From the NCBI GenBank assembly GCA_047284725.1, contig JBJBEO010000001.1, positions 760,202 to 824,201 of the forward strand: a DNA stretch of 64,000 nucleotides, written 5' to 3'. The notes under the pieces are model-generated. The model saw only the letters and a list, made by a program, of their open reading frames with translations. It searched no databases and was not told the origin of the DNA. Below are positions 1-64,000 of the stretch, piece by piece; positions within the stretch are counted from its first letter, which is position 1, and the number at the start of each line of letters is the position of its first letter. The position numbers and the translations under genes are program-made. The DNA is from Synechococcus sp. (GTDB taxonomy: Bacteria > Cyanobacteriota > Cyanobacteriia > PCC-6307 > Cyanobiaceae).

Positions 1-1
1 T

Positions 2-1102
2 CCTGTGCTGGAGGACGTGATGCGTCTCGATCTCAGCAACATGATCATCGAGCTCCGGGTGGAGAACGCCTACTCCAAGGGAGGCATCCCGCTCAATGTG
101 GCCGGGGTGGCCAACATCAAGATTTCCGGCGATGAGCCCGGGATCCACAACGCGATCGAACGGCTGATCGGCAAGACCCAGGACGAGATCCGTCACATCG
201 CCAAGGAAACGCTTGAGGGCAACCTGCGCGGCGTGATGGCCAGCCTCACCCCTGAGCAGCTCAATGAAGACAAGGTCACCTTTGCTCGCACCCTGCTGGA
301 GGAGGCGGAAGACGATCTGCAGAAGCTTGGGCTGGTGCTCGACACCCTGCAGATTCAGAACATCTCCGATGACGTGCGCTATCTGGACTCGATCGGACGC
401 AAGCAGCTGGTGGAACTGAAGCGCGATTCACGCATCGCCGAAGCGGAGGCCACGTCCCAGTCGGCGGTGAAACAGGCTGAAAACGCGAGGATCACCAGCC
501 TGCGGCGGCTCGACAAGGAGCTGGCGGTGGCCACGGCGAATGCCCAGAAACGGATCAAGGATGCCCTCACACGCCGCGATGCCCTCGTGGCCGAGGTGGA
601 GGCGAAAGTGGGCGCCGAACTGGCCCGGGCGGAAGCCGAACTGCCGGTGCAGCAGGAACGGATCAAACAGGTGACTCAACAACTCGAGGCCGATGTGATC
701 GCTCCGGCGGAATCGGAATGCCAGACGATGATGGCGGAGGCCAAAGGTGCGGCCGCCTCGATCGTGGAACAGGGTCGTTCCCAGGCCGAAGGCCTTCAGG
801 ATCTGGTGACCTCGCTCAAACGCAGCGGCTCCGATGCCAAGCGGCTCTTCCTGCTCCAGAAACTGGAGCCTCTGCTCACGATGCTCAGCGACACCGTGCA
901 GCCGATTGAAGTGGAAGAGGTGGCGCTGATCGGTGAGCGGGACGGGCAGATGAACCTGTCCATTGCCACCTTGCTGCGTCAGCTGCAGGACAGCACCGGG
1001 TTGCGTTTCAACGGTGCCTCAGGAGCATCGGCGCAGGGGCGATCAGCCGCGTCCTCTGAGGTGATCCCCATGGATCCCGGCACCGACATCGATCCCGGTT
1101 GA
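2..1102 (+). CDS. Flotillin/SPFH (band 7) family protein, 5'-truncated by the window edge
   Basis: SPFH-type core (GVANIKI...AIERL...LEGNLR...LGLVLDTLQIQNISD) followed by an Ala/Glu-rich coiled coil; frame is open to the window start. Confidence 0.9.
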   Translation, partial: PVLEDVMRLDLSNMIIELRVENAYSKGGIPLNVAGVANIKISGDEPGIHNAIERLIGKTQDEIRHIAKETLEGNLRGVMASLTPEQLNEDKVTFARTLLEEAEDDLQKLGLVLDTLQIQNISDDVRYLDSIGRKQLVELKRDSRIAEAEATSQSAVKQAENARITSLRRLDKELAVATANAQKRIKDALTRRDALVAEVEAKVGAELARAEAELPVQQERIKQVTQQLEADVIAPAESECQTMMAEAKGAAASIVEQGRSQAEGLQDLVTSLKRSGSDAKRLFLLQKLEPLLTMLSDTVQPIEVEEVALIGERDGQMNLSIATLLRQLQDSTGLRFNGASGASAQGRSAASSEVIPMDPGTDIDPG

Positions 1103-1123
1103 GCTGTCGGGGAGGGAGATGTC

Positions 1124-1918
1124 TCACCAGTCGTGGCTGCCGTCGTCGACGCGTTCTTCCTGGTGCTGCTTTTCCTCCACATCGCCGGTGTAGCGGCTGA
1201 TCAGCACCCCCATCACCACCGCCAGGTACAAAGGGCCAATGATGCTGGTGGTCACGGCCAGCATCCGCGAGAGGGGCAACATCGGGTTGATGTCGCCAAA
1301 GCCGACGGTGGTGAGGCAGACGAAAGCGAAGTAGTTGAGGCGGGCAAACACGGGCGCCGACTCCAGCACGCTGGTGTCGCCGCCCGTGAGGGACTGGAGA
1401 GGGACGTCGAGAGGTTCAAAGCTGTTGGGTTGGATGGTTTCGACGGCACTCATCACCAGGCCAGCCGTGAGCCCCAGCAGCAGATAACCAGCGGCTGCGC
1501 CCATCAGCATCGACCGGCTGACGCGCCGCTCGCTCGCCAGGCTTTCCACCAGGCGCAGCACACTCCAGCCCACCAGCACACTCCAGCTCAGTACCAGTGG
1601 CATGCCGGTGCTGGTCCATTTGACGGGTGTCATCACCCAGATCAACTGGCTGGTCAGGGCGACCACGGCCAGCAACTGGTAAAGCTTGTCGCGCCAGGTG
1701 GGTCGGCCCGTGTGCACGCGCACCAGCTGGGTGAGCACCAGGGCAATCAGGGAATAGCCCAGAGACCCCAGCCACCCCATCGAGGGGAACGCGAAACTCG
1801 TGAGCATCAAAATGCAGAGAGCCAGCAGCAGCTCATACACGCCCTCTCGGGTGGTTGATGCTCTTTGCGGGAACAACCGCCTCATCCTTGTTGCCTGCAG
1901 CCACGCTGAGGATGCCAA
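1124..1918 (-). CDS. Potassium-channel-like membrane protein (Ion_trans_2 pore); start may be 1885
   Basis: Several TM helices; pore signature YFAFVCLTTVGFGDI. Confidence 0.85.
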   Translation of the reverse strand: MASSAWLQATRMRRLFPQRASTTREGVYELLLALCILMLTSFAFPSMGWLGSLGYSLIALVLTQLVRVHTGRPTWRDKLYQLLAVVALTSQLIWVMTPVKWTSTGMPLVLSWSVLVGWSVLRLVESLASERRVSRSMLMGAAAGYLLLGLTAGLVMSAVETIQPNSFEPLDVPLQSLTGGDTSVLESAPVFARLNYFAFVCLTTVGFGDINPMLPLSRMLAVTTSIIGPLYLAVVMGVLISRYTGDVEEKQHQEERVDDGSHDW

Positions 1919-2076
1919 CGATGACCGGCATCAGCGACCCTTCCTCGACCGATTGTCGTTTCCGCGGAGCTCCTTGGCAGTGACTCCCAGCGGCAGGCGT
2001 TCGGTTCTCCCCCCCGCCCCAGCAAACGCCAGCCAGACGCTCGCCTTAGCTTGGTTGTTCAATCGGACCAGCTGCC

Positions 2077-3942
2077 ATGCCGATTCGCGAGGACGACAAT
2101 CAGCCGAACAGGCGGTTCGGAATCATCAACGTGGTGTTGATCGGTTTCGGAGTGTTGCTGCTGCTCAGCAGCTTCCTGCCCAACCAGGGAATGCAGCAGG
2201 TTCCTCGGGTTCCTTATTCCCTGTTCATTGATCAGGTGAACGATGGCGCGGTGAAGCGGGCCTTCATCACGCAGGATCAGATTCGCTACGAGCTCAGCGC
2301 TCCTGAGGAAGGAGCGCCGGCGGTGCTGGCGACAACGCCGATCTTCGATATGGATCTGCCTCAGCGCCTGGAGAACAAGGGCGTTGAGTTCGCTGCTGCG
2401 CCGCCGAAGAAGCCCAATATCTTCACCACCATTCTCAGCTGGGTGGTGCCTCCCCTGATCTTCATCCTGGTCCTCCAGTTCTTTGCTCGTCGCTCCATGG
2501 GTGCTGGTGGTGCTCAGGGTGCGCTCAACTTCACCAAGAGCAAAGCCAAGGTGTATGTGCCCGACGAGCAGTCGCGCATCACCTTTGCGGATGTGGCCGG
2601 TGTGGATGAGGCCAAAGATGAGCTCACCGAAATCGTCGATTTCCTCAAGTCATCGGAGCGTTACACCGAGATCGGTGCTCGCATCCCGAAGGGTGTTCTG
2701 CTTGTTGGACCTCCCGGCACGGGCAAAACCCTGCTGTCCAAGGCTGTGGCAGGTGAAGCAGGCGTTCCCTTCTTCATCATCAGCGGCTCTGAATTCGTGG
2801 AGCTGTTCGTTGGCGCCGGTGCTGCCCGTGTTCGCGATCTGTTCGAGCAGGCCAAGAAAAACGCGCCCTGCATCATTTTCATTGACGAACTCGACGCGAT
2901 CGGCAAGAGCCGTTCGGGGTCGATGGGTGTGGTCGGCGGCAACGACGAACGCGAGCAGACCCTCAATCAGCTGCTCACCGAAATGGACGGCTTCGCCTCC
3001 AAAGACAAACCAGTGATCGTGCTGGCAGCCACCAACCAGCCCGAGGTGCTGGATGCGGCGTTGCTACGTCCTGGCCGCTTCGACCGTCAGGTGCTGGTGG
3101 ACCGTCCGGATCTGTCCGGCCGTAAAACCATCCTGGAGATCTACGCCAACAAGGTGAAGCTGGCTGAGGGTGTTGACCTTGATGGCATCGCCCAGGCCAC
3201 CAGTGGCTTTGCTGGTGCTGATCTAGCCAACCTCGTCAATGAAGCAGCCCTGCTTGCCGCCCGTGCCAAGCGCACCAAGGTGGAACAGCAGGACCTCAGC
3301 GAAGCGATCGAGCGTGTGGTCGCTGGTCTTGAGAAGAAGAGTCGCGTGTTGCAAGACGATGAGAAGAAGGTGGTGGCGTATCACGAGGTCGGTCACGCCA
3401 TCGTTGGTCACCTGATGCCCGGCGGCAGCAAGGTGGCGAAGATCTCGATCGTGCCCCGGGGCATGAGTGCCCTTGGCTACACACTGCAGCTGCCGACCGA
3501 AGAGCGCTTCCTCAATTCCCGCGAAGATCTACAAGGTCAGATCGCCACCCTGCTGGGCGGACGCTCCGCTGAGGAAATCGTCTTCGGCAAGATCACAACG
3601 GGAGCCGCCAATGATCTGCAGCGTGCCACCGACATTGCTGAACAGATGGTGGGTACCTATGGCATGAGTGACACGCTCGGTCCACTTGCTTACGACAAGC
3701 AGGGTGGTGGTCGTTTCCTCGGCGGTGGCAACAACCCTCGCCGCACCGTCAGTGACGCCACGGCTCAGGCGATCGATAAGGAAGTGCGTGGACTGGTGGA
3801 CAGTGCCCACGATCAGGCCCTCAACATCCTTCGCCACAACATGGCTTTGCTGGAAACCATCTCCCAGAAAATCCTTGAGAAGGAGGTGATTGAGGGCGAC
3901 GAGCTCAAGGACATGCTGGCCGCCAGCGTGATGCCCGGCTGA
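2077..3942 (+). CDS. ftsH: ATP-dependent zinc metalloprotease FtsH
   Basis: Two N-terminal TMs, Walker A GPPGTGKT, Walker [25 protein letters not shown] zinc motif. Confidence 0.98.
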
Positions 3943-4017
3943 TTCGTCCCTGATTGACGCAGGCCCCCTTGACGGAATGGGGGCCGATCCTCGATAAAAC
4001 TCCTTTGAAAGCCATTC

Positions 4018-4974
4018 ATGGTTTCCCTCGCTCAGGGTGTTGCTGCCGTTCTTTCTCCTCTGAGCGGCAAGAATTATCTGTCGTCTGAAGACGCGAGCGC
4101 TGACCAGACCGCCGCGTTGCTCGATCTGGCCCGGCAGCTGAAAAGCGGTGAGCGTCGGATCGATCTCGGCAATCGGGTGTTGGGTCTGATCTTCACCAAG
4201 GCCTCCACGCGTACGCGTGTCAGCTTCCAGGTGGCGATGGCCCGTCTTGGCGGACAGACCGTGGATCTCAATCCCCAGGTCACGCAACTGGGGCGTGGTG
4301 AGCCTTTGGAAGACACCGCACGGGTGCTGAGCCGTTTCTGTGATGCCCTGGCAATTCGCACCTTCGCCCAGCAGGAACTGGTGGATTACGCCCACTGGGC
4401 GACGATCCCGGTGATCAATGCGCTCACCGATCTGGAACATCCCTGCCAAGCCCTCGCTGACTTCCTCACCATGCAGGAGGCCTTCGGTGATCTGCAGGGA
4501 CAAACCCTGGCGTATGTGGGTGATGGCAACAACGTCGCCCACTCCTTGATGATCTGTGGCGCCCTTCTGGGGGTGAATGTGCGCATCGGCTGTCCGGATG
4601 GGTTTGAGCCTCTTCCCGGCGTGCTCGAGCAGGCCCAGCGTCTTGCCGTCGGTGGTGCCCAGATCTCCGTGACCAGCGACCCTGTGGCCGCCGTGCGCGG
4701 TGCTCAGGCGCTCTACACAGATGTATGGGCGTCGATGGGACAGGAGCAGGAGCAGGCGGAGCGGGAGAAGGCGTTCCAAGGCTTCTGCCTGGATGAAGCC
4801 TTGCTGGCGGAAGCTGATTCCCGCGCCATCGTGTTGCACTGTCTGCCTGCCCATCGCGGTGAGGAGATCAGCCCAGGGGTGATGGAAGGGCCCTCCAGCC
4901 GTATCTTTGATCAGGCTGAAAACCGTCTGCATGCCCAGCAGGCCTTGTTGGCAGCCTTGATGGGCGGTCTTTGA
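4018..4974 (+). CDS. argF: Ornithine carbamoyltransferase
   Basis: STRTRVSF, HPCQ, DVWASMG and HCLP motifs. Confidence 0.97.
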   Translation: MVSLAQGVAAVLSPLSGKNYLSSEDASADQTAALLDLARQLKSGERRIDLGNRVLGLIFTKASTRTRVSFQVAMARLGGQTVDLNPQVTQLGRGEPLEDTARVLSRFCDALAIRTFAQQELVDYAHWATIPVINALTDLEHPCQALADFLTMQEAFGDLQGQTLAYVGDGNNVAHSLMICGALLGVNVRIGCPDGFEPLPGVLEQAQRLAVGGAQISVTSDPVAAVRGAQALYTDVWASMGQEQEQAEREKAFQGFCLDEALLAEADSRAIVLHCLPAHRGEEISPGVMEGPSSRIFDQAENRLHAQQALLAALMGGL

Positions 4975-4986
4975 GGCTCGCTGGGC

Positions 4987-5745
4987 GTGGACGTCGGTTG
5001 CCTGGCGAGCCCTTTGCCGATCTCCTTCAGCGGGGGGCCGGTCACGGTGGTCCTAGTGCATGGCTTCACAGGCTCTCCCGCCGAACTGCGGCTTCTGGCT
5101 GAGGCTTGCCATCAGCAGGGCTTTGCCGTGGAGGTGCCACTGCTTGATGGCCATGGCACGGTGCTTGACGATCTGGTGCCGATGAAGCCACAGCGCTGGA
5201 TCGATCAGCTCGATGCGGTGATTCGCACTCAACTTCAGAGAGGGCAGCAGGTGGTGCTTGGGGGGCTGTCGATGGGCTCGATCCTGGCCTTGCAGGCATC
5301 GATGCGCTGGCCTGAGATTCAAGGCCTGATGCTCTATGCCCCACCCATCGGCAGTCGAGACCTGCGGCGTTTTTTGGCACCACTGCTCACGCGACTGGTC
5401 ACCTCTGTGGCCAAGCCCCCCAGTGATTACGTGGATCCCAGCACGGCTGACCGCCTCTGGGCGTACGACCGTTATCCCGTGATCTGCAGCAGTCTGGTGT
5501 TGCAGATGATTGCCAGGGTGAGAAGAGAACTGCGCAGTGTGACCTCGCCGATGCTGGTGATTGCCAGTCACCGCGACAACGTGGTGAGCGCCAGAGGCGT
5601 GGACTTGTTGCTGCAGCGGGTGTCATCTCCCGTGAAGCAGGTGCTGTGGTTGGAGCGCAGCAGCCATGCCGTCACGGCGGATGGGGAGTGGAGGTTGGTG
5701 TGCGAGCGCAGCCTGTCGTTTCTTGACTCCCTCCAGTTGGGTTGA
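4987..5745 (+). CDS. Alpha/beta hydrolase (carboxylesterase-like)
   Basis: HGFTG oxyanion motif, GLSMG nucleophile elbow, Asp (RDNVV) and His (SSH) positions. Confidence 0.88.
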   Translation: MDVGCLASPLPISFSGGPVTVVLVHGFTGSPAELRLLAEACHQQGFAVEVPLLDGHGTVLDDLVPMKPQRWIDQLDAVIRTQLQRGQQVVLGGLSMGSILALQASMRWPEIQGLMLYAPPIGSRDLRRFLAPLLTRLVTSVAKPPSDYVDPSTADRLWAYDRYPVICSSLVLQMIARVRRELRSVTSPMLVIASHRDNVVSARGVDLLLQRVSSPVKQVLWLERSSHAVTADGEWRLVCERSLSFLDSLQLG

Positions 5746-5819
5746 TCACGACTGCACGGGGTCTGCCGCTGCTGTTGCTTCATTCCGCTGAGGGGGTCTT
5801 GCAAAGGCGTCGACCCACA

Positions 5820-5833
5820 GGTACATATGTATT
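5820..5833 (+). promoter_or_regulatory. Putative cyanobacterial LexA (SOS) box
   Basis: GGTACATATGTATT resembles the cyanobacterial RGTAC-N4-GTWC consensus and lies 20 bp upstream of lexA. Confidence 0.65.
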
Positions 5834-5853
5834 GACTGACGCGTTCAACGCCG

Positions 5854-6471
5854 GTGCCTGCTGGAACTCCCGAGCCCCTCACCCCTGCGCAGCAGGAGCT
5901 ATATGACTGGTTGGCTGATTTCATCGGCGCCAATCAACACAGTCCTTCGATTCGCCAGATGATGCAGGCCATGGGCCTGCGTTCCCCGGCCCCGGTGCAG
6001 AGCCGCTTGCGTCATCTTCAGCAGAAGGGTTGGATCACCTGGCAGGAGGGGCAGGCCCGTACCCTTCAGTTGCTTGGAGGTTTGGCCTCTGGCATCCCAG
6101 TGCTGGGGGCTGTTGCCGCTGGTGGTTTGGTGGAAACCTTCGATGATGTGCAGGAGCGGCTGGATTTGGCTCCGGTGCTGGAGACCCAGGGCCTGTTCGC
6201 GCTCACGGTGAATGGTGACTCCATGGTGGATGCCCATATCGCTGATGGAGACGTGGTGTTAATGGAACCGGTGCTGGAAGCATCGCGACTTCGGGAAGGC
6301 ACGATTGTGAGTGCCCTGGTGCCTGGCAGTGGCACCACGCTCAAGCACTTCCACCGCGGCAAGGGATTGATCCGCCTTGAAGCGGCGAATCCTGCCTATG
6401 AACCGCTTGAGTTGCCGGCCGATCAGGTGCAGGTGCAGGGCAAGCTGGTGGCGGTGTGGCGTCAGGTGTAA
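5854..6471 (+). CDS. lexA: SOS repressor LexA
   Basis: N-terminal wHTH (SPSIRQM...LQQKGWI), Ala-Gly cleavage site VAAG, catalytic GDSM and TLK. Confidence 0.96.
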   Translation: MPAGTPEPLTPAQQELYDWLADFIGANQHSPSIRQMMQAMGLRSPAPVQSRLRHLQQKGWITWQEGQARTLQLLGGLASGIPVLGAVAAGGLVETFDDVQERLDLAPVLETQGLFALTVNGDSMVDAHIADGDVVLMEPVLEASRLREGTIVSALVPGSGTTLKHFHRGKGLIRLEAANPAYEPLELPADQVQVQGKLVAVWRQV

Positions 6472-6550
6472 CAGCCTCCCGGGGAAGCGCACCCGCCGGT
6501 GTAAGGTATTCAGGTCGAAGGCCAAGCCTGAGGGTGTTGCCGACGATCAT

Positions 6551-6623
6551 GGGGCCATAGCTCAGCTGGTAGAGCACCTGCATGGCATGCAGGGGGTCAG
6601 GAGTTCGAGTCTCCTTGGCTCCA
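6551..6623 (+). tRNA. tRNA-Ala(GGC)
   Basis: GGGGCCATAGCTCAGCTGGTAGAGC...; anticodon arm CCTGC-AT-GGC-AT-GCAGG; T-loop GTTCGAG; ends GGCTCCA. Confidence 0.97.
6577..6623 (+). repeat. att core, left copy (3' 47 bp of tRNA-Ala)
   Basis: CCTGCATGGCATGCAGGGGGTCAGGAGTTCGAGTCTCCTTGGCTCCA, identical to 32806-32852. Confidence 0.95.
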
Positions 6624-6718
6624 TTCTTAAAAGCCCAGTTAACCACTGGTTTTTTGGCGGCTTCAAGACCGCTTTTTTGTTGTCCGACTACGGCTGGCTA
6701 TGGCCTGTTAGGGCTGTT

Positions 6719-6740
6719 CTGCTCTAAATCCTGCTCTAAA
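6719..6740 (+). repeat. Putative integrase arm-type sites (CTGCTCTAAA x2)
   Basis: CTGCTCTAAA-N2-CTGCTCTAAA; the same arrangement recurs at 32729-32750. Confidence 0.7.
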
Positions 6741-6765
6741 ACTGCTTCAGAGCACGACGCCTGAA

Positions 6766-8034
6766 ATGCCTGCCCAGAAGTGGGAAAAGACCCTTCGTCA
6801 GCAGATCAGGGACAACCACGGCAATGGTTGGAACGTCATTGCTCAGAGCGGCAAGACCAAGCTCACTCGCCGGTATGAAGACGGCAGCAAAAGCGCCAAG
6901 GTGCTTCCAATCGAATGGAAAGCAACCAACAGCGTCGAGATCCTCAATGCCGTCACAAGGTGCCGTGAGCTTTGTGAAAGCAGGAACATCAGCCTTGCTG
7001 AGGCAGTCCGTTTGGACACAGAGACGCTTTCTGTCCCTGATGACCACAACGGCACTGCCAACCAAGGTTGGCCAGCTGTTGTTGAGGAGTACCTAGCCAC
7101 CAAGCAAGGTCGCCGCAGCACGACGCTTGCTGACCTCAGAACACGTCTGAAGCGTGTTTTGAGGTGTATGGAAAGCAGACCAAAGCCACGCGATTCAAGG
7201 GCGCTTCTTAAGCGGTTTGCGGAACTGCACTTCACCGACATGGCACCAGGTGGCCAGGGTCGAAAACGGAACCTTGGTGATGCCTGCGCCTTTTTGACTT
7301 ACGCAGTCAACAAAGCTGGTGCGCCACAGCGTTGGTTGCCGCCAGAAAAGGCGTTCATCAATGAGCTGATCGGTGTTGCCGCTACATCTACAGAGGAACG
7401 CTTAACGCCTCCCGTAAAACCTGCAGACCTTGCTGCGTTGCTTGATCAAATGGAAGCCGATGGTCGTCATGACCTTCGACTTGCTGTTGGTCTTGTCGCG
7501 CTGTTTGGTCTTCGACCAGCTGAGCTGGCCGTGTTGAAAGTCAAGGGCGACAAGCTCTATTGCGGCCACGTCAAACGCAATGCAGCAACGCTGGCGCAGA
7601 AAGCAAAGCCACCTAGACGTTGCTTGCCATTGGACATCGCTGGCCGTGAAGGCGAAGGCAAGCGTCTACTGCAGCTGTATTCATCCGGGTTGGTGAAGTT
7701 GCCTGCAGCTGTGTTGAACGAAATCAGCAAGGTCGACTCCAAAGGGACTTTTCAGGAAGTCGGCCATGCGTTTGGTCAGCTGCTGAAGCGTTATGAGCCT
7801 TGGAAAAATTTGGTTCGTGCGAATGAAGGCGTTACGCCTTATTCGTTGAGGCATTCATGGGCATGGCGCTGCCACGTTTGCTCAAATAATGCTTTGCACG
7901 TTCGGCAAGCAGCTGCGCTTATGGGTCATACCGTCGCAGTTCATCTGAAGAATTACGGCACGTGGGTTGATGAAGCCAGTCTGGAAGCGGCTGTTGAGCG
8001 ATACAACGAAGGTTTGGTCCCTGTTAATCAGTGA
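6766..8034 (+). CDS. Tyrosine recombinase/integrase
   Basis: GLRPAEL (Arg I), YSLRHSW (Arg II) and LMGH...HLKNY (catalytic Tyr); adjacent to the tRNA. Confidence 0.93.
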   Translation: MPAQKWEKTLRQQIRDNHGNGWNVIAQSGKTKLTRRYEDGSKSAKVLPIEWKATNSVEILNAVTRCRELCESRNISLAEAVRLDTETLSVPDDHNGTANQGWPAVVEEYLATKQGRRSTTLADLRTRLKRVLRCMESRPKPRDSRALLKRFAELHFTDMAPGGQGRKRNLGDACAFLTYAVNKAGAPQRWLPPEKAFINELIGVAATSTEERLTPPVKPADLAALLDQMEADGRHDLRLAVGLVALFGLRPAELAVLKVKGDKLYCGHVKRNAATLAQKAKPPRRCLPLDIAGREGEGKRLLQLYSSGLVKLPAAVLNEISKVDSKGTFQEVGHAFGQLLKRYEPWKNLVRANEGVTPYSLRHSWAWRCHVCSNNALHVRQAAALMGHTVAVHLKNYGTWVDEASLEAAVERYNEGLVPVNQ

Positions 8035-8263
8035 AGCTGAGAAATGGCATACCGCTATTTGTCAACGTGTCACGCCGCTTTGCTGAAGCGTGCTGTGGTT
8101 GGCCGTCGCAGATCGTCTTGTTATATTCTCAGTATCACATCTCACGGACAACGTCACAGTGATCCTGTGACCCCGTGAACAGCTTTTCCCAAGGCTGGAC
8201 CGATTCGCTTCTACGTTGCGTCTAACGGGGTGGAACTTCAATCGTTCATCCTTTGCTCTGTCA

Positions 8264-8554
8264 ATGAGTCGAACTGCGTCGAAACTGAAAAAAGCTCGGG
8301 GAAAGCAAGCCAGGCAGGTTAACGGTCACGATGTTGACTTCCGTTACCCAGCAGGGGGTTTAGACGCTGAAGAGATTGGCCAAAATCTGTTGAAGCTCAA
8401 GGAACAGCACGGTGATCCTGTCTTTGATTTCAGCAATTACAAGCCATACGTCCGGCTGATTGCGCAGTGCATGGGGCTTAAACAGGAAGGTCTCCCGTGT
8501 TGTTACGGACCCCAGATGCCGCAAAGCATCTCCAAGTCAGTGAAAGCTACCTAA
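8264..8554 (+). CDS. Hypothetical protein of the element core
   Basis: ATG-start ORF (MSRTASK...) co-oriented with the replication module; overlaps the next gene. Confidence 0.4.
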   Translation: MSRTASKLKKARGKQARQVNGHDVDFRYPAGGLDAEEIGQNLLKLKEQHGDPVFDFSNYKPYVRLIAQCMGLKQEGLPCCYGPQMPQSISKSVKAT

Positions 8555-8724
8555 AGCGTCTCAGAGATTCCCACGGCGGCTTTTTAGTCGGCGGGGAACA
8601 TTACTTCTTGGGTGCGAGTTCTAACGCCAGCATCCGCTGGGACGTTGATCTCATCCAGAAAGAACTCCATAAGCGTGGTCGCATCCAACGCGAAGCAGTC
8701 CAACTGCTTAAGGAGTTGGTCTGA
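8497..8724 (+). CDS. Excisionase-like HTH DNA-binding protein
   Basis: 75 aa with a MerR/Xis-like pattern (LLRTPDAAKHLQVSESYLKRLR...IRWDVD); typical position after the integrase. Confidence 0.7.
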   Translation: MLLRTPDAAKHLQVSESYLKRLRDSHGGFLVGGEHYFLGASSNASIRWDVDLIQKELHKRGRIQREAVQLLKELV

Positions 8725-8765
8725 TGACTTCTTGCACCGTCGGAGAAATTAACAAAGCATAAAAA

Positions 8766-9476
8766 ATGACTGCCCAAAAATTGAGCAGCCAAGAGGCCCG
8801 TGTTCCCTCAAGGCTAAGTGAAACCCTGCTAGGTAGGCAGGGTGTCAGTGCACCCAAATCAACTGATACAACTAGTAGGTCTAGACCTACAAAACCGCGT
8901 TTAGGTCAGTTTTTAGAGCAGAAGCTGACCAGATCAGGACGTAAGACCCCATGCGCTTGTGGTCGCGTCAAAGACGGTGACTGCCGCTTCAGCGACAACA
9001 CACTGTTCTGCCACAACAGCCCGCTGCAGGACCAATTCCGGTGGCGTGGTCAAACGTGGTTCTTGCATCGCACCAACTGCGGCCATACGGGCGCTTGCAA
9101 CCTCTACAAGCCATGGCCGCCAGCAGATCAACGCCGTTGCCATAGGCCATCGGCAAAACGCCATGTCAGCACTAGATGGCGACGGCTCTTGCCTCAGTTC
9201 ATTTCTGAATGGCGGGAGGCAATGGCGTGCCCTGAATTTGAACTGTGCAGTCCCGATGAGCTGCGCCACTACTTCAAGGCCATTTACCGGGCGGAATACA
9301 AGGGCGAACAGCTGTTGCCGCTGTTGGTTGATGCCGCCAGGCACAACCCCCAATACCGGCAGTTTGTCATCGCTGTGCAGCACAAGCTCAAGACCTTGCG
9401 ATACCAACGCCGTGACGTTGATTGCTTCCGCAAAAACGATCTCGGCTGTCCTGAACTCAACGGGTGGCTGTCATGA
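8766..9476 (+). CDS. Putative primase-associated Zn-finger protein
   Basis: PCACGRVKDGDCR...LFCH Cys/His cluster; ATGA overlap with the AAA gene. Confidence 0.55.
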   Translation: MTAQKLSSQEARVPSRLSETLLGRQGVSAPKSTDTTSRSRPTKPRLGQFLEQKLTRSGRKTPCACGRVKDGDCRFSDNTLFCHNSPLQDQFRWRGQTWFLHRTNCGHTGACNLYKPWPPADQRRCHRPSAKRHVSTRWRRLLPQFISEWREAMACPEFELCSPDELRHYFKAIYRAEYKGEQLLPLLVDAARHNPQYRQFVIAVQHKLKTLRYQRRDVDCFRKNDLGCPELNGWLS

Positions 9477-10492
9477 GCGAATACGACTTCAACCCTCTTG
9501 ATGACCTGATTGACAAAGGTGCTCAGGGGTGTGTGCACGAACTAGGAAAAATCTGGCGAGTGTTCCTGATTGCTGTCAGCGGCATTGTTCTGCTGGCCGC
9601 TGAACGTGGCACCGGCAAGACCACGTTCGTTAATCGGTTCCTTGAGGCGATCCAAGAAGGCTTTGACTTCCTAGGTGCGTTCAAGGTCACCAAGGGCAGG
9701 TGCCTGTTGATCCAAGGTGATGAGCCCAAAGAGCATGCTCAAGCCGTCTACAGGCAGCAAGAACTAAAGCAGAACTGGGATGTCATCTACCCGAAGGAGC
9801 CATTCCCAGTTGAATTGCTCCTGAAGGCCATTGAGTCAAAGCAGTACGACGCAATCTGCATCGACTCTTTGACCACTGTTCTATGCAGTGAGAGCAGGCG
9901 GACGGTTGATTCAGAACTGGTCGACCTGCTTTACGAGTTGAACAAGGCGGCAGTTGATGCTGGCGTCTTGATCCTTATGACTGCCCACCTCATCAAGGCT
10001 CCAAAAGACGGCAATGGCGTTCGGCAGCGCCGCCAAACAGTTCAGTGGGATGACATCGCTGGCCTTGGAACCATCAGTGCAGCAGTTCAAGACTGCTGGG
10101 GTTTAGCTCCAGCAGGTCAGTACTTCAGCCTGCATGCCCTGGGCAAACGGAACATCAAAGAGGGCACCAAATGGTTGCTGGATCGTGAGGCTGAATCCTT
10201 TGACTGGTGGTTGATTGACGATCAAGACCAGCAGCTACCCGAGGAACGACAACTGCTTTCAGATCAGATCCTGAGCCATGTCAAACAACATGGCTACTGC
10301 TCGATTGCTGACCTCACTAAGGCCACTAGAGCTGATGCGGAATACATCCGCGTTTGCTGTGTTGACCTGTTCACGCAGGGCAAGCTGCAGCGCCACAAGA
10401 GGAAGTCAAATGAGGATCCCCCAAAGCGGGGCAGACCTGCCTTCCTATACGGCGTTGGTGATTTTTCCTGTATTACGCACACAGGCCCCTGA
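9473..10492 (+). CDS. AAA ATPase/RepA-like helicase with C-terminal HTH
   Basis: Walker A AERGTGKT, Walker B ICIDSL, ILMTAHLIK; C-terminal wHTH ending in RGRP. Confidence 0.8.
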   Translation: MSEYDFNPLDDLIDKGAQGCVHELGKIWRVFLIAVSGIVLLAAERGTGKTTFVNRFLEAIQEGFDFLGAFKVTKGRCLLIQGDEPKEHAQAVYRQQELKQNWDVIYPKEPFPVELLLKAIESKQYDAICIDSLTTVLCSESRRTVDSELVDLLYELNKAAVDAGVLILMTAHLIKAPKDGNGVRQRRQTVQWDDIAGLGTISAAVQDCWGLAPAGQYFSLHALGKRNIKEGTKWLLDREAESFDWWLIDDQDQQLPEERQLLSDQILSHVKQHGYCSIADLTKATRADAEYIRVCCVDLFTQGKLQRHKRKSNEDPPKRGRPAFLYGVGDFSCITHTGP

Positions 10493-10557
10493 ACGACTGT
10501 TCCGTACATCGGTGGTGAAGACGATCCGGCATGGGGTCCACGTCCGGAGGTCATCTA

Positions 10558-10872
10558 ATGGCCAGGCGTACCAAAGCTGAAATCGATCACATCAAGCTCT
10601 CCATCTACAGGCTATGTGAGCGGTATCGCCCCATGACCGTGCGGCAGTTGTTTTATGCACTGACCGTTGAACAGGTCATCCCCAAAACTGAGGGTGGCTA
10701 CAAGAACATCGTTTGCCGCCTCACTAAAGAGATGCGGCTTGCTGGTGAGCTGCCTTGGCACTGGCTTGCTGACCACACCCGTTGGATGCGTAAGCCAGAC
10801 ACCTACGGCAGTCTTCATGACTGCTTGGAACAAGCTCAGCTCGCTTACAGACGGGCTGCTGCCATGACTTAA
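10558..10872 (+). pseudogene. Truncated mobile-element protein (N-terminal part only)
   Basis: PMTVRQLFYAL...MRLAGELPWHWLADHTR...AYRR resembles the N-terminus of a longer MGE family that usually continues into a Toprim-like domain; stops right after YRR, where the cargo begins. Confidence 0.55.
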
Positions 10873-11095
10873 GAGATCAAGAGCAACTGCTACGCGGTCG
10901 TTAGGGCGCGAATTCATCGCTCACCTCCGAGCACCACAGATGGAGCCATAGCTCGCGTTGAGTAAGGACCAAGCCGACCGCAAGTAGTGGCACTAATACA
11001 GAGATGCCTCCCGGATCGATTTCCGCAGTACGACAAAGAGCGCGGGCAGCGTGCTGTAAGCATGTATCACCTAAGCCGCCTATCGGTTGCTATCT

Positions 11096-12130
11096 CTAAT
11101 GATAGCGAAGGTGATTATTCTCGTAATTCTTCTGAAGCTGCGTGAGCCTTACGGTCAGGCTGTTGAATCGCTCCATTGCGCGGTTGTTTGACGAGTCAAA
11201 TAGATCACCTCTGATTTCTGAGCTGTACTGCAAGAAATGCTTTGGCTCACATCCATTTCGACCTTGCCAGCTATGAAAGTCACTATGGATCGAAGATTCG
11301 ATAACAAGAATATTGTCATGAAAGTCAGCAAGGTCAGGGCGATTCGATTTATCAAACAAATGATGCCCATCCAGGCTCAGCTCCCGACCACGGGCTTTCT
11401 TTTTCCCCGTGACTTGGCAAGTATCCCTCGCCGCACGCTTCGCTTTCGCGACTGCCTTGTCGATTCGCAGTGGCGCAGCCTCAAGTCTCTTGATTTCTGT
11501 TTTAAAGCAATCCTCAACCACCTCCCCAACGGCACCCACCCAGGCTTTTCTCGCTTTGGTAATGCTTGAGTTGTGGCTCATGTCTACAGCCATACTGGCG
11601 AGACCTTTTTGGCTCCAGATCTTTTCCCCCTCGTCGCTGAGTAGAAAGTGTTTTTCTATCTCAAGCCCTTCTTCCCCATCAAGCAACCCTGTGTGACAGA
11701 GTCTTTCGATTGAGTTATTGATGCCTCGTCCATTTGTCTGCAGAATATTGATGCAGGTCTTTCTACTGACAAATCCTAATTCTCCGCGAACTGCAAGCAA
11801 CGAGCCTGTCTCAATCAGCTCTTGAGTAATGCGCCTTGAGACAAGCATTTGCTTGCGACGGCGACGACGATGCGTCAAAGCCTCTGCAACTAGCTTGATT
11901 AACCCTGGCGTATTTCGGTCAAAGTATTCAGCCAGTGCTTCCACGCCTTCTTCGTAAAACCGGCGCTCGCGATACTCCCCTGAACGCGTGGTGAACTCAA
12001 AGTGCTCTCCTTCGTTTAGCTCCCACTCGTCTTTGTCATCAGAATCAAAGAAATCGATGGTCTTGTAAAGCGTATCGATTCGCTTCCCAAGAATCTTGGC
12101 GGTTTCCTTGTCGGTCAATAGGTCGCGCAT
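11096..12130 (-). CDS. Putative HNH endonuclease with two tandem N-terminal DNA-binding-like repeats
   Basis: C-terminal CQVTG...LDGHHLF...DNILVIESSIHSDFH; repeats LNEGEHF..FYEEGVEALA and LEIEKHF..WSQKGLASMA; GAGGAGG SD upstream. Confidence 0.75.
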   Translation of the reverse strand: MRDLLTDKETAKILGKRIDTLYKTIDFFDSDDKDEWELNEGEHFEFTTRSGEYRERRFYEEGVEALAEYFDRNTPGLIKLVAEALTHRRRRRKQMLVSRRITQELIETGSLLAVRGELGFVSRKTCINILQTNGRGINNSIERLCHTGLLDGEEGLEIEKHFLLSDEGEKIWSQKGLASMAVDMSHNSSITKARKAWVGAVGEVVEDCFKTEIKRLEAAPLRIDKAVAKAKRAARDTCQVTGKKKARGRELSLDGHHLFDKSNRPDLADFHDNILVIESSIHSDFHSWQGRNGCEPKHFLQYSSEIRGDLFDSSNNRAMERFNSLTVRLTQLQKNYENNHLRYH

Positions 12131-12142
12131 GGAATTACCTCC

Positions 12143-12715
12143 TCAATTCATTAATGCAAGGACTGAATCACGCATCTTCTGAAGCCTCGCGAAGACTCTT
12201 GGATCCCCTCCCGCATCAGGATGGTGCACCTTGACTAGATCCCTAAAAGAAGCTTTCACGTCTTCGGCTGTTGCCTTCTTAGGGTCTAGACCAAAGACAT
12301 GCCAAGGGCGGAAGTTTTCGAGGACGTCGATGCCGTTTATGCATGTTGGACCGCTCTTGTTCCTTTCATCCTCTGGAACGGCGACCCACCTTCTATAGAG
12401 TTTTATCCAGTCATCCTTGGTCTTAAGACTGAATTCTTCGCCAGTCATCGACATCATAAAGGTCTTATTATTTCTCAGCTCTGTCGCGTTCTTGCAGTCA
12501 AACTTGTCAAGAACTGCCTTTTTGGCTGTGGTCATAGTCATTGCTTTTGCCTTTGGTTTCGGCGGTTCTTTGAAGGCAGACCCATTAACTCTCTCGGCAA
12601 ATGCGAGCAATGCATTATGAGTTATCGATCCCGATTGAAGCAGGTCTTGAATCAGAAGCTCCACTTCTGGCTTGGTCAGCTTTTTGGCTCGTGCTGCAGC
12701 CACAGGGAACTCCAC
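12143..12715 (-). CDS. C-terminal J-domain (DnaJ-like) protein
   Basis: PWHVFGL...VKASFRDLVKVHHPDAGGD with intact HPD; GTG start at 12715 preceded by AGGAG (alternative ATG at 12745). Confidence 0.85.
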   Translation of the reverse strand: MEFPVAAARAKKLTKPEVELLIQDLLQSGSITHNALLAFAERVNGSAFKEPPKPKAKAMTMTTAKKAVLDKFDCKNATELRNNKTFMMSMTGEEFSLKTKDDWIKLYRRWVAVPEDERNKSGPTCINGIDVLENFRPWHVFGLDPKKATAEDVKASFRDLVKVHHPDAGGDPRVFARLQKMRDSVLALMN

Positions 12716-13002
12716 GCTTACTCCTAAGGTAAAAAAAGAAGGCATTAGAGCTGAGCAGCTTTAGATTGATCTAATTTTTTTTGTTACATCAACCCAACGT
12801 CCTGGCGAGTCCAATATCCATCACGACCTCTATTTACGACATGCCTAATTCAATCAAGCAAAGCCATTGGTCGCCTAACAGACAATCAAGCCTAGATGGT
12901 ATTAGTAGCAATAACGATTACGCGATACCAGCTCTCGGCTTGACGTAATTACCGTTACGGCAAGTGCTCAGCGCCGCCAGCTGAATGGTGTTGATGACGC
13001 AC

Positions 13003-13467
13003 TCAGCCTTTCAACTTCTGATCCTCTGACACATTTGACTGCAGCGCCATCAATCGTCTCACGCTCACAACCCGCTGGCCATTGCTCTGGATCCGTCCTG
13101 CAGCAACCCAAACCGGTGCAGCTGGACCGTTGTAAACCTCGCTCGCGCTGCCATCGCCATTGATCCGCAGCACCAACAGATGATCAGATTCTGGCTCCCT
13201 CCCACGCAGGAAGATCTTATTCCCCTCAACTGTGGCTTTGATTTCTACTGACCGGTCGGTGGCCTTGTGGTGAGCATCGATGCCCTTAGTGCTGGCCGTG
13301 GTCAGTTCCAAGCCATATCGAGCTGCAGCGACGGCCTCGCCAATACTTCCCACTAGATGACCATCCGGGGTGAAGTGACGACCAGGTGCTGCAGCCTCAA
13401 GGGCCTTGATGATCTTGAACAGCTCTGGCACCAACCGCAGCACTTCTCTTGCGTCAATTGGAGCCAT
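13003..13467 (-). CDS. PD-(D/E)xK nuclease-like protein (DUF6998-like)
   Basis: FTPDGHLVGSIGE...GIDA...VEIKAT motifs; start at MAPIDA is inferred. Confidence 0.7.
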   Translation of the reverse strand: MAPIDAREVLRLVPELFKIIKALEAAAPGRHFTPDGHLVGSIGEAVAAARYGLELTTASTKGIDAHHKATDRSVEIKATVEGNKIFLRGREPESDHLLVLRINGDGSASEVYNGPAAPVWVAAGRIQSNGQRVVSVRRLMALQSNVSEDQKLKG

Positions 13468-13696
13468 CAGAAAGCCTCTGCAGTGGTCTTCAACATCCCT
13501 CACACCTGGATAGCCGCAATGCCCTCAACTCCGAGGCACGTATTTACGGAACGGGTGGCTTGGCTTGTCCGCATGCCTGCCGCGCTCGCAAGCAATCAAA
13601 TCAAGTCAGAAAAGTGAGCGCATCAGAACAAATAGCAGCCTTTTCAATTCTACAACCTCAGCAAAGACATGCGGAATTAAAAGGTTTACGATCTAA

Positions 13697-14605
13697 TTAA
13701 ACTAAAATGGTCTTCATTTTCGCCTCAACGGAGTCAACCAAAGAGGCAATTCGACCTATAAGCTCAAAACAATCTCCAGCAGTCAAATTAATTGGTTTTC
13801 CTTGCTTGTCAAAGCCAGCCCTATGGACACAATCATTGCGAATATCGAGACTGCGGAACCAACTCCCTCTCTCCTTGTGTTCGCCATACACATTGATATG
13901 AGCAACAGCAGAAAACATCTTGTCAATTTTGTCAATACGATGAAAAACTATACCTTCTAAAGCCTTATCCACCCTACCCGGGATGAGCACCTTTTTCTTG
14001 TATTCATCCTGAAGCCTCTTCAGGCTTAGCTCATCAGCCTTGCCACTTAACACCATATCGACACACTCTTTTTGCATGCCATCATTTACATAGCCTCCTT
14101 GATGAAGAGCAAGCTTCACCTTTGCTTCATCGTTAGACAACACATAATGCTTGAAAACAGATTCCAAATAACCCTCTAATATCGCAAAAGCCGAAACAAA
14201 ACAGCTGCGGAAAAGAGCCTGCTGAAGCTCCGCATTTCTGGACAGAGGCGAATTATCACGCAGACCAAGCAAATCCTTTACCGAATCCAGCTGCTTCAAC
14301 ACGTCTAAACGGCGAGGAGAATTATCACGAAACCAATCAACATCATCATCCCAAGGCTCACACCATTCAATGTCATCTTGATCGACTCCCGGGATGGAGC
14401 AGTAAAGATGATAATAGTCATTGCATATTTCTATAGCAAACTCTCGACCACAGTCAGGACAAAGAAGAGAATCCTCGGAATAGCTTTGAGAATCTTGCAG
14501 CTTTTCCGCAGAGAAGTTAGGAGAGGGAACATCGAGAGAACCCTGAATTAGAGAGTTGCAACTCGCACAATGAAAATGAATGGTGGAACGCAAGCTCAAG
14601 AACAA
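13697..14605 (-). CDS. Zn-ribbon + HEPN domain protein (putative RNase)
   Basis: CASC...CPDC Zn ribbon, ILEGYLE helix and RNDCVH (Rx4H) motif. Confidence 0.7.
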   Translation of the reverse strand: MFLSLRSTIHFHCASCNSLIQGSLDVPSPNFSAEKLQDSQSYSEDSLLCPDCGREFAIEICNDYYHLYCSIPGVDQDDIEWCEPWDDDVDWFRDNSPRRLDVLKQLDSVKDLLGLRDNSPLSRNAELQQALFRSCFVSAFAILEGYLESVFKHYVLSNDEAKVKLALHQGGYVNDGMQKECVDMVLSGKADELSLKRLQDEYKKKVLIPGRVDKALEGIVFHRIDKIDKMFSAVAHINVYGEHKERGSWFRSLDIRNDCVHRAGFDKQGKPINLTAGDCFELIGRIASLVDSVEAKMKTILV

Positions 14606-14642
14606 TCCCCCCTAATTCACTGCAATAAAACATTCAAGACAA

Positions 14643-15290
14643 TCAATCAATTGACCCAAGACGGGCCCGCTCTTTAGAGGCCATACCAGGATTTAACTCT
14701 GCCCACTTCTTCATTCCAGGATTGGCATCCAAATACGCGTCATAGCTACATCCATAAGATTTAATCCTAAAGTCACATTTTGGACCCTCTCTACGCTCTC
14801 GTGCCGCTATCTCTGAAGGACTCTCCCACCCTGCAGGCGGTTTTTGACATGTGCTGTTGTAACCAACTTCGGGCTCCCCGGGAGGGCATTCAGGATTAAT
14901 AGAGGCTCTCGCATTTCCTTGTAATTGCATCACACCAGCTCCATACCAAAAAGATCCCTTGCAGCCCCAATCGGCCTTGCCAGCAACACGCTGATCGTGC
15001 CCAGTGTCAAAACCCAGCCCTGTTGCAGTGTTGTAGACACACCTGACTTCCATGCAATTTCCGCCACCAACGTAAGCGAAGCCTGACGGGCACTGATTGC
15101 CTTCTGCTAAATCAGCACCCTGAGAATGAATTTCTCGGATAGTAGTCGTATTAGCATTTCCCTTCATAGCCCTTACACATCCGGCATAATCTTTTGCCTC
15201 AATGCAAAGTTTATGGATTTTTGGGTCAACCTGAGCATAAGCAGGTATCCCAAAGCACATGATTTGGATAAAGAGAATGACTCGCTTCAT
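14643..15290 (-). CDS. Secreted Cys-rich hypothetical protein
   Basis: Signal peptide MKRVILF...AYA and many Cys. Confidence 0.65.
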   Translation of the reverse strand: MKRVILFIQIMCFGIPAYAQVDPKIHKLCIEAKDYAGCVRAMKGNANTTTIREIHSQGADLAEGNQCPSGFAYVGGGNCMEVRCVYNTATGLGFDTGHDQRVAGKADWGCKGSFWYGAGVMQLQGNARASINPECPPGEPEVGYNSTCQKPPAGWESPSEIAARERREGPKCDFRIKSYGCSYDAYLDANPGMKKWAELNPGMASKERARLGSID

Positions 15291-15353
15291 CGACAGGGCC
15301 AAGTTCTGACTTGCATCCTCCATTATGTTCCCAGGAGCTCTGCCGAAAAGTAT

Positions 15354-15470
15354 TCAGCGCCGCCGCCCCCGTGGCGTTGCCGTCGTGCTCAGCCCACACA
15401 GGATCGACAGTTCTCTGATGGCACCGACGACAGCGGCAGGCTGCCCACGCTTTGCAGCATCACCCGCCGT
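15354..15470 (-). pseudogene. 3' relic of a TerS-like gene (paralog of 27710-28057)
   Basis: Translates TAGDAAKRGQPAAVVGAIRELSILCGLSTTATPRGRRR*. Confidence 0.8.
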
Positions 15471-15507
15471 CTTTTCAGTATCTGAATCGACAAGCGATCA
15501 AGTCCTA

Positions 15508-15900
15508 GTGATCAAACGGCTGCTCCCCCTAGCGGCAATGCTGCTTGCCAGTTGCACTGCTGCTGCTGGCCCGTACCCCGAGGTGCAGATTGCTCGTTGC
15601 TACGACGGCGATACCTGCACCAGCACCACCGGAGAGAAGATCCGGCTGGCGTGCATCGACACGCCAGAGCTACAAGGGCGAAATGCTGATCCAATTCCAG
15701 CGAAAGCTGCACGGGACTATCTGCGTGGCTACCTGAAAGGGAAGACCATCACCATCCGCCGCATCGATACCGATCGCTATGGCCGCACCGTGGCGGAGCT
15801 GTTTGCGGACGGGGTGAATGTCCAGCAACAGTTGGATGCGAGCGGGCATGCAGAGGTCTACCACCGTTACGCCAAACAGTGCCCATGGACAAATCACTGA
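15508..15900 (+). CDS. Thermonuclease (SNase) family, probable lipoprotein
   Basis: DGDT, IRLACIDTPE and DRYGRTVA motifs; lipobox LASC; GTG start inferred. Confidence 0.85.
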   Translation: MIKRLLPLAAMLLASCTAAAGPYPEVQIARCYDGDTCTSTTGEKIRLACIDTPELQGRNADPIPAKAARDYLRGYLKGKTITIRRIDTDRYGRTVAELFADGVNVQQQLDASGHAEVYHRYAKQCPWTNH

Positions 15901-16080
15901 TCCGCACCACACTCGCTGCCATCGCATCCACGGCTGCGCTCCTTGCAGTCAGCGAACCGATGGATCCACCAGTGGCCCAGGCCGACACCGTGAGAGGAGG
16001 GCTCTGCTAGCTGCTATGACTTGAAACATCTGGCCTCTTCGGTGAAAAAGATTTATTTTGTATATAGCGGTCACTCCAAA

Positions 16081-17364
16081 TCAAGCAAGACGATCAATTT
16101 GATATGCAACCTCACCACTCTCACGATTAATTATCTTGAGCTGGGCTGAGAGCTGAAGTCTTTCTAAGCATTGACTAATTTCTGACTCACTGACAGGAAT
16201 GATGGAAATCAGCTCAATTCTTGAAATTGCCTCGTCCGGAGAATTGAGAGCCGCCTTTATGATTTCTTTCCTAACCCTTTCTTCTGAGTATTCACCAGTG
16301 TCAACGATAGCGCTGGCAACATATGTGTGCTGACTCGTGGAATGATCAATATTGACTGACTTGTCGTGATAGTCACCGGAAACCGTGAGGCTTTCCTTCA
16401 TCGCCATCACTTCATTGGTAATCATTTGCTCGTCATAGATTGTTGATGAACCACCTTCCCTCTGCGATCCATAATAAGTCCTCGAAAGTTCTTGATAAAG
16501 ATTCAGGGCGGTAACAGGCAGTCGAATCTTGTCGGCCATGTCCTGCAAAGCCTGTCTTTCGTTGGCAATAAAATCTAACAAGCCTTGCCATTCTGGATGA
16601 TGACTAGGCGTGTAACCAGGGAGGCCAACGCCTCCATTTTCAATACTTAGGCCAGAAGCAACCTCAGCTTTGTCACTCTCAAAAGCCAAATAATCTTCTC
16701 CTGGAGAGACTAGATCAATCACTTCTCTAACCATCTGAGCATACTCTTTAAAAAGGTTAATTGATCTGCCCTTGTTCAATAGTATCTCTTTCCGCTTGCT
16801 TGCCACCTCAGCCCCCTTTCTCTGGGCTTTTGACTTCGCCTCTTCAAGCTTCTTCTCAGCCTCATCTCTTTTTTTGTTTAGCAAATCTTCTGACTCAAGC
16901 CTATAAGCCCTTTCCAACTTTCTTTTTTCCCGAAGATAGAATTCTTCTAAGCCAAGAACAGGAAACACTCGCACCTTCAACAAATTAGTATAGCTAAAGA
17001 GCAGCAAAGCTATAAAAATAAGAAAGATAATTGCAACAAATGAAGAGATAAAAAAGTCTTGCGCAAAAGGCATTATTCCTACTGCAAAAGCCAAAAAACG
17101 CCAAAGCGTGAAAATGGAAAGGATGAGAAATGTCCCGGAGGCAATAAAAAACCTAGTTGATACACTATTTGACATATTCCTGATTTCGCGAATGGTCCTA
17201 TCTAGGGTCTCAATTTTTTCTTCTGTAGTTTGATTTGCATAACGCTCTGCCTCAAGATTTCGCAGTGCTACTTGCTCAATTTTTTTCGCTTGCTTTGCGT
17301 GGGAATAGCGAGCAAAGCTGTTGATTTGTGCCTTGCTTGGGAGAAGGGTTAAGTCGACTTCCAT
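16081..17364 (-). CDS. Membrane-anchored coiled-coil protein with a possible C-terminal wHTH
   Basis: Two TM segments, a K/E-rich coil and C-terminal ISRIELISII...ISQCLERLQ; AT-rich. Confidence 0.65.
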   Translation of the reverse strand: MEVDLTLLPSKAQINSFARYSHAKQAKKIEQVALRNLEAERYANQTTEEKIETLDRTIREIRNMSNSVSTRFFIASGTFLILSIFTLWRFLAFAVGIMPFAQDFFISSFVAIIFLIFIALLLFSYTNLLKVRVFPVLGLEEFYLREKRKLERAYRLESEDLLNKKRDEAEKKLEEAKSKAQRKGAEVASKRKEILLNKGRSINLFKEYAQMVREVIDLVSPGEDYLAFESDKAEVASGLSIENGGVGLPGYTPSHHPEWQGLLDFIANERQALQDMADKIRLPVTALNLYQELSRTYYGSQREGGSSTIYDEQMITNEVMAMKESLTVSGDYHDKSVNIDHSTSQHTYVASAIVDTGEYSEERVRKEIIKAALNSPDEAISRIELISIIPVSESEISQCLERLQLSAQLKIINRESGEVAYQIDRLA

Positions 17365-17512
17365 TCTCTAAGACTGCTAATTTTTTTGATGCCTATTAAG
17401 AATTGTAGCTGCAAATAATTAAATCTTCAACCTCACGTAACGATCTGACAGTCATTTCGCTATTCCTGGTGTGGATTCCTCTCGGCCTACTAAGACAGCT
17501 CTTGCCCCACGC

Positions 17513-17818
17513 TTACGACTTGGTTCTGATCACCAGCATGGCAATGACTGGGAAGCTAACCCCGACGCTTCCGATCACGACCGCCAGGTGTTTCAACCCC
17601 TCGGTTGTCTTGTTTGCGCGCCAGAGACTGAATAATCCCAGAACAAATGCCGTGGGGCTCCCATAGACCCAGAATGCGACCAGGTTTAACCCTCTGCCGA
17701 ATCCTTCTCCCGATGGACGCATCACGATCAGGGTGATGTAAAGCGCAGCAATAGCGAGTGCTAATCCAAGAATCCATTGTTCACGCAGTAGCTTTCTGAG
17801 CATTGGTATCGACAGCAA
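17513..17818 (-). CDS. Small membrane protein
   Basis: Three hydrophobic segments. Confidence 0.55.
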   Translation of the reverse strand: MLSIPMLRKLLREQWILGLALAIAALYITLIVMRPSGEGFGRGLNLVAFWVYGSPTAFVLGLFSLWRANKTTEGLKHLAVVIGSVGVSFPVIAMLVIRTKS

Positions 17819-17892
17819 GAAGGATGTCTATGCCAAACCATAGGAAGATTGAGCTTACAAAATGAATATTTGATTGAAGATACCTGAAAGAA

Positions 17893-18327
17893 TCAACAAG
17901 CTTGTCTTACTAAACTTCTTTCGGCTTCCCACTTAGGCTGAAAAGCTGGCTCCCACCATGAGCCCTGTTTTTTTAATACTCCTTGATAATTTTTAAGCAT
18001 GTAGTTTGTAGGGCGTATCATGCTTGTAGGGCGATATATCCTGAAATCTGCAGTAAGCACGTCGCCGTCGTTGTATATGAGCTTTGCATTCGCAATCTTT
18101 AATCCAGGTGGGGTGCTTTCGCTGATTTGAAGAATAGTCGCGGTATCAATAATGTCTGGCACGACTTGAGGAGAAGGCATCTTGTAGACGGGCGAAGGAG
18201 CTGCTGGCACTTGTGTCAAGGGAGGCTTGCTTGAAGGTGGATTTGTTGCAGTGGGGTTGTTGATCGTTACAGCGCAGCCAGTTGCAAGGAAGATGATGGT
18301 TGGTGTGGAAAGCAGTATTGGTTTCAT
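17893..18327 (-). CDS. Putative lipoprotein
   Basis: MKPILL...LATGC lipobox followed by a Pro-rich linker. Confidence 0.55.
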   Translation of the reverse strand: MKPILLSTPTIIFLATGCAVTINNPTATNPPSSKPPLTQVPAAPSPVYKMPSPQVVPDIIDTATILQISESTPPGLKIANAKLIYNDGDVLTADFRIYRPTSMIRPTNYMLKNYQGVLKKQGSWWEPAFQPKWEAERSLVRQAC

Positions 18328-18524
18328 TCGGCCTTCAGCATCGCGAAGTTGCATCTTCCTTCTCGCAGGGATTAATGTCAACTTTTTACATGGGCTTTGG
18401 CTCCTTTACTAATCACAATTTCTGAAGCTCTATTAGGTGTCGATCAGCCTGGGCGTGCTTTCGGTGGCCGTCAGTAGTTTCTGCACCCACCCCATAAGCT
18501 GGCCGGCATCAGACCAGTAGGGGT

Positions 18525-19580
18525 ATGCGCCGCCTTTCAGCACTGCTTACAGCCTTGATGCTGCCAACCGCGCAGCCACTGCTGCTGGGTGCGGTGGCAT
18601 CAACTGCTGTTGTGGTCTCGCAAGTACCTGCCCAGGCGCAAAGCGCAGAAGCGGTCGCTCAGATTGCTCAAGCGATCACAGTGCGCATTGAAGGTGCCAC
18701 GCAGGGCTCAGGCGTCCTGGTGAAGCGTGAGGGCAATCGCTACACGGTGCTGACCGCCTGGCATGTGGTGAGCGGGCAACGAGCAGGAGAAGAGCTGGAC
18801 ATCTATACCCCTGATGGGCAGCGCCATTCGGTTGAGCCAGGCAGCATCCAACGCTTGGGGCAGGTGGACATGGCGGTGCTGAGCTTTGTCAGCTCAGGCT
18901 CTTATGAGCTGGCACGGGTTGGTGATGTCGGTAGTGTCAAAAGCGGTGGACCGATTTATGTCTCGGGCTTTCCCCTGTCGACGTCATCGGTGCCGAGTCG
19001 TATTTTTCGCTTTTTGAAAGGCGACGTGATTGCTAACGCAACAGTTGCCATTCCCAATGGATACCAGCTTCTGTATTCCAACCCGACGCTGCCTGGGATG
19101 AGCGGAGGTGCGGTGCTGAATGGTCAAGGGCAGCTTGTTGGTATTCATGGTCAGGGGGAGACCGACATCAATTTGACAGAGCAGCAGGGCGTAGCTGTCA
19201 AGACAGGCACTAATCAGGCAGTGCCGACGACGTATTACAACCAGCTGCTTTCAAATTCCGTTGTTGTTTCCTCCTCATCCCAATCAAGAGGTGCTGACAA
19301 TTATCTAGTACAAGCAAAGGTTTTATTGGGCCTTAGAGGGCGAGAGAAAGAAGTCGTTAGGCTTTCCAGCCAAGCCCTAGCCATGCAAGAAAGTGCAGAA
19401 GCATTTCTATATCGTGCTAATGCTAAAGCAGCCTTGGGAGAAAATCAAGGTGCTACTTCTGACTACGAAAAAGCAATTTTAATAAACCCGCGATACTCAG
19501 CGCCTCGTTATCGTCTAAGACTTCACAAAAGCCGCAAGCGCTTTATCCAAAAACAATGGGACGCGCTTCCTGGTTATTGA
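18525..19580 (+). CDS. Secreted trypsin-like serine protease with TPR
   Basis: Signal peptide, TAWH, DMAVL and GMSGG triad motifs; C-terminal TPR, probably truncated. Confidence 0.85.
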   Translation: MRRLSALLTALMLPTAQPLLLGAVASTAVVVSQVPAQAQSAEAVAQIAQAITVRIEGATQGSGVLVKREGNRYTVLTAWHVVSGQRAGEELDIYTPDGQRHSVEPGSIQRLGQVDMAVLSFVSSGSYELARVGDVGSVKSGGPIYVSGFPLSTSSVPSRIFRFLKGDVIANATVAIPNGYQLLYSNPTLPGMSGGAVLNGQGQLVGIHGQGETDINLTEQQGVAVKTGTNQAVPTTYYNQLLSNSVVVSSSSQSRGADNYLVQAKVLLGLRGREKEVVRLSSQALAMQESAEAFLYRANAKAALGENQGATSDYEKAILINPRYSAPRYRLRLHKSRKRFIQKQWDALPGY

Positions 19581-19653
19581 GGGTAATTCAAGAATGTTTT
19601 CGGTATTAATTTCAAAAAAGTATGAGTACTAAATTGTCCTTTGTGTTGGGTAG

Positions 19654-19746
19654 CCCGTCGTGAGGTGGATACGCCACCGCAACGCCATCGAGGCTTGGCA
19701 GGCGATGCTCAAGACCGGCTGGCAGCGATGCCCTCCACGCTGGGGC
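19654..19746 (+). pseudogene. C-terminal relic of a DUF1651-like gene
   Basis: PVVRWIRHRNAIEAWQAMLKTGWQRCPPRW matches the C-terminus of 34560-34844. Confidence 0.75.
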
Positions 19747-19893
19747 TCAAAAAAGCATCCGTAGATGAGGCTGCGGATCACGACTGACCGTGGGGGCAGT
19801 AATCAGTAAATCCTGCAGCCCCTGGGCGCCAGATACTGGTTCACCGTTGCCTAGCTCTTCGACCAGAATTGGCTGACAGAAAGCCATTGCTGC

Positions 19894-20067
19894 ATGGAAC
19901 CCATCACCTACCTGGTCATTGTCTGGGCAACCTATGGGGCCCACAGAACAACGGCAGCGATGGAGTCGATTCCCCAGTCATCACTGAAACAGTGTCAGTC
20001 CAATGTGGAACTAATCCAGGAGTGGCAGCCCAAAGCGAGCGCGCGTTGCATTGAAGGCGTCAGATAG
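19894..20067 (+). CDS. Small hypothetical protein (57 aa), not in the ORF track
   Basis: MEPITYLVIVWATYGAH...KQCQSN...ARCIEGVR*; hydrophobic N-terminus and a Cys pair. Confidence 0.55.
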   Translation: MEPITYLVIVWATYGAHRTTAAMESIPQSSLKQCQSNVELIQEWQPKASARCIEGVR

Positions 20068-20106
20068 GGAGGAGGAGGACCCACGCAGATCAGAGGAGCA
20101 TCAAGG

Positions 20107-20145
20107 CAAAAGAGAAGGCCGCCCTTCCCGATGGAAAGACGGCCT
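20107..20145 (-). terminator. Minus-strand intrinsic terminator-like hairpin (copy 1)
   Basis: AGGCCGTCTTTCC/GGAAGGGCGGCCT stem (G-U pairs only on the minus strand) followed by TCTCTTTT; homolog near 25569. Confidence 0.6.
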
Positions 20146-20196
20146 ATCTCGCTCGTTTACGCATGGTTCAACCCATCACTGCAGAAGAGAGATGAG

Positions 20197-20530
20197 GGTC
20201 GAAGCTGCTGGTTAGAGGCGCCCTGGGGCCATTTGCTCTAGGTGTTGGGTCGTTTTCTCCGAGGGCACCTGAAGCGGTGCAAGTGGAGCGTCGATTGGCG
20301 TGGCGTCCCTTTACGTGCCTACCCAAGGACCAACCCAGGTCGTTTTTGAGACTGTTGGAGCAGGGGCCAGAAAGTCAGCGTGCTTCTTGCTTTTGCTCTG
20401 GTGGAGTATCGGCCGTCATTGGCGCCTCCGATTTCGGTGACCACACTCTCCACCCGCTACGCCGAACTGCCTACCCGTTGTCTTGCTCATTGCCTTCAGA
20501 TCGGAATCCACCGACACTGAGACCGGCGTG
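20197..20530 (+). ncRNA. Candidate structured ncRNA A, copy 1 (~335 nt)
   Basis: Homologous to 25695-26032 with compensatory changes in several stems; last 93 nt identical. Confidence 0.65.
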
Positions 20531-20562
20531 GCTAAGGAAGAGGACACCCTGACGGGGAAACT

Positions 20563-20655
20563 TCAACGCCGCCAACCCCGTGGCGTTGCCGTCGTGCTCA
20601 ACCCGCACAGAATCGTCAGCTCTGCAACAGCACCGACAACAGCGGCAGGCTGCTG
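20563..20655 (-). pseudogene. 3' relic of a TerS-like gene
   Basis: Translates QPAAVVGAVAELTILCGLSTTATPRGWRR*. Confidence 0.8.
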
Positions 20656-20858
20656 CTCTGTATCCACTCAAGTAGCAAGGCAAAGCAGCAAGACGTAGCC
20701 CACTTACGAGCCGCAGAAGCTCAGCGTCAGATGGGGTTTTTTCCTGGCTTTACTTGTCAGAGCCCGACAGCGGACCCAGCACCAACGCCTGGGTGAAGAA
20801 AGGGTTGAACACCTGCGCTAGAGATGTTCCACACACCTTCGAAACAGCAGTTCGCCCG

Positions 20859-21056
20859 ATGTGGATGCGACCCCTCTTGTTGGCAATAGCACTGATCGCG
20901 ACAGGTTCTGCAGCTTTGGCTCAGACCTGCAAGTCGTTCAGCAACTGCGAGGAAGCTGTCGAGTCACTCCGATCCGGCAACTCAAGGCTTGATCGCGATA
21001 AAGACGGCGTTCCCTGTGAGTCTCTGTGCGGAAAGAACGGCGAGAACATGCGTTGA
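20859..21056 (+). CDS. Secreted Excalibur calcium-binding domain protein
   Basis: Signal peptide; CKSFSNC...LDRDKDGVPCESL. Confidence 0.8.
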   Translation: MWMRPLLLAIALIATGSAALAQTCKSFSNCEEAVESLRSGNSRLDRDKDGVPCESLCGKNGENMR

Positions 21057-21667
21057 GACGGGCTTGCTGTTTGCTGCTCTGGAGTTTCGCTGCAGTACCG
21101 GTCCATGCGGCGACTGTGGTCTCTGTCGGTGATGGGGACACCATCAGAGTTCGTGAGGGTGGCAGGGCCATCACGATTCGTTTGGCCTGCATCGACGCTC
21201 CAGAGACGTCTCAGAGTCCTTACGGCATGCGTTCTCGCTTGGCACTGAGTCGGCTGCTCCCCATCGGTTCTGAGGTGTCCTTGCGTGCACAAACAGTGGA
21301 TCGCTACGGCAGAACTGTGGCTGAGCTTCTGAACTCCCGTGGAAATATCAACCAGCGGATGGTGGGCAGTGGCCAGGCATTCGTGTATCGCAAGTACCTG
21401 GAGAAGTGCGACGCAAGGCAGTACCTCTCCCTGGAACGCCAGGCTCGAAACACGGGCGTTGGCGTGTGGTCAATCGGCCCCTCAGGCATCACCCGCCCAT
21501 GGGACCACAGGCGGTCTCGCCGGGGTGGCAAGCAGAGGACTGGTTCGTCTCGCCGATGGCGTTGTGCAGACATCGGCTCATGGCAGCAAGCACAGCGACT
21601 TCTGATCCAAGGCCATGCATACCTCGATGGTGACGGCGATGGTGAAGCGTGCGAATCGCTCCGGTGA
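21026..21667 (+). CDS. Thermonuclease with C-terminal Excalibur domain (start probably ~21053)
   Basis: DGDT, IRLACIDAPE, DRYGRTVA; C-terminal LDGDGDGEACESL. Confidence 0.88.
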   Translation: MRKERREHALRRACCLLLWSFAAVPVHAATVVSVGDGDTIRVREGGRAITIRLACIDAPETSQSPYGMRSRLALSRLLPIGSEVSLRAQTVDRYGRTVAELLNSRGNINQRMVGSGQAFVYRKYLEKCDARQYLSLERQARNTGVGVWSIGPSGITRPWDHRRSRRGGKQRTGSSRRWRCADIGSWQQAQRLLIQGHAYLDGDGDGEACESLR

Positions 21668-21815
21668 GTTGCTCTGCCATGTAGAAGGGCGGGAGTTACC
21701 CGCCCTGGCGCCAAACCCCGTCTTAAGGAAGCGGTTCTGTAGGCGTCTGTATTCGTTCTAAATGTCCGCTAAGTGCATTGCAACTGGTAGATCTACCTGT
21801 TTGCATCTCGTGATG

Positions 21816-21893
21816 ATGCAATAGAAAACCGAGCTGCCTGATCAACACCCTTTGAAGCAGGGAGAAGGGCGGCTGCTGAACGAACGACAGTAG
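21816..21893 (+). pseudogene. N-terminal relic of a DUF1651-like gene
   Basis: MQ*KTELPDQHPLKQGEGRLLNERQ* versus MERKSQHPEPHPQKNGEGWLLNEQEQ. Confidence 0.6.
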
Positions 21894-21993
21894 TGATACT
21901 GAAGATCATATGAGAATAGGGAAGCCTGGTGACTTGTGCTGATGCATGGGCCAAAGGCACCGGTAACAATAAAGTTAGCCGCTAAAAAGAGAG

Positions 21994-22233
21994 ATGCCAA
22001 TGTTTCTTGATGTTCACCCGATGAAGCCTTTCACAGCAGATCAACTCAACTCTCTTCAGAATGCGCCTGCAGACGAGTTTGGTGTTACTCATCACGATAT
22101 CCTGTACAGCGAAGAAGATGATCGCATTTACTGCATCCTGAATGCTCCCAGCGCTAAGGCAGTTCACCAGCACCATCAAAAGGCCGGAATTACCTGTGAC
22201 TGGGTGCAAGAAGTAAGCTCAACTCGCCTATGA
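21994..22233 (+). CDS. DUF4242 / SCO4226-like nickel-binding protein
   Basis: MPMFLDVH...IYCILNAPSAKAVHQHH pattern. Confidence 0.75.
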   Translation: MPMFLDVHPMKPFTADQLNSLQNAPADEFGVTHHDILYSEEDDRIYCILNAPSAKAVHQHHQKAGITCDWVQEVSSTRL

Positions 22234-22373
22234 CTCGGTCAGAACAACTAATAGATATATCAGCCATTTACTGTCTTATTATTTCTGTACTTTTTGCTCT
22301 GCTGATTTCTGATGCTGTCGCTTATCGGGCTAGGATGCTCAGTTAACTTCCTTTGCCCGAATTTGATCTACAA

Positions 22374-22400
22374 CGCCCCCGTAAGACAGGGGGCTTTTTT
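22374..22400 (+). terminator. Intrinsic terminator
   Basis: GCCCCC...GGGGGC stem followed by a T run. Confidence 0.65.
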
Positions 22401-22446
22401 GCGCATCTGGAGAATCTCGGTCAACCAGGACCTGACCCTCAGCACG

Positions 22447-22650
22447 ATCAATGTCCCCGCCTAGGGGTATCGATCCCTTATGGATCGGGAGTTGAGTCCT
22501 TTTGTGGGGCTCTTGGCGAGAGAACGAGAGCCCCATGGAGCACTTGCCCTCTTCCTTCCGGGGGCTGGTGCTCTCATGCGAGCAAACGTCCTCGTTAGGG
22601 GGTATCTGCAATGGAGATCGCTGTCCCAAGTTGGACGCAAGGCAAGGGAG
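22447..22650 (+). ncRNA. Candidate structured cis-regulatory RNA B, full copy
   Basis: Hairpin, H-type pseudoknot and further stems that covary across three copies; ends at the SD of 22657. Confidence 0.65.
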
Positions 22651-22656
22651 GTGTAA

Positions 22657-22887
22657 ATGACCCTGATCTCTAAAGGAAAAACAGACGACAGTTGCATCGG
22701 CAGGACGTGCCTGAAATGGTCTCCAGATGGGTCTCTATCAGATTTCGACAAGGACTTACTAGTGAGGCGACTTTGCGCATCTGATCCAGAGTTTTCTAAA
22801 TCAGATGCATGCCGAATCCATCAATTTGATGATCTTTCTCAGGCTCTCAACACGGCTCCCTCAATACAGATCAATGTCCCCACTTAG
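22657..22887 (+). CDS. Small hypothetical protein
   Basis: GGAGG SD; CIGRTCLKWSPDG motif. Confidence 0.7.
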   Translation: MTLISKGKTDDSCIGRTCLKWSPDGSLSDFDKDLLVRRLCASDPEFSKSDACRIHQFDDLSQALNTAPSIQINVPT

Positions 22888-23001
22888 GGGTATCGATCCC
22901 TCATGAGTCGGGAGTTGAATTCACCTGTGGGGGCTTGACGGCATAGAGGGGTCCCACAGAGCACCGGCCTCTTCGCCTAAGGGGGCTGGTGCTCTCCTGC
23001 G
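22870..23001 (+). ncRNA. RNA B copy 2 (3'-truncated)
   Basis: ATCAATGTCCCC..TAGGGGTATCGATCCC...GAGCACC...GGTGCTC, homologous to copy 1. Confidence 0.6.
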
Positions 23002-23074
23002 CAGAAATCAACCAATCCCCTTCAACGCTGATCGCAGCAACAACAGATCACCCGCAGCGATCTCAACCGGTGCA

Positions 23075-23398
23075 TCAGGTGCCGTCCACGGTGAGATCCC
23101 ACCCATCGTGACCTTGGCCCTGCCGATCGCGGTTGTAGTAACCCTCAATCCAGAATGCCAGATCGCTCTGCAGCTGTTTGGGATCGAGCAACTCCTTGCG
23201 GCTGTCGTCCAGGGCGAATTCGATCTTGAGAGTGGAGAAGAAGCTCTCCACCACTGCGTTATTCCAGCAGCAGCCCTTGGCTGACATGCTGCAGCTGATC
23301 TTGTGCTTTTCCAGCAGCTCTCTGTAGTCGGTTGTTCTGTACTGGCTTCCTTGATCGGTATGGATGAGCAGTTGGTCAGGTGTGACCTGGCTGGCCAA
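23075..23398 (-). pseudogene. IS3-family transposase fragment (integrase core)
   Basis: IHTDQGSQY, SMSAKGCCWNNAVVESFFSTLK and YYNRDR; N-terminus absent. Confidence 0.88.
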
Positions 23399-23515
23399 GG
23401 GCTCGGTTGAGGGCCTCGATCACAGGCTGGAGCCGCCGCCATCTCAAGCAGTGAGCGGGTTTTCAAGCGCGGCCGCTCTTCCTAAGGTTCGGGAGAGCGG
23501 CCTGTCTATTGCCTG

Positions 23516-24418
23516 GTGTCTCTGCGAGCTCGTTTCATTCCCATCCTGATCGGAGTGGCTGCCCTATGCGGCAGTTCGGCTGTCGCCCAGGTCCTGAAGA
23601 TGGACTACCAAAACAACCGCATGAGCGGTTCGTTGCGCAGCGGCGCCGTGGAGGTCAACGTGGAACAGCAGCGGCGGATCAACGAGTCCGGATCGAATGT
23701 GCTCCAGCCGGTGGCTGTCGTTCGTGTGAATGGCAACGAGGTCGGTCGGCTCGTTGGCGCCGAGAAATGGGGTGGCAGTCCAGCTGCGGTGGTTCAGATC
23801 GCAGAAATGGATCCGGAGAACCCTTACCCCGAAGTTCTGCTCTCTTCCTTCACCGGAGGTGCGCACTGCTGCAATCAGATCCAGGTGCTCACCAGCGATC
23901 GCAGCGGGCTGACCTGGCAAGAGGTGACACTCGGGCCTTTCGACGGGGGTGAGTCACCAGCAGAGGACCCGTTGCGGAATGGCCGCTTCCTGATCGTCGA
24001 TGTCGACAACCGGTTCCTCTATCGCTTTGCCTGCTATGCCTGCAGCACCGCACCTGCCCGCATCTGGCAGCTGCAGGGCAATGCATTCGTGGATGTGTCC
24101 CATCGGCTTGAGTTCACACCACTTCATCGCCGCAACCTGCAGCGCATGGCCGACTGGTTCCAACAGAAGAACCCTGGGTCGCCGAATGGATTTCTGGCCG
24201 GTTACGTCGCCAACAAGGCGCTGGTGGGCGAGCTGTATGACGGCTGGGATCGCATGACCCAGCGCTACGACTCCTCAGACTGGGGGTTGAAGGAGTGCAA
24301 GGGCGACCTGGATAACAACGGCAAGTGCCGCTGGGAAATCGTCTACAGCTCTTTCCCGGAAGCCTTGCGGGCCTTTCTGATCGACACTGGTTACATCAAG
24401 CCAACCGGTGAGCAGTAG
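23516..24418 (+). CDS. Secreted hypothetical protein
   Basis: Signal peptide; FTGGAHCC motif. Confidence 0.75.
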   Translation: MSLRARFIPILIGVAALCGSSAVAQVLKMDYQNNRMSGSLRSGAVEVNVEQQRRINESGSNVLQPVAVVRVNGNEVGRLVGAEKWGGSPAAVVQIAEMDPENPYPEVLLSSFTGGAHCCNQIQVLTSDRSGLTWQEVTLGPFDGGESPAEDPLRNGRFLIVDVDNRFLYRFACYACSTAPARIWQLQGNAFVDVSHRLEFTPLHRRNLQRMADWFQQKNPGSPNGFLAGYVANKALVGELYDGWDRMTQRYDSSDWGLKECKGDLDNNGKCRWEIVYSSFPEALRAFLIDTGYIKPTGEQ

Positions 24419-24793
24419 CCCTGCACAGCAACAGTCCTACGAGGACGAAGCCAGCCCTTTGATGCAAGCCGAGTGACAGTCGCAACCCCATTACGACCGT
24501 TACTTGCGTCAAGCCGGTGAGGGCTCACTGACCTGTTGATCCACAACCGCGCGCCGTCTGCACCATGTGAACTCGGACGTATCAGCTCCCCCACCAGGGG
24601 ACTTTTTTTGGGGTTTTTCGATGAAGTGGATGCTGCTTCTGGTGCTGGTGGTGATTGGCGTCGGGACCCTGATGGGGACGACGGCGCCGCCGATGCTGTG
24701 AGCTGACCTAAGCGGGCTTATGGCAGCCATCGCCACATCGGTTACGCCGCTTTTGCCGCGATGCTGTGAAATGTGCCGTTTGAAAGGCAGAGA

Positions 24794-24985
24794 ATGACCA
24801 ACAGCACTCCAAACCTCGTTGCCTGGCTGGTTGAATACAGAAAGTATTTAATCCTCGTCGCCGATGGTGCCAACGATGAGGCTGCACTTCTAAAGCAAGA
24901 AATTGAGGAGGGTCTCAATTGGGTTGAACTGACTTGGGCTGACCTTGAATTTGCAAATGATTCTGATCAGTCTCTGCGCCATTGA
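24794..24985 (+). CDS. Small acidic hypothetical protein
   Basis: Plausible helical 63-aa ORF with upstream AAGG. Confidence 0.55.
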   Translation: MTNSTPNLVAWLVEYRKYLILVADGANDEAALLKQEIEEGLNWVELTWADLEFANDSDQSLRH

Positions 24986-25694
24986 TCATCCCGTCCGTGT
25001 GTTGGCACGCCTGTGGCGTTGAATCTGGTGAAGTACGGGAATCCGATCGGCGGCTCAAAGCAATACGTCCGTAGACCGTTCAAAGATTTTGCTCAGTTAT
25101 GACAATCGATCTGTCAGGCGGCGCCCCCATCGGCTCGTTCATCTTTGAAGGCAAGCACGCACCTTTCCGTGCTCTCGCCTGTCCATTGCACGCCATAACA
25201 ACGGGCTCAGAGGAATCTCCTTTAGATTCAGCTCAAAGCCGCCGCGCCCGCCGCGCTTGAAGATTCTCTAGTTGACGTAACTCCTATTTCGTCAAGTGAG
25301 GGCTCACTGGCATTCGATGCACGCACGATTCTTGTGTCTACGTTGCGAGGGTCGTCCTCTTCAGGGACATGGGATTCGACGGAGTAGACAAGACAGACCG
25401 GTTCATCATTGCCGCCAAGCGACGTGCCGAAGCTGCATTGCATGAAACGTCTCCAAAGCTGACGGCACTTGAGAAAGCGATGTGGCTCAAGTTGAAGCGA
25501 GGTGAACGCCCCTGCAAAAACAGCAAGGCTTCCTAGGTAACTGCTCACCTGCACTTCAACAAAGTAGGAGGCCGCCCCTCCCTAGTGGAAAGACGGCCTA
25601 CCTCGCTCGTTTGTGCATAGCAATCGACCTAATCAGTGATGCTGTATCCGTGAAGCGTGGTTGCTTACCGAAGAACAGTGAACTGAAAGAAGAA

Positions 25695-26032
25695 GGTCGA
25701 AGCGACTTGGCTATGGCATCCCTGGGGCCATGACGTCCAAGTGTGTGGCGTTGTATCCCCGGGTCACCTTTCGCGCGGTGATGTGGGGTGTCGATTGACG
25801 TGGCGTACAGCTAAGTGCCTGCCAAAAGACCGTGCCTCACGGGTGGGTGGAAACTGTTGGAGCAGGGGCCAGAAAGTCAGTCTGCTTCTGCAATCTGGTT
25901 GGGTGGAGTGTCGACTGTCATCAGCGCCTCCGATCTCGATGACCACACTCTCCACCCGCTACGCCGAACTGCCTACCCGTTGTCTTGCTCATTGCCTTCA
26001 GATCGGAATCCACCGACACTGAGACCGGCGTG
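25695..26032 (+). ncRNA. Candidate structured ncRNA A, copy 2
   Basis: See 20197-20530; preceded by the homologous minus-strand hairpin beginning at 25569. Confidence 0.65.
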
Positions 26033-26271
26033 CCGAGGGTCAGCTGGAACGCAGCCGTGACAACTCACGTGACGCCCTGATCACCTGGTGTCTGTCATCT
26101 GAGAATTCGATCACGGCCTCCAAGTCAGCCATTTGCTGAGCATTTCCATATCTCGCAACTCACCAGCAGCATTAGATTCTTCCGATATCTCAGCAACTAG
26201 TATTTTCACTAGCTTCTTTCGATCAGTGCTAGGCACCGTAGATTTGTCCAAAGCCGTCTCTAGCTGAATCC

Positions 26272-26466
26272 GTGGAGCTATTCTTCGCTCTTGGTATCCC
26301 TGCCATTTTATTGATCGGGAGCGCGTTTCTCTTGGCTAATGGGAATGGTCAGTTACGGACAAAGCTTCTGCGTTTTGCAACCAGTGGACCACTATCTCAG
26401 GCATGGAATTTTGGCATCATCTTCATGGTCGTTGTCTCGATCATTGTTTACGTAGCTAGACGATGA
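26272..26466 (+). CDS. Small two-TM membrane protein
   Basis: Two hydrophobic segments. Confidence 0.5.
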   Translation: MELFFALGIPAILLIGSAFLLANGNGQLRTKLLRFATSGPLSQAWNFGIIFMVVVSIIVYVARR

Positions 26467-26536
26467 TGCTGCTGAATTAGGTCTTGACGTTTTGCACTCT
26501 GTTCGGCATAAATGGCATAACGATATCGGCTGTTCA

Positions 26537-26905
26537 ATGCTTACTGGTACTGAACTCTTGGCTAAGGTCAAAGACCTTGGTGACGTCTCCAAATCCGACT
26601 TGGCTACTGCCTGTGGCTACGTGTCGGACAAAAAGGATGGTGGCCAGAGGGTCAACTTCACAGCCTTTTATGAGGCCCTCCTGAACGCCAAAGGAATTGA
26701 CCTTGGATCTGGTGGTGGTGCCGGTCTTGGCAAAGGCGGAAGAAAGCTGTCCTACACAGCCAAGGTGCAGGGAAACGGGAATCTGCTGATCGGCAAGGCG
26801 TATACCGCAATGCTGGATCTGACTCCCGGTGACGAATTCGATATCAAACTCGGCAAGAAGGCAATCCGTCTGATCCCTGTTGGGGGTACTGAAGAGGAGG
26901 AGTGA
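26537..26905 (+). CDS. AbrB-like transcriptional regulator (cyanobacterial type)
   Basis: MLTGTELLAKVK...ACGY...NFTAFYEALL...VQGNGNLLIGKAYT. Confidence 0.9.
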   Translation: MLTGTELLAKVKDLGDVSKSDLATACGYVSDKKDGGQRVNFTAFYEALLNAKGIDLGSGGGAGLGKGGRKLSYTAKVQGNGNLLIGKAYTAMLDLTPGDEFDIKLGKKAIRLIPVGGTEEEE

Positions 26906-27044
26906 CTTCCAAAGTCACCTTTCATCCCTGTTGGTGGCGCTGACTGAGACTCAGGAGGCCAACCGAACCTTTCCTGACGGTTCTCCTACTCCTCAATTCG
27001 ATTCGTCTGATCGAAGGTGGATGAGTCGAGTCATGAGGGCACAT

Positions 27045-27082
27045 GACCTCTGAGGAGTGGGAACTCTCAGGGGTCTTTTTTT
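27045..27082 (+). terminator. Intrinsic terminator with a competing upstream pairing
   Basis: GACCTCTGAG...CTCAGGGGTC followed by a T run. Confidence 0.65.
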
Positions 27083-27709
27083 GCATCCCTGTTAGTGGCG
27101 CTGAAGAGGAGGAGTGAGTTAGACCTTTACCGGAGGAACACATCCGTATGAGAGGTGCTTTGTCGGCACCTCTTTTTTTCGGGTCTCCTATTGTCCCTTT
27201 TCGAGTTTTGTCTCACTGATAAGACTAACCTGTCCTTCCTTTTCGACCGCCACGTTTTTCAAGCTTCCTCCTTAGTCTGCGCCCAGAATGGGCTTTTCAA
27301 TGATCAATGTTGGTTATGCCACTCTGAAATGGTGGAAGGAACGCATTGATCAATTAACCAGTCAAGGGCTTCGAGAAGAGGCATTTGCCCTTTATTTGGA
27401 ATTCACGTCAGACGGTTGCGAGCTTTAGAACTCCTTCCTGAGACGAGGGTGTTTTGCCCCAGGCTCTCGATGCATGAAAAATTTGAGAGAGGGGTAAATG
27501 GCGTCTCAACATCTCCTGTTTCTGGAGCGGGTCAAGTCCCAAGCTTTTTAATACTCCAAGAGGGTAGGGCGCCATCGATGCATTGAAGAGAGCACCCTCT
27601 GACCGCCAATCAGAGGGCTTTTCAATGGCCGCGCAGAATCAGAACAACGCCCAAGCTGCCATTTTTTGCACGTCCACCTGCAGGCGGAGGCGTTCTTACT
27701 CGGCAATCC

Positions 27710-28057
27710 TCACCGCCGCCAACCCCGTGGCGTTGATGTCGTGCTCAAGCCACACAAATTCGACAGTTCCCTGACGGCGCCAACGACAGCAGCAGGTTGC
27801 CCACGTCTTGCGGCATCACCCGCTGTCTCCTGCAACGTATGAACAGCCCAAGCCACCAGGTCCTTGCGATCAAGCGGCTGAACGTCAGCACGGATTTGTT
27901 CCCATGCACGGGCTAGGAGCCTGTGACACTGCCGCTGACTCAATCCCCATTCGTCTGCCGCAAACCTGACGGCGGTGCTGTTGCTGCTGCCGCTAAGGAT
28001 CATTGCCTTGAGAGTTGCGACCCTGTCAGCGATCTGTTTGTTGGTGGATCGGGGCAT
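27710..28057 (-). CDS. Small-terminase-like helical protein
   Basis: HTH-like N-terminus (EWGLSQRQCHRLL) and helical C-terminus; similar to 31754-32074; function inferred from context. Confidence 0.5.
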   Translation of the reverse strand: MPRSTNKQIADRVATLKAMILSGSSNSTAVRFAADEWGLSQRQCHRLLARAWEQIRADVQPLDRKDLVAWAVHTLQETAGDAARRGQPAAVVGAVRELSNLCGLSTTSTPRGWRR

Positions 28058-28361
28058 CGCACTCGGTTAGTTGAACTTGAACGGTCAGCTCGCGCAGTGT
28101 TGTCCTCATCGCAGCGGCAAACAGGATGATCAGATCAGGTAGCAGCTCAGGGAAGGTGCCTTGCTGTTTGGCTGATTCAGCAGTGTCGGCACACCCTTAA
28201 CCAGTCTGGTGAGTGCCGCGGCCAACCAGTGCGTGAGCTGAAGCAGTGCCAGTTTCTACCGACTGGCAAAACACGAAAACCCTCTGTTTCTCAATCACTA
28301 GTGAGGGCGGACTGCACAAATGCCCCTTTCCCTGACCCAAGGGTGACAAGCCACCACAAAC

Positions 28362-28676
28362 TTATTGGCATTGATCGCTTACATGATCAGCGGCTTCTTT
28401 GTCGCCAAGATAAGATGCTTTTCTCCAGTCTGAACAGGCGCCATTTAGATCTCCGTCCATTTCCTTTGCGATTCCGCGATTGTAGTAAGCATCACCATCC
28501 CGCGGATCAATCTTTATGGCCTTATCACAATCAGCAATTGCCCCCTGATAATCAGTTAATAAATACCTAACAGCACAACCAAGGACATATTTGTCAGCCG
28601 TAGAATAACCACAACCGGTCGATCCAATCGCTAGCACAGGCAGCAAAAAAGCAATAGCAGTATTCCTGTAAGGCAT
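28362..28676 (-). CDS. Short TPR protein
   Basis: DYQGAIADCDKAIKIDP...AYYNRGIAK...GACSDWRKA. Confidence 0.75.
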   Translation of the reverse strand: MPYRNTAIAFLLPVLAIGSTGCGYSTADKYVLGCAVRYLLTDYQGAIADCDKAIKIDPRDGDAYYNRGIAKEMDGDLNGACSDWRKASYLGDKEAADHVSDQCQ

Positions 28677-28856
28677 TTAAGGGGGTGTTCACCTCCATCA
28701 AGATAGGAGGGCGGCACTTCGTCCCTAAGTCGCGGCTTTGCCGCGGCCAACTAGCGGATGAGTTGAGTGGTCTGAATCGCACCACCCGTGAGACGATGGA
28801 TGTATCAACAGGGCATCGTCTCTCGCGCCGGTTGATCACCACAGCATTCACAACCA

Positions 28857-28997
28857 ATGACCAGCGCCGATCGAGTGGTGGTCCTCTACGAGCTCTACAC
28901 GAAGCTCGATGAGTTGATCACCGCTGAGGAGATGGAGGCGTATCCATTCCTCGAACACCTGGCCGACTTAAATGAAGACCTGGAGGGCGACGCCTGA
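28857..28997 (+). CDS. Small acidic hypothetical protein (46 aa), not in the ORF track
   Basis: MTSADRVVVLYELYTKLDELITAEEMEAYPFLEHLADLNEDLEGDA*. Confidence 0.4.
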   Translation: MTSADRVVVLYELYTKLDELITAEEMEAYPFLEHLADLNEDLEGDA

Positions 28998-29161
28998 TCT
29001 CTCACCCCTGTGCACTGTCCTGGCTGGCGATCCTGATCACACTTCCAGTGATCGTGCTCGCCTGGGCCTGCGAATCGAAATCACAACAGATCCGTTGATG
29101 GCGCTTATGTGGTCAGACCTGGGCTACCGTCGCCGCTCCTTGTTTTGGAAATATTTATGCT

Positions 29162-29572
29162 TTATTGATTGTTAGGGCATGGAAAACGTCTTCTGTTTAT
29201 AGGCACAAGTTTCCTCTCCATGTCACTCAGCAATTCATCGGAATAGTTTAGCTTGCAAGACAAGCAGCCCCTTTCGGACGCTAATTGTTTTGCTCTCTGG
29301 AACAAGAGAACATCATTTTTGTATGCGGATGGATCTTCTTTTGCCCATTCCTTATTTTGCTCTACATGGGTGATTGCTATGGCAAGTACATCTATTCCAC
29401 CGTATTCATAGTTTTTGCAATAAATGTCTGCATATGTTTCTGATCCGCTTCTTACGTATTCCTCGTCGATTAAGTTGGCGCTTGCTTCAGTGTGCAGGCT
29501 TGATGAAGTGAATATTGAAATTAGCGAAAAAATAAGAAGCGGTCTTTTCACGAGGGCGACTCGACTATGCAA
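29162..29572 (-). CDS. Secreted hypothetical protein
   Basis: Signal-peptide-like N-terminus. Confidence 0.55.
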   Translation of the reverse strand: MHSRVALVKRPLLIFSLISIFTSSSLHTEASANLIDEEYVRSGSETYADIYCKNYEYGGIDVLAIAITHVEQNKEWAKEDPSAYKNDVLLFQRAKQLASERGCLSCKLNYSDELLSDMERKLVPINRRRFPCPNNQ

Positions 29573-29672
29573 ATTTTACAAATGGATGCAGGTCATTGTT
29601 GGTCTCCGACCTAAAACCTAGTCAAGTGTGGTTTTTGGTTTGGTTGAGCATGGAACAGCAAACCTCAACACG

Positions 29673-29783
29673 ATTAATGTCCCCACCTAGGGGTATCGAT
29701 TCCTCATGGATCGGGAGTTGAATCCGCTGGCGGGGCTTTGACGGCACGGAGGGATCCCACAGAGCACCTGCCTTTTCGCCCAA
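29673..29783 (+). ncRNA. RNA B copy 3 (3'-truncated)
   Basis: ATTAATGTCCCCACCTAGGGGTATCGATTCCTCATGGATCGGGAGTTGAATCC... Confidence 0.55.
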
Positions 29784-29836
29784 TGATGTTGAGTGTTAAC
29801 ATCATTTACAAGTATGTTTAATTCTAAATCAAAAGC

Positions 29837-30154
29837 ATGCTCAATGCCTCTGTTGTTGTTTGCTCAATTGGAATTGCTTTTAATTTTTTTATTCAGCTTT
29901 TTTTGAATGGCTTGGTCCTTATTTCTCCTTGTGATATGCCTTGGATGGAAGGATATGGCGATGATTGTTGGTCTACTAGCGGGATTATGATATTTCATCA
30001 TCTTGCATGCTCTGTCGCCCTATTTGTCTCAGGCTTAGCGGGCTCGCTTTTGCTCCTCAAGAGCACAAGGCGCGAGAAATCCTCCTATGCAATTTGTAGT
30101 GCTGTTTTATTTGGATCTTTTGTCCAACTAATTAATGCATTGATGTATTTTTGA
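29837..30154 (+). CDS. Small membrane protein
   Basis: Three TM-like segments; AT-rich. Confidence 0.5.
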   Translation: MLNASVVVCSIGIAFNFFIQLFLNGLVLISPCDMPWMEGYGDDCWSTSGIMIFHHLACSVALFVSGLAGSLLLLKSTRREKSSYAICSAVLFGSFVQLINALMYF

Positions 30155-30454
30155 TCTAATAGTGTCTTTTGTGATTTTGCAGGATTGACCTTATGATCTC
30201 GATGTTCTTTTGATCTCCATCGCCTACATCCCCCACCGATGCTTAGAGCTGAGCTAAAAGCCCACTAGCGGCTCAGCCAAGGTGGCCCGATCAAAGAGCC
30301 AGTACATGTACTTCTTCCGCTAAGCCTACACCCGTAGATTGACCAAGTAATATCTATTCTTTGCCTGCAAGCAGTTGCGCGGAACTTCAGTGTGTTGAGG
30401 GAGGATCTGCTGAAACTATATAAATCCATGCTATAAATAGATTTTTATTGTTGA

Positions 30455-30823
30455 ATGACTGCAACAATTGAGGTCACAGCCCTGACACCAGAATCGTTCG
30501 AGTCTTTAAAAATACGAGAAGGCATCATGCTAGAGGGAGAGACAGTCACCGTCTCCTACAAAGGCATTAGAGACATGCTAATTCTCACCAACAAAAGATT
30601 GCTGCTTGTCGACAAGCAAGGATTGACGGGGAAAAAGCAAAAATACTTGTCAATCCCCCTTGACAAAATCAATGCATTTTCTGTTGAGACTGGTGGTACA
30701 TTGGATTTCGATTGTGATATTGACATTTACGTCTCTGGGATGGGCTATGTGCATGCAGAAATAATGAGACCCACTAAAAATATGGATCCGCTTGTGGACG
30801 CCCTAAACGATCTTCTCTTTTAA
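30455..30823 (+). CDS. Bacterial PH domain protein (bPH_1)
   Basis: IRDMLILTNKRLLLVDKQGLTGKK...SIP...FSVET. Confidence 0.85.
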   Translation: MTATIEVTALTPESFESLKIREGIMLEGETVTVSYKGIRDMLILTNKRLLLVDKQGLTGKKQKYLSIPLDKINAFSVETGGTLDFDCDIDIYVSGMGYVHAEIMRPTKNMDPLVDALNDLLF

Positions 30824-31383
30824 ATCTAAATATCGTCGAACAAAAAAGAACGTTACTCACCATTTGGAGCATAAGTCTGTCAAGTACGTCACCTTTTTTG
30901 TTCGACAGCTTTGCGGCGAATGATCGCCTCCAATGGTGATTCGGGCCTTTGGTTCAGCTCTTTGAGTGCGTAGCAGTCTGAAGGTGCGGCTTTCAGCGCA
31001 ACTAGCACACCACAAGCAGTCTCACGAATCTGGACACAGCACAACGCTGCATTGGACACTTGTTAGCGCAGCAGTCTCAACCCTTGAGACAGATGAACTC
31101 AGTCATGGCAGGCATAACTGGCACGCCATGTCCTGCGTATCTGTGTATCAAGCAAGGCATCCACTCTGCTGGGGAATCTTCCAGTTCCATTTCGGACCTG
31201 CGTGAAACCGCTGCTCTGGTCAACTTGCCGGGGGGAGGGCGAGACCCTAACTACATCCAGCTAACTAGCGTCTTGACATCTGAGGCAAGGGCTTGGGCTC
31301 ATTCTGTTTTCATGCTCGCCTCAGTTTTTTCTCAGCAAGCTGACAGAATGACATGAAATCATAAGCACTGATTCTTTTTAAGA

Positions 31384-31605
31384 ATGCCTCTAGAGCCAAA
31401 CGGTCTGAACGATACAGTTGAAAGAATTGGAGGCAAAATCCTCTTCCAAATCACTGACGAAGAAGGCCGCCAATCCATGGGTAATGGCAATAGCAATTAC
31501 ATTGCTACGGACATCTTGGCAGACCAAGTCCTTGGCGTAACTACCACCCTCGTGGAAGCAAACAAATTTGTTGACGAATTTGTTGATCCCCTCGGTTTGG
31601 CCTGA
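31384..31605 (+). CDS. Hypothetical protein
   Basis: Followed by a terminator (AGACCTG...CAGGTCT + T run, ~31627-31655). Confidence 0.55.
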   Translation: MPLEPNGLNDTVERIGGKILFQITDEEGRQSMGNGNSNYIATDILADQVLGVTTTLVEANKFVDEFVDPLGLA

Positions 31606-31753
31606 AAAGTCATTAGTCACTTGTCAAGACCTGTCTCAATGTCAGGTCTTTTTTTATGTCATAATTCCTTTGCTCTTAAGGGTTTGAGACGCACGTGTAG
31701 ATGGTATTTGGCATCAATGCCTATGCTTGACAGCTTGATGGATCTCGGCCTAC

Positions 31754-32074
31754 TCACTTGAGCACCTGTGCCAACTCACACTGAAGCCTGATTGTCCCAA
31801 TCATTGCGGAATGGTTTTCACGCTTGGCTGATTTCATGAGCACGTCTTCAAGTTGGAAGAGTTTGCGAGCCATGAACTCTTTTCTATCTTCATCGACAGC
31901 TTCTTTGATCGCATCCTTTGCTTTACGGATAAGGAGGTCAACGCCACCGCGTTTCAGCCCCCACTCTGTTCGTCCGTGTTCAAGCAATCCAGGGCGTTGC
32001 ACACCGTTAGCGATCATGTAGACAAACTGTTGAACGCGGAGTTCAGTCTCGGCTTGAGTGGCTTTTCTTCCCAT
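31754..32074 (-). CDS. Small-terminase-like helical protein
   Basis: MGRKATQAETELRV...EWGLKR...DRKEF; similar to 27710-28057. Confidence 0.5.
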   Translation of the reverse strand: MGRKATQAETELRVQQFVYMIANGVQRPGLLEHGRTEWGLKRGGVDLLIRKAKDAIKEAVDEDRKEFMARKLFQLEDVLMKSAKRENHSAMIGTIRLQCELAQVLK

Positions 32075-32344
32075 GGATTCATTCTGCCAAGGGTTTAATG
32101 TCCGATGAGCCCATTTCATTCTTCAAGCTTTGGCCCTTAAGTAGACGGCTGATATGTAGTTAATAAGCGCATCGTGACGAGCAGTCACGCAAAGCTAATG
32201 GCAACCACTAATGGATCCAGCAAATCCTTCAGCTTGGAACTGCTTCAGCAATGCACTGCCAACAACATGGATGGGGATCGTGTCTTCTGACTACTCAACA
32301 GCAGGACTAGCGATTAACACTATTCTACAGAAGTTCGTTCGCAT

Positions 32345-32623
32345 TTAATACGAAGGGGAAGCAACATGGTCGATTGACTTATTTGATTTGATGCATTCTT
32401 CGGCCCAGTCCGGATTCCTTATCAGTTCATCCACTTCTTCTATTCCCGTTGAAGATATCACTTTACCGCTTAATTCTAACTCGTGAATCATGGATCTTGC
32501 CCTGCAGGGATCAAAGCGACTGACTGTCCTAGAGTCTTCGATCCAGGCGGCAATAAACCAGATTGGGGTGGCGATGACAACGCTGCAGGCGGCGATGACA
32601 AAGCCCTTGGTGGTCGTGTCCAT
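32345..32623 (-). CDS. Membrane-anchored hypothetical protein
   Basis: MDTTTKGFVIAACSVVIA N-terminal TM. Confidence 0.6.
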   Translation of the reverse strand: MDTTTKGFVIAACSVVIATPIWFIAAWIEDSRTVSRFDPCRARSMIHELELSGKVISSTGIEEVDELIRNPDWAEECIKSNKSIDHVASPSY

Positions 32624-32728
32624 GTAGTCCAGTCTGCCCGGTCCTGATGCGAGTGTCACATCTCGCCTTCGTCTGACTAGGTCCGAACGTGCCTAAGTTT
32701 GCAGGCTCTAGGCGCCGCTAGAACGAGC

Positions 32729-32771
32729 CTGCTCTAAAAACTGCTCTAAAAAATTAATACTTTTGCTCTAA
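32729..32771 (+). repeat. Putative integrase arm-type sites
   Basis: CTGCTCTAAA x2 plus TGCTCTAA, just inside the right att copy. Confidence 0.7.
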
Positions 32772-32805
32772 GCTAGTTGCGCCAATGGGTTTGAGCCAAA
32801 GATTG

Positions 32806-32852
32806 CCTGCATGGCATGCAGGGGGTCAGGAGTTCGAGTCTCCTTGGCTCCA
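32806..32852 (+). repeat. att core, right copy (partial tRNA-Ala)
   Basis: 47/47 identity to 6577-6623; lacks the tRNA 5' part. Confidence 0.95.
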
Positions 32853-33250
32853 CTAGGTTTTTAACCAGTGGGACATCCCTGACAGATCAAAACCGTGAGA
32901 GCGGGTGTCGCAACAGGGCATCTACCCTCAGGGCACGTTCTACGGCACTTGGTTCAGCTTCCAGACCAGCGACCCGTGGTGAAACGCCTCCATCGAGACG
33001 TCTTGGAAGACCCGAAGGCGTAGGGATCCATCGGCTCGCAAAACAACCTCAACTCACCCACCAGCACCGTGAAAGCAGTTCTGGATGTGTTCTCCTTCGA
33101 GAATGAATCAAAATGTGGACGATTTTGAACACGTGAACCCAGATCAGATGCTGAAGCATTGGTCTTGGCACCCTGAGGTGTTGCACGATCACGATTAAGG
33201 GTCGTTAGCAGACACAGGCTTAAACTCAGTTGGATGCAACCAAAAGGACG

Positions 33251-33541
33251 ATGAAAATCAGCACTCTTGCAGTTGCTGGCGCTATAGCAGTCTTCTCGAT
33301 CGCTTTCCCAAAAAGTGCCGAGGCAGAAACCTATGAATTTTGGTACGCATATCAGGCTGGAGGATTAGCCATGCTGTGTGACCTGCACATGAATGGGATT
33401 ATTTCGACGAACACTCTCAAGCAAGCGAAAAGCAATTTCACGAAACCTAGTCTCAATGTCCCTAAAGCAGCCACAAGAGATGCCATCAAGGTGATCCTGA
33501 ACTATGAAGACTTCAAGAATTGCCCCATCAGCAGCCCCTGA
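33251..33541 (+). CDS. Secreted hypothetical protein
   Basis: Signal peptide MKISTLAV...AEA. Confidence 0.65.
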   Translation: MKISTLAVAGAIAVFSIAFPKSAEAETYEFWYAYQAGGLAMLCDLHMNGIISTNTLKQAKSNFTKPSLNVPKAATRDAIKVILNYEDFKNCPISSP

Positions 33542-33720
33542 TCAATCGTCTGCCGGCATCAAAGACTGACTCCTGCCAGGTTCCGCGATCGGAGGGGTAG
33601 GAAGCCTCCCGGTCTCAGGTTCCCTTGCCTTGGCAGAACTGCTGGGAGAGGGTTCAATCAATTGAAGCGGTCGCATGGGTCGACCACGCACCAGTATTCC
33701 CCTCATTTGCCGGTAATCCC

Positions 33721-34485
33721 ATGGTCAAGCCTTTGCCGCCTTCTCGGAAGAGGGTGCGCAAGTCTTTCTCTCCTGTTCTGATCGCGATCCTCACCGCTCT
33801 CCCCCTTGTCGTGCTGGCCGGCCTGCATGCGCTCTTGCTCATCATGGCGTGGCTCGGCTCAAGCATGAAAAGTGCAAATGGTGGTGAAGTCGGGTTGATG
33901 AGCTGGGTCTTGTTAGCACTCGCAACAGGGACCACAGTCGCCTCTGCAGGGGCCGCAGTCGTTGGTGTGCTGTTGGCTCCACGGCGCCCACGCGTCAACT
34001 CTTGGCGTTCCCTTGGCATCGGCTGGTGTCTTTTGGCGGTGTCCGTGATTTCGACCATCGCAATGTTCACAATTGATTCAATTCGGAATGCTCAGCTAGG
34101 TCGTGAGCTCGATCAGCGCTATGCACCGAAGCGTCTGGCCGAGAACCGCGACCTACTTGACAGCGCGCTGATCAAAGCAGAGTGTGCGGATGGGGTCACA
34201 TTGACCCTTAATCGCAAGGTTTTCAGTGATGGTGACAGCGTGATGAGTGTTAGAGCCATTCCAGCTGATCGCAGCCGCCAAAATGACATCCTTGTCATCC
34301 TGGGTAGCGACTCCAAAGTGTTGGCTGCAGTTTTGGCGACAGACCGATCCGATCTGGAAACCTACAAAGCACGGGGACTTCAATCTGAGCCCTACAAATC
34401 GCAGGGTCTGCGCTCATGCCAACTGAAAATCGATGCAATGCTCACGGAGCTTGAATCGTTCGTTCAGTCCCACTCACAACCATAA
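33721..34485 (+). CDS. Membrane protein (3 TM + soluble C-terminus)
   Basis: Hydrophobic segments. Confidence 0.6.
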   Translation: MVKPLPPSRKRVRKSFSPVLIAILTALPLVVLAGLHALLLIMAWLGSSMKSANGGEVGLMSWVLLALATGTTVASAGAAVVGVLLAPRRPRVNSWRSLGIGWCLLAVSVISTIAMFTIDSIRNAQLGRELDQRYAPKRLAENRDLLDSALIKAECADGVTLTLNRKVFSDGDSVMSVRAIPADRSRQNDILVILGSDSKVLAAVLATDRSDLETYKARGLQSEPYKSQGLRSCQLKIDAMLTELESFVQSHSQP

Positions 34486-34559
34486 GATCGCTGCACTCGA
34501 CACCTGATTGGGCTTAGAAAATAAGCTGCATTGGAATCCACCACTGCGTCCAACACCAA

Positions 34560-34844
34560 TCAGTGCAGGAGTTGATCCTGCAAGTCAGCTCCTGCTGGTG
34601 AACATCTGACCCAGCCGCTCTTGAGCATCGTCTGCCACGCCTCGATGGCGTTATGCCGGAGCATCCGCCGTACGACGGGCCGCCCACCACCACGCAGCGG
34701 CCTGGTCTCGATCTCAACCCATTGGGCATGGGCTGAGGCCAACGCATTCCGGAAGCAGACCACCAGCTGCTCCTGTTCATTCAGAAGCCACCCTTCCCCG
34801 TTTTTCTGCGGGTGGGGCTCAGGGTGCTGGCTCTTGCGTTCCAA
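34560..34844 (-). CDS. DUF1651-like protein
   Basis: GEGWLL...RRMLRHNAIEAWQTMLKSGWVRC. Confidence 0.75.
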   Translation of the reverse strand: MERKSQHPEPHPQKNGEGWLLNEQEQLVVCFRNALASAHAQWVEIETRPLRGGGRPVVRRMLRHNAIEAWQTMLKSGWVRCSPAGADLQDQLLH

Positions 34845-35430
34845 TCGATTCGAACTCGCCGGTCTCGCTCCTCTTTTAACGGCTCCGGAATGCGCTCAGC
34901 GTTCAAACCTCTGCGCGGGCATTCCGTCCTTAAAGAGGAAAAGGCTGGAGTCGGCTTCTGCCCTGCTCAGCTGCCTAGAACGCAAAATGCCAGCTCATGC
35001 TCCAAACCTGGACGTTGCCCCGAGGACGGTCGAAAGTCGCAGGCGAACACCTCGGCCTTGCTGGCTGCCGCCAGGGAGCAGGGGCGAGCGCGGTGCGGTT
35101 CATGGGGATCGGTTGTCGGTGGCTTTAAAAGGAGGACATTTGTTGTGCCCAATCTGAGGATGCTTAGAGTCATTTTCACCAATCATGGTGATGGCCAGTT
35201 TGGATCACTCCTTTTCTCTTGCATCGACTCGTTCCCCGAGCATTTACTGATGCAAAGGTTGGATTTTCTGTTTGCTCTGGAAAAGCCGATGAAATCAAAA
35301 TAGTCCGTATTGATGGCTGTTCATACAAGATGGCGATGTCTTCTAACCCATCCTTACTGATTGCAATTCTCCCTGATGCAGTTGTCTTCACGCCTTTAGA
35401 CGTTTTTGTTGTCGGTGGCCAAAGAGATGA

Positions 35431-35751
35431 TCAGCGACAGGCAACTTTGATCCATTCTTCGCCAACTGACTTGGGTTTGTAGGAAGCCCATGTCTGGTCA
35501 GCATTGAGATATGACTTGTTCTTGCAGTCAAACGGTTGGATCCATTCATTTAAAGAGCCATCAGGCTCAATGGTGATCATTTGGGTATAGATTTTGTTGC
35601 CTTGTTTCGCCACTTTTTTCATGAAATGCATCTCGCCGTCAACGGATTGATTGACGAATTCAAATCCGGCTGGGAGGTCAGGAATCGCAGAAGCGGGGGT
35701 CATGGAAGCCATCAGGCCGAGGACAGGAGCAAAGACGATGCGATCAATCAT
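35431..35751 (-). CDS. Secreted hypothetical protein
   Basis: Signal peptide; FDC...VAC Cys pair. Confidence 0.6.
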   Translation of the reverse strand: MIDRIVFAPVLGLMASMTPASAIPDLPAGFEFVNQSVDGEMHFMKKVAKQGNKIYTQMITIEPDGSLNEWIQPFDCKNKSYLNADQTWASYKPKSVGEEWIKVACR

Positions 35752-36138
35752 TGTCTGTGCGGTAGCTTGAGAATCGTTATTTTACGCGTTGGCTTACAAA
35801 GCAGGAGCTGGTGGCACCAGTCGTTCAGGCCACGTCTTCACCAGTTTGAACAAGAGCGAAGGCGAAAAGAGGCTGTGGATCCTTCGTTCGGTGTTCGTTG
35901 GGGGAAACTCGATCACTTCGGAATGATCGAAGACTGTGCAAATTGCAGCGACGACGGTCGCAGGGTGACTTCCCCATTGAGGACATTGGTTGTGCCTCAA
36001 GGTCTTCAATGCACTCTGTGAAGTCTTGGTGCCTTGGCGATGCCGCTAAGGCTGTGACTCCATTTGGTGTTTTCGAAAGCTATTTCAAGCCTGTGCGGAA
36101 CTGAGCTGTCTCACTGCAGCCGTCGTGTTGTGCTTGCG

Positions 36139-36315
36139 TCAGAGCCCCTGGCTCTGACGCAGAATCCAGGCCGAAGCAGCTTGCTGTTGCTTCCAGGCTA
36201 AGAGAAGGTCTTTGGCGATACTGCGCAGTGCTTGCGGATCGTCCGAGTTGTCAATTTCGCGTGAGAACTTCTCGATCTCAAATTTCTGGCCCAGAGTCAG
36301 AGCGATCGGGTCCAT
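36139..36315 (-). CDS. nblA: NblA-like phycobilisome degradation protein
   Basis: 58 aa; LTLGQKFEIEKFSREID...LRSIAKDLL helix-loop-helix pattern. Confidence 0.65.
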   Translation of the reverse strand: MDPIALTLGQKFEIEKFSREIDNSDDPQALRSIAKDLLLAWKQQQAASAWILRQSQGL

Positions 36316-37374
36316 TAGCTTGTTGCTGCGTAAGCAGAACCTACTCTGGAAATTTCGCTGCAGCAAATTAAAAACGTCGTGATTGCAACCGATTGGGCGC
36401 AAACATGATCAGCTCAATACATTGCTGGCATTACAGAACATTGCCTAACGCTGCTGATCGTTCGTATCGCAAGGGCTTATGGGCTTAGAAAGTGCTGACA
36501 TGACTGGATCGGATGCATTTTTCCTGGGAGAAACATCTGCAATTGTCCCGAAATGTAGCGGTTGCGTCAGACGAGAATCAGGGTTTCGCTCTCGCCCTCA
36601 TGGGCATCGCCTTGACGCTTCTTGCCAACGATTTGCTGGCTCATGAAACGCAAGCGGCACCGTTGTCGTCGTTCCAGGCCTGAACGAACGCAGTCGCGGG
36701 TCTTGAGTGATTTGACCAACAAGGCAGCAATATTGGTGGAAGGGGGGATGAGCAGTTCATTCACCTCATCGCTCTGGATCGTTGGAAGCCTCGAAGTGAT
36801 GGAGCCACGAGCAGGCTTGATCGCTTTCGTCAGAGGCCTAGGGGTGCCACGGTTCCGACATGCCGACCAGTCGCTTCGCTTTCCGGTAGCTCTCGTTCAT
36901 GGCTCGTATGTGGCCTTCCATGCATTTGTCGTAAGCCTTCAGTTCAAGGCTTAGAGCTTCTTCTTTGCTTGCAGGTGCCAAGTCATTGGCGTTGGCCTTC
37001 TCGCGCTTCATCCATAAATCGCTGAGGATCCGATGATGGCTTGTGTGCGCAGATGTGCATGGGCGATTGTGACTGGCCGAACGCTCTTCATCTTTTCTTC
37101 ATCGGTTTTGTGTCGTAGCGGTTTGGTTTTGTGATTCGTCGTGCAAAGTCTCTCGCTTTCGCGTTTGTTTTTGCTGACAGCAATGTTTGCGTCTTGTGAT
37201 CAGGTGTTGAGGCCTTGGATGGGATTGGCTCAAACGTCTCGCTGCACGTTGTGATCATTCCTGGCTCGAGTGCAAGGGGTATGGCGACATTGGGCTTCAG
37301 GATGGGGCGACAATCCAGCCGATTTGTATCCCTGCGAACGACCGCGAAGTCAACAAGTCATATATGAAGAGCTT

Positions 37375-37388
37375 GTAGCATTTGCTAC
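37375..37388 (+). promoter_or_regulatory. NtcA binding site
   Basis: GTAGCATTTGCTAC = GTA-N8-TAC palindrome, directly upstream of the riboswitch. Confidence 0.75.
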
Positions 37389-37390
37389 CG

Positions 37391-37450
37391 ACGTTCACCT
37401 CCTCGTCGGGGAGGCGCAGTTCGATTCAGGCCATGGAACGGGGACCTGAA
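37391..37450 (+). ncRNA. Glutamine-II (downstream-peptide) riboswitch
   Basis: CGTTCACCTC...GAGGCGCAG...TCAGGCCATGGAACGGGGACCTGA, with CGTTC/GAACG and TCAGG/CCTGA pairings, upstream of a DUF4278 ORF. Confidence 0.85.
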
Positions 37451-37470
37451 CTTGCTTCGAGGAACCTTCA

Positions 37471-37632
37471 ATGACTCTGACCTATCGCGGGCAGCAGTAC
37501 GCACAGCACAGCACTTCAACTGCTGGCAATGTTCAACTCACCTATCGCGGTCAGCACTACGGCCAACACAAGGCTGCAGTGACGAAAACGCATCATGTGG
37601 GCACCTACCGCGGTGCTCGCTTCTCCAAGTGA
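37471..37632 (+). CDS. DUF4278 small protein (53 aa), not in the ORF track
   Basis: MTLTYRGQQY...LTYRGQHY...GTYRGARFSK*; three YRG motifs. Confidence 0.85.
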   Translation: MTLTYRGQQYAQHSTSTAGNVQLTYRGQHYGQHKAAVTKTHHVGTYRGARFSK

Positions 37633-37653
37633 TCACCCATCAGTGATGCGATC

Positions 37654-37677
37654 AGCCCCGCTTCGGCGGGGCTTTTT
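37654..37677 (+). terminator. Intrinsic terminator
   Basis: AGCCCCGC-TTCG-GCGGGGCT followed by TTTT. Confidence 0.85.
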
Positions 37678-37811
37678 CGTGGGCAACCAATCCCTCAGGT
37701 GTCGTCAGTCACTCCTGTCCCATCCATCCGCTCAGGTCTGACTTGATCAGTGCAGTCTGAACGGCTTCAGCCGTTCAGACTGCTCCGCAAGGTTGTCGCT
37801 CTGAATCGTCA

Positions 37812-39080
37812 ATGCCTCTCAAGCGTCAGGACAGGCTCACGCTCCAGGGTCTTCTGCAGGCCCTGGGCCCTGGCATTCTTCTGGCGGCAGCAGCGATTGG
37901 TGGCTCCCACCTGGTGGCGTCAACCCAGGCCGGTGCTTTGTATGGCTTGGGTCTCCTCGGGCTGCTGCTGCTCGCCAATCTGTTCAAGTACCCCTTCCTC
38001 CTGGTGGGCAGTCGTTTTACGGCTGTGACCGGACGGAGTCTTCTGGAGGGTTACGTCCGGCACCGTCCCTGGTATCTGCCTCTTTATCTTCTGATCACGC
38101 TGAGCACGGGTGTCGCCAACATCGCCGCTGTCGTGCTGCTCGCTGGCAGCCTTGCCACAGCCTTTCTTCCTTGGGCGGCGGGCCCCCTGGCCCTCCTGCT
38201 CCTCACAATCTGTCTGCTGATCCTGCTGCTGGGCCAGTATCGAACCCTGGATCGACTGAGCAAGGTTGTGGTCAGTCTTCTGGTGCTCTGCACGGTCGCT
38301 GCCACTGCAGTTGCGTTGGTGCGTGGACCCTCTGTCAGCGATCTGAGCGTTCTGTTCACGCCCTCTCCCTGGACGCTGGCCTCCCTTCCTTTTGTCGTGG
38401 CACTCCTGGGCTGGATGCCCTGTCCTCTTGATCTATCGGCCTGGTCTTCGTTGTGGATTTATGCACGCGAGCAGGACTCGGGTCACCACAGCACCCCTGC
38501 TGAAGTCGAGGCCGACTTCAAGATCGGTTATGCCGCCACCGTGTTGATGGCTGTGTTGTTCCTCGTTCTCGGTGCGTGGGTGATGCACGGAACGGGAACG
38601 ATATTCTCTCCGCAGGGAGCGGCCTTCTCCCAGCAACTGATTGAGCTTTATACAGCGACTCTGGGCTCATGGGCCTATCCCCTGATTGCCTTCACGGCCT
38701 TCATCACAATGTTCAGCACAGCGCTCACGTGTCTGGATGGCTATCCCCGCTCCGCTTCTGCTGCGCTGCGTCTCTGGCAAGGCCATGAGGGCAGGGCTGT
38801 TCTCAACGCTGCCAGTCAGAGGCTCTGGATCTTGATCCATTTCGGACTGGCGGCCATGGTTCTGGCCTGGTGGAGCGGTTCGATGGGGTCTCTGGTGACA
38901 TCGGCGATGTGGATTTCCTTCCTGACCACGCCCGTGCTGGCTTGGATGAATCTTCAGGTGATGCAAAGCTCGCAGGTGCCCCCCGAAGACAGATTCGGCC
39001 CGGGTCTGCGTCTGACGGCCTGGACAGGGCTCGGCTTCTTGACGTCGTTGGTTGTGTTGTTCCTGATGACACGACTCTGA
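37812..39080 (+). CDS. NRAMP-family divalent metal transporter-like protein
   Basis: LGPGILLAAAAIGGSHLV...GA.YG...KYPF; about 11 TMs. Confidence 0.8.
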   Translation: MPLKRQDRLTLQGLLQALGPGILLAAAAIGGSHLVASTQAGALYGLGLLGLLLLANLFKYPFLLVGSRFTAVTGRSLLEGYVRHRPWYLPLYLLITLSTGVANIAAVVLLAGSLATAFLPWAAGPLALLLLTICLLILLLGQYRTLDRLSKVVVSLLVLCTVAATAVALVRGPSVSDLSVLFTPSPWTLASLPFVVALLGWMPCPLDLSAWSSLWIYAREQDSGHHSTPAEVEADFKIGYAATVLMAVLFLVLGAWVMHGTGTIFSPQGAAFSQQLIELYTATLGSWAYPLIAFTAFITMFSTALTCLDGYPRSASAALRLWQGHEGRAVLNAASQRLWILIHFGLAAMVLAWWSGSMGSLVTSAMWISFLTTPVLAWMNLQVMQSSQVPPEDRFGPGLRLTAWTGLGFLTSLVVLFLMTRL

Positions 39081-39538
39081 GCAGAGTCATCGTTGTCATG
39101 TCAAACAGGCTTTTGATGGGTCGCAATCCATGCTCTGGCTCAAGCAGCTTCCCCAAGTCGCGAGCTGTCTCTGAAGTCCGCAGCTTCCCAGTCAGCCAGT
39201 TGTTCGAAAAGCTCCTCTGCTTCCTTGTGCCTGCCAAGACGACTTAATTCTTTGATCTTTCGTATGGCAGCTCTCTTCTCTCGACGTGATAGGGGCACGA
39301 CAATGGGAGAAACTTCACCGGTTTTCTCTCACTCCGCAATCCATGTCATCGTTGGCGTGGACGCTCTTTTGATTGGTGAATCCTGGGCGCAGCTCTCCTG
39401 CGAATGCCCGGCTTGGTCAGTCTTTCTCCATGTTGACCGTGAACATTGTCTTGGCGAGGTGATGACACCTGATCGCAAGCTGATCAAGCTCTGGCCAGCG
39501 TCCTCCGGCAAAATTGTTCAGTGCAGAGTGTGGCTGGG

Positions 39539-39823
39539 ATGATTCGCACGACGCTCACCGCCCTCGCGTTGCTTGGCCTTCTGGCTCCTGCTCAGGCCAG
39601 CGTCTATGCCGAGCAGCAGAAGGACGGCTCGTGGAAAGTCAGTCGTTACGACGACGGGGACCCAACGGTGAGCGTCACCTACCGAGACCAAGGGGGGACC
39701 GAGCCTTTGATTGACTTCAGCGAACGCGCTGAATATCCCGGTGGTCTGTGGCTGATCGGCACCACGGTGCAGATGACGAACAATGAGTGGCGGGGCTATC
39801 AGCATGACCTGGCAGGTCGTTGA
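39539..39823 (+). CDS. Secreted hypothetical protein
   Basis: Signal peptide ending AQA. Confidence 0.6.
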   Translation: MIRTTLTALALLGLLAPAQASVYAEQQKDGSWKVSRYDDGDPTVSVTYRDQGGTEPLIDFSERAEYPGGLWLIGTTVQMTNNEWRGYQHDLAGR

Positions 39824-40003
39824 GAAGACGCACCACCACCTACCCAGAAGACCTCTCTGCCGTGCATCTTGTCGGTCCCCAGCCGTTACAACGCGATCAG
39901 TCGGGGCTGCATGACCACCGCCCCAATCACCGGGATTCCAAGTCATGGAAATGACGCTGCAGCATTGTTGGTTAAGCTGAAAATGATGCTTAAGTTGATG
40001 TTC

Positions 40004-40273
40004 ATGAGGAACCGATCGTTGTTGTTTGGTGCTCGACATGCATCATTTGCGCTCCTGACGTCATGGTTCGCCACCTCGGCTGCTTTTGCTTACCCGCAGG
40101 CTGAGTTTGATGCCTGTTTGGGGAGCGCCATGGACGCTGTTGTCAAAAAGCAACTGAAGAGTACGTTGCAGGATGTCAAGAATTACTGCCATTGTTCCCT
40201 CGTGAAAGTTGTTGATCAAGGCAGGCCGATTGCTGCTTCAGTTGCCGATTGCAATCGGCGATATATCCGGTGA
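40004..40273 (+). CDS. Secreted Cys-containing hypothetical protein
   Basis: AFA-YPQ cleavage-like site; YCHC motif. Confidence 0.6.
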   Translation: MRNRSLLFGARHASFALLTSWFATSAAFAYPQAEFDACLGSAMDAVVKKQLKSTLQDVKNYCHCSLVKVVDQGRPIAASVADCNRRYIR

Positions 40274-41043
40274 ATCCCCAGTCAAGGTTCAGCGCTGAGC
40301 GCTGAAGTCATCCACTGATGGCCTTCCCATCACGTCTCCTCAGCTGCAGCTCATCGAATCTTCTTGCAATGATGGGCAGGCTCTAGTCCTCCGTTAGGGA
40401 TGGTGAAGCGAGCATGGGTATTGCCAAATCCGAGGCAGAAACCATGACGTGTGATCTGAAGCGACGCCCGAATGTTCTGCTCTCCACGGCTCAGGAGCGG
40501 CAGATTCTCGATTGGTGCCATGAACTCGTTGAGCGTGGCCAATGGCTGCAGGAAGAAGAGTGTTTCAGTCACTTCTTTGTGGAACGGCGCGATCCAGGCA
40601 AGCCTCGGCCTCTGAAGCAATCAGGCTCTGGCTCAAGGCGCGGGTGAGGGGGGCCGCCGATCGTCTGCCTTCGTGCGACGCGTCGAATGTGTGTCCAGCC
40701 GTTTGACCGGAAACGGTCATCATTCTCGGAACCGTTGATTGTTTCCTGGTCAATGCCGAACCTATTCGTGGTGATGGATGCAATGGCCGCTGAGGCATTC
40801 AACGTGACAGGAGGAAGGCTGAGGCGTTTGTCGTCTTTTGATTGCCAGCTCTGAAGCCTGTGCTGTCCCCCGCAGCAGCTCAGACCAATGCCGTTCCGTT
40901 CGCCGGGCCCTGGCCATGCTTGCCTGGGCCAAGCATGGCATCTGTTGCCATTGTTCGTCTCCGGTATCGCCGCCTCTCCTTTCTTTGGAGCAGTCCTGCG
41001 GGAGCATGCCGATTGATTAGACCAAACGTGTAGAGCGGACCCC

Positions 41044-41436
41044 ATGCACCACACCACCCTGACGGCTGCGGCCCTGGCGATTGGCTCACTGGTTGCACCC
41101 GTCACCGCAGCTGACACAAGTCGGAGTTGCAGCCAAGAACCCGTTGTCATGGTGATTGATGGTGTGACCAATGACCGCCAACAGATGGCGATTTACAGTC
41201 AGGCTTTGAAGGAATCAGGGCTCCACCAACACGCTGGATCGTTCTATCTGAATGACCCGCGCCCTTTGCAGATTCTGGAGGGACGTCGAGATCAGAATCA
41301 TGTGACATTGTTGATAAAATTTCCCTCAGAGTGTGCAGCGACGACGTTCTGGAACTCTCCGGTTTATCAGCAGGATATCAAGCCTCTTCGAGAACAAGCG
41401 GGAGATTACACAATCGAACTCTATCCACTCCTCTGA
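41044..41436 (+). CDS. DUF1330 domain protein
   Basis: LEG...LIKFPS...FWNSPVYQ. Confidence 0.75.
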   Translation: MHHTTLTAAALAIGSLVAPVTAADTSRSCSQEPVVMVIDGVTNDRQQMAIYSQALKESGLHQHAGSFYLNDPRPLQILEGRRDQNHVTLLIKFPSECAATTFWNSPVYQQDIKPLREQAGDYTIELYPLL

Positions 41437-41690
41437 GGGGAAACACATTCCGTTCGCTGGCGTCAACCACCCCAAACCTTCACCTTCAGGTTCCGGTTTG
41501 TGAATGGCTCCTCCCCCAGCGCGAGATCGGGGGGCGCCTGCGAGACGCCCTGGCCCCAGTCGTCATAACCTTGCTGCTGTCTGGTTTGGGTGCATCACCA
41601 GACAGCATTGCTTGGTCGGTATCGATCGCCTCTGTTTCCACGCGGGTAGCGGTCTATGACGGGTTCAACGCTGTTGATCGGAGTCGTTCA

Positions 41691-41873
41691 ATGATTCACG
41701 TCGCTAGGGTGTATTTGTGCACCAAAGTGGACGACGAGATCGAATTCAATCTGATTGATATCGAGGTTCAGAAGCTGGATGAGACTGTGGGCATGCTCGT
41801 TGAGAACGGTTACGAGCTTCTGCCTGATCATGCCACGGCTGAGAAATACATCGAGCACATTGTTGAGGTCTGA
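41691..41873 (+). CDS. Small acidic hypothetical protein
   Basis: GGAG SD upstream; 60 aa. Confidence 0.5.
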   Translation: MIHVARVYLCTKVDDEIEFNLIDIEVQKLDETVGMLVENGYELLPDHATAEKYIEHIVEV

Positions 41874-41986
41874 CGCGGCTACTTTTTGTTGTGTGTGTGT
41901 TGAGCCGGGGAGGGAGGTTTTTTATTCGAGGCGCACGATATTGCCGATCACGAGGCCTGAGTTCCCGGAGTTCCTTCTGTGACGCC

Positions 41987-42259
41987 CTAGTGGCTTAAGC
42001 ATTCCGCTTTACGTTTCCCTTTGCCATCGGACGGCATTGGATTCGTTGCTTCCCATTGTTCGGCGGCATCGAGGCATTCCTGCATGGTGTCAAAGTCTTC
42101 AGTGCTGATTCCGCCACCGGCAAAGTGGCTCCCATCCGGGTTCATGCCCCAGTCAGCATGATGCATCATCAAGGTTGCCTGTTGTGCACGACCCGGGCTG
42201 ACCATGATCATGCTCAGCGTGAACAGAAGGGTTGCCAAGATCTGCAATGCATTGCCCAC
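41987..42259 (-). CDS. Secreted hypothetical protein
   Basis: Signal peptide; FDTMQEC...AEC. Confidence 0.55.
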   Translation of the reverse strand: MGNALQILATLLFTLSMIMVSPGRAQQATLMMHHADWGMNPDGSHFAGGGISTEDFDTMQECLDAAEQWEATNPMPSDGKGKRKAECLSH

Positions 42260-42341
42260 TCTTCAATAAGGGTGGCCATTGATCCCACGGATGGCAACGC
42301 ACAGTGCGGTTGTCATCGTTCGCGACGCCGAGCTTGGAGGC

Positions 42342-42629
42342 TCAGCTCTTCTTATTCAGCATGAAGAGAATTCGCTGCGCATTCAATTCGATGCCATAGG
42401 TCGCTTTCATATGAGCAGCAATGCGAGACAGAGGCCAGCCAAACAGTCTTCTCAGCCGTGCTGCTTCTTTGAGGATCTGTGTTTCATTGAGCTGTCGCAT
42501 GGTCGTGGTGATTTCAAGCGCATGTTCAGACTCGCCTTGAGTCTGCACTGTGCGCATCACCCATTCAGGGGATTCTCGTGCCTGAATCTTCCCCAAATGC
42601 TTCTGCGCTAAAGAGCTCCACTGCGTCAC
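42342..42629 (-). CDS. Hypothetical protein
   Basis: Plausible ORF with a helical C-terminus. Confidence 0.4.
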   Translation of the reverse strand: MTQWSSLAQKHLGKIQARESPEWVMRTVQTQGESEHALEITTTMRQLNETQILKEAARLRRLFGWPLSRIAAHMKATYGIELNAQRILFMLNKKS

Positions 42630-42755
42630 CGTGCCGTCACTCTGAAGTATGTGTCAGGGCCGTTTAAAGGCGACGTTCAAAGCTGACGCAGAGTCATCAC
42701 GGCCGTGATCACCACTGGCAGCGCTGAGTCAAGATGAGCCATCGACCGTTTCGGG

Positions 42756-43091
42756 TCAGGGGCAGGCTTCAGGAAGATGAAGATTGATCCAATTAAGATG
42801 GTTCTGTTTGCCGAATTCAAAGCCAAACCTTTGATTGTCAATCCATCTCACGACGGCATCAAAGAAGTGTTCATCTGCATTGATATGGTCGTGGGCGCGA
42901 AGCGTAATAGGTTGACCAATACTGAGTGACACAGACTCTCCACAGCAAACACATCCGCCCGAGCAGCTTAAATCCCATAAATAGGATCGCTTGCCAAGAG
43001 ACTGCAAAGTCTCGGGTTTGATGAACGAAATATTGACCGTGTCGAGCCCGGTGTAGATCAGCTTTTGACGTTTGTGCTTACGCTTTTCCAT
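42756..43091 (-). CDS. PilZ domain protein
   Basis: RKHKR (RxxxR), DLSCSG (DxSxxG), VVRW...FGFEF. Confidence 0.7.
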   Translation of the reverse strand: MEKRKHKRQKLIYTGLDTVNISFIKPETLQSLGKRSYLWDLSCSGGCVCCGESVSLSIGQPITLRAHDHINADEHFFDAVVRWIDNQRFGFEFGKQNHLNWINLHLPEACP

Positions 43092-43275
43092 TGGGCACGC
43101 AGCGTCATGGCCTGTTTATAGCAACAGCTCTCAGTCAGGGCTTGTGTGGCGAAGCCTTTGTTTGAACGCTGGCCAATGGATCGATGGGTGTCTCGTCATG
43201 GATGTCTCATGCTCGATCATGCAATCGTTGAAGTGGCAATTTTGATCCAACCCTTTGTGCTGGGGTTTCTCTCTT

Positions 43276-43854
43276 TTAGATCCACACATTTGTGGTTCTG
43301 GCTTCTCTTGTGATGCCGCGTTGCCATACCCAGCCGAGGGTCAGCACGCTCAGGGACCCGCAGGGGCCAATGACAAGATGCCAAAGCGGATCCCCGCTGC
43401 TGGTGAGCATGGCTCCTGCTCCTGTGGTCAACACCACCCCGAACAGGGGGTAAAGCCACAGCCGACGATCGCTAAAGCGTTTCCACCACTGGAGCAGCAT
43501 CAGTATGACCAGTAGTGTTTGCAGTGCGATGGCGACTGTTTTTCCCGCGAGTGGATAGGCCGTAATCGCCAACAGGGTGAGCAGCAGAAGTGGCAGCCTC
43601 CACTGCCTGGAACGGCTTACCGATGCCGTGAGGAGCGCCAGGCCGGCAGCAAGCGATCCATAAAACACGCCGTTGAACACACTGATGTGGTTCACATAAA
43701 TCCAGTTGGTGGTGGTGTGATCGACCATCTCCGCCAACGACGCCAGGGCAAAGCAACAGAATCCCGCCTTCAGCAGCCATCCTCGGCAGCGCAGCGCCAC
43801 TCCAAGTGGCACCAGAACTGCTTGCAGATGCATCACGACCAGGGCGATCAACAT
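43276..43854 (-). CDS. Multi-TM membrane protein
   Basis: About 7 TMs; EMVDHTTTNWIY. Confidence 0.7.
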   Translation of the reverse strand: MLIALVVMHLQAVLVPLGVALRCRGWLLKAGFCCFALASLAEMVDHTTTNWIYVNHISVFNGVFYGSLAAGLALLTASVSRSRQWRLPLLLLTLLAITAYPLAGKTVAIALQTLLVILMLLQWWKRFSDRRLWLYPLFGVVLTTGAGAMLTSSGDPLWHLVIGPCGSLSVLTLGWVWQRGITREARTTNVWI

Positions 43855-43858
43855 GGGC

Positions 43859-44494
43859 TCAGTTCTTCATGGATGCAGCCTTGGCGCGGCGATCATGGCG
43901 ATCTCCCCCTTCATGACTGTCCAGCTCCGACTGCACCTCGCTGGCGATTGGGCGCATGCAGTAAGCCCTGAGCAGCCACCCATCCTTCGGTTTCGACAGG
44001 TGCGCAGGCATGTCTGCTTCTGAGGCTGTTGTCCAGTTCTGCCTGACGAGGTAACAATCCGGTTGTGCCTTGATTTGAATGGCCGATCCATAACGTGTGC
44101 AATTGACTCCGCACGCATTGCGCTCTGGATCAAGTCGATAGTCGCGGACCCAGAAACCGTGGAGTGTCGCGTCGCCAAGGCGACCGTTCTCCCAACCCCA
44201 CCAAGCGACGGCACCTTGATCCACAAGAACACCGCCCTGGCTCAGGGGCCTCACATAGCAAACGACCCCGTGATGGGGTTCCGATTGAATCCTGGGGTCG
44301 TAGCTCACGCACCAGTGGGTGTAGCAGTCTCCAGCGCTGACAGATTCGCTCCCGCAGCGCTCGCCCCGTGTTTGGTCGGGACCTGTTTTGGGAGTTGGCT
44401 TGGCCATGACCATGACTTCACTCCAGGCGAGCGCAGAGGCTCCAGCGAGCATCAAGGAGCCTGCGGTCCTGGCCAACGTGCTGATCGCTCCCAT
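43859..44494 (-). CDS. Secreted Cys-rich hypothetical protein
   Basis: Signal-like N-terminus; co-oriented with 43276. Confidence 0.55.
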   Translation of the reverse strand: MGAISTLARTAGSLMLAGASALAWSEVMVMAKPTPKTGPDQTRGERCGSESVSAGDCYTHWCVSYDPRIQSEPHHGVVCYVRPLSQGGVLVDQGAVAWWGWENGRLGDATLHGFWVRDYRLDPERNACGVNCTRYGSAIQIKAQPDCYLVRQNWTTASEADMPAHLSKPKDGWLLRAYCMRPIASEVQSELDSHEGGDRHDRRAKAASMKN

Positions 44495-44837
44495 TGGAGA
44501 AGTGCCGACTCAACGGTTGTCTAGCCGCCAAAGCAGGTTGGGGCTTGCCTTCGGCGGTGGAGATGATGTGCAGGCTTGGCTGATTATTGATTTTTCGTCG
44601 TTAGTCTGCCCGTTTTGGTTTGTCTTTAAAGCGGCACAATGTTCTTGTTGTGAATGACGGAATGGCATTGTTAGTTTGATCCTTGCCCTTGTGCATAATC
44701 TTTTGTCTCGGTCTTGATCTTTTGTGTTCGATGTTTTGTTTGGGTCGATCGCAGGCACGCTTGACCTACATAAGTGAAACTTTGTTGCGTCAGGCTTTTT
44801 TCACGCTATTGTTCCAAAATACTTTTGAGAGCTCGAT

Positions 44838-45191
44838 GTGACTTCGTCTAGACGCCCTTCTGAGCGGCGTCGTTCACGTCGCAACTCGATGCCCTACGCA
44901 GGTGTTGGCAGAGTTGATGTTTTCGTTCAATCTGCAGCAAGACCTATTCCTGCCAAGTGCCGCTTTTTCTTGTGGGACCTGAGCCTGGGTGGTGGTTCGG
45001 TGATGACGTCCATGCCAGTGGCTATTCAGGCAGGGGAAAAGCTTCGCCTCACCTTTGAGGATACGCTGTCTCCTTATCCAGACAGCGTTATCGCCATGGC
45101 TGTGTGGGTCAAGCCAGACGCCTTCGGATTTCGCTTCAATCGCCCTCAACAGAGCTTGTTGACCTGGGCCAAAGGGAGCCCTGTCAATTAA
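44838..45191 (+). CDS. PilZ domain protein
   Basis: ERRRSRR (RxxxR), WDLSLGG, AVW...FGFRF. Confidence 0.7.
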   Translation: MTSSRRPSERRRSRRNSMPYAGVGRVDVFVQSAARPIPAKCRFFLWDLSLGGGSVMTSMPVAIQAGEKLRLTFEDTLSPYPDSVIAMAVWVKPDAFGFRFNRPQQSLLTWAKGSPVN

Positions 45192-45263
45192 TGGCAGGCC
45201 AGGATTGAAAGCCAGTGTCTTGCTTTCGTAAGTGCCTGAATTTGCGCAAGCCCCATTGGATCT

Positions 45264-45500
45264 TCAGTCCTCTTCAATCACCACTCCAGCCACCATTTCG
45301 CTGGTTTCAACGGCGGCGGTTCGGAAGAGATCGGCCAGGGCACCCATGCTGCCTGCCTGACGCTGCAGATGTTCGCATTCCTCGTCGAGCGACGCGCTGA
45401 GGTCAAGCATTTCTGAGGGCTGCAGATTCGCATCCGCCACCGTTTCGGCCAGAACGACAGCAGCCTCGATGATGCGTTTTTGTTTGGCGGTGCGGCGCAT
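45264..45500 (-). CDS. Small hypothetical protein
   Basis: Helical ORF starting MRRTAKQ. Confidence 0.5.
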   Translation of the reverse strand: MRRTAKQKRIIEAAVVLAETVADANLQPSEMLDLSASLDEECEHLQRQAGSMGALADLFRTAAVETSEMVAGVVIEED

Positions 45501-45809
45501 GGCAACCCGAGGCGTCGGCGGTGAGGCCTCCAAGACTGTCTTCAGTCTCGCAGCGATATCTGATTGATGAACGGCCTGGTAGTGAATCGTTTGGTTGGGG
45601 GTGCTGGCTCCGACTCGGCTTGGCTTGAGATGGCCTGGATCAGTGCTGAAGCCGGTGCTCTCAGCTCTGCCATGACGGCCGTTGGCCCGTTCGCGTTGAC
45701 GGCCAGGATGACCGGTGCCGCTGCGCTGCTGGGACAGAACGTTGGTGGCGGTTCTGTGCTGACCAGGCGGCTGTAGCCGATAATTCATGCTGTTTGTGGG
45801 GTTGTGCTG

Positions 45810-46046
45810 ATGCAATGGGAGTACACGCAGCTGCGGTTTGTGCCCCGTGGCAAGAGCTGGACAGGTGAAATCGAGGAGTTGTGGCTCGATGACCGCCAGC
45901 TGATCTCCCGTAGCCATCCCCAGAACGGGGTCACCCTGGTGGGTCTGATGAATGAACTCGGCCAGCAGGGATGGGAACTGATGACCTATGCCCAACCGTT
46001 CACCGGTTATCACGGCGGTTGCTACACCTTCAAGCGTCCCAAATAG
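45810..46046 (+). CDS. DUF4177-like small protein
   Basis: QWEY...NELGQQGWEL...FKRP. Confidence 0.75.
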   Translation: MQWEYTQLRFVPRGKSWTGEIEELWLDDRQLISRSHPQNGVTLVGLMNELGQQGWELMTYAQPFTGYHGGCYTFKRPK

Positions 46047-46421
46047 AGCCTGCGCTCAGGCTGCTTTCTTTTTCTTCATCCAGCCCAGCAGCATTTCCAC
46101 CACCTCGCCACGACTTTTGGCTCCCCAGTCGCGCCGACGTTGATCCAGAACCTTTACCAGCTCAGGGCTGAGCTCCACGATGTTGCCTTCGTGCTCCTGG
46201 AACTCCATGCCAACACCCTCGCTGGCTGCGTTTTAGCGGCGATCCGTGCCGCTGTCTGGAGATTGCTGCTGACTCTTCGCTTCAGCATCTGCGACCGTGA
46301 TCACGGGTTGCGATGGTTTGAACGGTTGCCAGGCCAGGGCTGTTGCGCGAGAAGCTAAGCCCTCAAGGCCTGTGTCTCACCGTTGTGGGGTGGATGACTC
46401 GATAGGGGCGCTGCTGCTGAC

Positions 46422-46799
46422 TCAGATGCCTCCATTGGCGATGTAGGGATCGTTGAGGCCGAGTTCGATGGCGGTGCTGCGCAGTAATTTGTTGTCCCTT
46501 TCGTATCTGCCACTGTTGAGCTGTTCCTCGAGTGGAGAAGCCGTTGCCATTCGTGAGTGTTCAAAGCATCTCAACATGCTCTCCCGTTCCCCGATGAAAA
46601 ATAAAATTCTCAGGCCAGAGGACCTGCTGCTGGGAGGGAATGGGAGTCCGTAAAACTCATAAACGCCCTCGCAGTGTTGCATGGGTTTTGGTTGGGCCAC
46701 TGCCGCGGTGCTTGCAATGGCGGAGAAGAGGAAGGCGATGATGATGTGGAATTTCAAGGTCTTTCTCGCTCTTTCGACTGACTCGATGATTGTATTCAT
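46422..46799 (-). CDS. Secreted hypothetical protein
   Basis: Signal-like segment. Confidence 0.45.
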   Translation of the reverse strand: MNTIIESVERARKTLKFHIIIAFLFSAIASTAAVAQPKPMQHCEGVYEFYGLPFPPSSRSSGLRILFFIGERESMLRCFEHSRMATASPLEEQLNSGRYERDNKLLRSTAIELGLNDPYIANGGI

Positions 46800-46924
46800 T
46801 GTTGAGCAGTGATTCTTTGATTGTCTGATTCACCCCTCGCGATTCTGCTTCCGTCGTTTGCAGACTGTTGTCTCAGCTTGTGGCTGATCGCTCTGTGGCT
46901 GGTTGAGTCTCAGCGCCTCTACCT

Positions 46925-47584
46925 TCACTCGTCGCTGATGTCATGCAACTTGTCGATGAGCAGGTCCATGTCGGTCTCAATGCCGCCGTCCCGTTCCCAG
47001 GCGCTGGGGTCAAAGCGTTCTTGAACCATGCGGTTGATGCGTTCTCCTGAACGGAGATTCATCAGGGTCTGCGTCGAGGTTGAGCTTGAAGTTGTTGCTG
47101 TGGTCTGCTGCTCCGGCTGGATCGTTGTGTGCTCGCCGATCAAGTGGCAGGCAAGCCGGCGTTGGTGGGGCCGGGCGCGATGCTCCCAGAGATACACCGC
47201 TTGCCATTGTCCCAGAACCAAATGGCCGTTGTCCACGCTCAGCGTCAGGGTCTGACTGGTGAGAGCAGTGCGGATATGGGCTGGCATGTCGTCATTGCCT
47301 TCATCGTCGTGGAGGTAACGGCTGCGTTGGCCATCGCCATTGCATGGACCTTTGCCGTCATTGGGAACAACCGCCTCCATCCAGGCGTTGAGGTCTTTGA
47401 GAACCCTCGGATCGGCGTTTTCGTTGATGGTGAGGCTGGCGCTCGTGTGCAGACAGGTGAGATGCAGCACCCCCAGCTGAATGTCAGTGCTGCGGATCCA
47501 GCTGTTGAGTTGTTCGTTCAGGCGCGTGAAGCCCTGGCCTGGAGTGGTGATCACCAGCTGATCCAGAACCTGGTCCATGGTCAT
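46925..47584 (-). CDS. yjbQ: YjbQ / secondary thiamine-phosphate synthase family
   Basis: HTSASLTINENADP, HDDEG.DDMPAHI, LGQWQ. Confidence 0.9.
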   Translation of the reverse strand: MTMDQVLDQLVITTPGQGFTRLNEQLNSWIRSTDIQLGVLHLTCLHTSASLTINENADPRVLKDLNAWMEAVVPNDGKGPCNGDGQRSRYLHDDEGNDDMPAHIRTALTSQTLTLSVDNGHLVLGQWQAVYLWEHRARPHQRRLACHLIGEHTTIQPEQQTTATTSSSTSTQTLMNLRSGERINRMVQERFDPSAWERDGGIETDMDLLIDKLHDISDE

Positions 47585-47597
47585 GTCGTTGGGTCGT

Positions 47598-48338
47598 TCA
47601 GTCTTGTGCTCTGGCCAGCATGACGGGCTCCCCCGGCATAGGGGTGGTGATCAGGTCGTCGCTAGGCGGCATGGTCTCGCCACCATCGGCGTTGAGCAGG
47701 CGGCTGATCACACCGGTGAAGCGCACATCCCCGCCGGTGGTGCTGGCCAGCACCTGCTGGGGTGAGAAACGTTCGATTAGAGCGGGCATCACGCTGGCCC
47801 CGGTGATGAAGTTGCCGACCAGCGGCAGTCCCAGGTCGATTACCGGGCTGATCACGGTGGACACCTGGCGTCTGGGCAGGGTTGGGTCGAGCACCCCATG
47901 GGGCTCGAGGTACAGCGATCCACCTGGCCAGTCGAGGAGGTAGCCGTTCTCCACCATCGGCACCCGCGCGCCTGCGGTGGCTTGGATGGTGAGCTCGCCT
48001 GCCTGGTGTCGCTCCCCCGGTCGCAGGCTCGTCACCTGCGTGAAACCAAGGGTCGTCACCACCTTGGCGGCCGCAGGGGAGGCCACCACCGGCAGGGTTC
48101 GGGGCAGCTGTTGCAGCGTGGCCGGATGGGCGTGGTCAGCCTGCCCCTGGGTGAGCAGTAACAGATCCAGCTGCTCTGGAATTGGCCAGGGATGGGGCAG
48201 TTCACCCTTCAGCAGCCAGGCCCCCGGAGGGAAGACCAGGGCATCCACAAGCCATGGATCCACCAGCACCCGCAGGCCATGGATCTCCAGCAGCCAGCTG
48301 TTGGATCCGAAATAGGTTGCCGTTGCCGCCGTGCTCAT
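47598..48338 (-). CDS. MBL-fold metallo-hydrolase
   Basis: LVDPWL, TQGQADHAH, EPHG. Confidence 0.85.
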   Translation of the reverse strand: MSTAATATYFGSNSWLLEIHGLRVLVDPWLVDALVFPPGAWLLKGELPHPWPIPEQLDLLLLTQGQADHAHPATLQQLPRTLPVVASPAAAKVVTTLGFTQVTSLRPGERHQAGELTIQATAGARVPMVENGYLLDWPGGSLYLEPHGVLDPTLPRRQVSTVISPVIDLGLPLVGNFITGASVMPALIERFSPQQVLASTTGGDVRFTGVISRLLNADGGETMPPSDDLITTPMPGEPVMLARAQD

Positions 48339-48434
48339 GGCTTGGAGGGAGGAGGCGTTGATCTTGGCGCCTTGGCGGCTGAGAGTGCGTTCACCCCCTC
48401 AGGTCGCCATGGAGAGCTGTTGGCACCGACTGGT

Positions 48435-49343
48435 TCAGTTGGCCACGGCCAGGGCGACCCCGCCAACGGCGAGCAAGGAGGCCATCAGGCCGATCCCCCG
48501 GGGGTGATCCCCCTCCTGATGGGCCACGCACAGGGCCATCACCGGTGCTGTGCTGAGCAGGGTGATGGCCACGGCCAGCGGCAGCTGTTGCAGCACGGTC
48601 TGTTGCAGCAGGATGCCCAGATTGGTACCCAGCAGCGTGGCGGTCACCACCCGAAAGGCACGCTGTTGCCGGGGTTGTGGCCCCGCTTGTCGGCGTTGTC
48701 TGAGGCCCGGCCGCCCTCCGTTTCTCCACCAGCACCAGCCCAGCCAGGGCAACAGCGCCACCAATCCGCCCAGCAGCCGCACCGCCGCACTTTGGATCGG
48801 TGTCACGTCGGCTTGCAGCAACACGCTGCGCGAAAGGGCAGCGCCACCGACCCCACAGATCACCGCCAGCAACGCCAAGCCCAGGCCCAGAAGCTGCCCC
48901 CTGGGGGAACAGTCGCTGGGGGCGGTGCGGCTCGGGGGTTGTTGGAGGGCAACAATCAGCACGGACCCGCTCACCAGGACAGCACCGCACCACACCAGGG
49001 GGCTTAGCCGTTCTCCCATCCACAGCAGTCCGCTGATCGCCGCCAGCAGTGGGGCCAGGGCTTCCACGGTGAGGGCGCGGCGTGTGCCCAGACGGCGCAG
49101 GGCTCCGAGATAACAGCTGTCGCCTGCGGCAATGCCCACGGCGCCGCTCACCAGCAGCCATGTCCACACCTGGGGCAGGGCCACCCAGGGCACGGCCACG
49201 AGCACGGGCAGCAGCACGAGGCAGGCGATGGCGTTTTTGAGGCCATTCAGCTGCGGAGCCTTCAGTGACGTGGAGAGCCCCCGCCAGAGGCTGCTCGCCA
49301 GCGTCCAGGCCAGGGCGGCTGTGAGGCCAGCGAGGAGTCCCAT
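48435..49343 (-). CDS. DMT/EamA family transporter
   Basis: 10 TMs in two EamA repeats. Confidence 0.85.
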   Translation of the reverse strand: MGLLAGLTAALAWTLASSLWRGLSTSLKAPQLNGLKNAIACLVLLPVLVAVPWVALPQVWTWLLVSGAVGIAAGDSCYLGALRRLGTRRALTVEALAPLLAAISGLLWMGERLSPLVWCGAVLVSGSVLIVALQQPPSRTAPSDCSPRGQLLGLGLALLAVICGVGGAALSRSVLLQADVTPIQSAAVRLLGGLVALLPWLGWCWWRNGGRPGLRQRRQAGPQPRQQRAFRVVTATLLGTNLGILLQQTVLQQLPLAVAITLLSTAPVMALCVAHQEGDHPRGIGLMASLLAVGGVALAVAN

Positions 49344-49354
49344 GCGTCAGCGGC

Positions 49355-49615
49355 TTACCAGTGGGGATCACTGGCGAACGCCACCTGCAGTTCGCCGCTT
49401 TGGCTGCCCGGCACAGTGCTGATGCAGGCCCTCACGGTGCTGCCGTTCACGTCGATTTCACAGGCACCACAGCTACCGCTCATGCAGCCCGTGGGAATGC
49501 TCACACCGGCCTCCCTGGCTGCCTTGAGCCAATCGATGCCCACGCGGTGATCACGGCTCTGGCCATCGGGCCAATGGATGCGCACGTCGCCCCTGGCTCC
49601 AGCAGGACGCATCAC
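49355..49615 (-). CDS. 2Fe-2S ferredoxin-like protein
   Basis: CMSGSCGAC...RAC. Confidence 0.85.
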   Translation of the reverse strand: MMRPAGARGDVRIHWPDGQSRDHRVGIDWLKAAREAGVSIPTGCMSGSCGACEIDVNGSTVRACISTVPGSQSGELQVAFASDPHW

Positions 49616-50172
49616 GACACCGTTGTTGATTGCGGTTTGATGTACTCGCAGGTGAGGGATTTGCTCACGAAGGCCTGGGCTGCATTGGCGTCGCTGCGGC
49701 TTGGCGCGTTGTATCCGCTGCCGATGTTGCTCAGATCCAGCTTGGCTTGAAGGGTCTCGAGGTTGATCAGCATGCGCACGGAGTTATCGGGATCCGTTTT
49801 GTCGAACACCTTGATCGACAGGTTGCCGTTGTCGAGGCTGCCTTCGGGGCCACCAATGAAGCTCAGTCCTGTGCTTAAAGCTTCCTCGGGGATGAATTCG
49901 TTGAAGGGGATTTCGTTCTCGAGCGCAAAGGGTTCAAGGGTCTGATTGAATTCATTGAATGAATACAACTGGCCCGTCTTGTCATTGAAGTGCAGGTCGA
50001 TGCCGATCGATTTGATGGAGCAGTACAAACGTTTGACGGGCGTTCCGGTCGGCAGGCTGAACGACTGAGGAAGATTGAAGGGGTTGGATTGCAGTTGCGT
50101 GGGTAACGAGCATCCGGTGATCAGGGGTGCAGCACCTGCCAGAACAAGCCGCCACCACTTGAATGTCCCCAT
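49612..50172 (-). CDS. Putative lipoprotein
   Basis: LITGC lipobox. Confidence 0.6.
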   Translation of the reverse strand: MGTFKWWRLVLAGAAPLITGCSLPTQLQSNPFNLPQSFSLPTGTPVKRLYCSIKSIGIDLHFNDKTGQLYSFNEFNQTLEPFALENEIPFNEFIPEEALSTGLSFIGGPEGSLDNGNLSIKVFDKTDPDNSVRMLINLETLQAKLDLSNIGSGYNAPSRSDANAAQAFVSKSLTCEYIKPQSTTVS

Positions 50173-50265
50173 GCAATTTGTTGTGCTCTTTTCCCACCTT
50201 AGAGAAGGCTGAGGAAGGCACCCATGACCGGGGACACCGGCCGATGTGTTCGCGGCACGCGTCGC

Positions 50266-51783
50266 TCATGGGTCGCGCAGCAGCGGCTCCAGGGTCACGT
50301 GGGTTTCAAAGGCATCGGCCAGACGGTCGAGCAGGGCCTCCCGTTGGCGGCTGTGGTGGGGCTGGTCGGTGCGCAGGGGCGGCAGCTGTTTGCGTTCGCG
50401 CAGCTGGTTGAGCCAGCGCCGCCGCCAGGGTCCGCTTTCAAACACGCCGTGCAGATAGGTGCCCACCACCACACCGACGTGAACGTTGGCGTGATCGTCC
50501 AGGGTCTGCACCCAGCCCAGCCCATCGTCGCGGCAGAGGCCTGGGCAGTGGCTCAGCGTGGCGGTGCTGCCGCGATGCAATTCGAAGCCCTCCAGGGTGG
50601 CTTCATCACCGCTGGTGCAGGGCGGCCAGAGGGCCTGGCTGCTGCGCTGCCGCAGCGCCTTGGCAGCCGTGAAACTGGTGCGAAGGGGCAGGAGATCCAG
50701 GCCGGTCTGGCTGCTGCCGGCGTCACCGCCTTCGCGGCCGTCGGGGTCGTGCAGCTCCCGGCCCAGCAGTTGCATGCCGCCGCAGATGCCCAGCACCACA
50801 CCACCGGTCTGCGCGTAGCGTACCAGCGCGGCATCGAGGCCGGACATGCGCAGGGCCTGCAGATCGCGCAGGGTTTGCTTGCTGCCCGGCAGGATCACCG
50901 CATCGGGTCGCCCCAGGTCGTCCCCGGGGCTGAGCCAACGCAATTGCACCGTCGGCTCGGCTTCGAGGGGATCGAGGTCGGAGAAGTTGCTGAGGGAGGG
51001 CAGCCGCACCACGGCGATCTCCAGCTCAGCCCCCCGTTTGCGGCCGCGTCGCTCGAGCAGATCGAGCGAGTCTTCCGGTGGAAACAGCTCATCCAGCCAG
51101 GGCATCACCCCCACCACAGGGATGCCGGTGTGGGCTTCCAGCCAGCGGCGGCCCTCATCAAACAGCGACTGGCGGCCTCGGAACCGGTTGATCAGGATGC
51201 CCTTGATCAGGGGCCGCTCCACGGGGCGCAACAGATTGAGGGTGCCCACCACCTGGGCGAACACCCCACCCCGTTCGATGTCAGCCACCAGGAGGCAACG
51301 GGCCCGCAGGTACTGGGCCAGGCGCAGGTTGGTGAGGTCACGGCGCTGCAGGTTGACCTCCACGGGGCTGCCGGCTCCCTCCAGCACCAGGCGACCGCTG
51401 GGGTGGCGCTCCTGCAGGTCGCGGAGCCCCTGGCGGATGGCGCGCCATCCCGGGCGAAACCAGTCTTCGTAATAGGTCTCGGCCCGCGCATGACCCACGG
51501 AGTGGCCAAGGTGAATCAGCTCGCTGGTGGAATCGCCCTGGGGCTTGAGCAGCACCGGATTCATGGCGCATTCCGGCTCCAGGCCTGCGGCCCAGGCCTG
51601 GAGCGCCTGGGAGTAGGCCATTTCGCCACCGCGCTGATCGACCCAGGCGTTGTTGCTCATGTTCTGCCCCTTGAAGGGCAGAGGGGTTTCGCCCCGCCGC
51701 TTGAGCACGCGGCAGAGCGCTGCATTCATCAGCGATTTGCCGGCACCGCTGGAGGTGCCCAGCACCATCAGAGCGGGCTTCAT
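50266..51783 (-). CDS. cobQ: Cobyric acid synthase
   Basis: [37 protein letters not shown]. Confidence 0.96.
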
Positions 51784-52184
51784 AGCCTGGGCCGGCGGCG
51801 GCGTAGCCAGTGCTGCACCCGTTGATGCAGCGGAGCCGCGGGGATGGCGCCGGGCCAGAGCTCGAGCAGTTCACGCCCCATCGGCGTCAGCCGCACCCGC
51901 TCGGTCAGTCCCTGGCCATCCACTTCGCGGCGCAGCACCCCCAGCTGAATCAGCCAGATCAAGCTGTCTTCCGTGCGGGAACGATTGAGGCGGTTGCGGC
52001 AGAGCGCCGTCCAGTCGTCGCGGGTGGTGAGTTCGGTGCTGCTCAGGGCACCTTGCTCAAGCAGGGCATAGAACCCGCGCGCGAACGGCAGACAGCGCAT
52101 GGCCTGGCGCGCCCGTTGCAGAGAGCGTTCGGTGAGCAGGGTCCGGGCGGAAGCGGTCAAAGCGGAGCCAGGTTCGTTGTTCAT
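51780..52184 (-). CDS. Conserved cyanobacterial protein (Npun_F0494-like)
   Basis: [25 protein letters not shown]. Confidence 0.8.
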
Positions 52185-52828
52185 TGTCGGCGCTGACGGG
52201 CAGCAGTGCTTGGCAGACTTCAGCCAGCTGCCCTGCGCGTGTGTTGCTGTTGGCTTCGGCCTCTCCGGCCCGCCGGCGTCTGCTCGAGCAGGCCGGATGG
52301 TCCCATCAGGTGATGGTGAGCGGTGTGGATGAAGAGACGATCACCGCCCGTGATCCCACGGACCTGGTGCAGCTGTTGGCGGCTGCGAAGGCGGCAGCCG
52401 TGCACCAGCGTCTGGCGGAGGAGGGCACCCACCGGGAGGTGAGTGCCGTGTTGGGCTGCGATTCGCTGCTCGCCTTTGATGGCGAGGTGTTCGGCAAGCC
52501 AGCCAACGCGGCGGAAGCGATCGAGCGCTGGCAACGCATGCGCGGGCACTGGGGGGCGTTGCACACCGGCCACTGTCTGCTGCCGGGGCCTGCCGCCAAG
52601 GCAGGCCGCGTCGAACGGCGTGTGTGCGTGACCACGCGAGTGCTGTTTTCAGCGCTCACCGATGCGGAGATTGCCGCCTACGTCGACAGCGGAGAGCCGT
52701 TGCAGTGTGCCGGGGGCTTTGCCCTCGAGGGGCGTGGTGGCAGCTGCATCGAGCGGCTGGACGGTTGCTATTCGAATGTGATCGGACTCAGTCTTCCCCT
52801 GCTGCGGCAGTGGTTGACTCCGGCCTGA
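52184..52828 (+). CDS. maf: Maf-family nucleoside triphosphate pyrophosphatase
   Basis: [30 protein letters not shown]; true start probably slightly downstream. Confidence 0.92.
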
Positions 52829-52908
52829 TCCCTAGCGGCTCCTCGTCGTTGCCATTGTTCCGTTGCCGTAGCTATGGCGGAGACAAGGCCCTTTGGACAC
52901 CCCCAACG

Positions 52909-53166
52909 ATGTCGACGTTTGCGCTGGCTGCCGCATGCACCCTCTTGATCGGTAGCGGACTGACACTGAATGCCAATGCGATGGAGCCAATCCAGCGTTC
53001 CTCCGCTCCCCCGACCACAGAGCTTGGCCTGAGCCAGGAGCAGTCCTATCTCGACGACGCCTCGCTCCGCCACAGCCAGGACGTGGTTGAGGATGCCAAT
53101 CTGCCCCTGGAGTTTCAGAAGCCTTCCGGCCCCGAGGGCTTCGACGTCTTGAATCTCAGCTTCTGA
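52909..53166 (+). CDS. Small secreted hypothetical protein
   Basis: Signal peptide MSTFALAA...ANA. Confidence 0.5.
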   Translation: MSTFALAAACTLLIGSGLTLNANAMEPIQRSSAPPTTELGLSQEQSYLDDASLRHSQDVVEDANLPLEFQKPSGPEGFDVLNLSF

Positions 53167-53246
53167 CGCGGCCGCTGCGGCACCGTTACGAACCCTGCCA
53201 GGTTGGTGTGACCTCAGCAGACTTGAGGTAATTCCCCCCTGGCCGG

Positions 53247-54194
53247 ATGGGTCGAACTCCAAGCCTCGGCCAAGACAGGCAGCCGCTGTCTGGTCTGCTG
53301 CTGGGTCTGGCCGTGGCAGCGCTTTCGGGGTGCTCGCTGTTGCAGAGTCTTCCAGAGCCCAGGCCACGCGTGGAGCTCAGGGGGGCGGGGGCCAGTTTCC
53401 CTGCACCGCTCTATCAACGCTGGTTCACCCATTTGATGGTGCGTGAAGGCTTGATCCTCGACTACCTCGCCGTGGGGTCGGAGCAGGGAGAGCGCCAACT
53501 GGAGGCCGGACTGGTGGATTTCGCTGGCACCGACGTGCGGCCTGATCACGACGCCTGGATGGCAATCCCGATGACGGCGGGTGCGATCGCGGTGGCCTAC
53601 AACCACCCCGGTTGCCGCTTGACGCTCAATCGGGAGCAACTGCTCGGGATCGTCTCCGGGGCGACCACCAACTTCAGCCAACTGGGGTGCCGGGCCCGGC
53701 CGATTCAGCTGGTGGTGCGGAGCAGCGGCTCTGGAACGACGACCAATCTGCTGCGCTATCTGCAGATCCCTGAGCAGGGTTGGCATCACGGATCTGCATT
53801 GTTGGCCAACAGCAATGACGCGATGGCGACCCTGCTGGCTCAGCGTGATGGGTCAATCGGCTACCTGGAAACCGTCTTCCTGACAGGACGCCAACGGCTT
53901 CAGGCCGCTGCGCTTGTCAACAGCGCCGGCAACACCGTTCTGCCGGTGCCTGATCAGGTGCATCGAGCTTTGCGGCAATGGCCGGATCCGCAGAACGGCT
54001 ACCCCCTGGTGAGTCCCTCCTGGGTGCTGCTGCCCAGAAGAGGCCTCGGCCAGAAAGCACCTGTGCTGCAGGCGGCGTTGCACTACGGGCTTTCTGCGGA
54101 GGGGCAGAAGCAAGTGAAGACCTTGGGCTATGCCCCCTTGCCGCAGCGTTTGCAGACCGAGGCCCGGGCTTTGATCGAGGAGATCAGGCCATGA
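53247..54194 (+). CDS. PstS-like phosphate-binding lipoprotein
   Basis: LSGC lipobox, GAGASFPAPLYQRW, VGS..G, DFAGTD, RSSGSGTT. Confidence 0.85.
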   Translation: MGRTPSLGQDRQPLSGLLLGLAVAALSGCSLLQSLPEPRPRVELRGAGASFPAPLYQRWFTHLMVREGLILDYLAVGSEQGERQLEAGLVDFAGTDVRPDHDAWMAIPMTAGAIAVAYNHPGCRLTLNREQLLGIVSGATTNFSQLGCRARPIQLVVRSSGSGTTTNLLRYLQIPEQGWHHGSALLANSNDAMATLLAQRDGSIGYLETVFLTGRQRLQAAALVNSAGNTVLPVPDQVHRALRQWPDPQNGYPLVSPSWVLLPRRGLGQKAPVLQAALHYGLSAEGQKQVKTLGYAPLPQRLQTEARALIEEIRP

Positions 54195-54919
54195 AGGTTT
54201 CTGCACCCCTGCGGCTCTCGGCGGAGGCGATCCATGCCAAGGAGCGGCACTTCCCGCTGTTTCTGCTCACGGCGTTGCTGCCGGTTGTGCTGTTCCCCTT
54301 GGCCAATCTCGATGGAACGCTGCCGCAACGGCTGGCTCTGCCTGTCACGGTCACCCTGCTGGTGGTGGAGTCGGTCCGAAGCCTGCCCGCATGGGCCGCC
54401 TGCGTGGGCCCCGTCCGTCTCAACACGCTTTATCGATGCCTGGCACTGATCTCAGCTGTGGCGGTGTGGTGGCCCGTGTTCATTGCGCACCGCCCGGTCC
54501 TGATCGCCCACGTTGCCGTGGTTGGCATTCGCGGGTTGTTTTATTCGCTCACAGCCGTGCGCATCATTCAGGTGCTGGCCAATTCCGACCGGGTCAGCGT
54601 GAAGACGTTGTGTCTGGGTGCGGCGGGCTATGTGCACCTGGGGTTGACCACCGGCATGCTGGCCACGATGTTGCAACTGGTGGATCCAGACAGCTTCAAC
54701 CTGGGGGCAACGGTGCTCCATGAAGAGTTGATGGCGCGGTTGTCGTACTTCGCTTTTGTGACATTGAGCAGCCTTGGCTACGGCGATGTGGTGCCGGCCA
54801 GTCCGATCGGTGAAGCGTTTGCGGTGCTGGTGAGCATCAGCAGCACCCTGTATCTGAGCTTGTTGATTGGCTTGTTGTTGAGTCGCTTCCTCAGTTCGCA
54901 GCAACGGGAGCAGCCTTGA
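54191..54919 (+). CDS. Potassium-channel-like protein
   Basis: YFAFVTLSSLGYGD pore; ATGA overlap with the upstream gene. Confidence 0.8.
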   Translation: MKVSAPLRLSAEAIHAKERHFPLFLLTALLPVVLFPLANLDGTLPQRLALPVTVTLLVVESVRSLPAWAACVGPVRLNTLYRCLALISAVAVWWPVFIAHRPVLIAHVAVVGIRGLFYSLTAVRIIQVLANSDRVSVKTLCLGAAGYVHLGLTTGMLATMLQLVDPDSFNLGATVLHEELMARLSYFAFVTLSSLGYGDVVPASPIGEAFAVLVSISSTLYLSLLIGLLLSRFLSSQQREQP

Positions 54920-55620
54920 TGGGGAGCTCGATTGGCGATCGCATTCAGCGCCGGGAACCACTGTTTGGTTGGTTTCTGCTGGCCACGTTGCTGCCGATCC
55001 TGGTGATGCCCTTCACCAAGCTTGACGGCAACCTGATTCAGAAGGGGCTGCTGCCCCTCAGCACGCTCTGGCTTGTGGTGCTGGCGCTGCGGATCATGCC
55101 CAGAGACCTGCTGCGCTGGCGGGGATGGACGTTCCACGCGCTGTATCGGCTGTTGGGGGTGCTGTGTGTGGCGGTGCTGTGGCTGCCGTTTGCGCTGGGG
55201 CCCCACGCCGGCCTTGGCTGGCAGCTCCCGATTCTCTCGGTGATCATCGGCTTTTACCTCTCCACAACGGTGGGCATCGTGCTGGTGCTCGCCCAGGTGA
55301 AACGGGTGAATGAAGCGGTGCTCTGTCTGGGGGCAGCCGGCTACATCCTGCTCGGCCTCACGGGGGGACAGATCGCGACAGCCCTGGAGGTGTTGAGACC
55401 GGGAAGTTTCAGTCTGGGGCGCATGTTGCCGGGAGAAGCGCTGGTGGAGCGTTTGTCGTATTTCTCGTTTGTCACCCTGGGCAGCCTGGGCTATGGCGAT
55501 GTGCTTCCTGCAACGGCCGTGGCGGAGAGCTTGGCGGTGTTGCTCAGTATCACAGCAACGCTGTACATCACCTTGATGATTGGCTTGTTATTGAGTCGGT
55601 ACATTGAATCAAAGAGCTGA
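54919..55620 (+). CDS. Potassium-channel-like protein
   Basis: YFSFVTLGSLGYGD pore; TGATG overlap. Confidence 0.8.
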   Translation: MGSSIGDRIQRREPLFGWFLLATLLPILVMPFTKLDGNLIQKGLLPLSTLWLVVLALRIMPRDLLRWRGWTFHALYRLLGVLCVAVLWLPFALGPHAGLGWQLPILSVIIGFYLSTTVGIVLVLAQVKRVNEAVLCLGAAGYILLGLTGGQIATALEVLRPGSFSLGRMLPGEALVERLSYFSFVTLGSLGYGDVLPATAVAESLAVLLSITATLYITLMIGLLLSRYIESKS

Positions 55621-55939
55621 GATGACAATGCGGGGTTTGCACTCATCTCTGGGCAGGTTTTGATTGCTGCTTGTGTTGGATTCAAGGGCGAGAGTGCAGG
55701 CTCGATTGTGCCAGTTTTTGTGATTGATCTGGGCGGCTTGAGTCGGCCAGGCTGAATGTTCAGCAGGGGGCATTCGTTCGTAACGTGGCAGGCAAAAGAT
55801 GGGAGCTCAAAGAGTGTCCTCGCCCTTTCTTGCTCAGGGCATGATTGAACTCCACGGCCGGAGCTTCGCTGTGTTTCAGCTGGCAAGGCAGGGAAAGGGG
55901 CCAGCACCATCAGCGAAGCGAGTCGGGGGGGTGTTGTTT

Positions 55940-58900
55940 TTAGAGATTGAGCAGGCTGAGATCCTGGTCATCCTGGCTGGTGGGATCACTTGCTGGAGTC
56001 AGTCCATCTTGAGCTTCTTCCAAGACAGGAGCCGTGGTCTTTTTGTCGTCAGTTGGGGTTGTCTCGCTGAACGCATCATGGGTTGGCGTGACAGGGATGG
56101 ACGCTGGATCAAGGGAGGGGCCAGGTTGAGGGTCGCTCGCATTGATTGAGCTTTCGGCATCACTTCCATTGGCCTCGTGGTTGTGATTCAGTGCGGAGAG
56201 GTCATCGGGGTGGAGTTGCTGCAGGTCGCTGAGGGCAGCAGAGAGGGCATCACCATTCAATGCGGGAGATGCCGATGGCTCTGCCTGGTTGTAATCGCTG
56301 GCATGATCTGTGTCTGACTGTTGAGCCGACTGACTGGGATCGCTGAAGACTGACTTGGCATCGTCATCCTCGCTGTCAGGATTGTCCCCTTCTTGCTTGA
56401 AGATTCCTTTTTTATCGAGTGAATCTCTGCTTGCTTGGGAGTTACTCCCAGGGATGCTTTGGCTCAATGGCTCAGTGGATGTTTCGCGATCGAGCTGATT
56501 GGACATCTTCTCTTCCAAGGAAGCCGTGTCTGTCGACGCTGTGTCTGCTGCAGTGTTGCTCGAAGCATCGATCTCTTGGGTATTGGCTAAGGCATCAGTT
56601 GCAAGGAAGCTTCCGTCGTTCTTCTCGCTTGTATCGGTCGGGTCAGAGTTATCTGCTTGGTCGTCATGATCTTGGCCGCTACTTTTCTGGTCTTGGTTTT
56701 CACTTTTCGTCTTTGTCTTAATGCTCACATCAAGGCTTGATTGTGCTGAATCGGTGTCGTCTTCCTGTGACTCGATGATTTCAAAGCTGTTTAGTTGTGC
56801 TACAACGTCGACGGTCTCAATTTGTTGTGGTTCGTCCGAGGCGGATGCTGTTGGGCCATGAGGAGTCGGACTATGATTTTGGCTCCATGCACTGCCAGAC
56901 TTTTGTAAGCCCCAGTCACTGGGTATGTTGTGAACTGCGATAACACTGCCATCCCTAAATCTATATCCGGTTATCGCAGAATGCGGAGACCTTCCTTCAT
57001 GATAGGTTTCTACTATATCGCCATGATTGTCATTGTGCCCTCCATCGATCTGAGGTGTTTGTGGTGATTGTGGTGTTTGTGGTGTTTGTGGATGTTGCGG
57101 TTGTGGTGGTGGATCTCCTTTGAAGGATAGTCTTGTCCCGATATTGATAGAAGCTCGATCTAAGGCCTTATCCCCATCTCGATCGGTGATGGTGTCTGTG
57201 CGTGTGAGTTGAATAAGGTCGGCATCACTTAAGGTTTTGGTTTGTGCTCCTTGAGGGTGTTCGATATTTCGAATTTGAGAGAGTGTTGCGATGCCCGTTT
57301 GTGAATTAACGCTAAAGGTGAAGGCTGGTGTGCCTTGTGGGTCAGGTGCTGAGCCGGAGCCGACGCGTCCGATGACCTGGCCGTGCTCGAGGTAGAGGAA
57401 GACGTGTTGTCCTGTGGCGGTGTCGACAACACCACTGTCAACGCCTCTACTTCGAACAGACAAAGCGTAGGAACTGTGGATTGATCCACTGCCATCCGCG
57501 CCGTAGTCGCTAGAGATGCGTTCGAAGTCATCTGAGAAGTTGGCCGTTTTATGATTCGGCCCTAAATGATCGTTCTTTAGCCCAGCAGTGTGGATGCCGA
57601 TATCAATTGAGGGCCCGTCATCTTTGAAGGAGACGGCGCCAGAGAGATCAACGGATTGTGAGGCTGTATCCCCGTCGTTATCGGTGACGGTGGCTTGGAG
57701 CTTGATGGATCCAGCCGAGAGGTTTTTGGCCTCATCAGGGGATGAGGTTCCGCCAGTTGGGTGTACGAGAGATCGGATCTGATCGAGGGTGACGTCTCCG
57801 TTTGTTGCAACGGAGAGTGTGAAGGCTGGTTTGCCTTGTGGGTCAGGTGCTGAGCCGGAGCCGACGCGTCCGATGACCTGTCCGTGCTCGAGGTAGAGGA
57901 AGACGGGTTGTCCTGTGGCGGTGTCGACGACGCCGCTGTCGGTGCGAGATGTCAGGACGAGTGAGTAATCGAGGGATTGTTGCTGATCAGCACCAGCGTC
58001 GATGGTGAAGAGGGAAGAGAAGTTAGTGGTGTGATCTGTGCCGAGGTGGGTTTCGTCGACTTGTAGGGAGTCAGCTGTAGCGGGAGTGACTGTGATTGAG
58101 GGCCCGTCATCTTTGAAGGAGACGGCGCCAGAGAGATCAACGGATTGTGAGGCTGTATCCCCGTCGTTATCGGTGACGGTGGCTTGGAGCTTGATGGATC
58201 CAGCCGAGAGGTTTTTGGCCTCATCAGGGGATGAGGTTCCGCCAGTTGGGTGTACGAGAGATCGGATCTGATCGAGGGTGACGTCTCCGTTTGTTGCAAC
58301 GGAGAGTGTGAAGGCTGGTTTGCCTTGTGGGTCAGGTGCTGAGCCGGAGCCGACGCGTCCGATGACCTGTCCGTGCTCGAGGTAGAGGAAGACGGGTTGT
58401 CCTGTGGCGGTGTCGACGACGCCGCTGTCGGTGCGAGATGTCAGGACGAGTGAGTAATCGAGGGATTGTTGCTGATCAGCACCAGCGTCGATGGTGAAGA
58501 GGGAAGAGAAGTTAGTGGTGTGATCTGTGCCGAGGTGGGTTTCGTCGACTTGTAGGGAGTCAGCTGTAGCGGGAGTGACTGTGATTGAGGGCCCGTCATC
58601 TTTGAAGGAGACGGCGCCAGAGAGATCAACGGATTGTGAGGCTGTATCCCCGTCGTTATCGGTGACGGTGGCTTGGAGCTTGATGGATCCAGCCGAGAGG
58701 TTTTTGGCCTCATCAGGGGATGAGGTTCCGCCAGTTGGGTGTACGAGAGATCGGATCTGATCGAGGGTGACGTCTCCGTTTGTTGCAACGGAGAGTGTGA
58801 AGGCTGGTTTGCCTTGTGGGTCAGGTGCTGAGCCGGAGCCGACGCGTCCGATGACCTGTCCGTGCTCGAGGTAGAGGAAGACGGGTTGTCCTGTGGCGGT

Positions 58901-61900
58901 GTCGACGACGCCGCTGTCGGTGCGAGATGTCAGGACGAGTGAGTAATCGAGGGATTGTTGCTGATCAGCACCAGCGTCGATGGTGAAGAGGGAAGAGAAG
59001 TTAGTGGTGTGATCTGTGCCGAGGTGGGTTTCGTCGACTTGTAGGGAGTCAGCTGTAGCGGGAGTGACTGTGATTGAGGGCCCGTCATCTTTGAAGGAGA
59101 CGGCGCCAGAGAGATCAACGGATTGTGAGGCTGTATCCCCGTCGTTATCGGTGACGGTGGCTTGGAGCTTGATGGATCCAGCCGAGAGGTTTTTGGCCTC
59201 ATCAGGGGATGAGGTTCCGCCAGTTGGGTGTACGAGAGATCGGATCTGATCGAGGGTGACGTCTCCGTTTGTTGCAACGGAGAGTGTGAAGGCTGGTTTG
59301 CCTTGTGGGTCAGGTGCTGAGCCGGAGCCGACGCGTCCGATGACCTGTCCGTGCTCGAGGTAGAGGAAGACGGGTTGTCCTGTGGCGGTGTCGACGACGC
59401 CGCTGTCGGTGCGAGATGTCAGGACGAGTGAGTAATCGAGGGATTGTTGCTGATCAGCACCAGCGTCGATGGTGAAGAGGGAAGAGAAGTTAGTGGTGTG
59501 ATCTGTGCCGAGGTGGGTTTCGTCGACTTGTAGGGAGTCAGCTGTAGCGGGAGTGACTGTGATTGAGGGCCCGTCATCTTTGAAGGAGACGGCGCCAGAG
59601 AGATCAACGGATTGTGAGGCTGTATCCCCGTCGTTATCGGTGACGGTGGCTTGGAGCTTGATGGATCCAGCCGAGAGGTTTTTGGCCTCATCAGGGGATG
59701 AGGTTCCGCCAGTTGGGTGTACGAGAGATCGGATCTGATCGAGGGTGACGTCTCCGTTTGTTGCAACGGAGAGTGTGAAGGCTGGTTTGCCTTGTGGGTC
59801 AGGTGCTGAGCCGGAGCCGACGCGTCCGATGACCTGTCCGTGCTCGAGGTAGAGGAAGACGGGTTGTCCTGTGGCGGTGTCGACGACGCCGCTGTCGGTG
59901 CGAGATGTCAGGACGAGTGAGTAATCGAGGGATTGTTGCTGATCAGCACCAGCGTCGATGGTGAAGAGGGAAGAGAAGTTAGTGGTGTGATCTGTGCCGA
60001 GGTGGGTTTCGTCGACTTGTAGGGAGTCAGCTGTAGCGGGAGTGACTGTGATTGAGGGCCCGTCATCTTTGAAGGAGACGGCGCCAGAGAGATCAACGGA
60101 TTGTGAGGCTGTATCCCCGTCGTTATCGGTGACGGTGGCTTGGAGCTTGATGGATCCAGCCGAGAGGTTTTTGGCCTCATCAGGGGATGAGGTTCCGCCA
60201 GTTGGGTGTACGAGAGATCGGATCTGATCGAGGGTGACGTCTCCGTTTGTTGCAACGGAGAGTGTGAAGGCTGGTTTGCCTTGTGGGTCAGGTGCTGAGC
60301 CGGAGCCGACGCGTCCGATGACCTGTCCGTGCTCGAGGTAGAGGAAGACGGGTTGTCCTGTGGCGGTGTCGACGACGCCGCTGTCGGTGCGAGATGTCAG
60401 GACGAGTGAGTAATCGAGGGATTGTTGCTGATCAGCACCAGCGTCGATGGTGAAGAGGGAAGAGAAGTTAGTGGTGTGATCTGTGCCGAGGTGGGTTTCG
60501 TCGACTTGTAGGGAGTCAGCTGTAGCGGGAGTGACTGTGATTGAGGGCCCGTCATCTTTGAAGGAGACGGCGCCAGAGAGATCAACGGATTGTGAGGCTG
60601 TATCCCCGTCGTTATCGGTGACGGTGGCTTGGAGCTTGATGGATCCAGCCGAGAGGTTTTTGGCCTCATCAGGGGATGAGGTTCCGCCAGTTGGGTGTAC
60701 GAGAGATCGGATCTGATCGAGGGTGACGTCTCCGTTTGTTGCAACGGAGAGTGTGAAGGCTGGTTTGCCTTGTGGGTCAGGTGCTGAGCCGGAGCCGACG
60801 CGTCCGATGACCTGTCCGTGCTCGAGGTAGAGGAAGACGGGTTGTCCTGTGGCGGTGTCGACGACGCCGCTGTCGGTGCGAGATGTCAGGACGAGTGAGT
60901 AATCGAGGGATTGTTGCTGATCAGCACCAGCGTCGATGGTGAAGAGGGAAGAGAAGTTAGTGGTGTGATCTGTGCCGAGGTGGGTTTCGTCGACTTGTAG
61001 GGAGTCAGCTGTAGCGGGAGTGACTGTGATTGAGGGCCCGTCATCTTTGAAGGAGACGGCGCCAGAGAGATCAACGGATTGTGAGGCTGTATCCCCGTCG
61101 TTATCGGTGACGGTGGCTTGGAGCTTGATGGATCCAGCCGAGAGGTTTTTGGCCTCATCAGGGGATGAGGTTCCGCCAGTTGGGTGTACGAGAGATCGGA
61201 TCTGATCGAGGGTGACGTCTCCGTTTGTTGCAACGGAGAGTGTGAAGGCTGGTTTGCCTTGTGGGTCAGGTGCTGAGCCGGAGCCGACGCGTCCGATGAC
61301 CTGTCCGTGCTCGAGGTAGAGGAAGACGGGTTGTCCTGTGGCGGTGTCGACGACGCCGCTGTCGGTGCGAGATGTCAGGACGAGTGAGTAATCGAGGGAT
61401 TGTTGCTGATCAGCACCAGCGTCGATGGTGAAGAGGGAAGAGAAGTTAGTGGTGTGATCTGTGCCGAGGTGGGTTTCGTCGACTTGTAGGGAGTCAGCTG
61501 TAGCGGGAGTGACTGTGATTGAGGGCCCGTCATCTTTGAAGGAGACGGCGCCAGAGAGATCAACGGATTGTGAGGCTGTATCCCCGTCGTTATCGGTGAC
61601 GGTGGCTTGGAGCTTGATGGATCCAGCCGAGAGGTTTTTGGCCTCATCAGGGGATGAGGTTCCGCCAGTTGGGTGTACGAGAGATCGGATCTGATCGAGG
61701 GTGACGTCTCCGTTTGTTGCAACGGAGAGTGTGAAGGCTGGTTTGCCTTGTGGGTCAGGTGCTGAGCCGGAGCCGACGCGTCCGATGACCTGTCCGTGCT
61801 CGAGGTAGAGGAAGACGGGTTGTCCTGTGGCGGTGTCGACGACGCCGCTGTCGGTGCGAGATGTCAGGACGAGTGAGTAATCGAGGGATTGTTGCTGATC

Positions 61901-64000
61901 AGCACCAGCGTCGATGGTGAAGAGGGAAGAGAAGTTAGTGGTGTGATCTGTGCCGAGGTGGGTTTCGTCGACTTGTAGGGAGTCAGCTGTAGCGGGAGTG
62001 ACTGTGATTGAGGGCCCGTCATCTTTGAAGGAGACGGCGCCAGAGAGATCAACGGATTGTGAGGCTGTATCCCCGTCGTTATCGGTGACGGTGGCTTGGA
62101 GCTTGATGGATCCAGCCGAGAGGTTTTTGGCCTCATCAGGGGATGAGGTTCCGCCAGTTGGGTGTACGAGAGATCGGATCTGATCGAGGGTGACGTCTCC
62201 GTTTGTTGCAACGGAGAGTGTGAAGGCTGGTTTGCCTTGTGGGTCAGGTGCTGAGCCGGAGCCGACGCGTCCGATGACCTGTCCGTGCTCGAGGTAGAGG
62301 AAGACGGGTTGTCCTGTGGCGGTGTCGACGACGCCGCTGTCGGTGCGAGATGTCAGGACGAGTGAGTAATCGAGGGATTGTTGCTGATCAGCACCAGCGT
62401 CGATGGTGAAGAGGGAAGAGAAGTTAGTGGTGTGATCTGTGCCGAGGTGGGTTTCGTCGACTTGTAGGGAGTCAGCTGTAGCGGGAGTGACTGTGATTGA
62501 GGGCCCGTCATCTTTGAAGGAGACGGCGCCAGAGAGATCAACGGATTGTGAGGCTGTATCCCCGTCGTTATCGGTGACGGTGGCTTGGAGCTTGATGGAT
62601 CCAGCCGAGAGGTTTTTGGCCTCATCAGGGGATGAGGTTCCGCCAGTTGGGTGTACGAGAGATCGGATCTGATCGAGGGTGACGTCTCCGTTTGTTGCAA
62701 CGGAGAGTGTGAAGGCTGGTTTGCCTTGTGGGTCAGGTGCTGAGCCGGAGCCGACGCGTCCGATGACCTGTCCGTGCTCGAGGTAGAGGAAGACGGGTTG
62801 TCCTGTGGCGGTGTCGACGACGCCGCTGTCGGTGCGAGATGTCAGGACGAGTGAGTAATCGAGGGATTGTTGCTGATCAGCACCAGCGTCGATGGTGAAG
62901 AGGGAAGAGAAGTTAGTGGTGTGATCTGTGCCGAGGTGGGTTTCGTCGACTTGTAGGGAGTCAGCTGTAGCGGGAGTGACTGTGATTGAGGGCCCGTCAT
63001 CTTTGAAGGAGACGGCGCCAGAGAGATCAACGGATTGTGAGGCTGTATCCCCGTCGTTATCGGTGACGGTGGCTTGGAGCTTGATGGATCCAGCCGAGAG
63101 GTTTTTGGCCTCATCAGGGGATGAGGTTCCGCCAGTTGGGTGTACGAGAGATCGGATCTGATCGAGGGTGACGTCTCCGTTTGTTGCAACGGAGAGTGTG
63201 AAGGCTGGTTTGCCTTGTGGGTCAGGTGCTGAGCCGGAGCCGACGCGTCCGATGACCTGTCCGTGCTCGAGGTAGAGGAAGACGGGTTGTCCTGTGGCGG
63301 TGTCGACGACGCCGCTGTCGGTGCGAGATGTCAGGACGAGTGAGTAATCGAGGGATTGTTGCTGATCAGCACCAGCGTCGATGGTGAAGAGGGAAGAGAA
63401 GTTAGTGGTGTGATCTGTGCCGAGGTGGGTTTCGTCGACTTGTAGGGAGTCAGCTGTAGCGGGAGTGACTGTGATTGAGGGCCCGTCATCTTTGAAGGAG
63501 ACGGCGCCAGAGAGATCAACGGATTGTGAGGCTGTATCCCCGTCGTTATCGGTGACGGTGGCTTGGAGCTTGATGGATCCAGCCGAGAGGTTTTTGGCCT
63601 CATCAGGGGATGAGGTTCCGCCAGTTGGGTGTACGAGAGATCGGATCTGATCGAGGGTGACGTCTCCGTTTGTTGCAACGGAGAGTGTGAAGGCTGGTTT
63701 GCCTTGTGGGTCAGGTGCTGAGCCGGAGCCGACGCGTCCGATGACCTGTCCGTGCTCGAGGTAGAGGAAGACGGGTTGTCCTGTGGCGGTGTCGACGACG
63801 CCGCTGTCGGTGCGAGATGTCAGGACGAGTGAGTAATCGAGGGATTGTTGCTGATCAGCACCAGCGTCGATGGTGAAGAGGGAAGAGAAGTTAGTGGTGT
63901 GATCTGTGCCGAGGTGGGTTTCGTCGACTTGTAGGGAGTCAGCTGTAGCGGGAGTGACTGTGATTGAGGGCCCGTCATCTTTGAAGGAGACGGCGCCAGA
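55940..64000 (-). CDS. Giant repetitive adhesin-like protein (DUF5801-like repeats); 5' end lies beyond the window
   Basis: Manual translation shows the frame of 55940-57463 stays open through the repeat unit, with no stop and no in-frame ATG/GTG/TTG; unit DDGPSITVT...VDET...DSGVVDTATG...TDNDGD...SFK. Confidence 0.88.
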   Translation of the reverse strand, partial: SGAVSFKDDGPSITVTPATADSLQVDETHLGTDHTTNFSSLFTIDAGADQQQSLDYSLVLTSRTDSGVVDTATGQPVFLYLEHGQVIGRVGSGSAPDPQGKPAFTLSVATNGDVTLDQIRSLVHPTGGTSSPDEAKNLSAGSIKLQATVTDNDGDTASQSVDLSGAVSFKDDGPSITVTPATADSLQVDETHLGTDHTTNFSSLFTIDAGADQQQSLDYSLVLTSRTDSGVVDTATGQPVFLYLEHGQVIGRVGSGSAPDPQGKPAFTLSVATNGDVTLDQIRSLVHPTGGTSSPDEAKNLSAGSIKLQATVTDNDGDTASQSVDLSGAVSFKDDGPSITVTPATADSLQVDETHLGTDHTTNFSSLFTIDAGADQQQSLDYSLVLTSRTDSGVVDTATGQPVFLYLEHGQVIGRVGSGSAPDPQGKPAFTLSVATNGDVTLDQIRSLVHPTGGTSSPDEAKNLSAGSIKLQATVTDNDGDTASQSVDLSGAVSFKDDGPSITVTPATADSLQVDETHLGTDHTTNFSSLFTIDAGADQQQSLDYSLVLTSRTDSGVVDTATGQPVFLYLEHGQVIGRVGSGSAPDPQGKPAFTLSVATNGDVTLDQIRSLVHPTGGTSSPDEAKNLSAGSIKLQATVTDNDGDTASQSVDLSGAVSFKDDGPSITVTPATADSLQVDETHLGTDHTTNFSSLFTIDAGADQQQSLDYSLVLTSRTDSGVVDTATGQPVFLYLEHGQVIGRVGSGSAPDPQGKPAFTLSVATNGDVTLDQIRSLVHPTGGTSSPDEAKNLSAGSIKLQATVTDNDGDTASQSVDLSGAVSFKDDGPSITVTPATADSLQVDETHLGTDHTTNFSSLFTIDAGADQQQSLDYSLVLTSRTDSGVVDTATGQPVFLYLEHGQVIGRVGSGSAPDPQGKPAFTLSVATNGDVTLDQIRSLVHPTGGTSSPDEAKNLSAGSIKLQATVTDNDGDTASQSVDLSGAVSFKDDGPSITVTPATADSLQVDETHLGTDHTTNFSSLFTIDAGADQQQSLDYSLVLTSRTDSGVVDTATGQPVFLYLEHGQVIGRVGSGSAPDPQGKPAFTLSVATNGDVTLDQIRSLVHPTGGTSSPDEAKNLSAGSIKLQATVTDNDGDTASQSVDLSGAVSFKDDGPSITVTPATADSLQVDETHLGTDHTTNFSSLFTIDAGADQQQSLDYSLVLTSRTDSGVVDTATGQPVFLYLEHGQVIGRVGSGSAPDPQGKPAFTLSVATNGDVTLDQIRSLVHPTGGTSSPDEAKNLSAGSIKLQATVTDNDGDTASQSVDLSGAVSFKDDGPSITVTPATADSLQVDETHLGTDHTTNFSSLFTIDAGADQQQSLDYSLVLTSRTDSGVVDTATGQPVFLYLEHGQVIGRVGSGSAPDPQGKPAFTLSVATNGDVTLDQIRSLVHPTGGTSSPDEAKNLSAGSIKLQATVTDNDGDTASQSVDLSGAVSFKDDGPSITVTPATADSLQVDETHLGTDHTTNFSSLFTIDAGADQQQSLDYSLVLTSRTDSGVVDTATGQPVFLYLEHGQVIGRVGSGSAPDPQGKPAFTLSVATNGDVTLDQIRSLVHPTGGTSSPDEAKNLSAGSIKLQATVTDNDGDTASQSVDLSGAVSFKDDGPSITVTPATADSLQVDETHLGTDHTTNFSSLFTIDAGADQQQSLDYSLVLTSRTDSGVVDTATGQPVFLYLEHGQVIGRVGSGSAPDPQGKPAFTLSVATNGDVTLDQIRSLVHPTGGTSSPDEAKNLSAGSIKLQATVTDNDGDTASQSVDLSGAVSFKDDGPSITVTPATADSLQVDETHLGTDHTTNFSSLFTIDAGADQQQSLDYSLVLTSRTDSGVVDTATGQPVFLYLEHGQVIGRVGSGSAPDPQGKPAFTLSVATNGDVTLDQIRSLVHPTGGTSSPDEAKNLSAGSIKLQATVTDNDGDTASQSVDLSGAVSFKDDGPSITVTPATADSLQVDETHLGTDHTTNFSSLFTIDAGADQQQSLDYSLVLTSRTDSGVVDTATGQPVFLYLEHGQVIGRVGSGSAPDPQGKPAFTLSVATNGDVTLDQIRSLVHPTGGTSSPDEAKNLSAGSIKLQATVTDNDGDTASQSVDLSGAVSFKDDGPSIDIGIHTAGLKNDHLGPNHKTANFSDDFERISSDYGADGSGSIHSSYALSVRSRGVDSGVVDTATGQHVFLYLEHGQVIGRVGSGSAPDPQGTPAFTFSVNSQTGIATLSQIRNIEHPQGAQTKTLSDADLIQLTRTDTITDRDGDKALDRASINIGTRLSFKGDPPPQPQHPQTPQTPQSPQTPQIDGGHNDNHGDIVETYHEGRSPHSAITGYRFRDGSVIAVHNIPSDWGLQKSGSAWSQNHSPTPHGPTASASDEPQQIETVDVVAQLNSFEIIESQEDDTDSAQSSLDVSIKTKTKSENQDQKSSGQDHDDQADNSDPTDTSEKNDGSFLATDALANTQEIDASSNTAADTASTDTASLEEKMSNQLDRETSTEPLSQSIPGSNSQASRDSLDKKGIFKQEGDNPDSEDDDAKSVFSDPSQSAQQSDTDHASDYNQAEPSASPALNGDALSAALSDLQQLHPDDLSALNHNHEANGSDAESSINASDPQPGPSLDPASIPVTPTHDAFSETTPTDDKKTTAPVLEEAQDGLTPASDPTSQDDQDLSLLNL
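57606..64000. repeat. Tandem array of 13 complete 489-bp repeats plus 38 bp
   Basis: ATTGAGGGCCCGTC recurs at 57606, 58095 ... 63963; shadow ORFs are identical in each unit; one diverged unit at ~57115-57605. Confidence 0.95.

Follow-up and report, generated by a model that had tools for sequence, protein, structure and literature searches.

What does a two-gene operon that joins a J-domain protein to an HNH nuclease do in a mobile element of a marine-type cyanobacterium? The pair is found in a window of 64,000 nucleotides (the whole stretch of DNA analysed) from Synechococcus sp., whose genome is complete at 2.58 Mb; its homologs suggest a marine picocyanobacterium. Our preferred answer, which we consider about evenly balanced between right and wrong, is that the pair forms a toxin-antidote nuclease that is linked to DnaK and serves in phage defence, and that some phages deliver a mimic of the antidote. 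The pair is carried by an integrated element of about 26 kb, bounded by identical 47-bp repeats that derive from the 3' part of a tRNA-Ala gene. The features of the element are:

6550-6624: tRNA-Ala(GGC), which holds the left repeat copy
6577..6623, plus strand: left attachment repeat inside tRNA-Ala(GGC), 47 bp, identical to the right copy
6766..8034, plus strand: likely tyrosine integrase of the element, adjoining the tRNA (weak Pfam Phage_integrase match, E 0.027)
9464..10492, plus strand: AAA_25 helicase-like replication gene of the element (Pfam E 2.6e-10)
32806..32852, plus strand: right attachment repeat, 47 bp, identical to the left copy

The gene order is likely integrase, small genes, AAA_25 helicase-like gene and a 113-aa toprim-like fragment. 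The J and nuclease genes come after the integrase and replication genes on the opposite strand, which agrees with their earlier placement at the head of the cargo. We take this layout to resemble tycheposon-type elements. The features of the pair are:

12710..12713, minus strand: GGAG, the likely ribosome-binding site of the J gene as judged from the sequence
12143..12703, minus strand: J-domain partner gene, 186 aa from a likely GTG start (model pLDDT 88)
12584..12673, minus strand: N-terminal helical hairpin of the J protein (residues 11-40), which takes no part in the predicted interface and which phage copies of known context lack
12320..12541, minus strand: pre-J domain (residues 55-128), holding most of the predicted nuclease-binding surface and present in phage head-cluster proteins
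12146..12319, minus strand: C-terminal J-domain (residues 129-186), with a DnaJ match in 37/37 members
12215..12223, minus strand: HPD motif (residues 161-163), intact
12138..12144, minus strand: GAGGAGG, which serves the nuclease gene as ribosome-binding site; it is 7 nt from the nuclease ATG and overlaps the stop codon of the J gene
11096..12130, minus strand: HNH nuclease gene, 344 aa
11912..12127, minus strand: winged-helix module 1 (residues 2-73), whose acidic loop is conserved
11570..11785, minus strand: winged-helix module 2 (residues 116-187), to which the J protein is predicted to dock
11231..11428, minus strand: HNH domain, HH-x15-N-x8-H-x3-H plus flanking C238 and C294

The first-pass annotation described two co-oriented genes 12 bp apart with a strong Shine-Dalgarno sequence (GAGGAGG) for the second. 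Both points held: the two ORFs share the minus strand with an intergenic gap of 12 nt (12131-12142). With the GAGGAGG overlapping the J stop codon, the two genes are likely to be translationally coupled. The proposed antidote gene comes first, as in the layout of type II toxin-antitoxin operons.

The J ORF is open up to the first ATG at 12745 (12143-12745, 200 aa). GTG 12703 is the likely start, giving 186 aa rather than the longer form, since most homologs are about 186 aa long and begin there and GGAG is located 6 nt upstream. The window protein matches Pfam DnaJ with an E of 3e-4, below the curated cut-off. Its J-domain helical fold was recovered by structure comparison (VIA Z 8.6, rmsd 2.2, 67 residues aligned to 6jmg_B) and the HPD is intact, as the first reading of the sequence had it; these are the two features looked for in a class C J-domain protein. 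The HPD is invariant in 37 aligned J proteins and present at 79/80 J loci. The pre-J domain had no family or solved-structure match; PDB sequence search, Atlas (best 0.83) and fold search, in which the domain was part of a larger model, found no relative.

The 344-aa partner is likely an HNH nuclease and a putative DNA-cutting enzyme, judging from its conserved motif and its model (pLDDT 88.8, pTM 0.81). The C-terminal HNH motif proposed earlier is well kept: C238, H256, H257, N273, H282, H286 and C294 are each conserved in 86-88 of 88 aligned homologs, and 83/88 have the complete motif (HH-x15-N-x8-H-x3-H and two cysteines). The model contains the beta-beta-alpha elements (E253-257, E274-278, H279-289). 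EcoKMcrA and Cas9 HNH were matched by fold (Z 5.5-5.8), among repeated HNH matches of middling strength (Z 4.5-5.8). Weak HNH_2 scores were found in 14/44 members; the window nuclease had no Pfam model above cut-off, and no match was found in Pfam, PADLOC, NCBIfam, PHROGs, PDB sequences or BFVD folds at E<=0.001. The spacing of the motif presumably resembles that of colicins E7/E9.

The N-terminal part of the nuclease consists of two similar modules, and their relationship as a genuine internal repeat was upheld (profile-profile probability 94.6%, E 6.6e-8, compared to a maximum of 0.85% in 30 column shuffles). The first-pass annotation likened them to ORF6N-type domains, which did not survive. 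No ORF6N (PF10543) candidate was found in the window genome at E<=10 (the control matched in 7/14 genomes), and ORF6N was also absent among the 25 families shown for 44 nuclease-family members. By fold, the modules are MerR-type winged helices: the best match is the ParA2 N-terminal domain (Z 8.1, rmsd 1.7, 60 aligned), followed by GlnR, RacA and MerR regulators (Z 4-6). The predicted coiled coil also had to be revised, as residues 192-233 form one single 42-residue helix in the monomer model. Module 1 is acidic, with a mean net charge of about -5.6 to -5.7 and a negative charge in 93-94% of 86 homologs; module 2 is near neutral with a basic helix. The conserved acidic loop and net negative charge of module 1 make its DNA binding doubtful, and we infer that it may bind protein.

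Complex prediction, which the first-pass annotation had proposed as a check, gave a score of 0.84 for the J protein and the nuclease compared to 0.00 for the best of three controls. The score mark used was reached by 116/157 solved complexes and by 2/215 mismatched pairs, a calibration that is roughly valid with the alignments used here. At least 98% of contacts are the same between runs, and both partners have pLDDT of at least 85. The confident contacts are J residues 67-142 and 176-186 on one side, and module 2 (116-118, 145-186) and the long helix (198-209) of the nuclease on the other. The J protein is predicted to bind module 2 of the nuclease directly. The N-terminal hairpin, the HPD and the HNH active site are not among the confident contacts (residues not named may still touch), and the position of the HPD outside the confident interface fits a DnaK-linked control in the model. 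Conservation of the nuclease residues in the interface does not exceed the average (0.39 vs 0.43). The solved complex of CbpA with CbpM, a J protein and a MerR-fold protein, could have aided the prediction by likeness, though its interface is the DnaK-binding face.

Conserved pairing of the two genes was the other proposed check, and it was confirmed in genome, family and metagenome samples that overlap and contain non-independent kin, so that the counts are not additive. Among 301 genomes of the family, the J gene is directly upstream of 66/68 full-length nuclease loci (of the other two, one is at a contig edge and one is a remnant with its 5' part deleted) and a full-length nuclease is found at 66/69 strong J loci; rows with weaker matches, 17 for the nuclease and 3 for J, are left out of these counts. 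The remnant, L366, was considered as a J-free intact nuclease and rejected. Among 185,579 species genomes, the nuclease is downstream at 79/80 J loci (the best 80 of 132), and in metagenomes at 73/73 J loci where 200 nt or more were available for it (80 kept of 117, with 7 too short). In 401 genomes of the phylum, the nuclease was found in 27 with a single query or 30 with a profile. The 28 single-query loci include 23 with a J homolog upstream, one (L026) in which a divergent nuclease is paired with a J-domain protein of different N-terminus, three broken fragments, and one short distant HNH (L027, 190 aa), which was rejected as a full member. Every full-length nuclease in this sample had a J-domain gene upstream. 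P0390 was examined as a natural J-nuclease fusion (Rosetta stone) and rejected; its J is joined to an unrelated HNH-HIT fragment.

Intact J genes exist without the nuclease (L037 and L051) and the full-length nuclease is almost never found without J, an asymmetry that is suggestive of J as the antidote. Two metagenome-assembled loci count against this: in L056 the J gene is broken by a premature TAG and in L064 by a frameshift in an A-run, each beside a nuclease with an intact motif. Assembly error is a possible cause of these lesions.

The pair is conserved across cyanobacteria, patchy and mobile. The 301 family genomes include 72 with the nuclease and 65 with the pre-J domain; the pair occurs in 6/33 genomes of the genus and in 0/40 of genus g4, and some genomes carry two divergent copies. 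Among the best 80 of 132 J loci, the titled ones are cyanobacterial except for two, plus one titled only "uncultured bacterium"; the two titled otherwise fall within the freshwater picocyanobacterial clade and seem to be mis-binned. The neighbors are not fixed (656 clusters among 791 neighbor ORFs, the commonest in 8/80 loci), and no conserved third gene or insertion site was found around the pair at 80 loci. Integrase or primase genes adjoin several marine loci, and many filamentous cyanobacterial loci sit among core genes. In 65 upstream regions no shared operator motif stood out: the top 7-mer occurred in 13/65 regions (shuffle maximum 12) and 6-bp inverted repeats in 52/65 (39.6 in shuffled regions). 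Promoter and terminator scans were at chance level. RNA contigs from three studies span both genes of L102 plus the flanks, and a fourth run had no cover; since the flanks are covered too, these contigs are no evidence of transcription.

Neither protein matched a family in PADLOC-DB 2.0.0 at E<=1, and the nuclease had no NCBIfam or PHROG match, in keeping with the view that the pair had no name. Enrichment in defence islands, an expectation of the first-pass annotation, was absent: PADLOC hits at E<=1e-8 were found in 17/150 nearest neighbor representatives vs 11/112 control ORFs taken from 20 arbitrary stretches. The 150 come from 272 nearby representatives, and 90 of them were also scanned with Pfam. 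One strong PADLOC neighbor match, MzaA, was rejected as a sigma factor by Pfam. Restriction-modification genes adjoin a minority of loci, with a type I methyltransferase cluster in four, a type I restriction subunit close to two and a type II methyltransferase close to one. Literature searches turned up no account of either the pair or the phage module, although supplementary defence-prediction tables could hold it.

The link to phages comes from copies of the J module in viral genomes. In a first scan of viral sequences, J residues ~48-186 were recovered as the C-terminal part of 918-931-aa proteins with LPD1. A scan with the pre-J domain found 20 IMG/VR loci. The HPD is present in every one, and the nuclease is missing from each locus; the carriers are 19 related 918-932-aa proteins and one 351-aa protein, with the module at the protein end. 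LPD1 scores above cut-off in two carriers, L136 and L144. Terminase, portal and MuF-like head genes surround the carrier gene in L223 and L216. Four further long proteins carry the J module (P0391, P0392, P0394 and P0395), and no viral locus was found for P0395. The bacterial genome G450 has a prophage-like region with a 261-aa version of the module after the portal gene; it also holds two pairs with intact HPD and HNH motifs, to which the prophage module is 50% and 42% identical. The module is rare in phages, where a single group of related 918-932-aa proteins accounts for most cases. Viral contigs often carry generic J-domains (230 relatives). There was no match of the J module in 50,697 GenBank phage records. 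The nuclease had no match in viral contigs (a search run without a positive control). Two phage records with the module, of 100% and 96% completeness, have no nuclease match either.

Phage copies of known context lack the N-terminal hairpin and retain the whole predicted interface; all confident J contacts fall within the part kept by phages. Excess conservation of the interface residues in these copies was not significant (p 0.29-0.48). In a quick tree (130 columns, midpoint root) the phage copies nest in the picocyanobacterial J clade (SH-aLRT 94), which favours capture of the J module by phages from hosts. Hosts too are described as acquiring such domains from prophages (PMC5512222, accessible part). 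An AU p of 0.074 for one clade of phage copies does not establish several independent captures. The phage carriers are multi-domain proteins with an LPD domain, encoded among virion genes, as is typical of polyvalent proteins; in the accessible part of their paper, Iyer et al. interpret the head-gene setting as packaging of such proteins in the virion (PMC5512222). The phage copies suggest that the pair is tied to phage conflict, on better grounds than the earlier argument, and we counted the head-gene context and the retained predicted interface in favour of a phage mimic.

Putting these results together, the DnaK-linked toxin-antidote reading would work as follows. The J protein, bound to the second winged-helix module of the nuclease as in the predicted complex, would recruit DnaK through its free HPD, and the nuclease would be held inactive. 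This supposes that the nuclease is toxic and that J is an inhibitor rather than an activator. Infection may release the nuclease, for example if phage protein synthesis draws DnaK away; alternatively, a phage protein may bind the acidic module 1. A phage J-module protein packaged in the head could be injected as an antidote mimic and bind the nuclease. A more specific version is that the antidote of a DNase is a private Hsp70 co-chaperone that ties the enzyme to free DnaK, that infection is sensed as a chaperone drain, and that cyanophages inject the stolen nuclease-binding half, joined to proteins packaged in the head, to disarm the nuclease. We regard this version as tentative and less likely than not.

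The rival that survives best is a selfish addiction module, in which J is the antidote, the nuclease kills cells that lose the element, and phages took J only for its use of DnaK in assembly or ejection. The scattered sites, the mobile-element context, the two divergent copies in some genomes and the lack of defence enrichment all favour it. Identity of the phage copies to the window protein is 45-72% in the J-domain and 35-55% in the pre-J domain, and the higher identity in the J-domain fits plain DnaK recruitment; phage J proteins with host-takeover or assembly roles have been discussed (PMC12619734, accessible part). However, the phages retain the whole pre-J domain at that 35-55% identity, which is not obviously needed for DnaK recruitment alone, the nuclease had no match in 72,556 plasmid records, and the upstream regions share no operator motif. 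We consider it somewhat unlikely.

DnaJ and DnaK remodel the tandem winged-helix plasmid initiators RepE and RepA into their active form. By analogy, J could be an activator that delivers the nuclease to DnaK for remodelling into an active form, and the phage copy would then serve another client or act as a dominant-negative competitor. The tandem winged-helix anatomy, the conserved HPD outside the confident interface, the active site that J is not predicted to cover, and the intact nucleases beside broken J genes in L056 and L064 would all suit an activator. Such a role is nevertheless hard to reconcile with intact J orphans when the full-length nuclease is almost never without J, and phage copies with a working-looking HPD would activate the host nuclease against the phage itself. 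We consider an activator improbable. Least probable of all, and in our judgment quite unlikely, is a stress module of the CbpA/CbpM or Atc type, or a cassette of the homing type. The MerR-fold partner would then modulate J or bind DNA, and the HNH would make a nick at a specific site that allows spread or repair. The J gene is followed by a MerR-fold gene as in cbpA-cbpM (PMC7074700, accessible part) and many filamentous loci sit among core genes, but CbpM is reported to cover the DnaK-binding face of CbpA (PMC4063869, accessible part) while the HPD here is outside the confident interface, the pair is patchy as opposed to the vertically inherited Atc system (10.64898/2026.09.07.749886, accessible part), and it has no conserved insertion site.

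If the DnaK-linked toxin-antidote reading is true, the pair would represent a defence logic that is new relative to the libraries and papers searched: a dedicated J protein would serve as nuclease antidote and chaperone-load sensor, and about one in four of the sampled picocyanobacterial genomes would have this arrangement. It would also define a phage counter-defence protein with a predictable target and give the J-domain of phage polyvalent proteins a concrete job. The pair is present in records of cultured strains (L062 and L102), so ordinary genetics can be applied.

Among known systems, HigBAC and CmdTAC also tie a chaperone to a toxin and have anti-phage activity triggered through the chaperone; as far as the accessible part of the report goes, they consist of three genes with a SecB-like chaperone, a ChAD-tailed antitoxin and translation-targeting toxins (10.1101/2024.02.24.581848). 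The pair has two genes, one for an HNH nuclease and one for a J-domain co-chaperone whose direct binding to this putative toxin is predicted; no third gene for a SecB-like chaperone accompanies it, the commonest neighbor cluster being that of 8/80 loci. In the Atc system of Shewanella (AtcJABC), a short dedicated J protein recruits DnaK and relieves AtcB toxicity (10.64898/2026.09.07.749886); from the accessible parts of the sources, this system has four genes, targets RNA polymerase, serves cold adaptation and is vertically inherited (10.64898/2026.09.07.749886; PMC6715715), whereas the pair has a nuclease and no adaptor gene and is patchy and mobile. In bNACHT25 defence, DnaJ mediates sensing, so a J protein links chaperone state to anti-phage activation; the accessible part of that paper describes a housekeeping DnaJ and an NLR-like ATPase, with no dedicated co-encoded J protein (PMC12169576).

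Escherichia coli CbpA-CbpM resembles the pair in that the gene of a MerR-fold partner comes after the J gene and the partner binds J, the binding being predicted here. According to the accessible parts of the papers, CbpA has an N-terminal J-domain and CbpM has no nuclease and blocks the DnaK face (PMC4063869; PMC7074700); in the pair, by contrast, the J-domain is C-terminal, the HPD is not among the confident contacts of the predicted complex, and the partner combines an HNH with two MerR-like modules. The HH-N-H-H metal site is shared with colicin E7/E9-type, EcoKMcrA and Cas9 HNH nucleases, from which the window protein differs by its unique tandem winged-helix N-terminus and its J partner. 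The 918-932-aa carriers with LPD1 among head genes resemble the phage polyvalent proteins, as described in the accessible part of PMC5512222, and the terms "J domain" and "DnaJ" are absent from the main text of that paper. The pair belongs to none of the TAC, Atc and bNACHT25 systems; it is undescribed in the literature and libraries searched, and its proposed mechanism resembles that of the chaperone-linked toxin-antidote systems.

The J-domain/HNH nuclease pair is carried on an integrated element, and the following features of that element were mapped in the window.

6577-32852: integrated element of 26 kb, with an identical 47-bp tRNA-Ala repeat at both ends
10531-10872: Toprim-like gene, 113 aa, matching PHROG 6247
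13003-14605: DUF6998 gene and RiboL-PSP-HEPN-like gene, adjoining the pair

The Toprim-like gene ends at 113 aa compared to 303 positions in the PHROG 6247 model. The nuclease gene ends ~220 nt beyond its stop codon, and the Toprim-like gene was possibly truncated by the arrival of the cassette. The DUF6998 gene shows a weak match to type II methyl-directed restriction; it and the RiboL-PSP-HEPN-like gene are both defence-like. Elsewhere in the window (58001-64000) a strong GC skew (~0.33) is very even across 6 kb, as is typical of long repetitive genes.

The J module is also found in phages. In the prophage-like region of genome G450 (L364:4854-11894) it immediately follows the portal gene, and the same genome carries two intact pairs. 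In the phages that carry the J module, a sigma factor gene separates the terminase and portal genes, and the head cluster also includes a gene for a starvation-inducible (Dps-like) protein (L223:2630-3625; L216:8583-9020).

Contigs L092 and L094 are titled non-cyanobacterial, yet the tree places them within the freshwater picocyanobacterial clade; they are likely mis-binned. At cultured-strain locus L102, a short repeated element (9624-9654) lies directly 3' of the nuclease gene, with further copies elsewhere in the RNA contigs.

Some homologs have unusual forms. In L129 (8581-10935) a sigma-70 (RpoD-like) protein and the nuclease form one in-frame fusion, and a second sigma-70 gene lies immediately upstream of J; this is either a true duplication-fusion or a mis-assembly. 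Protein P0390, with an unrelated HNH-HIT fragment in front and the J protein fused behind, looks like a read-through chimera. In L026 (123-1848) a divergent nuclease, followed by a methyltransferase-like ORF, lies beside a J-domain protein whose N-terminus has no match to the pre-J family. That this nuclease is still paired with a J of different N-terminus suggests that the need for J outlives partner exchange.

Follow-up and report, generated by a model that had tools for sequence, protein, structure and literature searches.

Two homologous loci in a Synechococcus genome encode a covarying structured RNA that very probably belongs to the known Yfr103 family

The window, a 64,000-nt stretch of Synechococcus sp. 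contig JBJBEO010000001.1 (positions 760,202 to 824,201, forward strand), contains two copies of a structured RNA element, here termed A and B. The original prediction described 20197-20530 and 25695-26032 as homologous stretches sharing no long reading frame, and this was borne out: blastn aligns them at 78.7% identity over 352 nt, and coding tests were negative. Upstream, the homology starts about 80 nt before those limits, at an imperfect palindrome (20116-20145 in A; 25569-25599 in B). Each copy is a gene unit of about 420 to 465 nt. It opens with this 30-nt imperfect palindrome, followed by a promoter-like block that is conserved, then the structured RNA (about 300 nt), and lastly a conserved tail. 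The genome carries seven full copies and one partial copy of the element, and A and B are two of the seven. An IS3-type integrase fragment lies between copies A and B. The parts of the two copies are as follows.

Copy A
20116..20145, no strand: 30-nt imperfect palindrome (AGGCCG..CGGCCT), directly 5' of the promoter-like block
20146..20173, + strand: conserved block CTCGCTCGTT..GCATGGTTCAACC, putative core promoter, near-invariant in 34 marine copies
20174..20497, + strand: predicted Yfr103 RNA, its start taken as the palindrome end + 29
20201..20386, + strand: core, defined by structure and pair counts; closing helix GAAGC (20201-20205)/GCTTC (20382-20386); contains CCTGGGGCC (20222), the hairpin GCACC/GGTGC (20265/20276), a variable covarying domain, and the 12-mer ACTGTTGGAGCA (20351)
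20400..20429, + strand: hairpin GGTGGAG..CCTCC (helix 11), 3' of the core, with covarying pairs 310-318 and 311-317
20438..20530, + strand: 93-nt stretch identical to copy B, comprising the 3' part of the RNA and the conserved tail ending GGCGTG

Copy B
25569..25599, no strand: 31-nt imperfect palindrome
25600..25627, + strand: conserved promoter-like block, carrying an insertion of 2 nt compared with copy A
25628..25999, + strand: predicted Yfr103 RNA, about 372 nt
25699..25888, + strand: core, with GAAGC (25699)/GCTTC (25884), TCACC/GGTGA (25764/25777), and ACTGTTGGAGCA (25853)
25902..25931, + strand: hairpin GGTGGAG..CCTCC
25940..26032, + strand: 93-nt stretch identical to copy A

Copy B additionally has a 5' stem-loop of about 48 nt (about 25630-25690), which is also found in some other copies (e.g., L003, L026, and L027).

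Substitutions between A and B are spread evenly over the three codon positions (26/26/28), 288 of 304 indel runs relative to copy A are not multiples of three, and at most 3 of 58 homologs keep any given frame open. Together these results give no coding signal, and a coding reading was ruled out. A scan of 19900-26400 against Rfam 15 returned nothing at the gathering threshold, and the RNA itself had no match even at E values up to 10. The sole Rfam match at E ≤ 10 touching the units was ctRNA_p42d at 20106-20149 on the - strand, over the copy A palindrome, with 18.1 bits against a cut-off of 50. 6S RNA, RNase P RNA, and SRP RNA were each located elsewhere in the genome, which excludes these identities. 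We found no match in 50,697 phage records that would indicate a phage origin, and exact 20-mers of the core were absent from the viral contigs searched.

The compensatory pairing is real. Across 58 homologs, pairing is kept at 89.3% over the 66 predicted pairs, and 22 pairs show changes on both sides; double changes occupy 179 alignment cells, compared with 62.9 ± 9.4 in shuffles (0 of 500 reached 179) and 38 to 68 with a slid partner. Among 77 distinct sequences aligned to the model, both-side changes occur in 24 of 48 pairs (249 cells versus 74.4 ± 9.4 in shuffles and 26 to 62 with a slid partner), an alignment that was fitted to the structure and so leans towards it. The covariation anticipated for a deeper alignment was found in both sets, far above shuffles. 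The predicted assignment to the + strand from G-U pairs also stands, supported by near-invariant G.U pairs in the 77 sequences (35-45, GU in 69; 166-231, GU in 61; 277-282, UG in 77).

The individual stems fared unevenly. GCACC/GGTGC versus TCACC/GGTGA is compensatory as proposed, with the UA variant rare (2 of 77 sequences; pair 86-140), as is CTCC/GGAG versus CCCC/GGGG, which appears as ACCC/GGGT in distant relatives. GAAGC/GCTTC, thought to be invariant, is GGAGC/GCTCC in 12 of 77 sequences (pair 4-311). GGTGGAG/CTCCACC, likewise taken as invariant, is lost in other subfamilies (e.g., L005 and L012). The supposed paired change in GTCATT/GGTGAC alters one side only, and that pairing competes with the local hairpin GGTGGAG..CCTCC, which covaries across the 58 homologs (pair 310-318, CG in 33 and UA in 24; pair 311-317, GC in 23 and AU in 14).

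The longest identical run between A and B is exactly 93 nt (20438-20530 and 25940-26032), as first noted. The further suggestion that it marks a sequence-constrained core did not hold up. Family-wide, conservation is lower in the 3' part than in the core, and the core itself is a mosaic: A and B are only 55 to 70% identical there, whereas B and a third copy are 40/40 identical per window. For these reasons, the sequence comparison suggests that recent recombination or gene conversion among paralogs accounts better for the 93-nt identity.

We evaluated transcription from the contigs, and only the contigs, of four metatranscriptome runs from two studies. Bins over the copies had depths of 942 to 1985 (runs X1 and X2) and 90,578 to 463,222 (X3 and X6), while bins without the element had depths of 0 to 54. 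Over copy A, contigs at 20146-20368 and 20351-20425 had depths of 1197 to 1331, compared with 0 to 6 on adjoining genes; over copy B, bin 25675-25941 had depths of 827 to 463,222 in the four runs, compared with 0 to 54 in element-free bins. For both copies, contig depth was 10^2 to 10^5 times that of adjoining genes. Part of the cover of bin 20335-20601 in run X1, about 160,000 depth × nt, goes beyond what the listed contigs explain.

Contigs cover at least 20146-20425 of copy A (280 nt), and in three runs they begin at 20146/20147, directly 3' of the palindrome. The ends of the RNA are placed by inference. A published offset puts the transcription start of copy A near 20174. The 3' end of copy A would lie between about 20465 and 20497 (the latter after CATTGCC), judging from a GCAAT..ATTGC hairpin with a T-rich tail in relatives and from the published length of 290 to 328 nt. 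The resulting lengths are about 291 to 324 nt for A and about 372 nt for B. Bin 25942-26208 has no contig cover; we do not read this as a 3' end, since the 93 nt there equal those of copy A and the contigs concerned may have been mapped to copy A only.

Identity was judged by matching these properties to the published description of Yfr103. Hou et al. 2016 (PMC5069720) describe seven Yfr103 paralogs of 290 to 328 nt in marine Synechococcus CC9605. Their secondary structure is strongly conserved, and the 30 positions at -29 to -58 form an imperfect palindrome. In environmental metatranscriptomes no transcript is more abundant (55.2% of reads), and for environmental Synechococcus its share exceeds half of the non-ribosomal reads. 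The same paper terms the function enigmatic and lists homologs in other Synechococcus, including WH7803, and in low-light Prochlorococcus. Seven full copies here correspond to seven paralogs there, a 30/31-nt palindrome to one of 30 positions, and extreme transcript depth to the most abundant non-ribosomal transcript; secondary structure is strongly conserved in both, and WH7803, named in the paper, carries a full copy in our data (L064). We found no difference in a defining property. Two points fit less well: the predicted length of copy B, about 372 nt, exceeds the published 290 to 328 nt, and the contig 5' end at 20146 does not fit the published offset. Because the number of copies, the abundance, the palindrome upstream, and the taxonomic spread fit, as would the predicted size of copy A, we conclude that A and B very probably belong to a set of seven Yfr103 paralogs in this genome. 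Yfr103 is a known non-coding RNA of marine picocyanobacteria, about 300 nt long and with a gene of its own. The proposal of a large structured non-coding RNA survives in its substance (covariation, noncoding character, + strand, and no Rfam match) and loses its novelty, since the family it matches has been described. In short, the observation is real and the RNA is already known. A full-text search for the name returned one paper, PMC5069720, and our search found no later literature on Yfr103 function.

The original prediction had singled out the island-encoded Yfr RNAs of Prochlorococcus, such as Yfr8/Yfr9, as the ones to exclude first, and the family that fits is Yfr103 instead. Those Yfr RNAs are likewise picocyanobacterial and non-coding, and some reside in genomic islands; compared by description, the present RNA is much larger than typical Yfr small RNAs.

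All 34 unique marine copies retain the palindrome, whose inner stem shows paired changes, and in copy A it scores as terminator-like on the - strand. The Yfr103 paper proposed it as a transcription-factor site (Hou et al. 2016, PMC5069720). In low-GC relatives, its position is taken by unrelated hairpin sequences flanked by runs of A and T. A structural or terminator-like role fits this replacement better than a transcription-factor site. We found no sigma-70 consensus in the conserved block of copy A, and from the published start-site offset we infer that this block is the core promoter. RNAalifold also proposed a helix closing the whole element, pairing CTCGCTCGTT with AACGGCGTG; both sides are nearly invariant with zero double changes, and its 5' strand would probably fall before the transcription start.

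The distribution of the RNA was surveyed with a covariance model of the core (R2), an earlier model (R1) with a poor automatic structure of 20 pairs having been set aside. Of 150 genomes sampled from the family, 134 gave a match to R2; they represent 61 of 64 genera and include freshwater and Cyanobium-like lineages. Among same-genus genomes, 23 of 24 contain it, with 2 to 13 matches each (matches rather than copy numbers). Complete low-GC (31 to 40%) genomes of 1.7 to 2.0 Mb have 1 or 2 copies each, and these carriers would fit low-light Prochlorococcus. The RNA was not found in three of four complete genomes of about 1.6 to 1.7 Mb in one genus (g35). In a contig search, the element occurred at E ≤ 0.001 in at least 30 loci, among at least 120 stretches listed for an unspecific 15-mer pattern.

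The genomic setting bears on whether the RNA is instead a cis-acting leader or riboswitch of a downstream gene. In 5 of 34 marine copies (L012, L016, L017, L019, and L022), a terminal GTG or ATG opens a lipoprotein-like ORF of 105 to 160 aa, as a leader would predict, but the other 29 copies have no such ORF start, and the downstream genes are unrelated and lie in either direction. Moreover, depth drops 100- to 1000-fold or more 3' of copy B, to 0.4 to 4.4 in the downstream bins. A leader is hardly tenable. No recurrent adjoining protein was found around the copies, and the intergenic stretches that hold the RNA in low-GC relatives contain no called ORF of ≥80 aa (e.g., L192 and L207); taken with the low downstream depth, this setting indicates a stand-alone gene.

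The arrangement of the copies could also suggest that the unit is mainly a mobile or recombination module, MITE-like or a cassette-flanking repeat that shapes genomic islands, with transcription secondary. Copies can lie near one another, as at 780301 and 785761 here or at four sites in a 25-kb span of G015, and a tandem array of three 450-nt units occurs in one genome (L170). The mosaic of A, B, and the third copy points to recombination between copies, and the IS3-type integrase fragment sits between A and B. Against this, 34 copies gave no target-site duplication (longest shared flank word, mean 4.53 versus 4.52 in controls), the complementarity of the 5' and 3' termini shows no both-side changes, and no transposase family is linked to the unit; on these three grounds a MITE-like element was rejected. 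Streamlined genomes retain 1 or 2 copies in conserved settings, and the extreme RNA level together with covariation shows selection on the RNA. We regard the mobile-module reading as highly improbable.

How a stand-alone Yfr103 RNA would work can be proposed from its anatomy. The GC-rich 30-nt palindrome would overlap the -35 region and be followed by the short conserved promoter block. The RNA begins with a 5' stem-loop that is optional. Its multi-helix core, which GAAGC/GCTTC closes, holds the invariant unpaired blocks CCUGGGGCC and ACUGUUGGAGCAGGGGCC and is followed by the GGUGGAG..CCUCC hairpin and then by a terminal one. A conserved tail of about 33 nt ends the gene unit. Such an RNA may act in trans as a protein-binding scaffold or a sequestering RNA, a role that we consider plausible if somewhat short of an even chance. 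Its invariant loops would be the protein contact sites, and multiple gene copies would provide dosage. Neighbourhood surveys found no partner protein gene linked to the RNA.

Several known RNAs offer comparison. OLE, ROOL, GOLLD, and raiA are large structured bacterial RNAs whose functions are unknown or recently found. Like those, the present RNA is long and stand-alone, has many covarying helices and invariant junction nucleotides, and is without an assigned function; unlike them, it is confined to one cyanobacterial family, multi-copy, and far more abundant, and none of their Rfam models matches it. 6S RNA (RF00013) is also an abundant stable RNA, and the present RNA could likewise sequester a protein, but 6S is a long bulged duplex rather than a multi-helix junction, and the bona fide 6S RNA lies at 1280165-1280348 (104.5 bits).

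Alternatively, Yfr103 could work by base pairing, with invariant single-stranded blocks such as ACUGUUGGAGCA binding mRNAs or soaking up small RNAs. High abundance suits a sponge, and all 58 aligned homologs share one 12-nt block without change. The model, however, places this 12-mer within a small invariant hairpin (helix 10), and the target search stayed at chance level: outside the seven copies, the exact complement occurs at one genome site versus about 0.3 by chance, and allowing one mismatch adds only 15 sites with both strands counted. A length of about 300 nt and a multi-helix fold are also unusual for base-pairing small RNAs. We consider base pairing unlikely. A ribozyme, or the catalytic part of a ribonucleoprotein, would account for the complex junction, invariant unpaired nucleotides, covarying helices, and conservation in 61 of 64 genera, but the Rfam scan gave no ribozyme family, even with E values of up to 10 admitted, and the tandem copies in L170 lack recognisable unit-length processing sites; this reading is very unlikely.

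A broader proposal is that Yfr103, a large structured RNA present family-wide (in 61 of the 64 genera sampled), acts catalytically or within a ribonucleoprotein and has a promoter gated by the position-conserved hairpin. In marine Synechococcus the amplified copies would also provide portable homology that recombines and reshuffles genomic-island cassettes, as the A/B/third-copy mosaic and the tandem array suggest. We offer it as a doubtful but not negligible possibility. As Yfr103 has no Rfam family, genome annotation overlooks it, and scans of this kind will continue to rediscover it. Beyond the parts of the published description drawn on here, our analysis adds a covariation-supported core structure from 77 distinct sequences; the anatomy of the full gene unit, with an upstream hairpin of fixed position and changing sequence between lineages; signs of recombination between Yfr103 paralogs; and a near family-wide presence that includes freshwater and Cyanobium-like lineages.

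Homology between copy A (20197-20530) and copy B (25695-26032) was confirmed by blastn, with 78.7% identity across 352 nt. The limits first drawn for the two copies do enclose homologous stretches, but they start too late: an imperfect palindrome and a conserved block adjoining its 3' side are also part of the repeat in both copies. The features of the window that bear on the element or lie near it are as follows.

20116-20145: imperfect palindrome of copy A, 30 nt
20754-21667, + strand: two overlapping ORFs downstream of copy A
23075-23398, - strand: IS3-type integrase core fragment (rve_3, rve), 107 aa, between copies A and B
25569-25599: imperfect palindrome of copy B, 31 nt
37389-37450, + strand: glutamine-II riboswitch aptamer, 69 bits versus a gathering score of 33

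One of the two ORFs encodes a protein of 100 aa carrying an Excalibur calcium-binding domain; the other encodes a staphylococcal-nuclease homologue of 213 aa, which likewise has an Excalibur domain at its end.

In the host genome (2.58 Mb, one contig), the repeat unit occurs seven times in full and once in part, with a unit length of 417-465 nt. Of the first 40 loci retrieved, 38 matched a profile of the seven copies over almost its whole length (380 or more of 429 positions), representing 34 unique copies. The unit has sharp limits, ∼12 purine-rich nt ahead of the palindrome at the 5' end and ..GGCGTGCC at the 3' end, and the flanks beyond are unrelated. Copies can be closely clustered, as at 780301 and 785761 in the host genome and at four sites within 25 kb in another sampled genome (G015). 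At one further locus (L170; G016:C1:2266537-2269729), three near-identical units follow one another head to tail, repeating every 450 nt; the junction between units reads CGACGAG|GAGAGGCC, which leaves each of them short of the final ∼15 nt of the usual tail. The partial copy of the host genome (1466844-1467009) extends from the palindrome through the promoter block to ∼75 nt into the core and holds nothing more of the unit. At five related loci (L012, L016, L017, L019, and L022), the unit-terminal GTG/ATG opens an ORF of 105 to 160 aa with a lipoprotein-like signal (..LLGACTGG..), whose true start may be a Met a few codons further in.

Codon-position, indel, and frame tests detected no coding signal in the repeat, consistent with the original reading that no long reading frame is conserved. 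Substitutions between copies A and B split 26/26/28 by codon position; of 304 indel runs relative to copy A, 288 have a length not divisible by three; and whichever frame is considered, it is open in at most 3 of 58 homologs.

Stems had been described as preserved by compensatory change, and two alignments support this. The RNAalifold structure of the 58 aligned homologs (alignment A2) comprises 66 pairs, 22 of them with changes on both sides, and is 89.3% paired; double-change cells number 179, versus 62.9 ± 9.4 after shuffling (0 of 500 shuffles reach 179) and 38 to 68 with slid partners, and the covariation score is 0.170 versus 0.04 to 0.07. A covariance model restricted to the core, the multi-helix region closed by GAAGC/GCTTC (R2; 190 positions, 48 pairs), yielded 83 matches, 77 of them distinct. 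In the resulting alignment, which is fitted to the model and so biased towards structure, 93.4% of cells pair, 24 of the 48 pairs change on both sides, and double-change cells number 249 versus 74.4 ± 9.4, and 26 to 62 with slid partners. Support is strongest in the variable domain (helices 5 and 8), in the closing helix, and in the post-core hairpin. GAAGC/GCTTC had been described as invariant, but it is replaced by GGAGC/GCTCC in 12 of the 77 sequences; the post-core hairpin GGTGGAG..CCTCC covaries as well (A2 pairs 310-318 and 311-317). In the R2 alignment, G.U pairs that are almost invariant mark the + strand, in line with the strand originally proposed. Pairing of invariant blocks, CCTGGGGCC and ACTGTTGGAGCA among them, lies beyond a covariation test because these blocks never vary. 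A possible pseudoknot would join a hairpin loop UCAU to a GAUG downstream of it. We conclude that reading the repeats as structured RNA is right; that this RNA acts as a ribozyme seems to us very unlikely.

The last 93 nt of the two copies had been taken for a sequence-constrained functional core. The identical run is exact (20438-20530 = 25940-26032), but comparison with a third copy at genome positions 371204-371712 points to a different origin. In 40-column windows, copy B matches the third copy at 40 of 40 positions from the leader through most of the core, except for one window at 38 of 40, and diverges from it in the 3' part; copies A and B are 55 to 70% identical in the core and match at 38 to 40 of 40 positions in the 3' part; and copy A shares ∼150 nt of downstream flank with the third copy. 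This mosaic of aligned paralogs suggests recombination or gene conversion between them, in which case the 93-nt identity would reflect paralog exchange rather than functional constraint. A recombination module as the chief role of the element is a still less probable reading than a ribozyme.

Contigs from four metatranscriptome runs of two studies were positioned on window 19000-27000. Depth, a strand-less figure given once per contig and summed over other strains' contigs at ≥95% identity, was 942 to 1985 (runs X1 and X2) and 90,578 to 463,222 (runs X3 and X6) over the copy bins and 0 to 54 in every bin without the element. Runs X1 and X2 carry the label "probably DNA"; their 200- to 400-fold excess is beyond what a seven-copy DNA repeat could give.

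These properties match Yfr103, an RNA described by Hou et al. (2016; PMC5069720). In that account, Synechococcus CC9605 has seven Yfr103 paralogs of 290 to 328 nt that together make up 55.2% of reads, the predicted structure is strongly conserved, and homologs occur in nine further marine Synechococcus strains and five low-light Prochlorococcus strains. A conserved imperfect palindrome occupies positions -29 to -58 relative to the mapped start and was proposed as a transcription-factor site. The present element agrees with this description in copy number, abundance, structure, palindrome length, and spread, and the clustering in the host genome resembles that of two same-strand CC9605 copies separated by ∼2.9 kb (Table_S2 of that paper). 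Copies A and B are therefore very likely Yfr103, an assignment made by matching properties, and the novelty originally envisaged gives way to an RNA already described. The proposed Rfam check returned no matching family. 6S RNA, RNase P RNA, and SRP RNA were ruled out, each having its own locus elsewhere in the host genome.

With R2, the RNA was detected in 134 of the 150 family genomes sampled and in 61 of 64 genera, giving about 330 matches; when completeness of at least 90% is required, the count is 87 of 98 genomes, host genome included. A full copy is present in the named Synechococcus WH7803 record, and complete low-GC genomes of 1.7 to 2.0 Mb have one or two copies each. R2 did not find the RNA in three of four complete ∼1.6- to 1.7-Mb genomes of one genus (g35) or in any of five genomes of another (g25). 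Five RNA-bearing contigs (L048, L058, L121, L146, and L147) come from metagenome bins labelled Bordetella parapertussis, Klebsiella, Salipiger bermudensis, and Acidovorax caeni and are probably mis-binned cyanobacterial contigs.

Applying the published offset, transcription is predicted to start close to position 20174 in copy A and close to 25628 in copy B, which would center the palindrome at about -43.5, overlapping the -35 region; no sigma-70 consensus was found at the predicted promoter. Contigs of three runs begin at 20146/20147, in conflict with a start near 20174, although they could reach the stable hairpin via rare read-through. In two runs, one contig passes into adapter sequence at 20425, where it ends. 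The 3' end of the copy A RNA is probably between ∼20465 and 20497, because a GCAAT..ATTGC hairpin lies 128 to 135 nt past the invariant 12-mer of the core in all 14 low-GC or distant relatives (followed by at least four T within 8 nt in 7); this stem is degenerate in copies A and B. Copy B has an additional 5' stem-loop of ∼48 nt, also present in some other copies, whose presence may match the two published Yfr103 size classes. The inner stem of the palindrome shows paired changes among marine copies, and on the - strand the palindrome is scored as a terminator-like hairpin. At the same place, just upstream of the RNA, low-GC relatives (L191-L201, L204, and L207) have a GC-rich hairpin set between an A run and a T run. 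Since the hairpin is kept in place while its sequence is unrelated between lineages, a structural role (terminator, insulator, or cruciform) fits the palindrome at least as well as a transcription-factor site.

The function of Yfr103 was termed enigmatic by Hou et al. (PMC5069720). Neighborhood comparison across copies and relatives linked no protein gene to the RNA, and we hold action as a cis-acting leader to be the most remote of the roles considered. Sites complementary to the invariant 12-mer are not enriched in the host genome, and a base-pairing regulator or sponge appears unlikely, while ranking ahead of ribozyme, recombination module, and leader, in that order. Ranked first, and favored tentatively, is a protein-binding scaffold or sequestering RNA, on the grounds of size, many covarying helices, invariant unpaired blocks, extreme abundance, gene amplification, and family-wide retention. 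Such a role would fall to an RNA that is already described, yet is absent from Rfam.

Follow-up and report, generated by a model that had tools for sequence, protein, structure and literature searches.

The DNA analyzed here (the window, a 64,000-nucleotide stretch from Synechococcus sp.) carries a short sequence that recurs on its plus strand and raises the question of whether these copies are gene leaders, as the original prediction of an orphan riboswitch held, or an element that is not tied to one gene. The three predicted copies, with starts at 22447, 22870, and 29673, were recovered by a three-copy nhmmer profile at 22441–22595, 22864–23022, and 29667–29791 (E values of 2.8e-46, 5.5e-48, and 2e-40, respectively; overall 1e-40 to 1e-48). 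Beyond these, the profile matched only the P4 palindrome, echoed on the minus strand (E 0.064), and a covariance model run over the whole 64-kb window with filters off found no fourth copy. Both searches place all copies in the window in the same orientation, and the neighboring genes lie on that strand as well. The conserved stretch begins ∼15 nt 5′ of the predicted start, at CCCTCA, and the flanks past −15 are unrelated between copies; at the other end, conservation between copies 1 and 2 extends to about column 140 (14 of 1000 shuffles). The unit is ∼155 nt long, or ∼163 nt with its spacer. The features discussed below are collected in Table 1.

Table 1. Coordinates of the repeat units, their parts, and neighboring features within the window
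Feature	Position	Strand	Remarks
tRNA-Ala(GGC)	6550..6624	+	left island border
Integrase gene	6766-8034		by left border; weak NCBIfam tyrosine-recombinase matches PRK00283, XerD, XerC (E 0.003-0.07)
Terminator-like hairpin with T run	22375..22394	+	40 nt 5′ of copy 1, 3′ of SCO4226-like gene (21994-22233)
Copy 1, full unit	22432..22586	+	profile search, fold, alignment
Copy 1, 5′ conserved block including UCAGC	22439-22443 (UCAGC)	+	
Copy 1, P1	22451-22470	+	
Copy 1, pseudoknot stem A	22474-22477 with 22487-22490	+	
Copy 1, pseudoknot stem B	22482-22485 with 22496-22499	+	
Copy 1, P3	22504-22536	+	
Copy 1, P4, then 3′ tail	22538-22573 (P4)	+	
Weak P1-like hairpin	22585..22606	+	directly 3′ of copy 1; marginal: 21/500 shuffles reach score; E 0.72
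ORF76	22657..22887	+	76-aa Cys-rich protein, family unassigned; real conserved gene
Copy 2, full unit and spacer	22855..23035	+	element 22870-23011; 40-nt spacer 22996-23035
Transposase relic	23075..23398	-	rve/rve_3 integrase core fragment; replaces sequence once following copy 2
Copy 3	29658..29785	+	truncated inside P4 loop at ∼29785; AT-rich DNA follows
Exact 47-nt repeat of tRNA-Ala 3′ end	32806..32852	+	right island border
Glutamine-II aptamer	37389-37450		true aptamer; Rfam, 69 bits

Outside the window, the element is very rare in the sequence collections that we searched. A 19-nt core pattern was found at 11 loci among 185,579 species genomes, none of which matches the profile, and blastn against phages and plasmids gave no match. 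Among 5.8 billion protein clusters there was one foreign read-through ORF cluster (P0002), and a protein-cluster search with a second query returned none. On the contig of P0002, two units follow one another head to tail, repeating every ∼163 nt and leaving no gene-sized gap between them, and the spacer between these units is homologous to the 40 nt that follow copy 2. A further unit probably once followed copy 2. Copies 2 and 3 had been described as cut by an insertion sequence relic and by AT-rich DNA, respectively, which is correct for copy 3; copy 2, however, is complete through P4 and its spacer, and the cut made by the relic (∼23036) lies in the DNA beyond, so that what was lost is the sequence that came next. 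Copy 3 is decaying, with 3 of its 27 pairs broken and its 3′ end missing.

To describe the fold, we used an alignment of three rows (A2), one for each nucleotide copy. Standard pairs occupy 96.1% of 103 cells in A2, compared with 36–57% when the partners are slid by one to three columns. The shared 5′ hairpin and the H-type pseudoknot of the original prediction, together with the further stems, are present in all three copies. P1 is invariant, with seven of seven pairs, and stem A (UCCC/GGGA) has four of four pairs in every copy. Stem B is likewise fully paired (four of four) in each of its three versions (GGAU/GUCC, GAGU/AUUC, and GGAU/AUCC), where a single pair carries a double-sided change (37:52, G-C to A-U) and two others carry one-sided changes. 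P3 reaches 90% pairing, its three broken cells falling in copies 2 and 3 (two of them in copy 3), and P4 reaches 96%. Two additional copies were derived from the amino acids of P0002; these are parsimony reconstructions rather than DNA reads. In them, two forced substitutions (39 U>C and 38 A>G) result in C-G and G·U pairs in stem B, and pair 39:50 therefore occurs as U·G, U-A, and C-G. A competing simple hairpin (H2), which excludes the pseudoknot and is excluded by it, loses pair 29:37 in copy 2 and pair 27:39 in copy B′; the pseudoknot is the better supported of the two folds. The predicted covariation was borne out insofar as stem B remains paired through its changes, but covariation shuffles with three sequences were not significant (80 of 500 reach the score and 108 of 500 the double-sided count), nor was a further shuffle control (66 of 500).

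The drifting helices allowed us to ask whether pairing had been kept by selection. Between copies 1 and 2, P3 and P4 differ in 29 of 72 columns, yet 22 of 23 pairs are retained. When these substitutions (19 transitions and 10 transversions) were placed randomly in 20,000 simulations, 13.9 retained pairs were expected (P = 5e-5). Across all helices 37 of 38 pairs are retained, a number that no simulation reached; for the pseudoknot region by itself, the same approach gave P = 0.13. These results support that base pairing in the element is maintained by selection. The 5′ core is identical between copies in 46–48 of 53 columns, and columns 54–128 are identical in 43 of 73 between copies 1 and 2; a conserved core with drifting helices is a pattern typical of functional RNA. 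Several observations favor the plus strand as the one that folds. The three copies form 38, 37, and 24 pairs on the plus strand compared with 33, 30, and 19 when read as the minus strand, and each contains 5–7 G·U pairs that favor the plus strand. The fold z scores of copies 1 and 2 are −3.5 and −2.9 on the plus strand versus −2.75 and −0.59 on the minus strand; that of copy 3 is −0.24 on the plus strand. The differences between copies are free of codon periodicity (13/13/16, 15/8/15, and 12/5/10) and each reading frame is interrupted by a stop in some copy. By these measures the element is not coding.

The size and habitat of the element had suggested the manA motif as a candidate. The manA, wcaG, Cyano-1/2, and Yfr RNAs are structured RNAs of marine cyanobacteria and their phages and are of roughly similar size. 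A cmscan of the whole window against Rfam 15 at gathering thresholds reported only Glutamine-II and tRNA. With E ≤ 10 and lax filters, searches of the 271- and 191-nt stretches gave no match to manA, wcaG, Cyano-1/2, or Yfr1/Yfr2, and the best scores (12.7–17.5 bits) all belong to miRNA and lncRNA models with gathering scores of 50–100, which is noise. The element is not the manA motif, and membership in the other families is not supported by these searches. Head-to-tail arrays of small pseudoknotted RNAs on mobile or defense-type DNA are also known from type III antitoxins (ToxI-like) and the STAXI motif. Such repeats are a few tens of nucleotides long, and those of type III antitoxins are followed by an endoribonuclease toxin gene, whereas the unit here is ∼163 nt and searches of ORF76 against PADLOC, Pfam, and NCBIfam models gave no hit; a type III antitoxin RNA was rejected on these grounds. 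STAXI, which is in Rfam, did not match the element. A remnant of a tRNA, tmRNA, or att site was rejected as well, as ARAGORN reported none at default settings and the local alignment to tRNA-Ala did not exceed that of shuffled sequence (72, 188, and 38 of 1000) and was not colinear. A further comparison is with Yfr103, an abundant multi-copy ncRNA of 290–328 nt that is described from many reference strains of marine Synechococcus and Prochlorococcus (PMC5069720). As far as that description goes, both are multi-copy paralogous RNAs with a conserved predicted structure, and the length of Yfr103 is about that of two units here. The wide distribution reported for Yfr103 contrasts with a 19-nt core that matches none of these strains in the scan of 185,579 species genomes. 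Because none of the 11 core-pattern loci is from marine Synechococcus or Prochlorococcus, it is unlikely, going by the description available, that the element is Yfr103.

All three copies lie within a 26-kb integrative island at tRNA-Ala, whose 3′ end is found solely at the two island borders, and they are spread over 7.3 kb. The interior of the island is a mosaic in which 20107–20530 matches 25560–26032 and 20555–20653 matches 27702–27800, in the same order. Our tentative first choice, to which we give somewhat less than an even chance, is that the units belong to a rare, as yet uncatalogued structured RNA repeat that is part of the mobile DNA of this tRNA-Ala island and acts as a plus-strand RNA. 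Each unit consists of two parts. The first is a highly conserved 5′ core made up of the P1 hairpin and the H-type pseudoknot of 4+4 bp, which presents the invariant single strands UAUCGAU and CGGGAGUUGA and might be where a partner, either a protein or a small molecule, binds. The second comprises the long hairpins P3 and P4, in which sequence drifts and pairing stays. Units are able to stand head to tail, and copy 1 serves as the 5′ leader of a small Cys-rich gene by happenstance. The element would then be a modular noncoding RNA rather than a leader dedicated to one gene; it would presumably be transcribed. If functional, it would represent a new structured RNA family beyond all Rfam models, carried by tRNA-targeting islands, which are a driver of gene exchange among marine picocyanobacteria, and the ∼55 nt of P1 and the pseudoknot would be a compact target for probing and for a partner search. 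Points against this reading are the promoter scan, which found none near the copies, the terminator-like hairpin 40 nt 5′ of copy 1, the nonsignificant covariation shuffles on three nucleotide sequences, and the decay of copy 3. Given the rarity of the element, the finding can be generalized only to a limited extent.

We consider it unlikely that the units act as the aptamers, single or tandem, of a riboswitch or another kind of cis-regulatory leader. A ligand or protein recognized by the core would then regulate the gene that follows (ORF76 for copy 1, and for copy 2 a gene lost to the transposase insertion). The reading draws on the conserved core with its variable helices, on the mutually exclusive H2 and pseudoknot folds, and on the position of copy 1, which lies on the same strand 75 nt 5′ of ORF76 and its strong Shine-Dalgarno sequence (AAGGGAG, 22644–22650). 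Judged by its sequence, ORF76 is a real conserved gene, and because of this copy 1 could conceivably work as a riboswitch or in some other cis-regulatory way. Glutamine riboswitches of marine picocyanobacteria form tandem aptamers before small ORFs, and a Glutamine-II aptamer is present in the window. The glutamine riboswitches (glnA RNA and Glutamine-II/Downstream-peptide) likewise have a compact pseudoknotted core upstream of small ORFs, but the unit here is two to three times longer, has two extra long hairpins, and precedes a gene in a single copy; the glnA RNA and Glutamine-II models match it in neither sequence nor structure. The prediction that all three copies lead genes does not hold: only copy 1 has a gene directly downstream, copy 2 follows that same gene (ORF76 lies between copies 1 and 2, which have a period of 423 nt, and its stop codon overlaps with the first part of copy 2), and the third copy is truncated. 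ORF76 has no paralogue elsewhere in the 64-kb window, and a consistent 5′ UTR position before the same gene family is seen neither in the window nor on the contig of P0002, where units adjoin each other. What stands of the orphan riboswitch is a structured, RNA-like plus-strand element under selection for pairing; nothing shows that it is a riboswitch.

The predicted route of control fares similarly. The P4 loop CUUCCUU (22551–22557) is indeed complementary to the Shine-Dalgarno sequence of ORF76, but copies 2 and 3 do not preserve the loop, and the pairing is absent from the MFE and centroid folds. The Shine-Dalgarno sequence and AUG do sit within a local hairpin (22612–22672), but the stability of this hairpin does not exceed that of shuffled sequence (z −1.08). 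P4, lacking a U tail, is not an intrinsic terminator; it is also absent from the terminator list. Upstream, the terminator-like hairpin leaves only ∼50 nt of room for a promoter of copy 1, and a promoter scan found none near the copies and no conserved promoter. Any effect of copy 1 on ORF76 is an inference.

We rate as equally unlikely that the units are REP/BOX/ERIC-like or MITE-like repeats, selfish or structural, whose hairpins would serve propagation or contribute incidentally to RNA stability or processing with no specific partner. REP/BIME, ERIC, BOX, and Correia-type MITEs are hairpin-rich, multi-copy, intergenic sequences of 100–160 nt that are co-oriented with transcription. Selfish DNA repeats that are simply transcribed along with their neighbors would be expected to show selection on hairpins too. 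Several copies within a few kilobases of a mosaic island with other paralogous segments in order, the existence of head-to-tail units, the decay of one copy, the transposase relic adjoining copy 2, and the rarity of the element outside its lineage all fit such a repeat. If the units are a mere hairpin repeat, they would be an ordinary by-product of island turnover. Against such a repeat, the unit ends have no terminal inverted repeats (copies 1 and 2 and their surroundings contain only internal hairpins and palindromes), the copies are all in one orientation, and the strand-specific, G·U-rich pairing, with invariant single strands beside a covarying 4-bp stem, points to a specific tertiary RNA fold rather than to generic palindromes.

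We consider distinctly unlikely a more elaborate version of the leader hypothesis, namely a new class of island-specific pseudoknotted sensor RNA in marine picocyanobacteria. Its single or tandem aptamers would alternate between P1 with the pseudoknot and H2 and thereby switch a small Cys-rich, possibly metal-binding cargo such as ORF76, as an orphan riboswitch or a protein-responsive leader.

It is very improbable that the units are recombination sites or cassette junctions, whether attC-like or of another single-strand type. Small cassettes such as ORF76 would then insert at the 5′ core, folded as DNA, and this would account for the gene between copies 1 and 2 and for adjacent units without a gene on the contig of P0002. 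In sites of the attC type, the paired R″/R′ cores carry the conserved triplets AAC and GTT. The GUUGAGU/GUUGAAU sequence, which fits the R′ core motif, can pair with an upstream UCARY block that is duplicated immediately before copy 2. The GTT is invariant (A2 columns 45–47), but only copy 3 has the expected AAC as its partner, with AGC in that place in copy 1 and AAT in copy 2. In addition, P3 and P4 would lie outside such a site and yet are conserved in structure, the overall fold consists of several local hairpins rather than one long imperfect hairpin, and the sole recombinase is the tRNA-adjacent tyrosine integrase 15 kb away, with its weak XerC/D-type NCBIfam matches and no integron-integrase model listed.

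Finally, plain segmental duplication of functionless sequence with accidental folds would suit an island in which duplicated fragments are abundant and a copy 3 that folds like its shuffles, but it was already disfavored by pair-preserving substitutions far above expectation, by the fold scores of copies 1 and 2, and by a stem B kept through changes in five copies (three nucleotide and two reconstructed), and is extremely improbable. Returning to the rare structured RNA repeat that we prefer, the weak P1-like hairpin directly 3′ of copy 1 may be the remnant of an additional unit.

The element is a repeat unit that combines a strongly conserved pseudoknotted core with two drifting hairpins, P3 and P4, that preserve their pairs. 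It is co-oriented with its neighbours, lies on island DNA, is able to stand in tandem, and has no Rfam counterpart. Our tentative reading is that it is a modular, island-borne ncRNA. Such an element would be transcribed, either by read-through or from a promoter that escaped recognition, and the transcript would fold as the P1 hairpin plus the pseudoknot, leaving the invariant single strands as a putative binding surface which tandem units would multiply.

A profile built from the three copies was searched against the window using nhmmer. Each copy was matched, and the sole other match was the P4 palindrome echoed on the minus strand. A covariance model run with filters off found no fourth copy in all 64 kb, the next best matches being P4 palindromes and noise (E of at least 0.15). 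The three plus-strand copies of the original prediction therefore stand, with their starts moved: conservation begins ∼15 nt earlier, at the block CCCTCA(A/G)(C/T)AC. Copies 1 and 2 are conserved to approximately column 140, through the tail GCTCTC.TGCG (a score reached by 14 of 1000 shuffles), and copy 3 ends within the P4 loop at ∼29785. A perfect 9-bp inverted repeat, AATGATGTT..AACATCATT, is located at 29781-29805, exactly at the junction between the truncated copy 3 and AT-rich DNA, and may mark one end of inserted DNA. A coding fragment was ruled out, since the differences between copies have no codon periodicity (13/13/16, 15/8/15, and 12/5/10) and no reading frame is free of stops in all three copies.

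Features of the element, its relatives, and the surrounding island (element matches by nhmmer)
Feature	Coordinates in window	Strand	Remark
Element copy 1	22432-22586	+	profile match 22441-22595, E 2.8e-46
Element copy 2 with spacer	22855-23035	+	profile match 22864-23022, E 5.5e-48
Element copy 3	29658-29785	+	profile match 29667-29791, E 2e-40
Terminator-like hairpin	22375-22394		copy 1 starts 40 nt after
P1-like hairpin directly after copy 1	22585-22606		marginal: 21/500 shuffles, E 0.72
ORF76	22657-22887	+	75 nt downstream of copy 1
Transposase relic	23075-23398	-	rve/rve_3 fragment
P0002 residues 1-29			match 5' core and P3 of copy 1 (tblastn)
P0002 residues 30-42	23035-22996		match 40 nt after copy 2 (tblastn)
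P0002 residues 43-73			match P4, P3, and stem B of copy 1, other frame (tblastn)
tRNA-Ala(GGC)	6550-6624		island border
Exact 47-nt repeat of tRNA 3' end	32806-32852		other island border
Tyrosine integrase adjoining tRNA	6766-8034		PHROG integrase E 3.6e-9; weak XerC/D matches
AAA_25 ATPase	9464-10492		island gene

Tandem units were found through a foreign protein. When the minus-strand ORF through copy 1 was used to query the protein collection, one foreign cluster was retrieved, P0002 (73 aa, E 6.5e-9, on a 775-nt contig). The tblastn analysis revealed that P0002 is a read-through of two units, which stand head to tail on its contig with a period of ∼163 nt. The copy-3 frame gave no candidates in protein space. 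P0003, a 1501-aa repeat protein (E 1.3e-4) and the sole match of a plus-frame HMMER search of 1.84 billion representatives, was considered as a further read-through and judged unrelated on inspection. The P0002-type spacer is also present after copy 2, to 23035; homology then stops and the transposase relic begins. Because this is the same spacer that lies between the P0002 units, copy 2 probably once had another unit after it. A degenerate unit after copy 1 was not accepted on the marginal support of the P1-like hairpin, and a further unit before copy 1 was dropped since the copy 2 spacer shows no significant homology to the flanks far upstream of copies 1-3 (271, 525, and 354 of 1000 shuffles).

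The core can be folded in two ways. Both RNAalifold and the minimum free energy (MFE) structure of copy 1 favour H2, a simple hairpin (6 bp, pairing columns 25-30 and 36-41), rather than stems A and B of the H-type pseudoknot. In copy 2, H2 is broken by C/A at 29:37 and stem B is compensated by A-U at 37:52. Parsimonious back-translation of P0002 requires 39 U>C in the two foreign units and, in one of them, also 38 A>G and 27 A>C. With these changes stem B is fully paired (C-G at 39:50, G.U at 38:51), and H2 acquires a C/C mismatch (27:39). In the five units taken together, two of which are inferred from amino acids, the pair 39:50 is U.G, U-A, or C-G, 37:52 is G-C or A-U, and 38:51 is A-U or G.U. 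That stem B keeps its pairing through these changes while H2 is broken supports the pseudoknot, as originally predicted. The single strands between the stems, CGGGAGUUGA and UAUCGAU, are unchanged in the three copies, and the inferred foreign units force a change at only one single-strand position (27, within UAUCGAU). A further helix, between UCARY of the upstream block and the invariant GUUGA, may enclose the core; its changes are one-sided only.

Regulation in cis is another conceivable role: the same RNA could act as a sensor that controls the genes after it, for example ORF76, which encodes a 76-aa Cys-rich protein; we regard this as unlikely. Copy 1 lies 75 nt upstream of ORF76, which, judging from sequence, is a real gene. 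It is common to three foreign clusters (95%, 71%, and 74% identity) that have a conserved core with four invariant cysteines. ORF76 has no Pfam, PHROG, NCBIfam, or PADLOC match, the Atlas gave no lead, its AlphaFold model is of low quality (pLDDT 56), and a tblastn search of phages and plasmids gave no match. The stop codon of ORF76 is overlapped by copy 2, and the terminal residues of the 95% relative are identical to those of ORF76, which indicates the same ORF76/element junction there. On the other side, neither copy 2 nor copy 3 has an ORF76 paralogue after it. Translational control, proposed to act through pairing of a loop in the element with the Shine-Dalgarno (SD) sequence of ORF76, fared poorly: copies 2 and 3 carry a different loop sequence, the MFE and centroid structures of 22440-22680 lack the loop-SD pairing, and the SD and AUG sit in a local hairpin no better than shuffles (z -1.08).

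All of the helices originally described are present in the element. Standard pairs occupy 96.1% of 103 cells in the three-row alignment, as compared to 36-57% when the partners are slid by 1-3 columns. P1 is invariant across the three copies, and stem A (UCCC/GGGA) shows a single change (C-G to U.G). Of the changes in stem B, one is double (G-C to A-U) and two are one-sided; P3 contains one double change as well, together with 3 broken cells, which lie in copies 2 and 3. In P4 only the 5' strand varies, and a Y always faces a G. Shuffle controls on the three sequences were not significant (covariation score, 80/500; double changes, 108/500), so a test based on random placement of substitutions was carried out. 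Copies 1 and 2 differ in 29 of 72 columns of P3 and P4 (19 transitions and 10 transversions), and 22 of 23 pairs survive. The same substitutions placed randomly kept a mean of 13.9 pairs, and a count of 22 was reached in 1 of 20,000 trials (P=5e-5). When every helix is counted, 37 of 38 pairs remain, a value reached by no simulation; the pseudoknot region alone gave P=0.13.

The pairing is strand-specific, favouring the plus strand, because each copy holds 5-7 G.U pairs: copies 1, 2, and 3 form 38, 37, and 24 pairs on the plus strand vs 33, 30, and 19 on the minus strand with the same helices. Fold z-scores are -3.5, -2.9, and -0.24 (plus) and -2.75, -0.59, and +1.08 (minus). Based on its pairing counts and fold z-scores, copy 3 is a decaying copy. 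A selfish repeat whose hairpins have no specific partner is as doubtful to us as the sensor; the drifting, paired hairpins, tandem units, and a decaying copy sit comfortably with it, and the unchanged single strands of the core argue against it.

Rfam at gathering scores returned Glutamine-II and tRNA only in the window, and at E of at most 10 nothing overlapped the copies in 22000-30500. Scans of 271- and 191-nt stretches gave only miRNA/lncRNA models (12.7-17.5 bits vs gathering scores of 50-100). The manA motif, suggested as a candidate, is therefore rejected, as are the wcaG, Cyano-1/2, and Yfr families. A core-pattern scan of 185,579 species genomes yielded 11 loci, all chance, of which none matches the nhmmer profile and none is from marine Synechococcus or Prochlorococcus; either the pattern is too specific or the family is truly absent. 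A widely conserved family such as Yfr103, which PMC5069720 describes as a multi-copy ncRNA of 290-328 nt in marine Synechococcus, is thus unlikely, as judged from this distribution. By blastn, copy 1 with its leader had no match in phages and plasmids, nor copy 2 with its spacer in phages. A narrow literature search found no published RNA matching the element.

We consider a recombination site very improbable. A tRNA or att remnant was tested and rejected, and no terminal inverted repeats bound the element. An attC site does not fit: the invariant GTT is partnered by AGC, AAT, or AAC, so that the core triplet is not kept, and no integron integrase is nearby. Least credible of all is an accident, which the random-placement result disfavours.

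All three copies are inside a 26-kb tRNA-Ala integrative island (6550-32852), which also holds HEPN-like and DUF6998 genes and in which GC drops to 0.43-0.52. Several further duplicated segments have the same order as the element copies. In layout only, the island resembles the tRNA-targeting integrative elements of Prochlorococcus, for which the accessible text of the tycheposon preprint (10.1101/2020.12.28.424599) mentions tandem repeat junctions; that text contains no RNA element, and the terms non-coding, ncRNA, and sRNA are absent from it. Small phrog_34910 proteins (function unknown) are intact at 27710-28057 (-) and 31754-32119 (-) and fragmentary at 15353-15522 and 20555-20653. These fragments follow the same order as the element copies, which suggests serial integration or duplication of several related elements.

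Other parts of the island are also paralogous. The segments 20107-20530 and 25560-26032 have 79-85% identity over about 350-420 nt and a common open frame (ORFs 20277-20552 and 25815-26060); the first member was scanned without a family match, and the pair may represent either a gene or a further non-coding element. Duplications at 15325-15900, 20754-21056, and 21026-21667 comprise two staphylococcal-nuclease-like genes and two Excalibur calcium-binding domains, and a trypsin-like protease with TPR repeats (18525-19580) has weak matches to defence-system protease models. Elsewhere in the window, an open frame of >2686 aa (55940-64000, -) runs off the end and contains 13-14 tandem repeats of 489 nt, of which a reported 300 nt each are 100% identical; either the frame encodes a giant repeat surface protein or the assembly has collapsed here. 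This giant repeat gene and the Glutamine-II aptamer hint at a marine picocyanobacterium as the source. The Glutamine-II riboswitch aptamer is full length (37389-37450, +; 69 bits vs a gathering score of 33) and is located upstream of an Nramp-like transporter gene (37812-39080).
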